Below, piece after piece: positions 1 to 64,000 of a stretch of 64,000 nucleotides of DNA; positions within the stretch are counted from its first letter, which is position 1, and each line of letters begins with the position of its first letter. Under the pieces are notes generated by a model that did no database searches, was not told where the DNA came from, and was given only the letters and a program-made list of their open reading frames with translations. The stretch comes from Haliotis rubra (Eukaryota): NCBI RefSeq assembly GCF_003918875.1, contig NW_025765958.1, forward strand, positions 248,001 to 312,000, given 5' to 3'. The position numbers and the translations under genes are program-made.

Positions 1-1469
1 AGGCATGGAGCTGAATGCGGCGTCCCTATGGGACCAGCATGGCATGGGAAGAGCAACAACGTTCTTTATGCCTGACTTTATTCTGTTGTTGAATGCCACC
101 CACTGAGCAAGTCGTGTTTCGCAAATTACCTGCCTTTCTCTGGTGCACATTAACATCGACCATGTGAATATTACATGCAGTCATTATTGGCTATTCGTAT
201 TCGGTTCACACTGAAACAACCTTTTAGCTGTTGTACAATTCATTATGAGAAACCTTCAGAATGTTAAGAAGGATTTGGTCATATAACAGTTTCAGTCAAT
301 CGGGATGTTATTTGAAATGCACAGGATTAAGTTGGGGTACCACTGACACACATTTCAAATGAATGTAACACGTGTAACGTGTAGTGCCATTCAGAGAATG
401 GAACTGAGCTAATGAAAAGGTAGCAGGTGTCTCATGGGGGCACTTTCCACTCTAGCATCTATCCTTGAAAACCTGGTCATGATGGAACAATTCATAGCAC
501 TGAATAGCGTTTCCTGCCATGTAAGACACAAGAGTTGGGTCGATATGAAACGTTAATGGAACACGTGCTACAGTCTGCTAAGACGTCGGATTCGTGCCAT
601 ATATAATTACGCTGTCCATTCTTGTTATCTATGTGTCAAACTTTCGTACCTGAAATATTAGAAACATACATGTATGGAAGGTTACAACATGTATGAATCA
701 TACCTGCTTGGCAATGAAACAGGAATCTGTATTGAAACGTCGCACCGCCTGTATAAAGAAGTTTGTCTTTATGTATGAATCAAGTTCGGCGAGAAATACA
801 AGTCACAGATATTTACACGTGTGTTAAGTGAGAAATTCAAAACGTTGACGTTATCAATCTGATATGTTTATTTTGCCATGTTACTATCATAACATTGACA
901 AACTCAATCTTACAGTTCATGTTCATATTGGATCTGGCATTGTGTTCCTTAGAGAAATACGTGATTAGGTACGCAGTCTGATCCAATATGAAAGTGAATT
1001 TGTTCCCCATTATTCTTCTTCCGATCAAGCAGATCAGATTGTAGATGCGGAAGTGTCTGCACAGCGGGGAAACTATGGGCTTGTGTGCAAAGTTCCCGCT
1101 GCTGAAGATTAGGATGCGTTTCCTGGGAAGCTATATTTGCAAAAGAAAGTAAAATAATCTCACGATCTTGACTGTTTATACAAAACACGATCCCGTTTTA
1201 CAGATCTGGGAATTGAGAAAATCCCTTTATGCCAGATATGAAAAGGGTCTGCAGCCTGTTTATAATAGCGTCTTATATTAGGCATGTATGTCTTGACCTT
1301 TGTTTTTATTATGTCAGATAATCAAAATATATACAAACTACGCAATGGCGCTTCATGGAAACACAATTAGCCATTTTGTAAAAACTGTTTTATATATATG
1401 AGTAGTTCCTTCAATGTTTTGGCTTTGGTCAATATATCCTCCTGAAGAGAAGCCTGACGTACCCTCCCG

Positions 1470-1558
1470 TATATATATGGCGGCGGTCTGTAAATAATCG
1501 CGTTTGGACCAGACAATCCAGTGATCAACAGCATGAGCATCGATCTGCGCAACTGGGC
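1470..1558 (-). mobile_element. Internal/3' fragment of SINE family B
   Basis: Reverse complement matches 45054-45137 of the complete family-B copy (gcgcagatcgatgctcatgctgttgatcactggattgtctggtcca...gattatttacagaccgccgccatata). Confidence 0.85.
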
Positions 1559-1996
1559 CAAATTTGATGCAGATTGTAGCAGTGGGCCTCTTTGGAAAAC
1601 AACTACTAATATGGGGCGTTTGATATTTTATGAAAATTCGATGGGGTAAATAATTAATGCTTCATACAAAAAGAAACGTTTAATGTGATTAAACGTTGTA
1701 TTCCTGAATTGACTAAATGAGCAAACCACTATTTGCCAGTACAAATGCAGAGGCAGTATAATTCAAGAGCAGTGATTATAGCAATAATGAGAATGATGGT
1801 AATATTTACTCTCAGCAGAAGTAATCTAACTTCCAACTAGGACCAGGCAGTGATTATCCAGAGTATGATATTTGCATACAATATTGCTAAAAGCGGCGTA
1901 AAACAAAACTCTCACTCACTCACATATAATGCTGGTCATTATGTCGCTTGAGATGTAATGTGCGATAAGAGATAGTGGCCAGCATCCTTATACAAT

Positions 1997-2027
1997 GGGG
2001 GTGGGGTGGGGGTGGGGGTGGGTGGGT
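1997..2027 (+). repeat. (GGGGT)n G-rich microsatellite, potential G-quadruplex
   Basis: Six G-runs of 3 or more, separated by single T. Confidence 0.7.
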
Positions 2028-2254
2028 TGGTTCAGGAGGTTTCATAAGCCAGAAAATTCCTGGGTCCGATTATGTAATATACTTAAGAAAAGGCCAAGAA
2101 CATTGTACAGTATTCCCAGAGTCACAATATAGCACACCAATGCCTCTCGCTGATTCTACAGGTACAATGTATAACGGGTAAAACATTGTTGCCGAACGTA
2201 TAACACTGCCTCATAATATAATGAAGCCAGTGGTTGCATACATATAACACAAAC

Positions 2255-2791
2255 CCGAAACTGGTGTCGATAACTAAAGAAAGTTGATAATTCAACACTA
2301 GACGGATTATACCTTCCCCGAGTACATTATGAAACCATATATGCACATTTAAACTGGTGTACACCGAAACTGGTGTCGATAACTGGAGAAAGTTGATAAT
2401 TCAACATTACACTGATTATACCTTCCCCGAGTACATTATGAAACCATATATGTACATTTAAACTGGTGTACACCGAAACTGGTGTCGATAACTGGAGAAA
2501 GTTGATAATTCAACACTAGACTGATTATGCCTTCCCCTGAGTACATTATGAAACCATATATGTACATTTTAACTGGGGTACACCGAAACTGATGTCGATA
2601 ACTGGAGAAAGTTGATTATTCAACACTAGACTGATTATACCTTCCCGTGAGTATATTATGAAACCATATATGCACATTTAAACTGGTGTACACCGAAACT
2701 GGTGTCGATAACTGGAGAAAGTTGATAATTCAACACTGGACAGATTATGCCTTCCCCTGAGTACATTATGAAACCATATATGTACATTTAA
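2255..2791. repeat. Tandem repeat, about 5 copies of a 109-110 bp unit
   Basis: The motif ccgaaactg recurs at 2255, 2364, 2473, 2583 and 2693; units differ by few substitutions. Confidence 0.95.
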
Positions 2792-4403
2792 GTATCATCT
2801 TCGTAGATGTATGTATCTTCTACGTGACTGAAAGTATTATCTATGCGATGTTAAAAGGGTTTTAGACCATGGCATTGGTTCGCTTCCACAAACAATAGAG
2901 CCCGTAAGTAGGTCACGGCAATTCGCGAGAGATGACGTTGTTTAGTACTTCCGGTGACAAACAACGTTTTTCGGCAATGGCGATAACACTGTTACATGGG
3001 ACATGCCGTGGATAATCATACTCGACACTCGCTGTGTGACTCAGAAACCTATGCCATGTAACAGACTATGGACTGCTAAAGCACTAAGGCAATGTTGCAT
3101 GAATAGCACGTGAATATTTGCCAAACAGATGCAGATTTGTCAAGGCGTCGTCTTCAGGCTGGCCCATTCATTAGTCGAGGTAAGTCTATTTGTTACATGG
3201 ATTTCTTTGTTTTCATTTAAAGGCTGGTATTGCTTAAGCATGGTACGCACAGTAATGGTGGAGTTGACAGATTGGTGAATCGTTTGATTGCATTTGATAT
3301 CTTACAATGGGATTTATTGTCCCTCGGAGAGGGTATGTAAGACCTAATAAAATATGGCAGGCAGGTATCCTGTATAATGCATGTGTACCCAAAAAACTGT
3401 GTTAATAAATAAAGTATCTTGCAGTTGGAATTATCCAGAAGATAACTTAATGTGCAATGAAAATCCAAGTGTAATTCTAAAAAAATAAATGTAATGAATT
3501 AAATAATAATTTAATAGCGCGTAAACAATGATGATTATATCCACACTTTGATTGATACCAATAGCTCTGAATAGGTGTCTCTCACAAATGTATTCTGTAA
3601 TATGAACTTGATTAAAATATTATTACAACCCCATTTAGCATTTGGTTATGGTGCAGCATGTTCAGTTAAACATAACATCCACACGCTTAATTTATCAATA
3701 ATATATATGTCAACTTTGTAAGGAACTGTTTACATTTTTTAAGTATATCATACCTGGTCTCACGTGTGTTATGTATTTTTTGCAGTTGGAACAGATGCAC
3801 ATCTTTAAGAGGAGAAAGAAGGAGGAATATATTTCTTTATCACCACAATTACCATTGACATCAAGAGCAACACAAACTCAAACAGATCTTCAGATTTCTT
3901 TTAACATCTGGTGGTCAAGCAATATACATTGCCAATGAAGAAACAGCAAGTCATTGAAGTGTTGTATATACAGTTATAAAACATATTAAAGCCCTACACA
4001 TCATCCTTTGGACACTTGCTGGAACAGGAAATGCTTGTAACCAGCAAGGTGTTGTGGAAAGTCTTGTGAGATCTTGGGACTCTCAGATAATTCAGTGAGA
4101 ATTAAGATGAGTGACCATGAAAGAACATTTGTATTCCAGATGGTACTGTTACAGTATTTTTTCAGGTTTAGCATCTGGGAAATACAAAGAATGTTTGATA
4201 TGTTGTGATTAATTATGTCTTTGGAATAAAATTGCAGAATAGTTCTAAAACTTGTTTATTGTTCTTTAAGTGTGGATAAAGCAAGCACAAATTGAATGGT
4301 TTGGAAGATTTCTGCTTTTTAACCAAGATATTGATTTGACAGTAAATATATAACGATGATTAGATAGGAGATTAGATTTTCAGTGTATATCAAAGGTTTC
4401 CAA

Positions 4404-4566
4404 GTGAGAGAGTTGGGTTTTGCACCGCTTTTAGCAATATTCCAGCAACATCATGCTGGGGAGAGCAGCAATGGGCTTCACACTTTGCACACGTGTGGGG
4501 AATCAAACCCGGGCCTTCAGTGTGACAAGTGTCAACAGTAAAACCACTAGGTTACCCTACTACTCC
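4404..4566 (-). mobile_element. Diverged tRNA-head SINE family A copy
   Basis: Reverse-complement similarity to 19269-19431 over its length. Confidence 0.85.
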
Positions 4567-5938
4567 AGTTTCCATGAAAAAAACATGCTTACCAATTAAA
4601 ATTAAACTTAATCAATGGCATAGGCATGTGATTCTACATGACATGGGATTTTTGTTGAAATATGAAATTCTTTGTTTTTATTTGCTGTAAGATTACAACA
4701 CTGGTTCATAGCACAATAACCAGTACACATTATTCTTTTCCATTGTTTTAAAACATATTGGTCTAACTGTATAGTGGAAAATATGGAGTGCCAGTTACCA
4801 ACCCTGGCCTCATTGGTAGAGTATTTGGAATATATAAGTTACGAAAAATGGGTGAAAAACACTATATTACATGACAAGTAATCATACTCATGCTGCTATC
4901 AGCCAGTGTCTGCAGAATCGACAATCATGACATAGTATATATGCACATTTAGTTTCCCCATGTATTGGTCAGTACATTTTACAATACAGGAAATGTCTCT
5001 GAGTGATTACTCCATATTTGAGTGTATTTGGTCTTGCATTTTTGCCAATTGTGACTTGAAGGTGCTGTGTGCTGCTTCATATTTTGCTTACAGCATAGCA
5101 GAACCTCACCCCTGCATAACCAAGAACTAAGTAACACTCATGTACTTTAGATCATAGTACATAGTTCACTCACTCCAAGACATCTAGTACAAAGTGTAAT
5201 TAATATTGTCTAACAACCAGTTTTTATATATCACACCACTAAAATATTGTTTACATAATTTGATAAATAATTGTTTCATGATGAATATTCATATGGCTGA
5301 GGGTTTTCACATTTTTGTTTTGAATATCTGACAGTAGTAACCGAAATAATTGTAACCATGCCATCAAGGTTATTTTGTCGAGCTGTTGATTGATTTGTGA
5401 CACTATGACTTAAATGGGAAAGTTCATATATTTATATATTTTTTTATAATGTTACAAGAACTGCTATTTATTCCAGGGATTGGGAAAGGCAGGGGCCGTT
5501 TTGCACATTAGAATACAAATGCCCCGTTAAAATTTTGAAGTTTACTATTGATATAAGGGCAGTGGCCCATTCTAAATTCAGAAAATGGCTAATAATCCTG
5601 ATATTGTCGAAGGTCTCAATCCCAATCCCTGTATTCAATATAACATTATCAGTATATTTACAGCATGGCAAAAAAACAATTTGACACATGCAGATCCCTG
5701 TCATCTATCCAAAGTAAAATTTATAATGCATTTCCTTTCACATTTGCAAAGCAACAAACAATTTATTTCTTGTATCTTTGAGTCATTCTGTCACCTGAAC
5801 TTGCATACAGTCATCCCTTGGACTTGGAAGAGAGTAAAATTATTAAGCCTACCAACTAGTTTACAAAGTATTTATATTAGTACCTCAAGTATTTATAAAC
5901 ATGCATTTTACATTGCATAAAGGCAATTGTCTCTATTG

Positions 5939-6070
5939 AATATTTTGTAACTATTCCAAATTAAAAAAGTATTTTTTACATATCAACATAGGAACTACTT
6001 GATCTCAACAAATATAAATATATTGAATATGTAAAAAATAGTTTTTAATTTGGAATAGTTACAAAATATT
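5939..6070. repeat. AT-rich inverted repeat, about 50-bp arms and 30-bp spacer
   Basis: aatattttgtaactattccaaattaaaaa...tattttttacatat is the reverse complement of 6021-6070. Confidence 0.9.
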
Positions 6071-6710
6071 GCTGAAGCATAACAAATGTATTTAGAAAAT
6101 AAATAACAAATTAAACAAACAAAAATATTCTAATTTGGATTACATACTTTAATTGTAAAGGGAAATGATAGAGTCAATGTGGCCAAATATGAATAGAACA
6201 TCAACTTGATAAAGTTGGTAATACATGGCTGTTTTATGAAGAGCAGTATATTAATTAATAGTTTTATTAATTCAATATAAATACAGTTTACTCAAATGCA
6301 TTTTACGTTAATCATGTCATTGATTCCCGAAATATGTTTTGTGACAAACACTGTCCGCGATACTGAAAAGAAACACATTTAGCGATAGAACTGCACTGGT
6401 TGTCAAGAATATAATATAGCTAAAGAAAGGTACTCATATGTTTTCGAACTGACTCATGGTTGTCGGTTGTCAGTAAGGAACCGATTCTCCTTGAAGGAAT
6501 AATAGTTTTTCGATCTTATCGTCCCCAAATGATCCAATTATTACGAATGACACCAGCTGTGACAGCCAAGCATGGTAGTACACTTGGTCCGGTCTAGTAA
6601 GGTCATATTAGGCGGTCGCGCAATTTGGCACCACAACTGGTTCTTGCGTATTCGCTTGTCACCGGAAATTTAGTAGCGGAAGTAGCGCCTCGCGAGACTT
6701 ACGGGCCCTA

Positions 6711-7205
6711 TACTTGAGGGCAAAATCGTCATTGATGTGGGTTTGAAACATACTTAGGTTACTTATACATATGAGTTTTTAAAAAAAGCGGTTTTGCAGC
6801 TGTTTTTGAAATAAGAACAATCTCTTCAAACAAAATCCTTCAACCTCAAGATGCTCCTCTTAAAGAAAAGAAGTTCTAAATGCATCTTACTAATTTGAAT
6901 TGTGTATTGTGAATCTACATTTACGTACGGAACATACAACACAGAATTACTTTCTCCTGAGTTTCATAAGACAGATAACAAATAAATGTGAAGGTGATGG
7001 GGTTCGTTTTCTCTGGAGCATCATCTTGACGTCACTGAAGTGTAGGTTTATATAACCTAAGAGTCATTGACGTCATAAAGTAGGTTGACAGCTACTCGTA
7101 CTTTCATAAAGCGAAATGTCAGTTGTTTCTTGGCAGTGTTAGTTTACATGATGGAAGTAGATGAATTTGGATTAAAACAATCATTTCACTGATATCACTG
7201 TGAGC
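6711..7205 (+). repeat. Local direct duplication, paralogous to 18024-18397 and 19168-19243
   Basis: Long shared blocks, e.g. tattgtgaatctacatttacgtacggaacata and ttcataaagcgaaatgtcagtt. Confidence 0.9.
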
Positions 7206-8676
7206 TGTACAGAGTCAAACTAATTGTGTCGTACTCTGATACGTCCCGTCAAGGGAATAATTGCAATTCAAGTAGATTGATGTCAAGGATGACGATATGT
7301 CGTTAGTGTGTCAAAACAAGGGAGGGAACTGAAGGGAATCGAATGTATATGTTGAGGTGATCTTGTACAACTCTGCTGTTTTCGGAGATTTCTTATCATT
7401 ATGGGAATGATTTAGTCAATTCAATCTTAAGAAAATCAGTTTGAACATATCAGACGAGTTTATGGATGGCAACTTCTTGTTTATTCTTCAGGTGATTCAA
7501 GACAGATGTAGAAAGCAAACTATATATACCAGATTTATAATCAGTCACAGAGGCCCGATCAAAAGCAATCTAAAAACAATGATATTTGGGATAAGGTAAA
7601 GCCAGTTGACACCAATAATGAGGAAAATTGTCAAGTTGAGGAAAATTGAAAATTGTAAATCTAATTGTTACTTAATTAGCTGTATATCACTCTGCTGTAT
7701 CCACATCTTTTTATCCTCATTGTTTGTGTCAGTTTGCCGTCCCTTTTATACAAAATGTTTGTTTCTATTGTGCAAAACCAATTCTTCATGTAAAAGTCAT
7801 TCTTCACGTTTGCTCTCGGAATCGTCATTACAATGTTAGGCCTTTCCAATTTAAATCGATCATTTTCTCACATAAACCATTTCTTCCATGCCATTATTGG
7901 ATGTGAGTGAATATCTGTATCTCACAATCAGGTCCAATTTTAAAAACAATAAGTTAATTGTACTCCGAGATTCTGATTGCATTCACGTGTTTGTGTTTCA
8001 CTGATTCCCGGAACGATGATGGAAATTATTAATAACACGATTTTTATGTATTGAGCCGTAGCTCAACTCGTCTGCAGATTAATACGATTGGTTTGTGGAT
8101 GAATTTTCAGAGAACTCGCTTCAAATGGACCTGATTCAGATTTTTTTTCGGTATAGTATTGTAGGCCATCCGCCCTGTATGCAACATGGTCCATATACAG
8201 TGATACATTACAAAGAACTTATACAAGTACACCAAGGTGAAGATTTCAGGCATGGGGGATATAACAGACCTATAAATTGATCTGCATTGATTATTGTTGC
8301 CGATTTGTTCCAGGGATTTGAACAAGAAAAAGGAACACTTCATCTGCGACTTAACCCAAATACCATCGTTATAAAGAGAACGAAACAGGTCCTACTGACA
8401 ATCAGGATCTGAAGCTAACCTTATTAACGAGTTGAGCATCCTCCTTTGCACTGACAGTAGTGTCAGCACGTGGATGAGTTTGGTTTTACTCCTGTACACG
8501 GAATAGTACGACGTATTTGCCAAAGACGGTGGTGTCTTGAGACAAATTCTATTTTGTGTAAAAAGCAAACTAGCTGCGAAAATTGTATAAACAGATGCCA
8601 GTCAGCTCCCCCAAGAGATATAATCGTTTTGCAACACAGGGGGAGGGACCTATTCCGAAATGTTTGGCTGCCAGGG

Positions 8677-9076
8677 TATCAATCAAGGTCTGCTACAAAA
8701 TCTTTTCAATTAACCCTGGTGGTATTTTTGCTTAAACCTTGCTAGAATAATATGTTTTACAGCCTATCTATGTATTCAATAACAGTGTAATCTAATTATA
8801 TAGTATTCAACATTCTACACGTACTTTGATTTCTGCATCTACTTTTGTTCCAAGTTCCACGACGGCTTCTAGTTGTCCGATGCGTAACCCGCTCAGAGAC
8901 CGCGGCTTCCACAAATATGAAACGGTGGATGAGCGGGTTGGGAGGCTGAGTTTGTGTGCTGGCGACTAGGTGCCAGACTCTGAGGGTGGGGGTTCGAATC
9001 CCGGATGGGACGCAAACGAACAAAAGTACTAAAGTCTTTACATTACTGGGAAAGTGTAATCCCAAACATAACATAT
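8677..9076 (+). mobile_element. Repeat family C with a tRNA-like (A/B-box) segment
   Basis: B-box ggttcgaatcc at about 8991-9001. The 3' part aagtgtaatcccaaa recurs at 22747 and in 27097-27255. The upstream part 8677-8845 recurs inverted at about 22830-23000. Confidence 0.6.
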
Positions 9077-9912
9077 GTTTTTTGTTCAGATTTACAACAA
9101 TGAATGTCCCACTGAAGGTTTCAAAACGTTTTAAATATGACTATTACATAATATGTGATGCAATTCCCCGTTTGACGTGATATAATGCTCTCCAGTTTCT
9201 TTTTTTGCAAATGTAAACAATTGATTCAACTTGGAATGTGTATGTGACGCCTGCTGCGATTGTGAGAGAAAACGCTCATCTTATCTCGAGCAGCCAGTTT
9301 CCTTCACGATTTGAGGCGATTCAAAAACATATGCTTATAACATAGACGGAATCGTGCAAAGGAGATTTCGTATGACATGGAAGGTTATTTTTTTTTTGGG
9401 GGGTGGGGGGGTGGTGGTGGTATTTTTTGTGTTTTGTAATTATCCAACAGAGGCATTGTGCAAGCAGCGAGTCACCGACAAAACATGTCTACTTGTTATC
9501 TTCTCTCATAAAATTAGTAACTAGTTTCTTTGATTTCCCGTTGTAGTCCAGTAGCTAATAGACATTTTCAATGCTAGGCATTTTAGGCCCCACAGTACTT
9601 TTTATCAGTAAATGTTAGGTAAATGATCATGAAACAACTGGATGCCTACGTTCCACACTTGAGGGTCTTCAAAATAATATGTTAAAATACACCTCTGGAA
9701 TCTCAGTCGTGGACCATGTGGAGACGAAATAAGTTGTGGAGTAAATAGCACAAAAGTGAGTGCCTCCTGATAAGTGTGCTTACATTAGCTTTTCAGCTTT
9801 AACCTCATCTGTACACATAATCTAGCACATGTATTGTTGACATTTATAAGAGTACAATTTCATGTTTGCGAACAAGATGCAAATATATGCATGGAACAAA
9901 TGTCGCCATTGA

Positions 9913-9944
9913 ATATATATTTATATATATATCTAGATCTAGAT

Positions 9945-9979
<35 letters not shown>

Positions 9980-9980
9980 T
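9913..9980. repeat. (TA)n/(TAGA)n microsatellite
   Basis: Direct reading. Confidence 0.95.
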
Positions 9981-10554
9981 AAATTTCATGAAAACTATAG
10001 ATTCTAAGTTTTGAACATCTATCCTTACAAACATGGTGTCACTATTGGCTATGCAAATAAGGAAGAGTTATATTTCAGTATTTGCTGTCAATTGATACAT
10101 AGATAGATCAAGGTGATTATTTACTGAAGATAACATTTCTCTGTGAACTACAGTTTAACATCAACCGTAAACGGACACGTTCTTTTTGGCAATATGAACC
10201 CATATATATTAGTTAACATATTTTTTGCATGTCTATATCAGTGACTGACGTGTTTATTTGGTGTTTACGGTATCGAAATAGCATTGATCATTTTGGGAAC
10301 CTTTAGTTATTTTTGTCAGATGTTTTCCTATTTAAAAACAACATAAATTATCTTTTCTTTCTTCAATTTCAGGCTTATTTGGGGGAATGTTTAATTAAGC
10401 TGGCTGGCTGTTATAGTACCCTAACCAGAAACTGATTTCTCATAACTTATCTATTGCCGCGAAACGATAGTATAGTCTGCATTTGGGAATTGACCAAAAC
10501 GTGGTTTTTCTTTGAAAAAAACTAAACATTATTTCACCTCAAACCCAGCGTAGC

Positions 10555-11200
10555 TACTTACACAATAAAGGCCCGTCTCAAAGCAAAACAACAGCGGCTA
10601 TACTTGTTCAAGCACATGTTATATCCCAGCTTGATTACTACAACTCATATTCTGTGGACTACCTCAAAACATTATTGTAAAGCTTCAAAGAGTTCAGAAT
10701 GCAGCTGCAAGGGTTGTCAGTCGTACAATCAAACATGACCACAGTACTCCTATACTCAAGGAACTACACTGGTTGCTGGTGTGCTTCAGAGTTCAGTTCA
10801 AGATTCTGACTTTGATCTTCAAGGCAAAACATGGCCTAGCAACACCATACATCTGCGACCTTGTCGTCTTCCATCTCGGTCTTTACGTTTAAGCTCTCAG
10901 AATCTCCTGTGTCTCATAAAACTACGCACCAGTTCTTATGCTAAAAGGTTGTTTGCCTGTGAACCGAATACGAATATCCAAAGGTATTTTTTTCCAAGGC
11001 TGGTCCCGTACTGTGGAATTCAATCCCAGACAATCTCATGAACATTCAGACACTCAACAACTTTAAGTCTAATTTCGAAAACTCACTTCTTCGAAATGGC
11101 ATACAACTGAAAACTTGTGTCAGAGCTCCTCTAAGCGCCTTTGAGCAGACTTTCACGGACTGAAATCAGACGTTATATAAATGATTACTTTGTTTGATTG
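10555..11200 (+). mobile_element. 5'-truncated L2-clade LINE relic (ORF2 C-terminus and tail)
   Basis: Translates to LVQAHVISQLDYYNS..KLQRVQNAAARVV..HSTPILKELHWL..RVQFKILTL, followed by an L2-type gcgcctttgag..tatataaatg tail. Confidence 0.9.
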
Positions 11201-12037
11201 ATTTATTGAAACGACTTACAAATGTACGTTCATCCATCCAAACAGAGAATGTGTCGTACAGACTATTGTACATGAGAACATGTAAAATTGCAAAATACAA
11301 TAGATGGATGGTGGAAGAGATCTATCCTTTGCGCAGAACTGCAGGTGGTGGAGAGACATTTTTCAAGAATACGTCCTGGGATATGTGACATACGACAGGA
11401 TAAGTGGGGATATACGACTGCAACTAGATGGACCCATGGGCGATGTTCATGCTGCAGAAGTCATATAGCATAACGAGGTAAACACCATTTATTGCCCTTA
11501 AAGTTGTATAATTAGCCACTTCAAAATTGAGTGAGTGAGTGAGATATTATTTAGCGTCACATCGGCAATATCCCAGCCATATCGTGACGAGAACAATTCA
11601 GCCTACATCAACATGAAAATAAAAAAAAGTTAGAACACAAAAACCTGTCACCGAAGGACAGTAAAAATACTAGAGTATCACAGCTATATAAGTTTATAAC
11701 CAGTACACTATCGCAAAATTAAATCAATATAGACAGTACAAAATACAAATGGGCTATAGATCACCAACAACTGAAGGTAGATCACCATACTAGGGGCCAC
11801 GGGGACTTACAGTACCTTTGCTACCTAGTTGACCCTACCTGGATTTACACCATCCCTTCAGCCATTGGTGATTGAAGACAAATCTAGCCATAAAGTAAAA
11901 GCACACATATTCTACGATTAAAAAGTGGCAAGTTTAAATTTACTCTAAATGTGTTGGGACTTACGTACCCTCTCAGGAGGACAATAAGTTTACAATACTT
12001 TAAACCCCTTTGAGGGTACAGCCACTAACAATCGAAG

Positions 12038-12271
12038 GACAAAATATCTACCACAATATTACTATTCACATCCTACCATGTTTAAATATTAATTTGATAA
12101 TGAACTCTAATAATACAACTTATATTCGTAAACTATGTATGTATATCCACGATGCTTTTGAACAAAGAAAATAACGTTTGCAAACATTGTGATTGTATGC
12201 CATTATTGTTTTTATATTTTGTACTATAGGCCTGTGGCCTCTTCAGTAATGGAATAAAGAGATTGTTTTTG
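12038..12271 (+). mobile_element. 3' fragment of an RTEX-like LINE nested in the Nimb 3' UTR
   Basis: 8-bp TSD aatcgaag (12030-12037 and 12272-12279). Encodes KYLPQYYYSHPTMFKY..IRKLCMYIHDAFEQRK*. The 3' motif ggcctgtggcct..aataaag is shared with 33689-33716. Confidence 0.85.
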
Positions 12272-12339
12272 AATCGAAGTTGATAATCTAAACTACCAAT
12301 TATGAAACCTTATCTATTTACAACACACTTATCAAAATT

Positions 12340-14850
12340 CATTTCACAAATCTATCTCTTTTAAAAAATCAACGATTAAATGATAATTAACATTATTAAA
12401 AAGGTCCTTTACTGTTTTGATATTGAAATATTTTTTATCCCTTATGATGGAGAATTCAACACAGTCAAGCAAGATATGCTTGACAAGGGATACAAAACGG
12501 AGGATCCTCGCCTTTCAATAGATATGCATGAGTATATCTTGTGTGGCCAATACGACATCGTCGCATGATGACCTCTTCAAATCTGGCCTGACAACCCAAG
12601 TAGGTGTAACCAGGAGGAGCCATAATCCAGCTTGGAACGTATAAGTGCTCGGTATAGTTGGAGGGATATTTTCTGATCCCCACCCCACTTTGTATTAGAC
12701 ACAACTTTCAGCAAATCAAGGGCCTTCAAGCATTTATTTTTTAAATATTTAATATGAGGTCGAAAGGTCAAGTGCTCATCAAAAATTAAACCTAAGAATT
12801 TAGCTTCTTTTACTACTTTAATAGGCGTGTTATCTAAATATAAATCTGGATCTTTGTGATACAATTAGTTTTTGACTTTTAAAATTTAAATCCATTTTCC
12901 AAACACCATTTATTAATCTTATTTAAACACAATTGTAATTGCCTTTCGATAGTATGCATACTTTTCCCACGACAAGAAATATTAAAATCATCAACAAAAA
13001 GTGATCCATCAATTGAATCATTTAAAACATTTGCCAAACTGTTTATTTTAATACTGAATAAAGTGACAGACAAAATACTGCCTTGTGGTAAGCGACCTCT
13101 CAATCCAAAACCATGTAAATCTTTTAAAATGCCATATTTCCACGTAGTGTCAAATGCTTTTTCGAGATGAAAAAGACAGACACTGCATGCTGTTTATTAA
13201 TTAAAGCATTTTTGACAAATGACTCCAAACGTACTAAGTGATCGATGGTGCTTCTGTTTTTGCGCAAACCACATTGAATATCTGTAAGTAGGTTATTTGT
13301 TTCCAAATACCAAACAAGACGATTATTAATCATGCGTTCCATGGTCTTGCAAGCGCAGCTTGTCAATGAAATAGGCCGATAATTAGAAGGATCAGTATGA
13401 TCACGTCCAGGTTTAGGTATGGGGACAATAATAGCATCACGCCATGAAGTAGGAAACTTTCCAGACGTCCAAATGTCACCAAAAATATTTAAAAGGGTCT
13501 CTAAACATGATTCAGGTAAGTGCTTCAGGAGTTGATAATGGATGTTATCAGCTTCTGTAGCAGTATCGTGAGCCTGGTCAAGAGCAGTAAGGAGTGCATC
13601 AATCGAAAATATTTCGTTGTAATCTTCCCGATTATCTGAATTGAAATAAATTGATTTCCGTTCTTGCTGTTTTTGATACTTTTGAAATTGAGGTACATCA
13701 TTAGATGAGGAAGACTGTTTAGCCAATGTCTCACCAAGTTTACTTGCAATATCTGATTTATCAGTCAATAATTGATTCCCATCTTTCAGATGGTGAATGC
13801 TAGATCTAGAGCCCTTACCTTTTATTTTCTGGATCATATTCCATACCTTAGAAATAGGCGTACGTGCATTGATGTAAGATACATAGTTTCGCCAAGATTG
13901 ACGTTTATTTTGTTTAAAAGTACGTCGCGCCTTAGCGTTTAATATTTTAAATTTGTTCAAGTATTGGACCATAGGATGGCGACGGAAATAACGCTAAGCC
14001 TTTTTCCGTGCCTTACGAGCCTGTTTGCAGTCACCATTAAACCATGGTTTGCGTACGTGAGGAACTACAGAGGACTTGGGATGCACTCGTCAGCTATGCT
14101 ATGCAGTTCATCAGAAAAACATTTTATAGCATCAGGAATATTAATGAAAAGTTCGGGTTTAAGCTTGTCAGTACAGAGAGTTTTCATATAAAGGCCAGTT
14201 GGCCTTTTCAAAATTACATCTTGACGATTGAGGAAAATCATATGGGTTCACGGGTTTTAGTATTGTAAGGAAATGGTCACTTCCACAGAGGTCGCCGTGG
14301 ACTGACCATTCAAATTCACTCAATAGGTTGGAGTCAGTAAATCAAGAGCTGAATACGTTCCTGTGCCAGGATGTAAATACGTATTTGAACAATTTATATA
14401 AATGCATAATTCATTATTCATAATGAAATCCTCCAGAATTTTGCCTTTAGCGTTTGTTGTTGCACCACCCCAGAGTGGATTGTGCCCGTTTAAATCACGC
14501 ATGATTATACACGGTTTAGGCAATTCATCATACAGAGCTTGAAGTTCCGCTAGATGAACAGTTGATGAAGGCGGAGTGTACAAAGTAACTGCAACATGTA
14601 AAGTGAGTCGCACTGCAACGGCCTGCAGATTTGTTTTAAGCATAATGGGGATGTGGATTACATTATTCTTAATAAGGATTGAAGATCCTCCACTAGCCCT
14701 ATCTCCTGGAGGAGAAACATAGTGATATGCATTATACTGACGCAAGTCAAAATGATCTCTCTGCTTCAGATATGTCTCTTGTAAGCAGAATGCTGACGGT
14801 TTAAAATCTTGGACTAAAAGATGTAAGTCATTCTGCAATTTCATTGTACT
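12340..14850 (-). pseudogene. Nimb LINE ORF2 (APE endonuclease-RT-zinc knuckle), frameshifted, RNase H region deleted
   Basis: Motifs CLQETYL, DLNGHNPLWG, YSALDL, PSNYRPISLTSC, PQGSILS, LFVDD, LIRSKLDYG, RIGHTRYTHAYLL..PPFCIPC. Confidence 0.92.
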
Positions 14851-14879
14851 AGAGGTGAAGAAGTTATCTCTTCGGGGGA

Positions 14880-16185
14880 TTAACAGGAGAACGACCCTCA
14901 TTTTTTTCGAGGGTGACAAGCTATGCGTCCGAAAATGGCTGCTTTCAGACACATCCATGTCCTCGACTGATCCTAACTTATTGAACAGTTGGACCTTGTT
15001 ATTGGCCCCTTTTGGCGATCTTCCACTGAGGTTCTCTTTTACAGGTTCAGTTCTAGATTTTGATTTAGTTTTTGTAATTTGTTTCACATTTTTGTGTCAG
15101 ATTTGGGTAATTGAGTTGATTGTGATAAAGATTGCGTCTGAGGTAAAGATGAATCCTTATCACAAGACGAGACTGAATGATTGTTTGACTTGAAGGAATG
15201 GTTTGTGAACAAGAGCTCTGTTGAGGAGGCCTCACTTGAACTTCCGCATATATCAAAGTAGGCGCAGATGTCTTTGTCCAAGTGTAATCAGTCTGGCAAG
15301 CAATTGTCTGAAGAGACACATTTTTTAGTCTTCGGCTCTGAAAGTCAAGCAGACGCCGTAGTGGCATAAGTAGATCCTGGCTGTTCTTGAGCAAGAACAA
15401 TCTTCTTTGCTTCTAGAAAACTTACATTACGGTCGTGCTTTATGCGAGAGATTTTCGACTGAACTTTCCATGTAGGACATTCCTTTGACGAGGACGGATG
15501 GCTACCTGAGCAGTTGACACAAGAAGGAGGATTGTTACATGACTTGCCATCCTCGCATGTTCCACCACATCGATGACAAGCAGCTGGATTATGGCATGAT
15601 TTAGATCCATGGCCAAACTTCTGACAACTGTAAAACCTCGGGGGATTCAGGATGAAAGCATCTACCCTTCGGTTACAGTAGCCAGCTTTAAGTGATTCAG
15701 GACGAGCTGTAAGTGTTTGTCTTGATGGTTTCATTGTCTCTCTTCATTGTAAAACGTTTTACGTCAATGACACTTTGAGATTTTAATTCTGCAACTATTT
15801 CAGCTTCGGCCATGTCCGAGAGACAACGTATTGCATCTCCTTCACTCCCCTTGATACTGTTTAACGTCCTGTGAGGAGAAACTTGCACAGGAACATTTGC
15901 TAAAGATTTAGTGGAAAGGAGAATCTGCGACTGAATGTGTTTCCTGCATTCAATCAAAAGACAGCCAGAACGTAACATTTTAACTTCTTTAACTTCTCCA
16001 GCTAAACCCCCAATACCCTTTGCAATGGCAAAAGGATTCAGCTTTAGAGGATTTCCATCAGTGGAAGACATGACTAAAAATCTACACCAGTGATCAGAGT
16101 TCATTTTGTGTGTTGAAGGATCGTCATCCTCCGAAGAGGGCGAATCTTCTGGTTCATGAGTACGATTTTTGTAAGGGGGTGCCAT
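14880..16185 (-). pseudogene. Nimb LINE ORF1 (gag-like nucleic-acid-binding protein), frameshifted
   Basis: LNPFAIAKGI..VKMLRSGCLLIEC..PHRTLNS; knuckles CQKFGHGSKSC, CHRCGG and CVNCSGSHPSSSKEC. Confidence 0.9.
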
Positions 16186-16645
16186 GTTAGTATTAGGTAT
16201 GTTAGATCCACTTGGGTCCCCACCCACCATGGATTGTCAAAAGGGACGATGCCTTATATCTGTGGACCTCAAACAGATGGCACCAAGGATACCAGGTGGA
16301 AATACTCAAGAAGAAACATATCTTGAAAAGACATATCTTACTAGATTGGCTTTCTGGGCATTAGGAATCTAGGCAAAACAGTTAATCCATTTTGAACATT
16401 TTGCAAATTGTAATACCGAAAGTAATTGATGCCAAAACAGTTCCTTGAAACCTAAAGTAAGTAAAGATATACTCAGTACAATTTCAAATACACAGGGCAT
16501 GGCATGACCAGCCCATTGGTTGAAGGTGAAGTTAGGGCCGAAGTGGTGGAACCAGTTCCTGGAACCAGTGCCCTCAACCACCAGAATTCCTTCCTCCACC
16601 GACACAGGGGCGAACCCACGGCAAACGGGTTGGTGGACCAAATAT

Positions 16646-16780
16646 NNNNNNNNNNNNNNNNNNNNNNNNNNNNNNNNNNNNNNNNNNNNNNNNNNNNNNN
16701 NNNNNNNNNNNNNNNNNNNNNNNNNNNNNNNNNNNNNNNNNNNNNNNNNNNNNNNNNNNNNNNNNNNNNNNNNNNNNNNN
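16646..16780. other. Assembly gap (N run) inside the LINE 5' UTR
   Basis: Run of N. Confidence 1.
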
Positions 16781-16819
16781 ACAGCACCCGCCACGAGGAT
16801 GTGGCTCTTCACGGGTGCC
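16781..16819 (-). ncRNA. 5' half of a candidate HDV-like self-cleaving ribozyme
   Basis: RNA GGCACCC-GUGAAGAGCC-ACA-UCCUCGU-GGC-GGGUGCU-GU: 7-bp P1 with G1.U wobble and canonical L3 UCCUCGU. P3 is imperfect in the canonical register, and P4/J4/2 would fall in the gap. Confidence 0.55.
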
Positions 16820-17199
16820 ACTTAAAAATTGTAATGAACCGAGTCAAGCTCTCAAGAATCGTTTCATTTTGTAATCACATCCATGAATGCTGATCGGAAT
16901 CAAATCAGAAACACCAGAATAGCATACATTCAGTTTCTAGAGATTGGTGGTGTGCCATGCTTTCAGACAGACAGTGTATTGAAGAAATATCAAAATGCTT
17001 TGCTGATGAACTGAGTATTCTAAGAGGAAGAAAATAGCTACTAAAACAAACAACCTCCTGGACGTTCTTGATGACACTGAAGATAAGTTGACTTCTTCAA
17101 TGAAGTAAGTAGCCCTGCCTTAGACTTAGGTATTTTTTCTATGTTTTATTCTAACGGAAAGAAGCATGTTGATCCATATTCTAAGTTGACTTTATAAAT

Positions 17200-17970
17200 T
17201 ATAGTATGTGTCATGGAAGGAAATGATCAATTTGGTACGACCTGTATTTATAAAAAGTGTATTACCAAAGTAGCTGTAACTCTATACCACATGATTTTTC
17301 TGTGACGACATGACACGTTCCCGTGCAGTTCCTTGGGCTCTTCCACCTATTATGTATGTCGTGGACACGGGTATAGTGTTTCGCATCTGACATCTGATTG
17401 ATGACTACGACCTTCTCAACACAAAGCGTTTCCGACACAGCAGCTCCCTATGTTTATAAACACCTGATGCCCGTGCTGCCATTCCAATGAGTGATGTTTG
17501 CTGGGGGGTTTGTTGGAATAATTTGACGGCTCTGTGACACATTGGCCTTTTCCAAATATAGCCAATACAGCAATAAAATGTTTTAAATGACTTCGATTTC
17601 ATCATTTCGGTTATTCCATCTACTTTCCTCATTGGCATATGCCTAGAAACCTCAAAGCATGGACATCGTGTTCTCATTCTACAGCAAAACACCTTCCTTT
17701 TAACTAAACTCCCGCCATCTCGGGTTGCCAATCAAGTGCCATTCCAGACATTATATGGCAGTCATGCAGAGGAATTGGCTAAACACGATACACGATGCTG
17801 TGGCCTTTATCTACAATTTGCACGCTTCCCCAGTGGAACGTATTTTCCTAACGACATTTTCTGAGACGCGGTGGCCTACCAGCACGGCATGCTTAAACTC
17901 TACGTGAACACTGACTGTCATCGCTTGTTTCCACCGATCCATATACGTTGCATCACTATTTTTCCATTTA
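17200..17970 (+). repeat. About 750-bp repeat, inverted copy at about 21080-21830
   Basis: gatccatatacgttgcatcactatt and gtggaacgtattttcctaacgacattttctgaga occur as reverse complements in 21090-21203. Confidence 0.9.
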
Positions 17971-19268
17971 CGTCAAATAGAAAATTTATCTCAAGAAGTT
18001 TGAGACTGACATTCCACAAACATTACTTGAGGGCATAATAGTCATTAATGTAGGTTTGAAACATATTTAGGTTTCTTATATGAGTTTTAAATCTCCAAAC
18101 AAAATCCCTCAACCTCAAGGATCTCCATCTACAGAAAATACAGTTCGAAATGAATCTTACTAATTTGAGTTATGTATTGTGAATCTACATTTACGTACGG
18201 AACATATAGAACACATGATTACTTTCTCCTGCGTCTCATAAGACAGATAACAAACAAATGTGAAGGTGATGGGGCTTTTGTTCTCTGGAGCAGCATCTTG
18301 ACATCACTGAAGTGTAGGTTTATATAACCTACAATTCAGTGACGTCATAATGTAGATTGACGGCTACTCGTATTTTCATAAAGCGAAATGTCAGTTCTTA
18401 CATAAATACAGCAGTTATAAACTGTAAATATGATTTAATAGATTTTATTTAGTGTATTTGCCTATGCATTGAAGTGAGCACAATCGTCTCACACCAGATC
18501 AAAATTTATCTCGATTTTCTACCAATGAAAAATCCAGCCAGCGAAGTGACCGTGATCGTGGATACAAGATGATGGTAAGATTAGCAAAATAGAATAATTA
18601 TAGTAGATGTTCTGGCCACAAACCATCGCGTATTTGAGAGGCTCTTCATCGGCAATTATTCTAACCTCAGATTGCCCCGACAAGCGTTCACAATTGTAAA
18701 CTTGGCCAGCTAGTGCAAAAGACTTTGCTTGTGATAAAAGCAGAAATTATTGACCCATATATCCCAGATGAATCAGTTGATGCAAGCTTTCATGATTCAC
18801 GTTAACGATGACCTGGACTGACGAAATATAAAGCCAAAGTGTCTTAGAGTTCTTGTTTATCGACCATTATCAACGATTTATGTTTTTTTTATTTGAAAAA
18901 CAATAATAATTTCTTTAATATCTTTTTCTAGTCCGTGCATTGTATGATTGACAATGGTCTTTTCAGCACAGAAATGCTGTCGATTATTTTCTTGATGTCT
19001 ATTGCCCTTATTTCTAATCATATATCTGTAATACTACCTTTGTTTCCTCACACTGATTCAGTGTACAACTACAGTGCCATTAATTCTTAGCGTTTTTCCT
19101 AAAATTGTCACCTTTGAGCTTGGCCGAAATAAACAAATTAGTTTGGCGACATGTAGCAACTTTCTGGGCACTGTTAGTTTACTTGTTGTGAGTAGGTGAA
19201 TTTGGTTTAATACAATAATATTTCAGTTATGTCACTGTGAGTCTTCTTGATAGGCTTCAGTAAAGCGC

Positions 19269-19431
19269 GGGCGGTGGGGTAGCCTAGTGGTTAAAGCGTC
19301 CGATCGTCACGCCGAAAACCTGGGTTCGATTCTCCGCATCGGTACAATGTGTGAAGCCCATTCCTGGTGTCCTCCGCCGTGATATTGCTGGAATAGTGCT
19401 AAAAACGGCGTAAAAACATACTCACTCACTC
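19269..19431 (+). mobile_element. SINE family A (tRNA-Asp-like head, Nimb-type (ACTC)n tail)
   Basis: A-box tagcctagtgg, B-box ggttcgattc, gtcacgc anticodon-like arm, tail gctggaata..gcgtaaaa..ctcactcactc. Confidence 0.92.
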
Positions 19432-19611
19432 AGTTCGGCGATGACAAACATAGAATCACACAATGTAATCAGGGCGAATTTGGGAATCAGTCCCAAGTTG
19501 ATAATTTAAGGGTTAAGGGTCGCAACACTTACTCAGTTAAGACGGCCTGTCACCCTGAATTTACATTTGGGTGTACCATTTGGTTACTTTCGTACGTACC
19601 ATTTCACATAC

Positions 19612-19773
19612 GGGCGGTGGGGTAGCCTGGTCGTTAAAGCGTCTGCTCGTCACGCTGAAGACCCGGGTTCTGTTCCCTACATGGGTACAATGTGTGAGGA
19701 CTATTTCTTGTATCCCCGCCGTGATATTGCTGGACTATTGCTAAAAGCTGCGTAAAACCAAACTCTCTCACTC
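19612..19773 (+). mobile_element. SINE family A copy
   Basis: Full-length similarity to 19269-19431. Confidence 0.9.
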
Positions 19774-20031
19774 TAGCAGTAAGAGGTAGTAACGTCAACG
19801 TCACCTCGTGGACAGCAGTAATGACCATGATGACAATCAATCTTGTGAAATGTGCACGAGATACCAATGTACTGCTCTACATAATTTCAATGCTATACCG
19901 TGTACTTTCGCTGATTTACGTAATTGAATAAGACCAATATTTTCAATGATATTTTGTCCGGGGGGATATACCCAAGAGATCCAGTAAGTTTTACTGAAAC
20001 CCATCTGGTAGTTTTTGAGTTTTTGATGCTA

Positions 20032-20066
20032 ACACACACACACACACACACACACGCACGCACACA
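20032..20066. repeat. (CA)n microsatellite
   Basis: Direct reading. Confidence 0.9.
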
Positions 20067-20489
20067 GAGGGTTGAATGCATACCCTCTGCAACAAACCTT
20101 CGGTTTTGGCAGAAGCAATTATGATCATAGTGATTATTATGCATACATATATTATTAATATTCATGATATTCATGACAGGGTTATAAAAATACGTTTTTC
20201 TCACATTGGTGTTGCAGCTCGATTATGGGTACCGATGTTCAGTTACCCCAGAATGACACTAATAATCATCAGAAAAAATGGAACCATGTTTTTTTTCTGA
20301 ATCCATATGCAATACTGATTACAATTATCAGTGATTCCAAAAAATTAACATGCACTTCCCACGGAAAGCATTTTTGCTACATAAGCCCCTGCACTAATAG
20401 CTGGAATATTGCTGAGTGCGGAGTAAAACTAAACTCACTCACTCAATCAAATTTGGCTCCATTAATTCTAACTAACGTAACTGGCAAAC

Positions 20490-20695
20490 CATCTCTAGCA
20501 AACCATGCTTCTTGCCAGAAGCGCCTAACGGGATCGGGCGTTCAGACGCGTTTAGTTTAGGCATGCCATTGTATCGCAATAGCGTAGATAGATAGTCTTG
20601 ATAATATCAATCACTGGATGGTCTGATCAAGACTCGCTAAGTTACAGTCATAAGGCTGAGAAACAAAATTGCTGAGTGTGGCGTTAAACAGCAAA
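20490..20695 (+). mobile_element. Diverged SINE family B copy
   Basis: agcaaaccatgctt..ctaacgggatcggg..atcactggatggtctg..gctgagtgtggcgttaaac. Confidence 0.7.
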
Positions 20696-20787
20696 AGAAA
20701 ATAACTGCTAGTGGTTGTTGCTTCTGCTAAACATATTAGCTATTCAATGAGCAGGTTGCAGCATTTGTTAATTTCCACATCGTACGT

Positions 20788-20946
20788 GAGTGAGTGAGTA
20801 TGGTTTTACGCCGCTGTTTAGCAATATTCCAGCAATGTCACGGCGGGGGACACCGGAAATGGGCTTCACACATTGTACCCATGTGAGGAATCGAACCCGG
20901 GTCTTCGGCGTGACGAACGAATGCTTTAACCACTAGGCTACCCCAT
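20788..20946 (-). mobile_element. SINE family A copy with 13-bp TSD
   Basis: Flanked by ccacatcgtacgt on both sides. Confidence 0.95.
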
Positions 20947-21079
20947 CCACATCGTACGTTTTAATGTTATAAATACTGGACGTGAACATATCGCATATAC
21001 GTGTTAAGGATAATGACTACATCAGCCAAGTCTTTGAAGTTCAAACTGTCTGAATAATGAAACTTCGTAAGATAAATGT

Positions 21080-21830
21080 TCTATGGTAAAATAGTGATGC
21101 AACGTATATGGATCTGTGCAAACAAGTGGTGACAGTCAGTGTTCACGTAGAGTTTGAGCATGCCGTGCCTCTCAGAAAATGTCGTTAGGAAAATACGTTC
21201 CACTGAGTAAGGAAGCGTGCACATTGTAGATAAAGGGGATAAGAATGGCATGACATCGTGTATCGTGTTTAGCTAATTCACTTGACATGACTGCCATACA
21301 ATGTCTGGAATGTCTTCACCAGCCCTTTGGTTGGCAATACGAGATGGAGGAATCTTTGCTATAAGGAAAATGTAAGCCGAAGGTCGTGAATATAGTTCAA
21401 AACATCTGACCTTATACGAAATCACGGTCATTTAACATATTTTTATGCTGTATTAGTTATGTATAAAAAGGCTAAAGTATCATGAAGTCGTCAAGTTATT
21501 CCAACAAGAAAACGGCCAAGATGAATCATAAATTGCAGCACGGGCACCAGGTGTTTACAAACAGATGGAGCTGCTCTATCGGAAACGCTTAGTGTTGTGA
21601 AGGTCGTAGTCATTATTCAGATGTCAGATGAGAAACATTATACGGCATACATAAAAGGTGTAAAAGCCCAAGTAACTGCATTATTCCAAACGGGAACGTG
21701 TCATGTCGTCACAGAAAAAATCATGCCCTTTAATGTTCCAGCTACCTTACAAATACAAGTAGTACCAAAATGATTATTTGGCTTAAATCATAATGTGGTG
21801 CATTGCGTTTCATGACAAATACTCTAATTT
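21080..21830 (-). repeat. Inverted copy of 17200-17970
   Basis: Colinear reverse-complement similarity. Confidence 0.9.
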
Positions 21831-22438
21831 GTAACGATGTTATTTGGCGTTACTGCCATTATGCATTATACAATGCCTGCGTCTTTGATGCATAATTGTG
21901 AGAAACAACAAAAAAAAAAAAAAATACAACCAAAAATCCAACAAAAGAAACCAAAATAATTTCCCATTGTGATACGAAGCATATGTTTTTGAATCGGCGC
22001 AAATAGTGACTATACTGGGTGTTTGGGATAAGATGAGCGTTTTCTCATCCACCGCAGCTGCCGTGATATACATTCAAAGACGAATCAATTGTTTTCGTTT
22101 ACGTAAACAAGAGAACATTCTAGCACGTCCAACGGGGAATTGTATCAGGTGTCATGTTATGTGTCACATTTGAAATATTCTCCACAATGCCACCCTTAAA
22201 CGTTTTGACACCTCCAGTGGATCCCTGAACAAACAAGGTTTTGGAACATCCATCCATCAACTGTAGCAGATTCTGACGTCCAGAATGGATTATTTCCAGA
22301 CCACCTGGAATATTATTATAGCTGGAATATTATGCAGCGTTAAACAACAAACAAACAAAACCTATATGACAAGTTGACCATATTTGGCTCACCACACCAA
22401 CAATAATCCTTTCTGTGGATTATCACACTTAGTGTATG

Positions 22439-22500
22439 GATTGTTTTCGTCATGATATGGCTGAGATATTGCCGATGTGACGTTAAATAGTAACTCACTC
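22439..22500 (+). mobile_element. Nimb 3' tail-only insertion
   Basis: gatatggctgagatattgccgatgtgacgttaaatagtaactcactc, flanked by TSD agtgtatg. Confidence 0.85.
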
Positions 22501-23842
22501 AGTGTATGCGCGCTGACCAAGTTTTCAGGATTTTTTGCATTTAATCCTTTAGTTAGCTAATTACTTCTTGTCGATATTAACTTCTACTTATCTATGGAGA
22601 CATAATATTCGACAATTAACAGGTTTGATCACAATGTATACAATGACAAGGGTAGGACATTGTATACTCGTAATGTTGTTCTCTGAGGTCACTTGTTAAT
22701 GACAAAAACAACAACATGTGTACATAAACGATTGGGAGTACCGAGAAAGTGTAATCCCAAATATACCACGTGTTTCCTAAATGGTGTTTCGTACAGCAGT
22801 GTCCTTGGAGGGCAGAAAGTACGTCGAAGAAACGTACATACAGAAATACGAGTAGGATATTGAATACTGTACAATTAGATTACACTGAATACATATGTAG
22901 GCTGTGAAGTACTATGCGGGCGTAAATTTAAACAAAAACACCTTCAAAACAGCGTCACTAGGTTTAATTGAAGAACTTTATTTTGTCAGACCTGATTGAT
23001 GTCCTGTTAAGAACATGTTATTGCAAGAGTAGCAGACCTGAGGGTTACATACCTGGTCAAGTTTTAGTGTCACCCATCCATTAATCCTTTAAAACAACAT
23101 GTATCTACCTCGGCCGAACATGGATTTTACAGAAATAATGTCAGGTACGACACCGACTGGAGGCGTGGAGTGTCGTAACTGGATGTCAAGAGCGCCGGGA
23201 TGACAAAAATACTCTGACATTTCGGAATAATGTTTTTCTTAAAGTATCACTTCACAATGTGAATTACTGTGGTAGTATTGCTTTCCTTAGCCGAGCAGCT
23301 TGTTTTCAGTGACATGTGTCATAGTCATGTGTTATTGTGAATCGGGCGAGGGTACACTCACCGTTTTGGACACTCTGTAACGTTATTTCATGTATGAACA
23401 CGTCAATGTTGATGATGGCATATCATTGTAAGTCAATCCAACGAAAATCGGATATTAGCATGCGAATTGCATTGCTCCATGCAGCTTGGTGCTATATTTC
23501 TTAAATGGTGTATCAAATTCATATATTTTTGGAGAGATGAATCGATATGAAACTACGGTTGCGTCCTCTTTAGTGAACCATTTAGGGCGTTCTCCTCTGC
23601 GTTGCAAAACGAATATGTTTCTAGACGTTTTTTCGGTATATGTTCGATCATTAACATCTCTGAAAAAGTGCGACTAAGTGATAAATTCTACAATTGTCAC
23701 AGCTAATTCGCATTCTAAGCAAAACAGAATCTGTCTGAAGACACCATAGTCTTTTCCCTTTACGTTGTATGTTGCAGCGTACAGTCTTTACAGGCAAACT
23801 TTGAAAAACTGATTGATACAAGAATGGCACTTTTCGTGAGGA

Positions 23843-23990
23843 TTGTCACATTTTCTGCGGACAGAATGGCAAATGTCACATGTTCTGTAGATAGAATGGG
23901 GACAGTCCCATGTTCTGTGGATAGAATGGCGACAGGCACATGTTCTGTAGGCAGAATGGCGATAGACACATGTTCTGTAGACAAAACGGC
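23843..23990. repeat. 30-bp minisatellite, about 5 copies
   Basis: Unit cacatgttctgt(a/g)gatagaatggcgacag repeats with period 30. Confidence 0.9.
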
Positions 23991-24039
23991 GGAGCTGATT
24001 ATCCTGGCACACGACACTAACGTCCACGCGGAGGACGTT

Positions 24040-24802
24040 CCGATCAGTATCTGGCGTGACTATCGTGTGTTCTTATCACCGCTCCATAGACTGAATACGT
24101 CTACAGGGACTGGTCTGTGGAATTTTCAGTTGTTCCTGCCAGTTGTGCAGTATATGGATATTGACGTACACGTCTATCAGGTTCCTCCCTCTGTGGCTTT
24201 CTTCGGAGATGCGGAGATCTGGAAAGCCATGGCAAGACACTGGCGTTTGTAATGTGAAGGAAGTTAAGATTAGCACGATCAATGTGAGGTGAAGCGTTGT
24301 CACGTTGACACAAACTCCACTGTTGGCTGATACTCGAAAGAAGGTTACAATGAAAATTTGGTTGATGGTCGATTCCCTCGAACCACCAGAAGGCAGATCT
24401 TGTGTCGAGTATGACCTTCCCGCGCCATAACACTTCCACCACCGGCTCTGTCTACCTGTCGCACGCAGTTGGGCGCAAAACGTTCGTTGTGGCAGTGGTG
24501 CCAATGACACTGTGCACAAGTTGCACGCGCATTATGCTTCAGGTTTAAGTTCCTTTCCATGACATTTCCGTCTAGTCTCATAAAAACTGCTGTACATAGC
24601 TCGAACATAGTTGCATCCGTGCAGTGTATGTATGTAATTTCCAATATTAAACACAAGCAATGCAAACAGGGTCAGATAGACACCATCAGGCTTCACTATA
24701 TGCCAAAAACCCATATCAATTTAGGGTCCGAGTTTGTTTCCTATTTGGATAAAAAAACTTGCGTTTCTTATGCGTGTGAGTATGTTGCTTATAATCCAGC
24801 TT
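24040..24802 (-). mobile_element. Decayed, internally deleted Tc1/mariner element
   Basis: ERFAPNCVRQVDRAGGGSVM, RDNASPH, VLPWLSRSP and terminal HARY*. TIR-like tactcacacgcataagaaacgca at the right end. Confidence 0.85.
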
Positions 24803-25739
24803 AAAAGTAGCTAAACATATGAGCACTTATAGAAAGGGATTTTCATAAAAAATAAATCAACTGCTTACATATACAAATTTCCAACGGGAGTATTGCATTT
24901 ACTAATTAGTCAATAACGGCCCTAGATAATACCCCATTCGTGAGAAAAAAACACCGATGGTGCGATATAGTCAATATAGTGGCGTTGCCTGGCGTACATG
25001 ACATAGCACAGTTAGACCGTTTCCTATAATGAGACTTTGCTCCCATAAGAGTTAACTTTGTGCTTAACGATCAAGTCACTTTCTATTTATCTTCGAAAGG
25101 CTAAAGAGAGAAATATTCAACAGCCGTGTACTTTTCATGGAAGTGTATGTCCCTTAGCGCATTGTTTAATGTACAAAATATTCAGAAAATGAACCTGTGT
25201 TTCGTTTTTAGCAGACCAAGGCTAAAGGTTATTGATTTGGAATGAGCTATATCTTTCCTTGCGCCAGAGTAGGTTTGCTTGGTTTGTCTCCCTTATTTTT
25301 ACTCTCATCTACTGTATGTTTGGACTGCACGACACGGGCCGCTGTACAGCTGGAGCATTGCTGATTGCGGCGTTAAACCACAAACAAACAATGGACTGCA
25401 CGTTGTCTGTGACTCAATGAAGACTGTTTTCCCTTTGGTGCAAGGGATCAGTGTCAAGTTCACTATTCTCAGCAAATGTGAAAAATTGACACTGATAGTT
25501 TTCAACATAACATTCTCTTTTTCTGTTTAATCAAATACATTTTCAATTATATTAAACAGTAGTAAGCAGTGTTGGTGCTTTAATTCGTGAAATTGTAATT
25601 TAACATGCACACCTTGACTTTGTAGCCTATAAAGATGAAAAACACGAAATGCACGTGTGAAAAGCAAATTCATGAGGTCCTTTGGTGTATGTTTGCTTAA
25701 ACTGAACACGCACACTGAAGGTGAGCTGGAAAAAACAAA

Positions 25740-26655
25740 TTCAACTATTCAACGCCTTTCAAATCATGAACGTCAACGTACTATAGGGAGGCTTCATGCT
25801 GGTCAGTCTGTTGTCACTGTTGCAAGAGATTTTATTTGCTCACGACAAAAAATTTAATCTTAGGATGACCGCCCGAAGCCGGAAGCGTAAGTGTCACGTG
25901 TGACGTCACTCCGGTAAGATCAAGCAATTCGATTACGTCATCTTTGGAACAGATTTGTTACTGCCACAAGTAGGTAGGTGTTTTTGGAAGGATAACTGCG
26001 CGAACTGTCAGAAATCGCTTGCATGCAGCGGGAATTCACGCCCAAAGTCCCCATAGGAGACCATATTTAACGCCTTTTCATTGCACAACCGACTGGTGTG
26101 GACCACAAGACACTTAAGGTTCAATCAAAGACAGTGGTATCCGGTTGTCTTCAGCGACGAATCTCGATTCACATTGAGATTTGCCGACGGCGGGGCCCGA
26201 GTGTGATCGTCGCGCTAAGGTCTGCGTCCCTGAAGTTGAGCGATTTGGTGGCGTAAGCGTAATTGTATGGGGTTCGTTTTGCGCACATGGACGTCCTTCC
26301 CTTGTTGTCGTCCGTAGGAACTTAAACTCTGCCAAGTACAGGGATCAGATTTTGCAACCTGTTCTCCTTCCAATTATGCCCTGGAGTCAACGTTCCAACA
26401 AATAAAACGCTAGACCGCAAACAGCAATTCTTACACAGAATTGTCTTCGAAATGCCTGTATTCAATTTCGCGTAGCCCCGACCTCAAACCTATCGAACAC
26501 ATCTGGGACGAACGTGTTCGTCAACAAGTCAGTCCACCAAAGACGTTGCAAGATCTTCAACGTCACCTTGTTGAGCAATAGCGACGTCTTCCTGGGTTTG
26601 TGTTTACTAACGTTCTACGAGGAGACGCTAGAGAAGGCCACAACCCTTACTGAAG
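25740..26655 (+). mobile_element. Decayed Tc1 transposase
   Basis: RLSNHERQRTIGRLHAG, VFSDESRF, ERFGGVSVIVWG, SPDLKPIEHIWDE. Confidence 0.9.
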
Positions 26656-27096
26656 ACCTCAATCGAATCGGTCTCCACGCTGTGAACTTCATTTTAGAGG
26701 GTACCTTGACATCATGAACGTTATCCTTGTTAAATTCTTTACGCTATCGTCTCAAATCTGGGTTTAATATGTATGGCTTAAATGTAACCGGTCCGTGTGT
26801 AATACGCAAGAGTTTCGAACAAATCTGTAGACAACAGAGCGAGTAAACTCATTCCGAACATTTTAGGGTTTCGGATCATCACTAATAAACTATACAACAT
26901 GTCGAAGCATTGTCGAAACAGAGTAGCTTCCATGTGGACATACACGTGTGAGTCATGTTTTGGGAATCGTTCGTATTCCGAGATGGGTTCCTGAAGGGCA
27001 ATTTGTATCCATTCCAAAACAAATAAAACTCCCACTTTGTCGAATGAAACATAACCTATGATTACACAATGTCATTTAGAAAGTGGTCAAATGTAA

Positions 27097-27255
27097 CATA
27101 TGTTATATTTGGGATTACACTTTATTAGTAAAGTACAAATTCTAGTACTTGTTTGGGTTGAGTCCCATCCGGGATTCATTCGGGATTCGACTCAACCCAA
27201 AAAGTACTAGAATTTGTACTTTACTAATAAAGTGTAATCCCATATATAACATATG
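27097..27255. repeat. Near-perfect foldback made from the family-C 3' end, about 68-bp arms
   Basis: 27097-27164 is the reverse complement of 27189-27255. Flanking direct repeat atgaaacataacct at 27044-27057 and 27253-27266. Confidence 0.92.
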
Positions 27256-27645
27256 AAACATAACCTGACGAGAAGATCATCTTGCGGGCTGTCTTCTCCG
27301 AACCGTTTCTGAAGCTGAATTGCCGTCCCATTGATTCCAGATGTTTCTAATAAGGGAACGACTGTGTATATCATACGGCATATGGTACCTTGTAGTTTCT
27401 TACAATCGGCCACAGACATGGATGCAGGGTGTATTGCCAGGTTGTACCTTGCATCTGCGAACATTCTATAATCAAATCATCAGCTACTGATTCATCACAC
27501 GCCACCCGTGTATCTTGATGTTGGAGTGATTAAGTCACACATAATTACCTTTGCCTCAGTTAGATACCATTTTCACTTCAGACATATCGAAGAATAAATC
27601 ATCCTGTCATTACACGAGACGACACCCGAAGCTGATTAATGTTGG

Positions 27646-28065
27646 ATTATTGTCCTCCTGAGAGGGTACACGAGACCCAAAACAATTCACGAAAATTTAA
27701 ACGTAGTACGTTTTTAACTGCAGCATGTATGTTATTTAAATTTATGGCTTGATTTCTCTACAATCGCTAACATCTGAAGGGATGGTGTAAATCCAGCTGG
27801 GGTCCATGCAAGTAGCAAAGGCACTGTAAGTCCCCATGGTCCCTAGTGTGGTGAACTACCTTCAGTTGTTGGCGATCTATAGCCCATTTTTAGTTTAGAG
27901 AGAGATGCTAGTTGTATTTCTTGATACTGTGATATTCTAGTTGATTTTACTGTTCTTCGTCGACAGGTTTTTATAATGTATTAATGGTGAATTCAAACCT
28001 TGTTTTTAATCACGATATGGCTGAAATATTGTCGATGTTACTTAAGATCTTAACTCCCTCACTCA
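27646..28065 (+). mobile_element. 5'-truncated Nimb 3'-UTR copy
   Basis: Colinear with the reverse complement of 11530-11990; TSD ctgattaatgttg. Confidence 0.92.
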
Positions 28066-29374
28066 CTGATTAATGTTGACAATGCCACGGTAGCGGCCTT
28101 ACATACTTTGGCTCACTCAGAAGCTCTTGGTTCTCTCTTTGATCACGTTGTTATAAGTAGAACCACAACACACATAATCCTTACTGATAATAAGGTTTAG
28201 TAATGCTACTCATCCGAAGATGAAGGCCGAAGGCCGTGTAAGTCTGTCAGTCTTTCCCAGCTGCGGGCCAAAGTGATGTTGGACATGATATGAGCCATTA
28301 AGTCCTCAACGGATCTTAACCGGAGGTACATGATGAAAGAGAGACGAGATACCTCCTTGGTGACTTTGTGGAAGATGTAGGAAGTTTGGGATGTCCCCAA
28401 ATCAGCAATGACATTCAGGTTCGACCATCACCCTGCATATATTCTTTGGACACGTCTTCCAAATATCATACTTGGCAGCTTTAGCATTGTCAATATGCGT
28501 CGTCAGTCACATATGGTAGGTGTTGAGAGCAATGGGGCAGACTATTTAGTGAAATTTAGAGAAAACACGTTTACGCTCTCATATATTTGACTTTATTGGC
28601 TTCATTCCGGAGAAGCTGGATGTTGACATTCTCTTTGAAATTCCATTAACAGAGAAAACTGATTGGCTCAGTGACAATAAGACATGGTGTCAACTATACT
28701 TACGTCTCCCAGGACAACGTGTACACAGAAAGACGTGCTTGGGGCATCAGAGCTTGAACATATTCCACCAGCTTGAAATGTCAATTCCTGACGATTAGGC
28801 TTCTCAAGATGAAATATGTGCTGGAGTTCCTCGCATCGGCACCAGATATAGATAATCGTTTCATCTTCACACCCTGAATCTAGAATCTTGTGTGAAGAGA
28901 AATAAGGACTCCTAATATGACAACCCACAATACCTCAGAAAAATATATTTTGACCAGGTCTGTCGGATTCGATCAGTTGTTATCCCTGATGAACCCGCGT
29001 CCATGAAAAACGTTGAGATGACCACGGTTTTTAACAGTTGTTTGTATCGACCCTGACAGCAACCTATTTCTTCAAATGAGACGTCCAAGTTTGAGTGGCT
29101 GGTTATAGAATTGGATTCAATCTTTATTCCTCTCGAAAGATACAGTTCAGGGTTTCAGATCCAAATATTTGGATATTGTTCAATATTGGACCAACTGAAT
29201 CCCATTAAGGTAATGGCCGGATATATTTGCATTCATGGGATCAAATCTTGGAGCCGTAACGATAGTGTTCAAGAGACATGAGGACAGCTTGTCGTTCGGC
29301 CAGAAGATGCCATAATCCTAGAGGGGTCTCAAGCCGTTAGGTTCAGAAACAGGAATGGTGACCACTGAGATAGC

Positions 29375-29530
29375 CGCTGTCGGCGGCTAAAGCAAACCTC
29401 AGTGGCAGGTTTCAGTGGTCAGCCTCACTGACGTGATTATGTTGTGAGTATGGCATCAGTATAGATCGATGCTCATGATGTCAATCCCCGCACTGTTTGG
29501 AAGAGATTCGATTACTTACAAACCTTACAG
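29375..29530 (+). mobile_element. Highly diverged SINE family B copy
   Basis: gtggtcagcctcactgac..agatcgatgctcatgatgtcaatc..tcgattacttacaaacc. Confidence 0.6.
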
Positions 29531-30214
29531 CCATTCCGAGGAGTGAGAGTATACGTTAGACCTGGCATGGGAATGACATCTGCAATAGAGGAACTGACGT
29601 GCTATGTTCTGTGAAACCTATATGAATAGCAGTTGTTTTTAATGATCTTTTATATGGAAGTGATACCCATGGGGATCTTCTCAATCATTGGAGATAATCG
29701 TAACACCTTACGGCGATCTGCACACATAAGTATGGTTGCTCCAAGCTCTTCGATAGTCCAAGATTAGCATTGGCGCGGGCAGTTCAACATAGTATATCGT
29801 CCTACACTGCAGTTCACCACAAATTGTTTTAGGGAAACGATCATTCACAGGTGTACAAAGTGCTGTCCGGTGGCATTCCCAGAAGCTTGGCAATTCGTGC
29901 ACCACTTGTCGACACGGCTGCTTCCAGTCAGTCACGATGATGAAGTTGTCTGGCCCGATCCCCAACTGGACTGCTCAAATGCCACTTTCCACTAACACAT
30001 CGATCACTTTCCCTCGTCCAGATATCCAACACAGGATTTTCACTGAAGGTACGAAACCTGGGACGGGTCAACATGTATGTGACTCGTAGCAATCGCCAAC
30101 ATGCCACAGGGATGTAAGTGACACACTCCATAGACGGCAGGTTGCATGGTAACCTTGGGAAGGTCGTCAGTTGCTATTTCACTATCCATTCCCCATGTAA
30201 AGCATATTTCATTT

Positions 30215-33200
30215 TTTCATTTTTTTTTTTAGAATTCTTAATATTGATTTCATAGAAGTTTGTACTTCGTTTGACATTGTCGGGTTCACAGAATTATGGA
30301 GTAACTGTGCAAACGACACAATAGAACAACAGTTCACTGATTACACAGTATATCGACATGTAAGAGATTATAATAGTAGAGGGTGAGTTTTATTACTGAT
30401 AAGAAGCATTTGGCAAAAAGGAATTAAATATATGTTAATACTTTTTTTAGTGATAGCATTTACGTTCTTCTTGACTCGAAGGTATTTGGCTTCCCAAGAG
30501 ATGTTTTACTTGGTATCGTGTATGTACATCCTTATGCATCCTCAGGCAAGTCTGATACTCGTAATGTCAAAGGGATTGGTTTCATTGAGTCGTGCCTTGT
30601 ACAGTTGTTGTCACTATTCGGTGATGTTGATGTAATACTTGCAGGTGATTTGAATGCCAGAACAGGTTTACTGGACGATTTTATTTTACATGACGATGAC
30701 AAAAGTGATTCTTACATTAGTGTTTTGAATGACATGAATTACCAAAGAGATTCCTTTAGATCTCCAAGGAGGTCAAGAGACAAAGACGTTAACACTTATG
30801 GTCTAGACTTGATCAATCGTTGCTGTTTACTAGGAATACATATGTTAAATGGTCGTTTCTCTGGCGATGCTGACGGTAGGTTTACTTGTCATACACAGAA
30901 CGGTCGATGTCTGGTTGATTACATTTTGTGTTCCAGTCAAATCTTTGAAATAATTGATAACTTTAAAGCGGTTACCCGCACAGAGTCAGATCACTTTCCC
31001 TTATTATGTTACTTCAATAGATCAGAAAATCGTGTTAGTGAAGATGAAGGGGTTGTTTACCAAATTAACAGATATAAGTGGAAGCCGTCAAACTCTGATA
31101 TATTTCTTGAATCCCTTAGTGCACGTATATCTCTGTTGGAAATGAACCATTGTTCTGCTATATCAAATAAGCACACGGGTGAAGCTGCTAATAAACTTAT
31201 AAACATTGTCCAAGAAAGCGGAAAAGACGCACACATGTTATTAAGAAAACGTGTCACTAAAGACATAAGTGAGGTTAGGTACGACCATGAGTGTAAAGAC
31301 TTAAAGAAAAGAAAGTATTCAGCATTAGATAAATTCCGAATCACAGGGAACTTCAACTATCTTACCGAATTTAGAATTTATAAAAACAAATACAGAGAAG
31401 TTTGCCGTTTGAAGTGTGATTGCTATCACGAGTTTACAACCATGCAATTATTACAATCATGTCAGGATGGTAACTATAAATCATTCTGGTCTGGTGTTAA
31501 GTCATTATTAGGTAAACCGGTTACACAGGCGACATCTATCAGCAGTTTGCAATGGGTCGCTTACTTTATAAATATTCTGAAAATTAAAGATGTTAACATA
31601 GACGAAGATATTATAACCTTTGCCAAACAGTATATGTTGCAAAATGATTTTACATTGATTGATGATGACTCTAATAATATTCTAAATAAAGAGATAACCA
31701 TAAATGAAATAACAAATGCATTATCAGCTTTAAAACTTGGCAAAGCATGTGGTCCTGATGGACTACCTCCTGAAATGTGGAAATACGGAGGTCATCTTTT
31801 ACTACCTTATTTGCATGTACTTTTTAATTGTATTTTTAACTCACGAGACTTTCCTTCTGCTTGGTCACAAAGTATTATCTTCCCACTTCACAAGAAGTGG
31901 AACAGAAATGATGTTAATAACTATAGAGGTATTTCCTTGATGGACATAAGCGGAAAAATATTCACTTATATTTTAAATGAAAGACTGAAAGCATTTGTTG
32001 ATGTATATAATTTAAATCCCGAATGTGAAGCTGGATTCCGCTCAGGCTATTCAACTGTTGATAATGTTTTTACCTTACAGGCTTTAATTAAAAAATACTT
32101 GTCCAAGTCTAAGGGTCGATTTTATTATTTATTTGTTGATTTTCATAAAGCATTTGATTGTGTAAATGGAGATCTATTATGGTATGTTCTTTCTCAAAAC
32201 AATATTCACGGTAAAATGCTTTCAATAGTGCGCGATATGTACAATAAATTAATTTCAGCAGTAAAACTATCAAATTCTAGCATTTCAGAATATTTCAATT
32301 TCCTTGAGTGGTGTATGACAAGGATGTATACTCAGTCCATTTTTATTTAGTATGTTTGTAAAACAACATGGATCTTACATCGTCTGCCGAAAGAGGTATT
32401 TTTGTTGGAGCAGAATTTTTAGAGCTCTTTTTATTATTATATGCTGATGATTTATGTATATTTTCTGACACAGTTATAAGTTTACAAAGAAAGATTAATA
32501 TTTTATCCAAATGTTGCACAAAATGGGGCTTAAAGGTTAATTTTACGAAAACAGAGATAATTGTTTTTCACAACGGAGGTATAGTGAAGAAGACCGAAAA
32601 GTGGATGTTTAACCATGGGAAGTTGAAAACTACATGCTATTACAGCTATCTGGGTATTTTATTTTCCAGCAGACTATCTTGGTCAAAAGCAGTCCAGACT
32701 CTCGTACAGAAAGCTCATAAAGCCCTTTTTCCAATTAAACAGCCTCATCATAAAATGAAAAATCTTTCTCCTACTGTCTTATTTCAAATGTTTGATACAC
32801 AAATTGAGCCTATCTTATTATATTGCTCAGAAATATGGGGTTTTCAAGAGTGGCTAATTCTAGAAAGATTTCATGTAAAATACTGTAAATATGTTCTTGG
32901 TGTTGGTATTACCACAACAAATGCAGCTGTTTTATCTGAATGCGGTCGTCATAATATATGTTGTGATTCTATAATAAGATGTGTTAAGTACAGGTGTAAA
33001 TTATTAATTATGGAAGAGACTAGATATCCATAACAAACCTATATTAGGTTAAAAAGAATGGACGATATTAACCGCAAGTCATGGGTAACTGAAGTGAGGA
33101 AATTAATTTATATTTATGGTTTCAGCTATGCGTGGGAGTTTCAAAATATTGTTAACACTGACTTATTTTTAAACAGTTTTCTCAACGAGTTAAAGATTGT

Positions 33201-33734
33201 AACATCCAGCGTATATTTTCAAGTTAAATGAACATTCTAATTTAGAGTTCTATTCAAGTGTCAAAAGTACGTTTAATAAGGAATCATACTTGTCAACATT
33301 ATATAACAAAGATTTAAGAAGATATTTATCACTTTTAAGATTCGGTGAATTAAATATTATGAAGAATACAGGCAGAAGAAATAATATCCCAAGAGAATTA
33401 AGATTTTGTCCATTTTGTAAGAACATTTTAGAAGATGAGGTTCATTTTATGTTTATTTGCCAACAATATGATGATTTAAGAACAGGATACATGTTAAATA
33501 TTCACTGTAAAGATAGAAACACTCTCATTCGCCTTCTTCAAAATGAAAATAGCAATTATTTATATATGTATGGAAATTATATTAAGGAAGCGTTTAAGCG
33601 ACGTAGCGCATTATATTGTGAATATATAAAAATATGTTCTAGTTATTGTGCACATCATACCTTTTGTATTGTAATATATATTGTACATGGGCCTGTGGCC
33701 TTTCTACTGAATAAAGTTATATATATATATATAT
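30215..33734 (+). mobile_element. RTEX-like LINE, most of ORF2, frameshifted
   Basis: APE motifs AGDLNART, VDY, SDH. RT motifs GPDG, NYRGISL, FVDFHKAFD, LLYADD. C-terminal CPFC..EDEVHF..C. Ends in aataaa plus (TA)n; 12-bp TSD catatttcattt (30203-30214 and 33735-33746). Confidence 0.92.
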
Positions 33735-35734
33735 CATATTTCATTTCAGAAGGTCTGAAAGTTTCTGCTATCCCACATTTATCTTTCCACATTCCTGTGC
33801 AGTTGGCTAATCCAAGCTACAGTTTCGGATGCATACAAGTTCATCTAAATTTGGTAAAAATAAGTAACCCCGATTGCGACAGCCCGTCTGTCAAGGCGTA
33901 ATCCTTTATCAACCTCACAGAAGAGTTTATTATCAGGAAAGTTACCCTTAAAGTAGACCATCAGAAAACCGAAAGTTCGTGACTACGTGAAGCGATACAT
34001 TTGTAAGCTAACACTTAAATCTTTGCTGGAAATTCAACGTACAAATGCGCTAAGCACTACTCACAGTGTAGGTTGTCGGAATGATGCAAAGTACATCCGA
34101 GATAATTCTTCCGTTTCGTTTGTTTAGCCATCTACCAAGAGTCCCCCGAATCCAGCAGGACCTCCAATTCACTTACATTCGTTTCACAATCTATCTGATC
34201 CTTAGCCAAATAATTCTATCACTATTAGTACACACTTAACTTAAATGGCCAAATCACAGAGCCGAATTATTTTGTGCTTTCCCACACCTTTGAAGTTTTT
34301 ATTGTTTCACGCACGTCTGACAAAGACAGCCTTTCTGTTGTTGCAAAGATCCAGTTCTAATGCTTAGTTTGTGAAAAGATACACTTTCATGTAAAAGAGG
34401 TACGTCATTAAAACTGAAATGAAACTCCAATGGGATTGAGGATGCCTGAACTTAAGGACTTGCGTAATGACTAGCTTGTGAATTACAGAGGGCATGGTGA
34501 AAACAATAGGGTTCAGTACGATGATTCAGTGTGACCAATCTGATCTGGTTGGATGTTGCATTGCCACCGACACGTGTTTTGTGGATATGTCAAGTTTTAA
34601 CAGCGTAGTCAGCAATCGTGTTTGTATCGGGGAAACAAATGACCGAACGCAGGAACCACGAAACCATAATGTAGTATGACATGCAATGAGCTGAGTTACA
34701 CGTCCTTAAACCTGATCTTAGAGATTCCACTTTAAAACTCCAACATATTTGAATGACATCAATATCACATTTGTTATAAAAAATCAGGATAACAGTTACA
34801 ATATTTCGTTTGAAAACCGTATCATACGGTCATACTGGTTTCAATCCCAGTGCTGGTGATATATGTTGTAAGGGCGTTTCAGAGGCTGTCACAGTCAGTT
34901 GTTGTTGAATTCGATTGTCATTATTAATTTGTAGATATTCTCCACGGCTGATGTACATCCACAGAGTAGATCTCGGACTAGTTGTTGATTCATAAAAGAG
35001 AATATGGATGTTGAAAGGGTTTAGTCGCTTTTATATAGATGGTGTGACGTACAGTTAACTTTGCAAAACGTTTGCTGATGATCAATAACAAACGTATATG
35101 GTGGCCGTGCAAACTATATATCAGAAAGTACACATATACTCATGGAAACGAATTAGGGAACACATGAAACTACAAGAGTTGCTTTGTTTATTTCTAGAAT
35201 TTCACCACCAGTGCAATACATACCTTGTGAAAAAACCTGGGGCCTACCTTTAGAATACAGCACCACAAACTTTAAAAATACGTCATAATACCCTTTTACG
35301 TAATGTAATGTGATTTTGTTCGAAAGCACGTTCTCGAAACAATGCCCTATGACACCTGCATGGCAACACGGTTGTCTGGCTAAGCGAGTGCGTATAAGCT
35401 TCGCTCACTGGTGTTTCATCTCTACGAGCTATGTCATTGCATAAGCCCAACGATGTTGAGAGTTTCCAGTAGTTGTATACCGGCGGATGCGCAATATTTC
35501 GCAAGCGCCAGTTTGAAATATTTTTCTTTTTCACTTATACGCTCATATTTATTTGTATTACGGGGTGCTGAGGTGTTATATTTTGTGTATTTTGTATTTT
35601 GTATTTTTTAAATTTACATATATATTTTTGTCATTCAGTAATTTGCACCATTACATAAAAAAGTGTTTTATTAGTATTTTATTTTTCGAAGCGGTTATAA
35701 TGCATTACACTAGACACGTCAGTCATGTTTGTGC

Positions 35735-35970
35735 CGGTTCGGTCAATGCATTATATTTATTAGGATTAATTCAAGGGGTTAGGGCTAGGGCTAGGATTAG
35801 GGCTTAGGGCTTAGGGTTAAGGGTTTGGGCTGGGGACCTAATCCAATATAGTAGGTACATGTCCGGTGGTTCGGTCAATGCATTCTATTTATTAGGATTT
35901 GCAAGGGAATAGGGTTAGGGCTGAGGGTTTAGGGTTAGGGTTAGGGACCTAATCAAATGTAGTAGGTACG
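35735..35970 (+). repeat. Two tandem units (about 105-130 bp) each containing degenerate (TTAGGG)n
   Basis: ggttcggtcaatgcatt..ttattaggatt..(ttaggg-like)n..gggacctaatc..tagtaggtac occurs twice. Confidence 0.9.
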
Positions 35971-36432
35971 TGAGTACCATCTCTTGTTTTTCCTTGTGCA
36001 TTTTAATACTTTTTTTCACAAAAAACGGGAAACCAAAAACGTCGAAAATACACTATGAAATGGTTTAATGTAGAAATTTTGGGCTTATGGAAACTGGCCT
36101 GGAATTTGCACTGAAGCCTCTTTCACACGCAACATTTGTTCAGTAATGATTTGAAGGCTAACTCACCCTCGTGCCGTCACTACACATGCTCATGTCTCCC
36201 TCTTTCTTTAGTGCGATCCACATTATCCTTACAGCGTTCCCTACATCACTTTTCTGTCACAAAATCACCGATTTATATAAACGCGCGTCATTCATGCACG
36301 CACCGTGAAATCTACGTCTGACGCCTGACGTCAACAACCCTTTTCAGTTTGAGGCATATCGGCTTATTCCACGCCACACGTTATCTTGTAGATTACGGAA
36401 TGGGACGATCAATTTGCACCTTGTTCACCAGT

Positions 36433-36507
36433 GGTGACGTAGCTCAGTCGGTTAGCTGTCGAGCTAACAATCCGAAGGTCGCGGGTTCGCGTCCGACGGG
36501 TTCCCAC
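36433..36507 (+). pseudogene. tRNA-like sequence (Ile/Val-like pseudogene or SINE head)
   Basis: tagctcagtcggttag, gctaacaa loop, aaggtcgcgggttcg. Stems are imperfect, so it is not a canonical tRNA. Confidence 0.65.
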
Positions 36508-38611
36508 AAACTGGTAGCTTGTCTTAATGACACGTGACCTACGGCAGAGATTGTCCTCACGAGAAGTTGTGGTGCTGTATTCTAAAGGTGCTCCAAACCT
36601 GGAAAAGAATGAAGGAACACTTTGTACTTTCATGTGTTCCCCTATTTGTTTCCATTAGTATATTTATTCTCTAAGCCATTTCTTTCTCTTGTCATTGCCT
36701 CATTCTGAAATTGTGCACAGAGTTGTGAACTTATTGCCGAAGAAGAGCAAGAAGTGAAGGTTTATGTTCAACTGTGATCTAACGACAAACTATGGCCGAA
36801 AAAGGTGATTAAAAATAGTTACGACTGTATAATGAAGAATTACAGCCCACGAATGTGCACATGAATGAGGTTAATGTTTAAGCAAACGAGTTAATATCCC
36901 CTGATACGTATATACGTACGTGTATATGTTTCAGTGACCATCATCAACCTATATTTACTGTTGAGCTGACGTAACTACTTTATGTTCATCATTCCCACGC
37001 AGTCCCTAACATCTGAATTACACTGACACACAGAGTCTAACAGTCCGTGAAGTATAATGAAGAAAGAATGTCGATTCCTAACTCAATATTATTAGAAGTA
37101 CAATATTGCTGACACCGAGACAGACGAGGGAACCTAATGGGCGTAGTAAAATTGTGCCTGCCCTACACGAGAGCAATAACATGAAAATGAATACATTTAA
37201 TGGAAAAATTATAGAGATTGGATGAGGGTAATTTTGTTTATAGATCGTCATAATTTGATCTCTGTTTCATGGTTTTATTTTCGGAATTATCGTAAATGTT
37301 TAATTATATACTGGTTGGAAATAATCAAAATTTGCACTTATTTGGGGATGGGGGTGGGGTGGTGGTCAGCATGTACATCATATTCTTGTATTCATAATTT
37401 TATGCTTACCTAAACTGGACAAATCAAGATCTTTGCTTGGATTGTACGGGTGTATTTTTAGCATATAATTTACATGCATATGTCATACCGACAATACTTC
37501 AAGCAGCAGTGCCCAGAAGTAGTAGCTAATTGAGTCCAAGTTTGAAGGGATAAGTATTCTGTTTTTGGTTCATTTTGATATCCTTCTACGTTACAAAATA
37601 TTTTGAACTGATGTAGAAATGTTCACTTCAAAATTGGGATTTGTACCAATAATACTATCTCTACTTCTTGCATGCAATACTAACAGCATTAAGCAATGCT
37701 CTACATTATGTAAACGTGTGGATAGTGAATTTGTCAATGATATGGTACGTACATGTACCTGTTTAAAAACTGTTACAGCTTGGCCCAAATATCTAACATG
37801 CAGAAAATCCCCAAAATGTGTTTTTTACTTCGTTTTCCGTGGTTACACACACTGCCAACTAATTTCATTCTAAATGTCTCTATCGTTTTGAAGATAAGTC
37901 TATATTTCCACATCTGAAATTATGTTTGTTTGAAACATATTTTATTGTCCAAAAGACAAATGGATCCTTTGATGTTGCCAACATTTTCTTTCAATGGTGC
38001 CTACAAATAAAGATCGTTCACTATTGCTTTGTTTGTTGTATTTTGGTATAACTTTCTTTTTAAATGTTTGATAGAAATTTGATATCATCTGAAACTGTAC
38101 ATGTGCCTGTAATGTAGTTCTTACTTTTCCGGTCAATAAAGATAAAATGTTATTAACCCCCTAATATTCATTGTAAGTGACATGTCCGCTTTCCTAAATG
38201 TTCCTTATACATGTATATGTAAGAATCCATACTTGTAATTCATAAAAATAATTTAAACAGTTTTCTATGGGAAATCCATAGATTTCTGGGTTTTTATTAT
38301 TCTTCATATTGTTTATAGCCCAGACGTTTTCTTCAGTATCTAATTCGATTTGAGTTCAGGTTCAGGAGTTGGAGTTCAATCAGTTCCTTCTTATTGGCAT
38401 CGTCCATTGCGCGGAGAGCAGAGTGTTTCAATCGAAATCTTTTACCATCAGTGATCATTTTCCATTTGTTATCAGCTTGAATATAATTTCTATTCTCCTA
38501 AATTTCCTTCTTCTGTTTGCTGTAATTGCTCATTAACGGTTGGAGGGTAATGTAAATTCACCCTCAGTTATATTTCAAAAGTTCTCTTGTACCATCTTCT
38601 GAAGCTACAAT

Positions 38612-38860
38612 CTACCTTCCGGTGTTGGCAATCTACAGCCTGTTTTTATATTGCATTGTCATTTATAGTTAACCTATTTTAGATTCGATTACTAGTCTTA
38701 AATTTATTCCTGTGATAATCTAGTTGTTTCACTGTCCTTTGCAGACAGGTAAATATATTATATAAGTTTGTTTTTATTCTTTTATAATTTACAACTTTCT
38801 TAGCCACGATATGGCTGAAACACTGCCAATGTGACTTTAAATTTTAACTCACTAACTCAC
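38612..38860 (+). mobile_element. 5'-truncated Nimb 3'-UTR copy
   Basis: Nimb tail; TSD tctgaagctacaat. Confidence 0.9.
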
Positions 38861-39884
38861 TCTGAAGCTACAATTTCTTCCTCCAAATGTTTAGTATTGT
38901 GTCTGTTTTAATTTTTAGTCAATGAGATTTAATTCTCTCTTATTCTAATTAAAACCATTTCTAAAAATAAACCGTCATCAATTTTAGTGTATAAGTTAGC
39001 TCATGCTCATGGTCTGCATTTGCACAATCAACATACACGTTTATTGTCTCTATTAGTGTTAGATCCATCCATGTTCACATTTTTGAATATGCACATGCAC
39101 TCTTATATTCTAATGTCCTCTACATTCAAGGATGGTTCATAATATTATGTATCGTCATTGATGTGTCCGTGCGTGCCTGTGTGTGTGACAACTTTTGTAC
39201 ACACACACACACATACATCGTTATGGGGCATGCATTTAGAAGCTTGCAAATGAAGAAATCAGAGTCTTCATTCCTAAAAGCACAATTCCGCTTACCCGTG
39301 TCCTTGAGGAGATAATTCTTTAATTGGTTGACTGTGATGCATGGCCGGCTATCCAAACTGCTCGTTATGCCGACATTGTCGCCTTTGTAATAGATTAAGC
39401 TATGTTACTTATACACTCTTATTGACCACTGTCTGGCTTTCTGCCTCTTTGGTTATGTTATTGGTACTTTAATGTGATTCTCCGGACAATTACATATGTA
39501 GTCAGTCGGTCTTTGTACGCGTCAATGTACAAATTCAATTAGAATTAGGAGTTACAAAAGTGTCAGATGGGTTTTATATGTGTAGAAAAAAACGTGCATT
39601 ATACGTGTATTTCTTTGAATCAATTCTTTGCAACATTGATTGGTAGTTTGTGTTTCCGAATCAATTATTCCTTAATTAAATTCGTAAAACCGATCGCCAG
39701 GTGAAATGATCTTGCGCAATATGTTATAGAATTAACCACCACGATGTTGCAAGGAACAATACAACATGTAACATAGATTAATCAGTTAGACCAATTGATC
39801 ATTATCAACGTCATTTGTGCATGTTAATACAACAGATTCACTGAAGGATTGAAGGATATCCTTCCCATTTGTTCGATTGGTGAG

Positions 39885-40317
39885 GAATTTAAACTCTCCA
39901 CCTTTTAATCGTAGAATATGTGTCTTCTTAATGTCTGGCTAGATTTATCTACATTGCTAACAGCTGAAGGGATGGTGTAAGTCCAGCTAAGCCCATGCAG
40001 GAGGCAAATGTAGTGTAAGTCCCAGTGGTCCCTAGTATGGTGATCTACCTTCAGTTGTTGGCAATTTGTAGCCGTGTTTTTATATTGTATATTTTATATT
40101 GCCTGTTTTTATATTGTATTGTCCACATAGTGCTATTACTTTTAACTTTCCATACTAGTTTTAATTGTAATTGTGATATACAAGTTGTTTTACTGTCCTT
40201 TGACGACAGGTTTTGTATTATACACATATTCTATTTCAATGTCAAACATGTTCTCGTCACGATATGGCTGAAATATTGCCGATGTGACGTTAAATATTAA
40301 CTCACACTCACTCACTC
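39885..40317 (+). mobile_element. 5'-truncated Nimb 3'-UTR copy
   Basis: Contains the conserved GC-rich domain and (ACTC)n tail; TSD-like cgattggt. Confidence 0.92.
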
Positions 40318-41365
40318 GATTGGTTAAGGCGTACAAGATCTGTTAGCTGCATTCATTATAGCATTTATTACATCTTGACATCAGACAACTGAAAACCAAA
40401 ACAATATATGTAACTGCAGTTCTTGAAAGATGTAACTTTGTGTATACTTGAAAATATTTGGCAAAAGGTAATTCACACAGGATTGTAAAGACTTCATGTA
40501 TAAGGGACGCGTTAGTGTTGGGGTAAATACGATGAAAGGAAGCAAAGAGTACAATGATGACAGGGACAAATATTGAAGTTCTGTCTCAGAAATGTGATGA
40601 CCCACATGTTCATTATATAAGTATAAAATAGAAGAGAAAAACACACAACGCCCGGTCATACATTTTCCGGATGGATATCACGGCTATTTGAATGTCAAAA
40701 GAGCTATATCAATGAACAACCAGTAACTGGTATCTCACGCTGGTGCAGTAGGCTAAACAGGATATATATTAGATTGGCCGTTGAGAAGCAATGGGCTTAA
40801 CTCTGCCATTTAAGATTAATTAAATTGTGGATATCTTCTCATAGTCTCAAGACCGATGAGTGTAGGGTCATGATATGTACTGGTCCCCCATGCATCTACA
40901 GGCTGGCGTTCTTTTTCTTTAACGGAATCAAATTAATAAGACGAATGTAAGGAAGATTAAGGGCCTGATGATGTCGTACGTAGTGGCCAAGATAGAGAGG
41001 ATTTAGTTCCCTGATTCAAACGTGCATCACTCAGTTAGGGCTAAAGCCTTAAAGCTGGGTTAAAACTGGTTACCGAGCGGCAGGTAAAGAACGTTCCGCA
41101 GCCGAGGAATCACGTAACAGGGAGTCACAAAAACCCATCCAAGAATGTGCTGGAATCACCAGCTTACGTTCGCACTTCTTGAGTTTGCAAAAGCAAAATA
41201 ATGGGCTTAAATTTCCTGAATCAATGGCATATACAGCATCAAGGGGAAATAGCCAAGTGCATATAAACATACTTGTCCGGCTCCGGCGACTTATGTTGTA
41301 TGTGCGCCGTGAAGAGACGAGATAACTGCTGATACTCACCAGGCACCTTTGCAAGAACCCTCATT

Positions 41366-41568
41366 TCCTGCAGAAGATTTGGGTTAAAATTGGTCTTCAG
41401 CAACCCATGCTTATCGTAAGATACGACAAACGGGATCGGATGGTAAGACTCGCTGACTTGGTTGACACATGTCATCGTATCCCATTTGCGTAGATTGATG
41501 GTCCAGAGGCGATTATTTACAGACCTATATACATATTGATGAGTGCGGCGTTAAACAACCAACCAACA
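41366..41568 (+). mobile_element. SINE family B copy, internally deleted
   Basis: gaagatttgggttaaaattggtcttcagcaacccatgctt..cgggatcgg..gctgacttggttgacacatgtcatcg..gagtgcggcgttaaac. Confidence 0.88.
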
Positions 41569-41696
41569 CAACCTTCAAAAACAGCCCTGAAATTGCACAT
41601 TCGCATTATTCTTCAAAGTAAACGTTACCTTATGATGACCTTACACACGGGTTCACAAAATGAATAGATGGTAATAGACAAAACCATGAACATAAA

Positions 41697-42126
41697 AACA
41701 AGAGTCATCAGAAGATGACATATCCCCCCCGGCCCCCACATATTTGAAAGAACAAATCATCTGACAGTTACTTAAAGTCCAGCTTGACTTTTTTAAAACA
41801 AAGTCCGAATCGCTTCCATGGAAACCGAGAAAATAATAAATCACAAAAATCTGCAAATAGCAAAAAGGCACCACTTAAGGATCGTTTCCAGTTTTGTTGA
41901 AAATAAACCTTGAGAGAAAATAATAAATCACAAAAATGGAAACTGAAAAATAAAAGGCCAAAATCTGTAAATAGCAAAAGGCACCACCTTAGGATCTGTT
42001 TGATATATCTACCAAGTTTTGTTGATAAATATTGAACAGTTTTTGAGTTATGCTCCGGAAACAAAACGATTACGGACGGACGAGGCGTCGACTATATTTC
42101 CCCGCATTACATGCCGGGGGGATGAA
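41697..42126. mobile_element. Helentron-associated non-autonomous element (HINE/DINE-1-like)
   Basis: Starts aacaagag, hairpin gtcatc-agaa-gatgac, subterminal inverted repeats atccccccggc / gccggggggat, internal tandem duplications, (gacg)n. Confidence 0.8.
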
Positions 42127-42379
42127 AACAAACAGTTTCAATCAAAACAAATAGAAAAAACCCAACCCTTATTTATATCATTATATTCTTCAGGGAAGCA
42201 AAGACAAAACGTCAAGATTCAATAAACACGAAACAAAATCACAAAGGAAATACATTTTGAATCAAGTTCATGCTTACTTAATGGCAAAGTTAAATATTTG
42301 GACGGAAAGGAAAAGAAATTGGAATAAGAAAGAGACTAAATTTACAGTTACAAAGAGAAGAAAAACAGCTGGACATCTG

Positions 42380-44260
42380 CGTAACACGTTTAGGCTTGAA
42401 GTAGGCATCCCCATGGACACTAATTATGCCAACCTGTTTTTCATAGACATGAATTTCTGCAAAATCAAAACAAAACATTTTTGTCAAGAAGTTGAACTTA
42501 AGCTTCAGGTACACCAATGATCTGATGGCGTTCAATAACAATCAAACGGCCAATTGCATTACACTGATTTACCCACCTGAACTTGAAATATATACTAGGC
42601 ACATAAAGAAACTGTGCATACAAAAATTTAAAATCTAAATTTATCAAACCTGTGTAGACACATAAGGATTTAAACTCAGAGATTAGTATCCAACATGCAT
42701 GCACGTGCCACGTTCCGAGACGTCAGTGGGTTCGTCCTTGAGACGTGCAATACGTTGTTGCACGTGCATTCCGGGAAAGAGAAACAGAGCAAATGAATGC
42801 CACACAATACTGTCACTTTGGAAAGCTCAACCCCTGCCTTTGCGATCGTTCAAAAAATTATACGGCTATTGAAACGCATAGCATGCCAAGACTCACGTCT
42901 GCACAACGTCATGAGGCCATTGGGATGGTCCGTGGGGGAATGTCTCAACGACAAGTGGCTGCACATTTCCACTGCCACCGGAACACCATTTCTGCACTGG
43001 TGAGACGCTACCAGAACACAAATGACGTCATCGATCGGCCACGTTCTGGACTTCCACGTGTAACAACGCCAAGACAGGACAGATGGATAAGGGGGGCCCA
43101 TCTTCGCCACAGGTTTCAGACTGCAGTGATGACTGCCCGAACCATCCCAGGACTTCGCCGTATCCACCCCAACACAGTTCGACAACGTTTACGTCATCAC
43201 GGGATCAGACCACGACGTCCCATCCTATCCTGACACAACGTCATCGACAAGCTCGCCGAATGTGGTGCCGAAATCATGTCCGCAGACCCTTGTTTTGGTG
43301 GAGTAATGTTGTTTTCACAGATGAGTCCAGGTTTAACATTTCCCATAGTGATGGACGTCAACGTGCCTATAGACGCGTGGGAGAACGTTATGCTCAGGCC
43401 TGTGTCTTGGAGAGGAATCGCTTTGGTGGTGGTTCCGTGATGATTTGTGGTGGAATAACAGCACGCCAAAGAACTCCTTTGGTGATTGTTCAGGGCAACT
43501 TAACTGGTGTGGGCTACAGGGATCAGATTCTTCGACCTGTGGCAATTCCTTTTCTGCAACGTCATGGCCCTGGGTTAACATTCCAACAGGACAATGCCCG
43601 CCCTCATACGGCAAGGGTTGCAAATTCACCGGATCTCTCCCCGATAGAGCATGTTTGGGACGAGATGGATCGACGTCTACGCTGTCTTCCTCATCCGCCA
43701 GATAACGTCCTTGACCTTGCAACAGAACTTGAGAGAATCTGGCGTGACATCCCACAAGCCTTCCTTGCACGTTTGATAGGCTCTATGCGTCGTCGATGCA
43801 CTGCTGTTCTCAATGCCGATGGTGGACATACCCGTTTTTGAGCTTGTGACATGGTCGTTTGACCCCTGTCCCGCTTGTGGACTCGTGACGTCATTGTGAT
43901 TGACTTTTCAATTGAAATTCTCCCGACTTGTTATGGTGTCATGATCCCTCCATTAAAGTTTATATGTACCTTTGACATTGTTCTCGTACTTATCAACTGG
44001 GATAATATTTTGACAATGCACGGTTTCTTTATGTGCCTAGTATATGTCAAAGGTGAGACCGCCTCTTGTCTTTCATATTTAGATTTATGCATAGATATTC
44101 AGAGTGACAAATGTCTCTCTACAAAGCTGTATGATTTGAACTTTCCAGCAGCCAACTTTCCTTTCCTGTCGAGCAATAGTCCAACAGCTCCAGCCTTATG
44201 ATGTTTATGTTTCAAAACATTCGAGGTTCAAAGATTTCAAGGAGGTTCTCTTGCATCACA
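42380..44260 (+). mobile_element. Penelope-like retroelement RT relic split by a Tc1 insertion
   Basis: GIPMDTN..FRYTNDL..IYPPELEI before 42592, continuing as SYLDL..LSTKLYD..NFPFLSSNSPTAPAYDVYVS after 44045. Confidence 0.85.
42593..44042 (+). mobile_element. Tc1 element with both TIRs; transposase (42883-43841) frameshifted
   Basis: TIR tactaggcacataaagaaac(t/c)gtgca with TA TSD. Paired-like HTH, FTDESRF, QQDNARPH, SPDLSPIE, GGHTRF*. Confidence 0.96.
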
Positions 44261-44915
44261 AGTTTGGATAAATCTGTCATGCCCAAATCATTTAACAATG
44301 AAATTATTTTCTCACGAACGTTTCATACGTGTTATGTGGACCGAGAAATTAACGGTCACGTCAAATTCACATCGCAACATCGAATCGCATTATATGTTCA
44401 CTCTATTAAACACAATTCTGAGCCACGAACACGAAAACGGTGTAACTGTTATTGATATCATTGCTTTGTGTAGCCATAGTTGAAGATGGACATTAACAGA
44501 GTGAATTATAGCTGAAGCTAAGTTAAAAGTGACATGGTCATCATGTAAATTTACTATTTCATGGTCATAGATTTGGAGAAATAGCTAATAACGTATAGTA
44601 TCCATGGCTAACACTATTACCCTTAGTGATAAATCTGTTTATTCATTTTGTCTGTACGTCTCTTCGTGAGAAGAGGTAATAAAAATGATATCACTGCATA
44701 ACAGATATTGACTTGTAATCGGTCTTATCATACTCACGCAGAGGAAAGTAAATGCAAATTGTTTAATTACAATAACATCAGCTCCCCGTAGGCCATAAAT
44801 CTAAATATTAACTCTTTGTTCGGTCTACACATTCTGATCACTGCCAATATACTTGCCATTGGTTCATTGACAATTACAACATCAAACGTCTTATCGGTTG
44901 TAGATTGTGCTTTGG

Positions 44916-45188
44916 ACCCTTGAAGATCCGGAATAGAATAGGTCTTCAGCAACCCATGTGCTTGCAATAAAAGGCGACTATGCTTGTCGTAAGAGGCGAC
45001 TTACGGGATCGGGTGGTCAGTTTCGCTGACTTGGTTGACACATGTCATCGGTTCCCAATTGCGCAGATCGATGCTCATGCTGTTGATCACTGGATTGTCT
45101 GGTCCAGACTCGATTATTTACAGACCGCCGCCATATAGCTGGGATATTGCTGAGTGCGGCGTAAAACTAAACTCACTCACTCACTCAC
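44916..45188 (+). mobile_element. Complete SINE family B copy (no tRNA head)
   Basis: Bounded by TSD tagattgtgctt(t)gg; (ACTC)n tail; internal duplication of the gcttg..ggcgac segment. Confidence 0.92.
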
Positions 45189-46060
45189 TAGATTGTGCTT
45201 GGAAATGAACATGTCCCATAAACATAATCATCAAACAAATTACTTAGACATCTCACACGGACATTCACGGCAACTAGGTTAATTTCATAATAATGTTTCC
45301 ATGACAACATACGATTGTATGACATACATGCATATAATTGACAAAATATCAATTTAAGTTATGTATAACATTTACGCTGAAGTAGTATAGAACGAAGCTT
45401 TAGGCTCCTTATGCAAAAAGGATACAAAAGCATTTTGCCAATATATCATGTCATTACAAAGGCTGACAATCATTTTATCACACTGCTATGTGTTTCCTTT
45501 GCACTTACGCTCTATCTAAGCATAAAATCAAACAGTACCTGTTTTGACTGATCCTTCTCATGAACATTAATTCTTCTGATGAATATGTCATTACTGTATA
45601 CACGAATCTTTTGTTCATTTCTTTCTCTTTCACACTTTCATCTTGAAACGAATAGAAAGAACCTTATCAATGCCTTGTAGCTGGGACGAAGACTTCTATT
45701 TGACATCATCATGCTTTAGATGCCTGGTGCTTACTCTATTAAGAATGTTAAACAAAGCGGGAATGACGTATCGTATAATGCAAGGTGTCCATTGTCTATA
45801 ATGATGTGTTGTTAAAGCTAATATAGCCCGCAGCACTTGGGGACATACGAAATATAGGCCGCGTTATATCTGTCGAACAGGTGACGTGCCTTTGCATGTA
45901 TCATCGGTCTGTGATAGTGATTCGTAAAAAAACATGCTCATAATTGAGTCGAACTCCTATTATCGACTCTGCTGTTAACAGCGATGTCTCGAACATGCTA
46001 ATATTGAAAGCTTTTTATCACTTCTATTAACAGCACGGTCTTGAAACGATGGCCATTTAG

Positions 46061-46231
46061 ACTGACTGACTAACTGAGTTTGGCTTTACGCCGCTTTTAG
46101 CAATATTCCAGCAACATCACGGCGGGGGACACCAGAAATGGGCTTCACACGTTGTACCCATGTGGGGATTCGAACCCGGGTCTTCGGCGTGACGAGCCAA
46201 CGCTATAACCACTAGACTACCCCACCGCCCC
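46061..46231 (-). mobile_element. SINE family A copy with TSD
   Basis: TSD ggccatttaga; intact A and B boxes. Confidence 0.95.
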
Positions 46232-49200
46232 GGCCATTTAGATGGCCATTAATGGAGTTTTAATCCAAGTGGATTTTGATGTATATCAAGAACGTAGATT
46301 TCTTCAGCATATGCATCCGTTATTTATGTTTTAACTCGATGTATGGAATTAAGAAGTTCTTCTACACATGCAACACTGCCTTTTGTAGTTCCATGAATAG
46401 CGTTGCTATTAGTTTGAGCTTTGTCAGTTGCTATAAAAATCGATTCGATAATTCAGCCATGCTATTGACTTCATATTATCATTTTAAAAGTCGAGCGCTC
46501 TTGCAGTACTGTATCGATCATAATGACATACATATTAGTGATGACACAAGAACATTACGAATGAGGGATTGATATCTCTGAAAACTACTTGGCGTTCAGC
46601 CTGAATATTCACACATTGTATTAATCAGAAATCGATATCACAAGACAACTTGGACTGCATGCACCTACTCTCAATTCAAGAATAATGTCAAACGTTTCCA
46701 CTCTCACATTTAATGCTCTACGGTCCTGAGAGAACCCTCACACGGAAACCAATCACGTCAACGCATTGCGGAGCAGGTAATGAAATTCACGTTACAGGAC
46801 GTGTGTGGAACAGAAACACTCTTTTAACTTGCTTGGTATCGTTGAATTATTAAAATGCAGAAAAGCCTATCAAACGAATAATACAGTATAGCAACTGCAT
46901 CTTGAAATGGAGATCATAGTTTAATTACCATCCCTGGGTGACCAGAGTTAAGGCAAGTCCACAGATGATCGTATTCATCAACATCTTGATCAGAGACAGA
47001 TGTAATCAAATCAAAGTTGGAAAATGCAATTCTTTAGAGATGCAATATGACGTGTTTAGAAATATTTTGGCAAAGGTCAGTTGACCCAAGGAGGTAAAGG
47101 AGTCATCATGTTTTACACAAAAGGTATCATTTCGCTCGTAAACACGATACAAAGAAACGAAAACGACCTATTAATCTTTAGCATGCAAGGTTACTTCATC
47201 CCTTATACAGAATTTCAAAAGCGTCGAATGATGACAGCGTCGAATGTCTGGATACATATTTTCTGTCTCACTAATATGGTGGTGGCCGTTAATAGTTCAA
47301 TGGAGGGACAGAGCAAACAAACACTGTCCGACAAAACCTGTATTTAGACGAGAGATGTATTGTACTGCTAAAAGAGTATCATCAGTGGGTGACCTAAATC
47401 AACCAACAACACGGTATCTCATGCTGGTACAAGTTGAACTCGAGAGATAATGGGCTATACGTATACGTATTTACATGCATATTTTGGGCAATCTCTAGAA
47501 TGCCCAATAAAGGACATACTTTGGACAGAATGTAAATGTAAACTGTTCAGATTGGTGATTGGACGAGACAATAAATTCGGGAATTAACATCTTCACTCCT
47601 GGCCTTCCCCCAATTTATCAATCATAATGGGAGAACGTGGTTTGATTAAAGTGGATGCTTTGCACGCATTTAATTGTTTGACGGTTCTCCTCTGAAGCAT
47701 TTCAAGACTTGTATTGAAAACAAGGCATTTCACAATTTCCTTTAAACGAGCCAAGGGTATCTGGCATAATCTCAATGTCAATGCTGATCTTGTTGATTGT
47801 CCTCTACTGCTGACAATCAGTTTTAATCGGCACAAACTCAAGACAGTTTTAAGAGTTTATGTGCAGTTATATTGAGGAAGAACCTGGAAAGTGAAACAGA
47901 ACCGACCACAATCAGTCACTTCCGCTCAAAACCCTCAGCATGCATTAAAACGTTTATATGTAAAGTAGAGTAATATGTATGAATTTAATGAAATTGTCAA
48001 TTACACAATCGTTGCCGCAAACACAGTGTCTTAAAAGAATGAAGGCTGATTATGAGGAACCACATGCTAGTAGAACCGAATGTTAATCACGTTGTACGAT
48101 TTCATGTGTTTATGATTGTGATGTTACCATGTGTTCCTGTGAAGGTGAGCGTACTCTGCTCCTACCTTGTATTACATAAAGCACGTATATCAAGTAGTTT
48201 ATGCAATTCACGGCACGTATATTCGATGTTGTATTCTCCTTCCTTGTCAACACACTCTCACAAACACTGTTCATAAAATCGTGAACATCATGCCAACTGT
48301 AGATTATGTAGCATTTGCACAGCTGGCGCATCGGACACAAACCGAACTAATTCAGCGACATAAACAACGTATGACAGAAAATCGATATGCAGAGATTATT
48401 ATTTCAATTTCAATATACATTATAAATATCTAGAATCCATTGTTTGTAAAAGATAAAACTAAATCATTTGAGCGAGAAACATTGAACAGTTGTTCGCACT
48501 AAATAGTTAGTGTTATGGTATCACCGAGACAGGTAGAGCCAATAGCATTATCAACATGAAATCAGTTGCTTTATAAATCATGAGTGTCTTTTTATTGATT
48601 CCGTGTTCAAAGTATTGGTACAGGGGGTAACGTAATAGTATAAAGCGTCACAAAACCCGGTTTCATAATTCCGGTTTGGTTCCGATTGGGATTCTCGGTT
48701 GTTTTTAAAAATGGCAACATCAAAGACGTGCATAGTTTTAATGAGACACAGTGTTGTCATGCTGTGATATTTTTGTTCACTCATTTATGTGCTCATAATT
48801 TTCATGATATTTGATTCATCTATATCATATGACCAGTGAGCTATGTCTACGTTTCTCTTCTCGGGCAGTAACTGTCCCTGTGATCAGTCACAACACACGG
48901 ACGAGCTGTAAACCAGCTTCGGATTAGTTTTTGAGTCAACTTCAAGGCCGAAATGTGTAGCATTCTGCACATATATATTCTATTCTTTGGAGGTAATCGT
49001 AATAAATTCTACAACCTTCTACAATTAAAACTATTCAATTTAAAATCCCTCATACAATTATCATCCCTGATATATTGCATTACTTGTGTCAACCATGTGT
49101 CGACAATAGACAAGCCGAATGTTTTTGTTTTAAAATCACGTGACAAATGCCCCTAAAGGGAGAGATTCATTGTCATAAGAGGACAAACGTTACATACAAA

Positions 49201-50323
49201 TACTGTAAATTTAGAAACATCTCCATCTTGTACTGTCTTAGATCAGGAAAGATCTTAATACATAATGGACAAAAGTGCCCAAAACCCTGCCGGAATAATA
49301 AGACATCACTTCTTGAAGAAGAGTTCACTGCACGATTCCGACTATCGTGTAACTATCATCAATCTCACGTAGTCACGAACCCAAAATCGTGCGCGTAACA
49401 TACTGCAACGGTACCAAAAAATTACATATAAGGGCAAGCCAAATGGTAAATTGAAAGCAAAACGGACTTTTAGATCACAAACACAAACTATTTCAGATTA
49501 AGGATATGTACACTGTGTGTACTGTCATGTCCCTTTTCACCGCTACATCGAATATTTTCTCGGTTGAAAAGCATCACCACTTCATCCGGATCACTTCATT
49601 TCATCACCATCTTCCTATCGCTTTGTTCCCTCGTTTCATCTATGCATCCCTCATGTATTACCGGGGCCAAATGTTGATAGCCTCCCTCGTTCATCCTGCA
49701 CGACGTAAATGAAAAACATCGTATTTAGTACTACTATTTACGAAGACAATGTAATTAACCATGATAAGTGTGATGGTCACGAACAGAGTAAACAGTTAAA
49801 GTCACATGGAGGCCAGACAGGGAACAATAGAATTATGTACCCATATATATATCACCGAACACTGTATATTGTTCACAGAGAACTGTGTTAGCGTTTATGC
49901 TATTCATCGTTTTCAACCAGAATAAATGCTTTCCCGAACAGAAGCCATAAAAATCAAATATCAGCATAAAAGGCAGGGTAGTGTCATCTATCGTGTTATC
50001 TTCACCATTAAGATAGTACTTACAAAACTTATATATTTCAAGATATCATTAGGTGTTCTCTGTACTCTGAATTCAAAGCTTCGTGCCTTCAGTCGAGACA
50101 ATATTGTCTCTGGCAACTAAAGCGTCAGTAGATTGGGTTTCAAAATGAATAGTTCCCACAACTATACTCAGCAGCAAAAACCCACGTCAGTACGAATGAA
50201 TTAATTAGATAGACACTGCAATTAATTGGATTGGAAGATATTAAAAAATCGAAGAGGTATTATTATCAATTGAAAATTAAATGTCAAAACTTTAAGTAAT
50301 AATAATAATGATCATAATAATAA

Positions 50324-50965
50324 TGGTTGCTTTTATTACCGTCTCCGCCATGTCTGTGGCTTTGACTCTGAGGTCCATCCATGATATGACCCTGAACATG
50401 TCCAGGGCGTCATGGAAAATGATGCTTTCAAACTTCTGTGGAATAGGCCCATATACAGCCTCAGAAGAATTCCAGTTAACAAACCTGACCTTGTCCTTTT
50501 TGATAAAGCCAATGAATTTATATATATCATTGAATTTTCTGTCCCTTTTGACAGCAGTGTGATTGGCAAGATTCAGGAAAAGCATGATAAATATGCGGAC
50601 CTCGGCTTTGAAATGTCTCGCTTGCATCCCAAGTACACTGTCGTCAGGCTCCCCATTGTTCTCGGTGCCCTTGGTTTGGTACCTCCTGAACTCCTGGAGC
50701 AGATCAGGAGAGTGCCCGGGTTCTCTAACGGGAGCACAGCCCTTCTGACACTCGGGGTAATGCAGAAGGCTGCAGTGTTGGGGAGCCTTCATATTCTCCG
50801 GAAAGTTCTTGGTGGGTTCGACTAGGCAGTGTCTTCTGGTAGAAGTCCCATTCGCTGCGTGTAAAGGGGCAAGGGCCCTGAGCTGATGATGAGCCTTACC
50901 AGCCTATCTGTGCCAGGATCAGCCGAACCCTCTCTACTGCATATTATCTTTAATGTGTACAAAAT
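50324..50965 (+). mobile_element. 5'-truncated R4/Dong-like LINE (restriction-like endonuclease domain and 3' UTR)
   Basis: ORF 50412-50825 contains KPDLVLFDK..IIEFSVPFD..EKHDKY..PIVLGALG..QKAAVLGS..ILRKVL. Immediately preceded by (TAA)n at 50296-50323. Confidence 0.9.
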
Positions 50966-52375
50966 AATATTAAGTGTATTTATACCGCGCTGGATTCCAT
51001 GTAAAAGTGTATGCTGAAAGCGCTACATTAAAAGAGGTGCTGCATCACATAAAACATTTGTACATAAAAGATTGAAACTTTTCAGATATGTTTGTCAAAC
51101 ACTGTAATTCCTCTCTCACATTTTTTACTCCACAATCCTGAGAGAAACTTGAAACGGAAACTAATGCAGGTTAATTATGCCTAAAAATACTATAATATCC
51201 GTAAAAAATACAGTTCAGCAAAAGTCGTTTCTGAATGCGTCTTGGAAAGGGAGATTATTATTCAAGCATAACCTCATTGGGTATGTCTTGTCGCAAGAGA
51301 CTCACTGGCGATCCCACTTTGAGAGTGTTTATTGATCATTGTAGAGAGCCTTTATTTGTCTGTCCTCGTCTCATGTATATACAGACTCATACATAGAATA
51401 TCACTGAGACGTAGACAATGAACGAAGAAGCACCAATGGCTTCTACATGATTAAGAAGCATACGTTTATCCACGTTAAAATGTTACTGCATGTGGTGTAG
51501 ACATCACGTAAGTTTTACACACGTAATAGGTGATGTCCGATGGTAGACAAGTGATATTTGGTAATAACCATCAGTTTCATTTCTCGTTTCTGTTGATATA
51601 CCTGTTGTATCGTTTCATTTAAACAATCTGTCATCACTACATGTATACCCAGTACACACAGAATGAAATACAACACTGAAAACACATGCATATATTATTT
51701 ATTATCGTTTGTTAACCGTCACATTGCCACTGTTAAATATGGGTAAAGCTAACTGGTGGTGAAGACTGATTGTTTTGTTTATGCCACCAGCATCAGTAGT
51801 CATGCTGTCTCACCTACCGTGATCCATGATGTCAACATACGATAACACACAGACAGCAAGGAATACCTTGAATCACCCCACTGGTCAACAAGTAGTCACC
51901 AGGAATGCACACAGGCACGTGGAAATTGAATGTCTGTATTTCATGTTTACAACCTCATTATTCCTAATATGAGTATGTAAATACGTCTTGAATAACTGCG
52001 CCTTCATGTAATAGCTTTGGAGTTGTTTCTTGTTTTACGTTTCTTGTCAGCTTACAATATTGCCGTACTGCTACATAGTTCTGACAACGTCTAATGTCCT
52101 CCCACCTGACAACTGAACACCAAGATGTATTCAGTCAGCTACTAGACCAAGAACGCAAGCCAAACTGTCATTTTCCGTCATGAGTCATGAGTCTACAAAC
52201 AAGTCATCTTGATTTGTTAAACCATATAAGACATATCTATCAACATGTACTCTGGGGCTGTTCAGCTGAACCTAAATCGAACCATATTTGAATATGACAT
52301 TGTCACCAAATTATGGTGCTAGGATTTCAATAACATAAGGATAAGTGTTTGGGTTCCATTTCATTCGTGCGTTCT

Positions 52376-52540
52376 GAGCGAGTGAGTATGGTTTTAAACC
52401 GCTTTAAATAATATTTCAGCAATATAAAGGCGGGTGACATCATAAATGGGCTTCACACATTGTACCCATATGGGAAATCGACCCCGTGTCTTCGGCGTGA
52501 TGAGCAAACGTTTTAACCACTAGGCTAAACCAGCGCCCCC
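52376..52540 (-). mobile_element. SINE family A copy
   Basis: Full-length reverse-complement similarity to 19269-19431. Confidence 0.9.
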
Positions 52541-55299
52541 GTGTATTCAGAATATATAAGCAGGATGAGAAAAGACTCAGATAAACCGTAACCATAATTA
52601 AGTTGATCAATGTGGCATATGATGTGTGAATATAGGTTTCAATTATTTGACAATGACGAATACATTTTTGCCACAGTAAATATTCCAATTAATGCTGTTT
52701 AAACCTGCATGGAAAAGCAGCTTTTTAAGATACAACAAGGATCATGTCGTTTTAGAAATTAAAACCTATGCGATATTTTGGTATGTATTTGCCTTTTGTA
52801 ACCACGTGTTGCAGCACATATTGAATGAAGGGAATCCACTTCTCTTCAATTCATGAAGGCTTTTTTATCTAAGTCGATATAGGAATAACACTGATTACCA
52901 AGTATTTGCTATTCTTAGACATTGCATGTGCCCTGTTTTTGATCTGGTACCCTCACCATTTGATTGTGATTCAGGTCGTTTTTATGTTCCTATTCCATTT
53001 GGTTGTTTAACGTAAATGTTATGTTTGAAGGTTGCTCATGGATTCCCTGATATATCCTTCAACACGTTTCCGGAAAATCTATAGATCCTCTGTTAATGTG
53101 TTAATGTAGCATGTCACTGACCGTAAAACAAATTAATGACACTTCGTTCTTAATGATTCCGCAGAGGATAGATAAGCAGAACAGTAAAGCTCTATTTTCC
53201 AAAATTACATATAAGAAATTGGAGGGAGTGGTGCATGTATATCCAGTCCTAGGAGTCTCACGACCCCAGAGATCGCCAACTCAGTTTGTGGTATCTGATG
53301 GATTTGAACCACAGTCATTAAACAATGATTGTGTTAATGTAGCGTTGTCGGAATCGTAAATCAGTGGGTTCAGCAAGGGTTTTATGATTATGATTTTGTC
53401 GTATTTATATTCATATTCAATTGGTAGTTTAACGTATATTTCTGTATAAGGCTGCTCATGGATGACTTGGCCAACATTATCCATACGTTGTAGCTTGATT
53501 GTACATAAGACAGTGGACAGTATAGAATATGCTGATCATGTCCTGCTGATGTTTTCATTTATATATTCTATTATGTTTCATTCTATACATACGTGGAATC
53601 CAATTATGAATAATGAGATCTATAATGAACTTAAGTAATTGATGAACTTCCTCACAAGTCATTTTCTCACCAGCTTTTTCTCTTAACTTCACAACCAGAA
53701 CCAGAATCTAATAACATTAGTCAGTGTACAATGTGGCTCTGTCAATCGCAGGCATAAAACATAAATCACTTTCATTCACTTTTAAAAGCAAGAACGTTTG
53801 TTGTGAACAATTAGATGATGTTTACCAGTTAATGCAATTACATCGTCACATTGTCAAAGAAGCTATTTATGTCATATTAACAACGTACTCCCGGGGGATA
53901 CTATTTGTCTTGTAAACACACTTATTCCGTGTCAAACTAAATCTTGGTTTCTTTTTGTTACTTCAAATGTTGTTAGAAATATAGGTCAATTCATCTATAA
54001 ATCGATTTCATACGAGGCACATTTCTGGGGGCAATTCAAATAAATCCAGTTACTGTATTACTCCAATCACATACTATGGTGTCAACGCGTGGGTATTGGC
54101 CCCTTCCAGTATACTTGATTTATCACTGGCAAGAGAGAAGATAACAGGAAAGCGCCATAAATATTTTCTGACATCCCGGCTTGTTCAAACAACACAGTAC
54201 ATGCAGATCCCTATTTTCGGGATTGAAACTTGATATGAATGTTTTCCAGATTAAGCATGTGTTGTACTTTAATTAGCAACATACAATGGGAGCAATATCG
54301 AACTGATATGACAAGAACCATTTCCAAATATTTCATTACATTTAATTCAGGGCTCAACTCTCTTGAGGTTAAAAGCATATTTTGCTTGTTTAATTTTCAT
54401 AGATGCAACACTGAAAAAAGACTCCTAAAAAGATATTTTGGTGCGAAAATGTGATGAATATCGTACAGATAGTCCAGACAGTCAGTCCAAAGACACCCAG
54501 TCTTGACTATCCCCAGGAACAATTTCCGTTTGGGTGTAAAGGAAACAATAGCTGTGAAACTATGAATGGGTGACTGAAAATCAGTGTTGGCAACAGGTGT
54601 CCGCGAAAAGGGTAAGCATGTCCTGTAATGTATCATATTTGGGTGAGTGAATGAGTGAGTGGGTTAAAATGTAATGTCGCGTATCAGCTATATACCGACG
54701 AAACCACGTTCACACATACATACACAGGGTTATTGTTCAGGTATGTCTATGTTTTGATGCCAACTTCATGTACATTCACCCCTTTAAACTTCTTAGCGAG
54801 TGACAAAAACTAACCATCAGTCAAAATGAAAACAGGGATGACTTTTACAGTGGATATGACTAACGAGGAGGATATTTCCGAATGTAATGCTTCAGTGAGA
54901 AAATGATTGATGTCCGATGCAATGTGGATTTGTGCCATATGTTCCTCTGAGTGTTTAGGTGCGTTAAGGTGAACCAGTGAGACTTTCCTTGGGTGCGTTT
55001 GTAATTGTAAAACCAGAGGGACAGTATGCGATCACTTTTTCGTGACCCTCACCTCTAGTCATTCATAAACATATAGTAAAATGTAGTCCGAATAGTACAA
55101 CGGACTTTAATAAAACTCTCTCATGATAAGGGAAATGTGTTTTGTTGCTTCCTCATATGTATTACAATTATAATATACTATTTAAAAAAAGAAACGCATA
55201 ACCCAGAAACCTGTTGTATTTTCAAACATATATAACTCGTCCACAAATAGACTTTAGTACATGAATTTTTACATCAGTTTAGAAGAAGGAAATGTCTAT

Positions 55300-56210
55300 A
55301 CAACCAAAAGGATAATTTGAACCGGACGGTGAAGAGGTAGCACGGTCCCGACGTCGGGTCTCCTGGCTCTGTCCAATCTCTCTCAACCTGTTCCGTACAG
55401 TTTGACCGGATATGCTCCGAAGTCCAGGCACCCAGGATCTCACCCATGGCAGTCCGATCACGCAAATGTAGTACCTGTATGTACCGTGAGTGAGTGAGTG
55501 AGTGAGTTGAAATTTATAGTCACATCGGGAATATTTAAGCCATATTGTGACTTAAAAAGTTATAAATTAACAATAAACACAATTACATTATAAAACACCT
55601 GTCAACGAAGGACAGTAAAATAACTAGATTATCACAGGAATAAATTTAAGACTAGTAATTAAATCCAAAATATTTTACCTATAAATGACAATACAATATA
55701 AAAACCGGCTATAGATCACCAGCAGCTGAAGGTGGATCACCATACTAGGGACCATGGGGACTTACAGTACATTTGCTTCCTGCATGGGCCCTAGCTGAAT
55801 TTACATCAACCCCTCAGCTGTTAGCAATTTAGATATATCTAGCCATACATTAAAATTACACATATTCTACGATTAAACAACGGAAAGTTGAAATTTACTT
55901 TGAATGTTTTGGGACTTACGTACCCTCTCAGGGACAATAATTTTAAAGTACTTTAACCTCCCTCGAGGATACAGCCACTAACAATCTGAGTTACTTATTT
56001 AAACTTCCAATCATAATATATTTAGCTATTTACAAATCATTTAACAAATCTCATTATTTTAAAAATGCAATAATTAAATGAGAACTGATATTATTAAAAA
56101 GGTCCTTCATAGTTCGTGATTTAAAATAGTTATCCTTTGTGATCCGTATGTACCGATCTTGGGCTGCAGTGTTGACTCGAGGTCTGCCTGTTCGGGGACG
56201 GTCATTTGTT
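55300..56210 (-). mobile_element. Tc1 transposase N-terminal relic interrupted by a Nimb fragment
   Basis: Removing 55487-56155 restores DRPRTGRPRVNTAAQDRYIQVLHLRDR, followed by ISGQTVRNRLRE. Confidence 0.85.
55487..56145 (-). mobile_element. 5'-truncated Nimb copy (ORF2 end and 3' UTR)
   Basis: Colinear with 11530-12450 but lacking the RTEX insert; 10-bp TSD gtatgtaccg. Confidence 0.93.
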
Positions 56211-56350
56211 ATACAAATACAATTGCATTATTGTAAAACTTTTTCACATGTCCTTTTAAACATATGATATAGGTATATAATGGCATTAGGAATTTTATCA
56301 TTGTAGCAGGAAATAAGGTCAAAACTTTGAATTGAACTTAAATGTTACCG

Positions 56351-58791
56351 TATGGGAACATTGGCAGGATCATCGTTAAAATCAAATTATTTACATAAAC
56401 TGCATTAATAGATAAGAAAAACAATGAATGATCTGTTCAATTCTTTATTTCAAATAATATAATAATAATTATATAATTATTATTCTATAGCGCCTAACTT
56501 CCATCCATACAGTTTGCTCAGTGGCGCTTTGCACAGGAAATATAAGAAAGAGTCATTCAGAATAGCTAGTCAACGGCTTGCTTGGAGAGGTGTGTCTAAG
56601 ATAGTCTTAAAATTAGGTTTGTCACAATCTTTATAGGAAGAGGTAGATCGTTCCACAGTAGATGAGCTGAGGTAGAGAAGGCTCGATGACCCATTGATGA
56701 TTTCATGATTGGGACTCAAAGGCGAAGATAGTCGACAGAACTGGAGAGTACGAGTTGGTTGGTATATGCTGACAAGGCTTTTGACACGATGATTCATCAT
56801 AGACACAGTTTAAGGCTAGAAGAAGTATCTTGTACTGAATCCTGAAATTCATGGACAGCCAGTGGAGGGCCTTCAGGATAGGTGTTATATGCTCTGTTCG
56901 CGACGTCCGCGTTACAACCCTTGCTGCTGCATTCTTGATTCACTGTAACTTTGGGATCAGAGATGAAGGAATATGCAAGAAAAGGAAGTTACAATAATAC
57001 AGTCGTGATGTGATGAGAGTCTGCATAGGGAAACTTGCCGTGTTTATAGCCAAGAAGATGGCGTAGTTTAGTGATGTTGTGAATGTGGAAGAAGCAAGTT
57101 TTGCTCAAGGACTTGACATGTTTTTCAAGGGACATGCTGGATTGAAATATGATTCCAAGATTTCTTACAGATGGCATGGTTCCGACATTGCTGTTGCCAA
57201 TGATAAGTGACAGAACTGCAGCCACTTTCAAGAAATTTTGTTTTACTGTCATTTACTTTGAGAAATTTCAGTCATCCAGGATCTAACTTCGCTCACACAG
57301 GCTTCAATTTGAGTGATTCCAGTAGCAGTTTCAGGTGGCTTTATAGATATGTACATCTAATTGTCGTGACCATTGAGATGAAAGATCAAACCGTGTTTCC
57401 TGATTATATCACTAATTGAGGATATATCTGCTGACAAGCAAAGGCCTCAGAATTGAACCCTGTGGAACACCAACGTTAACTGAGTCTTTCCTCCACGATG
57501 GCAGTGTCGTGTGGCCTATGGTATCGAAGGCAGATGATAAATCAAGAAGGACCAGCAGGGTGACATTACCATGGCATCCCTCAATGAACTGTTGACCACA
57601 TTGGATAATGGACTGAAGAGAGAATCCATGCTTGCTTTTAACAGCCATGTTGGTATGACATCCAGGCTAGAAGAAGTTGCATTAGCTTTGGATATAACAT
57701 ATCTTATTTCTTCTGGATAGGTTAAGGAGAGTCCAGACAAATTTGTACCACTGAAATATGACTCACTGAAAAGCTGATTCTGTAGAGTATGTCTAATGTC
57801 AAGTTCTTGATGTATATCCCATATCGTGGCGTGGAAGAAATCTGCAAATCTGTTGGCTTGTTGGCTTGACATAAATTGCTGGTATGTTCTGGAAGAGTAC
57901 AATTTGTATCCCACTTCAAGAGACTGTTCAACATGGAATGTAATTCCTTGAAATTGCTGCAGTTTCGTTCTATCGAGGTGCATACAAATGCTCATTTTGA
58001 ACAACGCCATCGTTTTGCAGCTGCACGGCATATCTGTTTATGTTTGCGGATGTCATCGTTATACCAGCCACAGTGAGGATGAATGACAACAGAATTAGAC
58101 TTCAGAAAAGCATGCTTACCTAATATTCGTGTTAAGCAAGTAGTAAACACATCAGCCTAATGTCTATATTTCGAATCTTCGAGTAGCTAATTTCTTTTCT
58201 CACTTGCTTAAATTTAGTGAGTTTGACAGAGCACTGAATAAGTGAAAGATCAGTTATCTGTTTGTCACGAACATCAACGACATCCAGAATATCACAACTA
58301 TCCTTGGTTATGACTAGGTCTACTGAATGACCTGATCGACACATGCTGTATGAGATTGAAAGGTTCTGGCATGTCTGAGAAAGATTTGGCGAAGGAATCA
58401 GACACAGAATTAACATGGATTTTGAAATCCCCCATTAGAACCAGATGGCCTGGTTCAAGGGAAATTTTGACATGACTGGGCTCACATTCAGGAACACTTG
58501 CCACATGATTTTGGTAGCTGAAATTTTGCAAAGAAAACCCATTCCAGCTGCGTTAGTGGAGGTGACAATTGATACCAATCTACTGTAAGTTATATACCAC
58601 TTCATCATCGTAATTTATGTGATTGTCTAACAAACATTTCATTACCTAGCTCTTCCCGGAACATTCCTGCATCATCGGTTTATGCGTTAAAGAAAGTTTG
58701 TTTTGTTCACTAAATTTCAAGAAATAAAAGATGTATTGCAAACATATAGTTTCGTTTCATTTTTCACGATGATCCTGCCAATGTTCCAATA
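56351..58791. mobile_element. Putative TIR element enclosing an L2 relic
   Basis: About 30-bp inverted repeats tatgggaacattggcaggatcatcgt / acgatgatcctgccaatgttccaata. Confidence 0.6.
56455..58530 (-). mobile_element. Decayed L2-clade LINE
   Basis: LMGDFKIHV, GHSVDLVIT, LLDLSSAFDTI, GVPQGSIL, VRNLGIIF, KNAAARVV and an L2 tail. Confidence 0.92.
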
Positions 58792-61302
58792 TAGGAGCAT
58801 ACCGCTATCTCTGGAACCGTTTGTGATATCACTATGAAATTTTGGATTTTTTATGTTACACCATTATGATATTCTCCTGTAAATTTGAAGTGTTTCTGAC
58901 AATAGGATCTAGTACCGGTAATAAAGATCGTCTCCTGATTGTCTAAAGTAATGGTCATTTGGTATGATTTATTCAAGCAAGAGTCATGAACATATTGATA
59001 ATGAAACAATATTCAATATTGATTCAAGAAATGATAATCATTCACACCATTATATATCCTAGGGGATAAGTGTGCGTACTGCCTGTATGAAAACAATGAA
59101 GGACCGAAAGCTACAGATGATTATTATTCTTCGCCAAATGTCTTCACATTGTCATCTGAGTGGTGTCATATTTTATCTTCAAGGACCCAACTACACATTA
59201 AGATATATATGCACACCGCATGATATCGACAAGTCTCCGGTATATCTGCTTCCCTGTTGTCTTAGTATTCAATTTCAAACTGCCAAACCCATTGTTGTTA
59301 AGTTATACATGTATGTCACCAGCTTTACACTGGCAAATATGAATGACAAACCTATTTTCTTAATCATTTTTTTTCATAATTTCAAACTGTATTCAATTTT
59401 AAACTGCGAAACCGATTGTTTTGAAGTGATGCATGTATGTCACAACCTTTAGACGACAAAACTATTTTCATAATCATTTTCGGAAATATTAGCTTAAGGT
59501 CGTGTACATTGAACGATGTATATGTTTACCAAAAACCATAAATCATTAAAGATTCCAGATTTGTCTTGGTGCCGCGAAAGCCCATACCGAAGTGACGGGA
59601 TTGATTCTTCACTTACAGTACTTTCCCTGAGGTCAAACCCATAAGAACCCAAGATATGTTGTATGAGGAACATGTATTTCTGTAGGTTGATATGCGTAAT
59701 GTATATCGTACAAAACTACCCAATCAACAGCTATGTATACACGTAAGAGCAGCTTTCCAGTCATCGTATCTTATTGGCAGTTTAAACACATGTTTGTGTT
59801 CCGCAGACAAATCAAAGATGACTTTTCTCTTTCCAGAAGATAGAGCGGATTTGGTGCACACGGCCAATCCTCGCACTCCAGTGATATCTTTCGACAGCTT
59901 TACAAACAAAATCATATTGTTCCAAGTATCTTGCATCCACCTGCAATGACATCAAGTACTAACTGAATAGTGATAATGGCACACAAGAACTGTATGCAAG
60001 CAAAATCTGTTTCAGCTTTAAGTGTCTGAATTTTATCCCAATATGTCCTGCTATCATTATGCAGCCACTTCTTGAAATCTGTTATTAAAGTCACCCACCA
60101 CAGCTTCCCTACATTCTGATCTTCATCCTCTGATAAGTAACACTTATCAAACAAAGTCCCCTTTTTCTTTCTTGTGAAGCATGCGGGCTATTTTGACAGA
60201 GCCTTCAAGAGCATGTGTCACCTCTGATAATTTGAAGTGACATCAACTGAAGGTGCTAAACATACGTCTTGAGCTTTGCCATTTAATACAACATTACACA
60301 TTAATGCTTTTTGAGGGGCTATTTCAATTTGTTGCCACAAGAACCAGTTGTCGACGGGCTATTTTGATGTGATTGTCACACGAGAGGAATGTTGATCATT
60401 TTGAGAGGAAATATTTCTGTTTCGCAATTACATTTCCCCAATATGACGTCTCTCCACTTTTTAAGTTTTAATTCGTTCATTTTCAGCTTCGTTTCCTGAA
60501 TGAGCACAGGTATCTGCCCTTGTCAGAAGTTTCATTTGATTTGTCACTTTAACGTGTTAAAAAAGAATCTCTTTGCTTCAGTAATCAACTTGAGTTAAAA
60601 ATGATAATGAATATTATTCATTATCTCAATATTTTGGGGTGTTTAAAAGTAAAAACATTCCCTTTCATTACAGTGTCCTCGGATCATACTCTTCCTAGTA
60701 GGCTGACCATATTGCCAAATTATATTGGTTATACTGTAAGGTTCTGTGCTGACATCACGTAAACACTTGTTCTTTGGGCCGGTAGCAGCTGCTTGACCTT
60801 TAATCACTACATTTTTTTGGGAATATATAGTTTGTACTGCCTTCCTTCCTTCATTCAGCAGGTCTTCACCGTGAACATACTCAAGAGAAAATATATTTGA
60901 TGACTTTAGACTAGTTGCTCGAATACCTGCTGTCGTTTGATTTTGTGCGTAAGACTGGTTCACTTGTGATTGAGGAAGCTAATTTCAGAAAGTCTTGAGC
61001 TGTAGAGGAACCCAGTCAATGTCTGTATCGTTTCCCAAAGACGTCGTTTGAGATATGAGCACAAGCTCATGTAGGGATTCGAACCTGCGATTTGAGCGTG
61101 ATGTGTGTAAATTCGTTTTCGGTACCTCGGAGTAAAACGTATTGCATAATATTCAAGCACGCCATTTATTGCTAGAATAAATTTATCAAGGCATAATTGT
61201 TTCTTCAGGAGCTCAACTGTATTACTTGTAATAAATAATGTCAGCGCTATCAAGCGTTCTTTACTAATTAAACGTACACTCATTCATTTATCCCAACGTC
61301 AA

Positions 61303-61470
61303 TTCCAGGGTTAAAATTGTCTTCAGCAAAGTATCATGCGTAACAGGCGACTATCGGGATCGAGTGATCAGGCTTGCAGACTTAATGCATGTCATTGTAT
61401 CCCAGCTTCGTAGATCGATGTTAAAGATATAAATCAGTGTTTTGTCGGGTCCAGACACGATTGTTATATA
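61303..61470 (+). mobile_element. Diverged SINE family B fragment
   Basis: gggttaaaattgtcttcagca..ggcgactatcgggatcg..agatcgatg..ggtccagac. Confidence 0.7.
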
Positions 61471-61695
61471 CATGATTCAACAAAAAAAACTCCTCAATTT
61501 TCTGTGAGCTTTTTCAACCATGAGATTTATTACTGAGAAGCATAAGAATTGTATTGTGTAATACATCTCTTTTACTCATCAGAATTCCTTAATAAATGAA
61601 CATTACGAGTATTTCACTGGCATCTTAAAATCAGGAACTGAAACGGAAACAATAAAACAGTCATGGTGTATGATATATATCCTCTTTGTGTTATC

Positions 61696-61773
61696 TAATT
61701 AATTGTTCTCGTCACGATATGGCTGAAATATTGCCGATGTGACGTTAAATTTTAACTCACTCACTCACTCACT
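61696..61773 (+). mobile_element. Nimb 3' tail-only insertion
   Basis: Tail plus (ACTC)n; TSD ctctttgtgttatc. Confidence 0.9.
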
Positions 61774-61940
61774 CTTTGTGTTATCCCTGCCGTGTCCGTG
61801 TTCTTAATATTTCTAAATGAAACAAATCGGATATTGAAACTTTTGGCATTTATCCTGTTGCTTGGGTAGAGTGATTGCGCCCGCCGCCATCATCCAGTAA
61901 TAACCTCTCACACACTGACATTACCGATAAAATATTAATA

Positions 61941-63169
61941 TACTGAACATCATTGAAAACGCACCAGTCTAATGACAATGATCAATGAATATAACTAACA
62001 TGAAGTCGAAGGGCATGTCCAGTTGAAAAAATGCGTTAGAAACAAATTCCTGTACACAATATGACTCTTAATTCCAAAACGCATCAACATGAATCCACGC
62101 AAAAAGCGCGAATTTCATTCTAAAATCATACTGACAGTGACATTAAAAGCAGGTGTATGAGAACCGATTCTTATTGCTTCACTAACGATTGTAAAACGAG
62201 GACAGAGATGCCGAGGTTAACACCTAACGAAAGAGAACGTACACTAAGCATGAATCAGGTTGGCACCAGCAACAGGGATATTGCTCGACAACTTGGACGT
62301 GGCCACTCCACCATCGTTAGGCTTCATAGACGACATCAGTAGACAGGCAGCACCCGTGACCTTCAATGACCTTTTCAGTAAAGGTTACAACAATGGCATG
62401 GTGTGGTAGTCACTGACGAGTCACGTCTTCATCTACGTAATGCTGACGGCCGATTACGTGTTTGGCGTAGACGTGGTGAACGTTATGCTGATGAGTGTGT
62501 GGTTCAGACAGACCTTTGGGTGTTGAGAGCGTCATGGTCTGGGGTGGAATAAATTACAATCACAGGACTGCCTTCATGTCTGTCAAGGGAGAGTTAATGC
62601 CCTTTATTACCGTGAACAGATTCTTCAGAATTACATCGTATCTATCTTCAATCCCCACCAAGATGTCCATACTTTTCAACAGGACAACGCACGGGCACAC
62701 ACAAGACTTTCCATGCAGTATCTGGCCCAGCAACACATCCAGGTTATTCATTGGTCAGCACAGTCGCCAGATGTATCCCCCATGGAGCACTTGTTGGACG
62801 AATTTGGTCAAAGTCTTTCGCGGCGACAACAGATGCGAAACATCCGGGAACACTAGGCTGCACTACTGCAGAAGTGGAATGCCATCCTCAAGAACTGTAT
62901 TCGGACGCTTATTGACTCAATGATGAGACGTTGAACTGCATGTGTCACTGCAAATGGCGGTCACAGGCGATATTGACTTTTCGGTTTGACCCCACGTGTG
63001 TTTGATCCTTTCTGACTGTGGAACATTTCAATGAAAGAGCGTCTTTTCTGTGTTGTCGTTTTGGTCGGTCGTCCAGCTGTTATTATCCACTCAAAAAATA
63101 TCAATTCCTTACACGGGCTTTTAATAATCTGAACTTTTATAAGTGGTGCGTTTTCAATGATGTTCAGTA
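61941..63169 (+). mobile_element. Internally deleted Tc1 element with perfect 26-bp TIRs
   Basis: tactgaacatcattgaaaacgcacca at both ends, TA TSD. Motifs MPRLTPNERER, TDESR, SVMVWGGI, QQDNAR, SPDVSPME, GGHRRY*. Confidence 0.95.
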
Positions 63170-63201
63170 TATAACTAAAAAAAACTCTTCTTAACTCATC
63201 A

Positions 63202-63640
63202 GTACGTAAGTCCCGAAACATTCCAAGGCAATTTAAATTTACCAGATTTTTAAATGTAGCATTTTTGTCGTTTTAAGTTTGGCAAAACTCGACCAAAAGC
63301 GCCAGCTGCTGAAGGGTTGATATAAATCCAGCTAGGGTCCATGTAGGTAGCCAAAGTACTGTAAGTCCCCATGGTCCCTAGAATGGTGATCTACCTTCAG
63401 CTGCTGGTGATCTATAGCCCGTTTTTATATTGTATCGTTGTTTATAGTGATATATTTTTTATGATAGTGTACTAGTTTTAAACTAAGAGCTGTGATACTC
63501 TAGTAGTTTTACTGTCTTTCGATGACAGATTGTTTATGTTCTCAATTTATTGATTTTAATGTTGATATAGATTAAATTGTTCTCGTCACGATATATAATA
63601 TTGTCGATGTGACTTTAAATATTAGCTCAATCACCCACTC
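63202..63640 (+). mobile_element. 5'-truncated Nimb 3'-UTR copy
   Basis: Conserved domain plus tail; TSD ttaactcatca. Confidence 0.92.
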
Positions 63641-63761
63641 TTAACTCATCAATACTGTGTGTGGTTGTAAATTCAAATGTAATTTAGGTGAGTTATTTGT
63701 TTAACAACGTCAAAATTGGCGAACAAACAAGTACCACACTATGTTGATTTCCACTAAGATA

Positions 63762-63918
63762 GACTTAGGACAAGTCAGAACCTATCCTGGTATTTGTCCT
63801 AAGTTAGGATATCCTAGCGTTAGGATAGCTTTCGAGAATAAGATAGGACACCTCTCCTAGACTATAGGCTCAAAGTTAGGATATCCTAGGGCTAGGATCC
63901 TTTCGAGAATAGGGTCCA
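63762..63918. repeat. Palindrome-rich MITE-like end
   Basis: agttaggatatcctag..taggat..tttcgagaata occurs twice. No partner terminus was found. Confidence 0.45.
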
Positions 63919-64000
63919 GGGTGGTTTCGATAAGGCATATTCCAAATCAAACGTCCAATGTCAAATGTGTTCATTCGATCGCATTCTTCGTGCAGGGCAG

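What the first reader, a model, noticed from the sequence alone, without database searches (positions are those of the whole stretch)
44916..45010. SINE family B has a pseudoknotted, ribozyme-like head instead of a tRNA
The TSD-defined start is acccttgaaga, 9/10 identical to cccgtgaaga at the LINE 5' end, and there are no A/B boxes. Combining copies (41366, 44916, 61303) gives a stem GAAGAUY/GGUCUUC whose loop GGGUU can pair with downstream AACCC, then a hairpin GUCGU-AAGA-GGCGAC, then CUWA and CGGG able to close on the 5' CCC. The hairpin has a compatible variant UCGU..ACGA in the 41366 copy. The order resembles HDV P2/P3/P1.1/P4/J4/2 without P1. It may be a self-processing or internal-promoter RNA on a bipartite LINE-derived element. 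The GGGUU loop is mutated in the 44916 copy.
Basis: partly seen in the sequence, partly recalled or inferred. Interest (0 to 1): 0.7.

Follow-up and report, generated by a model that had tools for sequence, protein, structure and literature searches.

The report
Abalone SINE with LINE-like, non-tRNA head
This is a very abundant abalone SINE whose head is not a tRNA but starts like its partner LINE, a kind published in 2016, and I found no support for the head being a self-cutting ribozyme.

Summary
The element at 44916-45192 (+) is a real, full-length, recently active SINE. It has target-site duplications and an (ACTC)n tail. At least 40 copies are 97-99% identical and at least 30,000 heads exist genome-wide. 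All full-length copies, young and old, begin at (G)ACCCGTGAAGA.

There is no tRNA head: no A or B box, no ARAGORN call and no Rfam match.
- Nt 1-14 match the partner LINE's 5' region 13/14.
- Nt 7-25 match the T-arm region of a co-resident tRNA-derived SINE 16/18.
- The last ~60 nt carry the LINE-type 3' stem-loop.

This fits the "LP-SINE" class described in Haliotis by Matetovici et al. 2016 (PMC4758252).

The ribozyme reading is not supported:
- Only the first hairpin (GAAGAUC/GGUCUUC) shows a subfamily-level compensatory change (A-U to G-C).
- The proposed GGGUU:AACCC pseudoknot is broken without compensation in the younger subfamilies, and the strand order is not HDV-like.
- No P3/L3 or catalytic C is present.
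- Fold energies are unremarkable.

SINE 5' ends are heterogeneous. A non-target G is present in about 37% of insertions overall and 76% of young ones, whereas the LINE's 5' bases are 94-99% uniform. That argues for a promoter or cap-type start rather than a precise cut.

Earlier scan notes (s1-339667, s1-327957) report an HDV-like ribozyme at this LINE type's 5' end on other DNA of this genome.

The parts
44901..44914 (+). 5' copy of the target-site duplication (TAGATTGTGCTTTG)
   Evidence: It matches 45189-45202 with one mismatch.
44915..44915 (+). G between the TSD and ACCC. In this copy it could instead belong to the TSD. Family-wide it is a non-target extra G.
   Evidence: 22 of 29 young copies with a TSD have one extra G that is absent from the 3' TSD copy; 49.6% G genome-wide against a 19% background.
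44916..45192 (+). Full-length SINE-B copy of the youngest subfamily
   Evidence: 40 copies at 97-99% identity, all starting at position 1-2; junctions.
44916..44929 (+). 5'-terminal 14 nt shared with the partner LINE (consensus ACCCGTGAAGATCC; this copy has a private G5>T)
   Evidence: 13/14 identity to LINE nt 4-17, shuffle p about 5e-4..
44921..44948 (+). Hairpin 1: stem UGAAGAUC/GGUCUUCA with a 12-nt loop. It is the only helix with evolutionary support.
   Evidence: sample of 100 heads: pair 11/28 is A-U 58, G-C 24, G.U 11, A.C 5. Pair 12/27 switches between U.G and U-A; 4 double-sided changes in local copies.
44922..44940 (+). Stretch resembling the variable-loop and T-arm (B-box) region of the tRNA-derived SINE family A
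   Evidence: consensus nt 7-25 versus family A, 16/18 identity, shuffle p about 5e-4. The B-box C is A in all subfamilies.
44951..44955 (+).
   Evidence: it is invariant, while its proposed partner base 18 is U, G or A among subfamilies.
44959..44980 (+). 22-nt tandem duplicate of the hairpin-3 unit. It is specific to the younger subfamilies and has decayed in the original register.
   Evidence: alignment (intermediate copies L046 and L047 against old and young copies).
44986..45000 (+). Hairpin 3: GUCGU-AAGAG-GCGAC
   Evidence: It is present in the consensus, with no double-sided changes.
45003..45009 (+). ACGGGAU, complementary to the 5' (G)ACCCGU. It closes a four-way junction in the MFE fold.
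   Evidence: There is no covariation, and A1 faces A69.
45126..45161 (+). LINE-type 3' stem-loop (CGCCGC...GCGGCG around the conserved loop GCTGGRATATTGC)
   Evidence: it aligns with the LINE 3' end and with family A. Two compensatory pairs separate the SINE and LINE stems.
45166..45171 (+). ACTAAA hexamer just before the tail repeats
   Evidence: PMC4758252 names the same hexamer for the Haliotis/Ostrea LP-SINEs.
45171..45189 (+). (ACTC)n tail
45189..45202 (+). 3' copy of the TSD
41373..41556 (+). Older SINE-B copy without the 22-nt duplication
61303..61465 (+). Old, degraded SINE-B copy
11528..16819 (-). Partner-type LINE (EN and RT remnants). Its 5' end reads GGCACCCGTGAAGAG... and its 3' end has the same stem-loop and (ACTC)n tail. 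16675-16780 is masked and was not filled.
   Evidence: Its 5' bases are conserved genome-wide.

Best explanation
The interval is the head of a full-length, recently active copy of a very abundant abalone SINE family. The family has no tRNA, 5S or 7SL head and belongs to the LINE-headed ('LP') kind of SINE.

The head is a composite:
- Nt 1-14 are those of the partner LINE's 5' region.
- Nt 7-25 look like the T-arm of a resident tRNA-derived SINE. The octamer GAAGANCC, common to all three sequences, is the likely recombination or template-switch point (inferred).
- The body is family-specific.
- The last ~60 nt are the LINE-type 3' stem-loop plus (ACTC)n, which the LINE reverse transcriptase uses for target-primed reverse transcription. 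That mechanism is inferred from the shared tail and the 8-19-bp TSDs.

The only head structure kept by selection in the source genes is the 8-bp hairpin 1.

Transcripts start at A1 or at a G just before it. I infer that this end is set by an internal, LINE-like (probably Pol II, capped) start signal, not by self-cleavage. The head is not a recognisable ribozyme.
For: Identity and boundaries:
- Sharp common 5' end in two subfamilies and in sampled old copies.
- TSDs in 29 of 30 young copies.
- 30,151 heads match a loose head pattern.

No Pol III head.

LINE relation:
- 13/14 identity at the 5' end.
- Shared 3' stem-loop with compensatory stem changes and the same tail.

T-arm similarity: 16/18.

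Hairpin 1: a compensatory subfamily change through a G.U intermediate.

Start mechanism:
- A non-target G precedes ACCC in 22/29 young insertions.
- About 37% of all insertions carry it, in equal shares of the GAAGA and GAAGG subfamilies, so it arises per insertion event.
- The same RT's LINE copies keep their first three bases in 94-99% of about 800 heads.
- Extra 5' G is a known mark of reverse-transcribed capped RNA (own knowledge: L1 insertions, CAGE tags).

Published class: LP-SINEs include Haliotis families, have an ACTAAA hexamer before the repeats, and carry an untested promoter hypothesis (PMC4758252).
Against: - No RNA end data could be obtained. All available runs are contigs.
- The extra G could be a vestige of the LINE's own G1/G2 rather than a cap mark.
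- Only 14 nt of LINE similarity could be shown. The rest of the LINE 5' region in this window is masked and was not looked up.
- Identity with the published Hdi_LP consensus could not be checked, because the sequence is not held.
- The 3' strand of hairpin 1 is not explained by the T-arm origin.
- If the LINE 5' end is an HDV-like ribozyme (earlier notes, unchecked here), then the shared 14 nt are ribozyme strands, not a promoter.
Confidence: 0.6

Rival explanations
1. The head is a self-cleaving (HDV-like or new) ribozyme that trims read-through transcripts to the exact 5' end.
For: - There is no promoter box, yet the 5' end is sharp.
- The first 14 nt equal the P1/P2 5' strands of the LINE's candidate HDV-like ribozyme (notes s1-339667 and s1-327957).
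- With the 5' G, GACCCG can pair with CGGGUU, with a terminal G.U. UGAAGAUC pairs with GGUCUUCA. Together these give a P1/P2 pseudoknot topology, read directly from the sequence.
- Hairpin 1 (= P2) covaries.
Against: - No Rfam ribozyme hit at E<=10.
- No P3/L3, no P1.1, and no C in the 6-nt linker AGAAUU.
- Base 18 of the P1/pseudoknot partner varies among U, G and A in active subfamilies without compensation.
- A 22-nt duplication lies in the core.
- z-scores are weak.
- 5' ends are heterogeneous, unlike the LINE's.
- A more extended HDV-like model shows no covariation.
Confidence: 0.08
2. The SINE is a Pol III transcript driven by a cryptic internal promoter, a remnant of a tRNA-derived head truncated in the anticodon or variable region.
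For: - 16/18 similarity to the T-arm/B-box region of family A.
- No TTTT run inside the element.
- SINEs are normally Pol III transcribed.
Against: - No A box. The B-like site has 3 mismatches, including the invariant C, in every subfamily, and it lies at +17.
- The youngest subfamily diverges further from a B box.
- The extra 5' G and the ACTAAA hexamer fit Pol II better.
Confidence: 0.15
3. The head carries no start or processing signal. A few master copies are driven by flanking promoters, and the head is merely inherited.
For: - The youngest subfamily is 97-99% uniform, compatible with one master.
- Fold and motif scans find nothing distinctive.
Against: - At least four successive or parallel subfamilies, totalling 30,000 or more heads, all keep the same first base.
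- A compensatory change in hairpin 1 shows selection on the head.
Confidence: 0.12
4. Nt 0-70 form a tRNA-sized cloverleaf mimic: a 7-position closing stem GACCCGU/ACGGGAU plus three arms. A host enzyme such as RNase P cuts at its 5' end.
For: - The MFE fold of nt 0-72 is a four-way junction, with the best z of the set (-2.1).
- The closing strands are also kept in a divergent copy that lacks hairpin 1 (L051).
Against: - ARAGORN and the Rfam tRNA models find nothing.
- Arm sizes are unlike a tRNA's.
- There is an A.A mismatch in the closing stem, and it shows no covariation.
- The 22-nt duplication changes the junction.
Confidence: 0.04

Closest known systems
LP-SINEs ('LINE promoter' SINEs) of gastropods and bivalves, including Haliotis diversicolor/midae Hdi_LP/Hmi_LP (Matetovici et al. 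2016, PMC4758252)
   Same: - TSD-flanked short retroposon with no small-RNA head.
- The 5' end resembles the 5' end of a LINE.
- Tandem-repeat tail preceded by a poly(A)-signal-like hexamer; ACTAAA is named in the paper and is present here.
- Same genus-level host: the probe match to Haliotis gigantea, and three coded organisms that hold the family.
   Different: - Only 14 nt of LINE similarity could be shown here, against about 70 bp reported.
- Nt 7-25 look T-arm-like.
- The published consensus could not be compared.
- The partner LINE, 'as yet unidentified' in the paper, is here a candidate sharing both ends with the SINE.
HDV-like self-cleaving ribozymes at the 5' ends of non-LTR retrotransposons (R2, RTE, L1Tc) and of the non-autonomous NARTc (Sanchez-Luque et al. 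2011, PMC3185411; PMC3383444)
   Same: - A non-autonomous element shares its first nucleotides with its LINE.
- The shared bases correspond to the P1 and P2 5' strands of the LINE's candidate ribozyme.
- A P1/P2-type pseudoknot can be drawn.
   Different: - The SINE lacks P3/L3, P1.1, P4 and a catalytic C.
- No covariance-model hit.
- The 5' ends are not uniform.
- NARTc keeps the whole 77-nt Pr77/ribozyme; this SINE keeps 14 nt.
tRNA-derived SINEs with LINE-type tails (family A in this window, 46060-46232 minus strand)
   Same: - Same 3' stem-loop and repeat tail, so the same LINE machinery.
- 16/18 similarity to the T-arm region.
   Different: No acceptor, D or anticodon parts, no A box, and a defective B box.
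SINEU / Tx1 LINEs sharing snRNA-derived 5' ends (Kojima 2015, cited in PMC4758252), and RIME/ingi of trypanosomes
   Same: SINE and LINE share both extremities.
   Different: In SINEU the shared 5' part is a U1 or U2 gene with its own promoter logic. RIME is a plain internal deletion of ingi, whereas the body of SINE-B is not LINE-derived.

Membership tests
tRNA-derived SINE | A box (TRGCNNAGTGG) near +8 to +19 | tested here: not met
   nothing within 2 mismatches in the head. The family A control has 0-1 mismatch.
tRNA-derived SINE | B box (GGTTCGANNCC) about 30-60 nt downstream of the A box | tested here: not met
   the best site, GGTTAGAATTG at +17, has 3 mismatches including the invariant C. 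It is the same in all subfamilies.
tRNA-derived SINE | Detectable tRNA-like gene or cloverleaf | tested here: not met
   ARAGORN found 0 genes. No Rfam tRNA hit at E<=10.
HDV-like ribozyme | Match to the curated HDV-like covariance models | tested here: not met
   no ribozyme family at the gathering score or at E<=10, on a young and on an old copy.
HDV-like ribozyme | Strand order P1-P2-P3-L3-P3'-P1'-P4-J4/2-P2' (nested double pseudoknot) | tested here: not met
   Sequence: the two GAAGAUC/GGUCUUC strands are only 12 nt apart. Only a P1/P2 skeleton can be drawn, and P3/L3 and P4 have no room.
HDV-like ribozyme | L3/P1.1 and a catalytic cytosine in J4/2 | tested here: not met
   The linker AGAAUU (AGAAUA in young copies) has no C, and the hairpin-3 loop AAGAG has no pyrimidine.
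HDV-like ribozyme | Helices kept by compensatory change | tested here: inconclusive
   Only hairpin 1 covaries, as one event. The pseudoknot, closing and far-P2 helices do not. Copies are mostly neutral relics.
HDV-like ribozyme | Self-cleavage 5' of the first nucleotide | not testable with these tools
   Needs in vitro transcription. The heterogeneous 5' G argues against a single precise cut.
LP-SINE (Matetovici 2016) | Short non-coding retroposon with variable TSDs and a 3' tandem-repeat tail | tested here: met
   TSDs of 8-19 bp and an (ACTC)n tail.
LP-SINE (Matetovici 2016) | Head homologous to the first ~70 bp of a Nimb/I/RTE LINE 5' UTR, not to a small RNA | tested here: inconclusive
   13/14 nt identity with the LINE in the window. 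Beyond LINE nt 39 the window is masked and was not looked up. The Repbase references are not held.
LP-SINE (Matetovici 2016) | Tail module shared with a LINE, and a poly(A)-signal-like hexamer before the repeats | tested here: met
   (shared stem-loop). ACTAAA at 45166-45171, as named in PMC4758252.
LP-SINE (Matetovici 2016) | Sequence identity with the published Haliotis consensus Hdi_LP/Hmi_LP | not testable with these tools
   No supplementary text is held and figures are not held.

The most novel reading that the evidence does not exclude
The head is a stripped-down derivative of the partner LINE's HDV-like ribozyme that keeps only the P1 and P2 strands. It would work as a processing signal. 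Read-through SINE transcripts would be cut at their first base either by a still unrecognised minimal self-cleaving fold or in trans by LINE-encoded ribozyme cores, with the SINE supplying only the substrate strand.
Probability: 0.06. Interest if true: 0.8.

Novelty: new member of a known kind. Interest (0 to 1): 0.3.

Why it matters
SINEs are defined by Pol III heads. LP-SINEs are the published exception, and what their head does has been open since 2016. This family is a very large, still active example of at least 30,000 heads.

This report adds:
- A candidate partner LINE that shares both ends with the SINE.
- One compensatory change that marks a selected 5' hairpin.
- A genomic contrast that bears on mechanism: variable non-target G on the SINE against uniform 5' bases on the LINE. 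It points to a promoter or cap-type start rather than self-cleavage.

The report also removes a tempting but unsupported ribozyme claim. If the LINE head is indeed an HDV-like ribozyme, the SINE shows that the first 14 nt alone are worth keeping, and that can be tested at the bench.

Tried and rejected
- **Rfam.** Gathering threshold on the whole window, then E<=10 on a young and on an old copy: only noise.
- **ARAGORN.** Nothing.
Only hairpin 1 has double-sided changes. The U18-A37 pair is broken in 11 of 25 copies.
- **My own P1/P2 skeleton** (5' GACCCG with the loop CGGGUU). No support beyond hairpin 1.
- **An extended HDV-like model**: P1 = 0-6/64-70, P2 = 35-39/94-98, P3 = hairpin 3, P4 = 76-92. 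No covariation. It also lacks the L3/P1.1 signature, so I rejected it.
- **Thermodynamics.** z between -0.1 and -2.1 for seven nested segments of the old and the young heads.
- **RNA evidence.** All listed runs are contigs and none is on record as RNA. No starts or ends can be read.
- **More genomic copies.** Subfamily statistics therefore rest on the 100 listed matches of each pattern search and on 364 kb held locally.
- **Metagenome scan for relatives.** One contig of unknown origin, L051.
- **LINE clade.** Only EN and RT remnants were found, and no RNase H, in this decayed copy. I could not confirm 'Nimb'.
- **Masked stretch 16675-16780.** I did not fill it or look it up from other copies. 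I searched only the unmasked LINE letters.
- **Literature on LP-SINE function.** No follow-up found.

Full report
**What is at the coordinates**

Window 44916-45192 (+) is a 277-bp retroposon. A 14-bp target-site duplication flanks it (44901-44914 and 45189-45202, one mismatch), and it ends in (ACTC)n.

The window comes from a 1.38-Gb eukaryotic genome. A search of that genome returned 40 scored copies at 97-99% identity, out of 2,724 candidates. Every one starts at query position 1 or 2. Their junctions show unrelated flanks and TSDs of 8-19 bp.

An older subfamily lacks a 22-nt internal duplication. It gave another 40 copies at 94-97%, again all starting at position 1-3. About 45 further copies were taken from 300 kb of loci and the window. 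Every copy that reaches the head begins ACCCGTGAAGA; the rest are ordinary 5' truncations.

A loose pattern of the head matches 30,151 places. So the start is real and family-wide, and no longer version with a tRNA in front exists in what I sampled.

**No Pol III head**

- ARAGORN finds no tRNA in the window.
- Rfam finds nothing at the gathering score in 64 kb, and nothing but noise at E<=10 on a young and an old copy.
- Box scans find no A box. The only B-like site is GGTTAGAATTG at +17, with three mismatches including the invariant C.
- The tRNA-derived SINE 'family A' at 46060-46232 (-) serves as a control and has perfect A and B boxes.

**Relation to the LINE**

A decayed LINE lies on the minus strand from 16819 to 11528, with endonuclease and RT remnants.

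Its 3' end carries the same module as the SINE tail: a conserved loop GCTGGRATATTGC inside a 6-bp stem, then the (ACTC)n repeat. The stems differ by two compensatory pairs, CGCCGC/GCGGCG in the SINEs and CGTCAC/GTGACG in the LINE. This is the usual signature of a LINE RT recognition hairpin.

At the 5' end, SINE nt 1-14 match the LINE 13/14 (shuffle p about 5e-4). Pattern counts on the unmasked letters show the LINE-type head is GGCACCCGTGAAGAG. The three extra bases are conserved in 94-99% of about 800 copies, so the LINE starts 3 nt further upstream.

In that register GGCACCC pairs with GGGUGCU, with a terminal G.U. CCAC/GUGG encloses a C- and U-rich loop. This is what earlier notes of this scan call a minimal HDV-like ribozyme (s1-329489 on this window; s1-339667 and s1-327957 on other DNA of this genome). 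I did not verify that claim. LINE positions beyond nt 39 are masked in my window (16675-16780), and following the operators' rule I neither filled them nor read them from other copies.

**A second similarity**

SINE nt 7-25 (GAAGATCCGGGTTAGAAT) match the variable-loop and T-arm region of family A 16/18 (p about 5e-4).

The octamer GAAGANCC is common to the LINE, family A and SINE-B. The simplest origin is therefore a recombinant or template-switch product: a LINE 5' piece joined to the 3' part of a tRNA-like head. This is inference.

The alternative is that the head is the LINE ribozyme with P3/L3 and P4 deleted. That also fits nt 1-19 (17 matches with one 13-nt gap). It cannot be decided without the masked letters or Repbase references.

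**Structure tests**

The consensus head is (G)ACCCGUGAAGAUCCGGGUUAGAAUUGGUCUUCAGCAACCCAUGCUUGUCGUAAGAGGCGACUAACGGGAU.

RNAfold gives a four-way junction: a closing stem CCCGU/ACGGG, hairpin 1, a weak middle arm and hairpin 3. The z-scores run from -0.1 to -2.1 against dinucleotide shuffles, which is not distinctive.

SINE copies are mostly neutral relics, so I looked for changes fixed in subfamilies.

- **Hairpin 1.** In a sample of 100 heads with intact anchors, pair 11/28 is A-U in 58, G-C in 24, G.U in 11 and A.C in 5 (Fisher 5e-10, although linkage by descent inflates this). Pair 12/27 alternates between U.G and U-A. The G-C type is a large subfamily of its own. This is one clean compensatory event through a G.U intermediate, and it supports hairpin 1.
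- **The other helices.** Nothing comparable exists for them.
- **The proposed pseudoknot.** Loop base 18 is U in old subfamilies, G in an abundant younger one (about 19 of 100 sampled heads) and A in the youngest. AACCC never changes.
- **The duplication.** The younger subfamilies also carry a 22-nt tandem duplicate of the hairpin-3 unit in the middle of the supposed core.
- **HDV-like requirements.** The two strands of hairpin 1 are 12 nt apart, which leaves no room for P3/L3, P1' and P4 between them. The linker has no cytosine.

The HDV-like reading therefore fails on topology, on core residues and on conservation.

**How the 5' end is made**

Of 29 young insertions with a clear TSD, 22 have exactly one G between the TSD and ACCC that is absent from the 3' TSD copy. 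Six have none.

Genome-wide, the base before ACCCGTGAAGRTCCGGG is G in 13,085 of 26,406 heads (49.6%) against 19% G in the window. That implies about 37% of insertions carry a non-target G. The GAAGA and GAAGG subfamilies are about equally represented among heads with and without the G, so it arises per insertion event and is not inherited as a lineage marker.

By contrast, LINE-type heads, copied by the same kind of RT, keep G1, G2 and C3 in 94-99% of cases.

A precise self-cut should give the uniformity seen in the LINE. The SINE's variable G looks instead like alternative starts, or like the extra G left when a capped RNA is reverse-transcribed (own knowledge: L1 insertions, CAGE). Together with the ACTAAA hexamer before the tail (45166-45171), this favours the published, untested LP-SINE idea of a LINE-type Pol II start (PMC4758252). 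The G could also be a vestige of the LINE's G1, so I hold this at moderate confidence.

RNA data could not help. All runs offered are contigs, and none is on record as RNA. They do show the family in three coded organisms.

**Known or new**

Matetovici et al. 2016 described LP-SINEs in Littorina, Haliotis diversicolor/midae, Ostrea, Saccostrea and scallops. The heads are homologous to the first ~68 bp of Nimb/I/RTE LINEs. The hexamers AATATA and ACTAAA precede the Haliotis/Ostrea tails, and the partner LINE is unidentified. The authors explicitly mention the promoter-plus-ribozyme example of L1Tc Pr77.

I found no later work on their function. The present family fits this class. Whether it is the very Hdi_LP family could not be checked, because no sequence is held. 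I therefore file it as a new member of a known kind and score it low to moderate.

**Limits**

- The covariation evidence is a single event.
- The LINE clade (Nimb) was not confirmed.
The only thing deliberately left out was reading the masked LINE stretch from other copies.

Noticed in passing
window 16781-16819 (-): The LINE-type head reads GGCACCCGTGAAGAGCCAC(A/C)TCCTCGTGG(C/T)GGGTGCT. About 800 copies exist genome-wide, and the first three bases are conserved in 94-99% of them. GGCACCC/GGGUGCU gives a 7-bp P1 with a terminal G.U, and CCAC/GUGG gives a P3 around a C- and U-rich loop. The C/T variant keeps pairing as G.U. This is consistent with the candidate HDV-like ribozyme noted by others. 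The rest is masked here.
   Followed up: partly
window 45126-45161 (+), 46072-46110 (-), 11548-11590 (-): SINE-B, SINE-A and the LINE share a 3' stem-loop: an invariant loop GCTGGRATATTGC and stems that differ by two compensatory pairs. It is probably the RT recognition hairpin.
   Followed up: partly
window 46060-46232 (-): Family A is a 170-bp tRNA-derived SINE with perfect A and B boxes, the TSD ctaaatggcc and the same LINE-type tail. Further copies lie at 4455, 20787 and 52374.
   Followed up: partly
PMC13170236 (Haliotis gigantea ITGA8 study), versus SINE-B nt 52-100: The 49-nt pull-down probe around the colour-associated non-coding SNP rs26532113 is 45/49 identical to the SINE-B consensus. 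The SNP is the CpG in GGGATCGGGTGG. The reported regulatory variant therefore appears to lie inside a copy of this SINE.
   Followed up: partly
L051:1622-1721 (contig PEAW01029925.1, origin unknown): A SINE-B-like copy starts GACCCGT and has the normal body from ATGCTTATCG onward. Hairpin 1 is replaced by a shorter, unrelated 24-nt stretch that could form its own UGUUU/AAACA hairpin.
   Followed up: no
window 44959-45002 (+): A tandem 22-nt duplication of the hairpin-3 unit marks the younger subfamilies. The upstream unit has lost the original pairing but can pair in a register shifted by one.
   Followed up: partly
window 42745-43841 (+): Two overlapping ORFs carry HTH_23/HTH_28 and DDE_3 domains. 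This is a Tc1/mariner-type transposase remnant, lying between two SINE-B copies.
   Followed up: no
window 2255-2801 and 23837-23986: Tandem arrays with periods of about 110 bp (5-6 units) and 30 bp (5 units). Their nature is unknown.
   Followed up: no
window 30518-33901 (+): A second LINE remnant (EN and RT domains over three ORFs). There is no ACCCGTGAAGA-type head nearby, so it is 5'-truncated or of another family.
   Followed up: no
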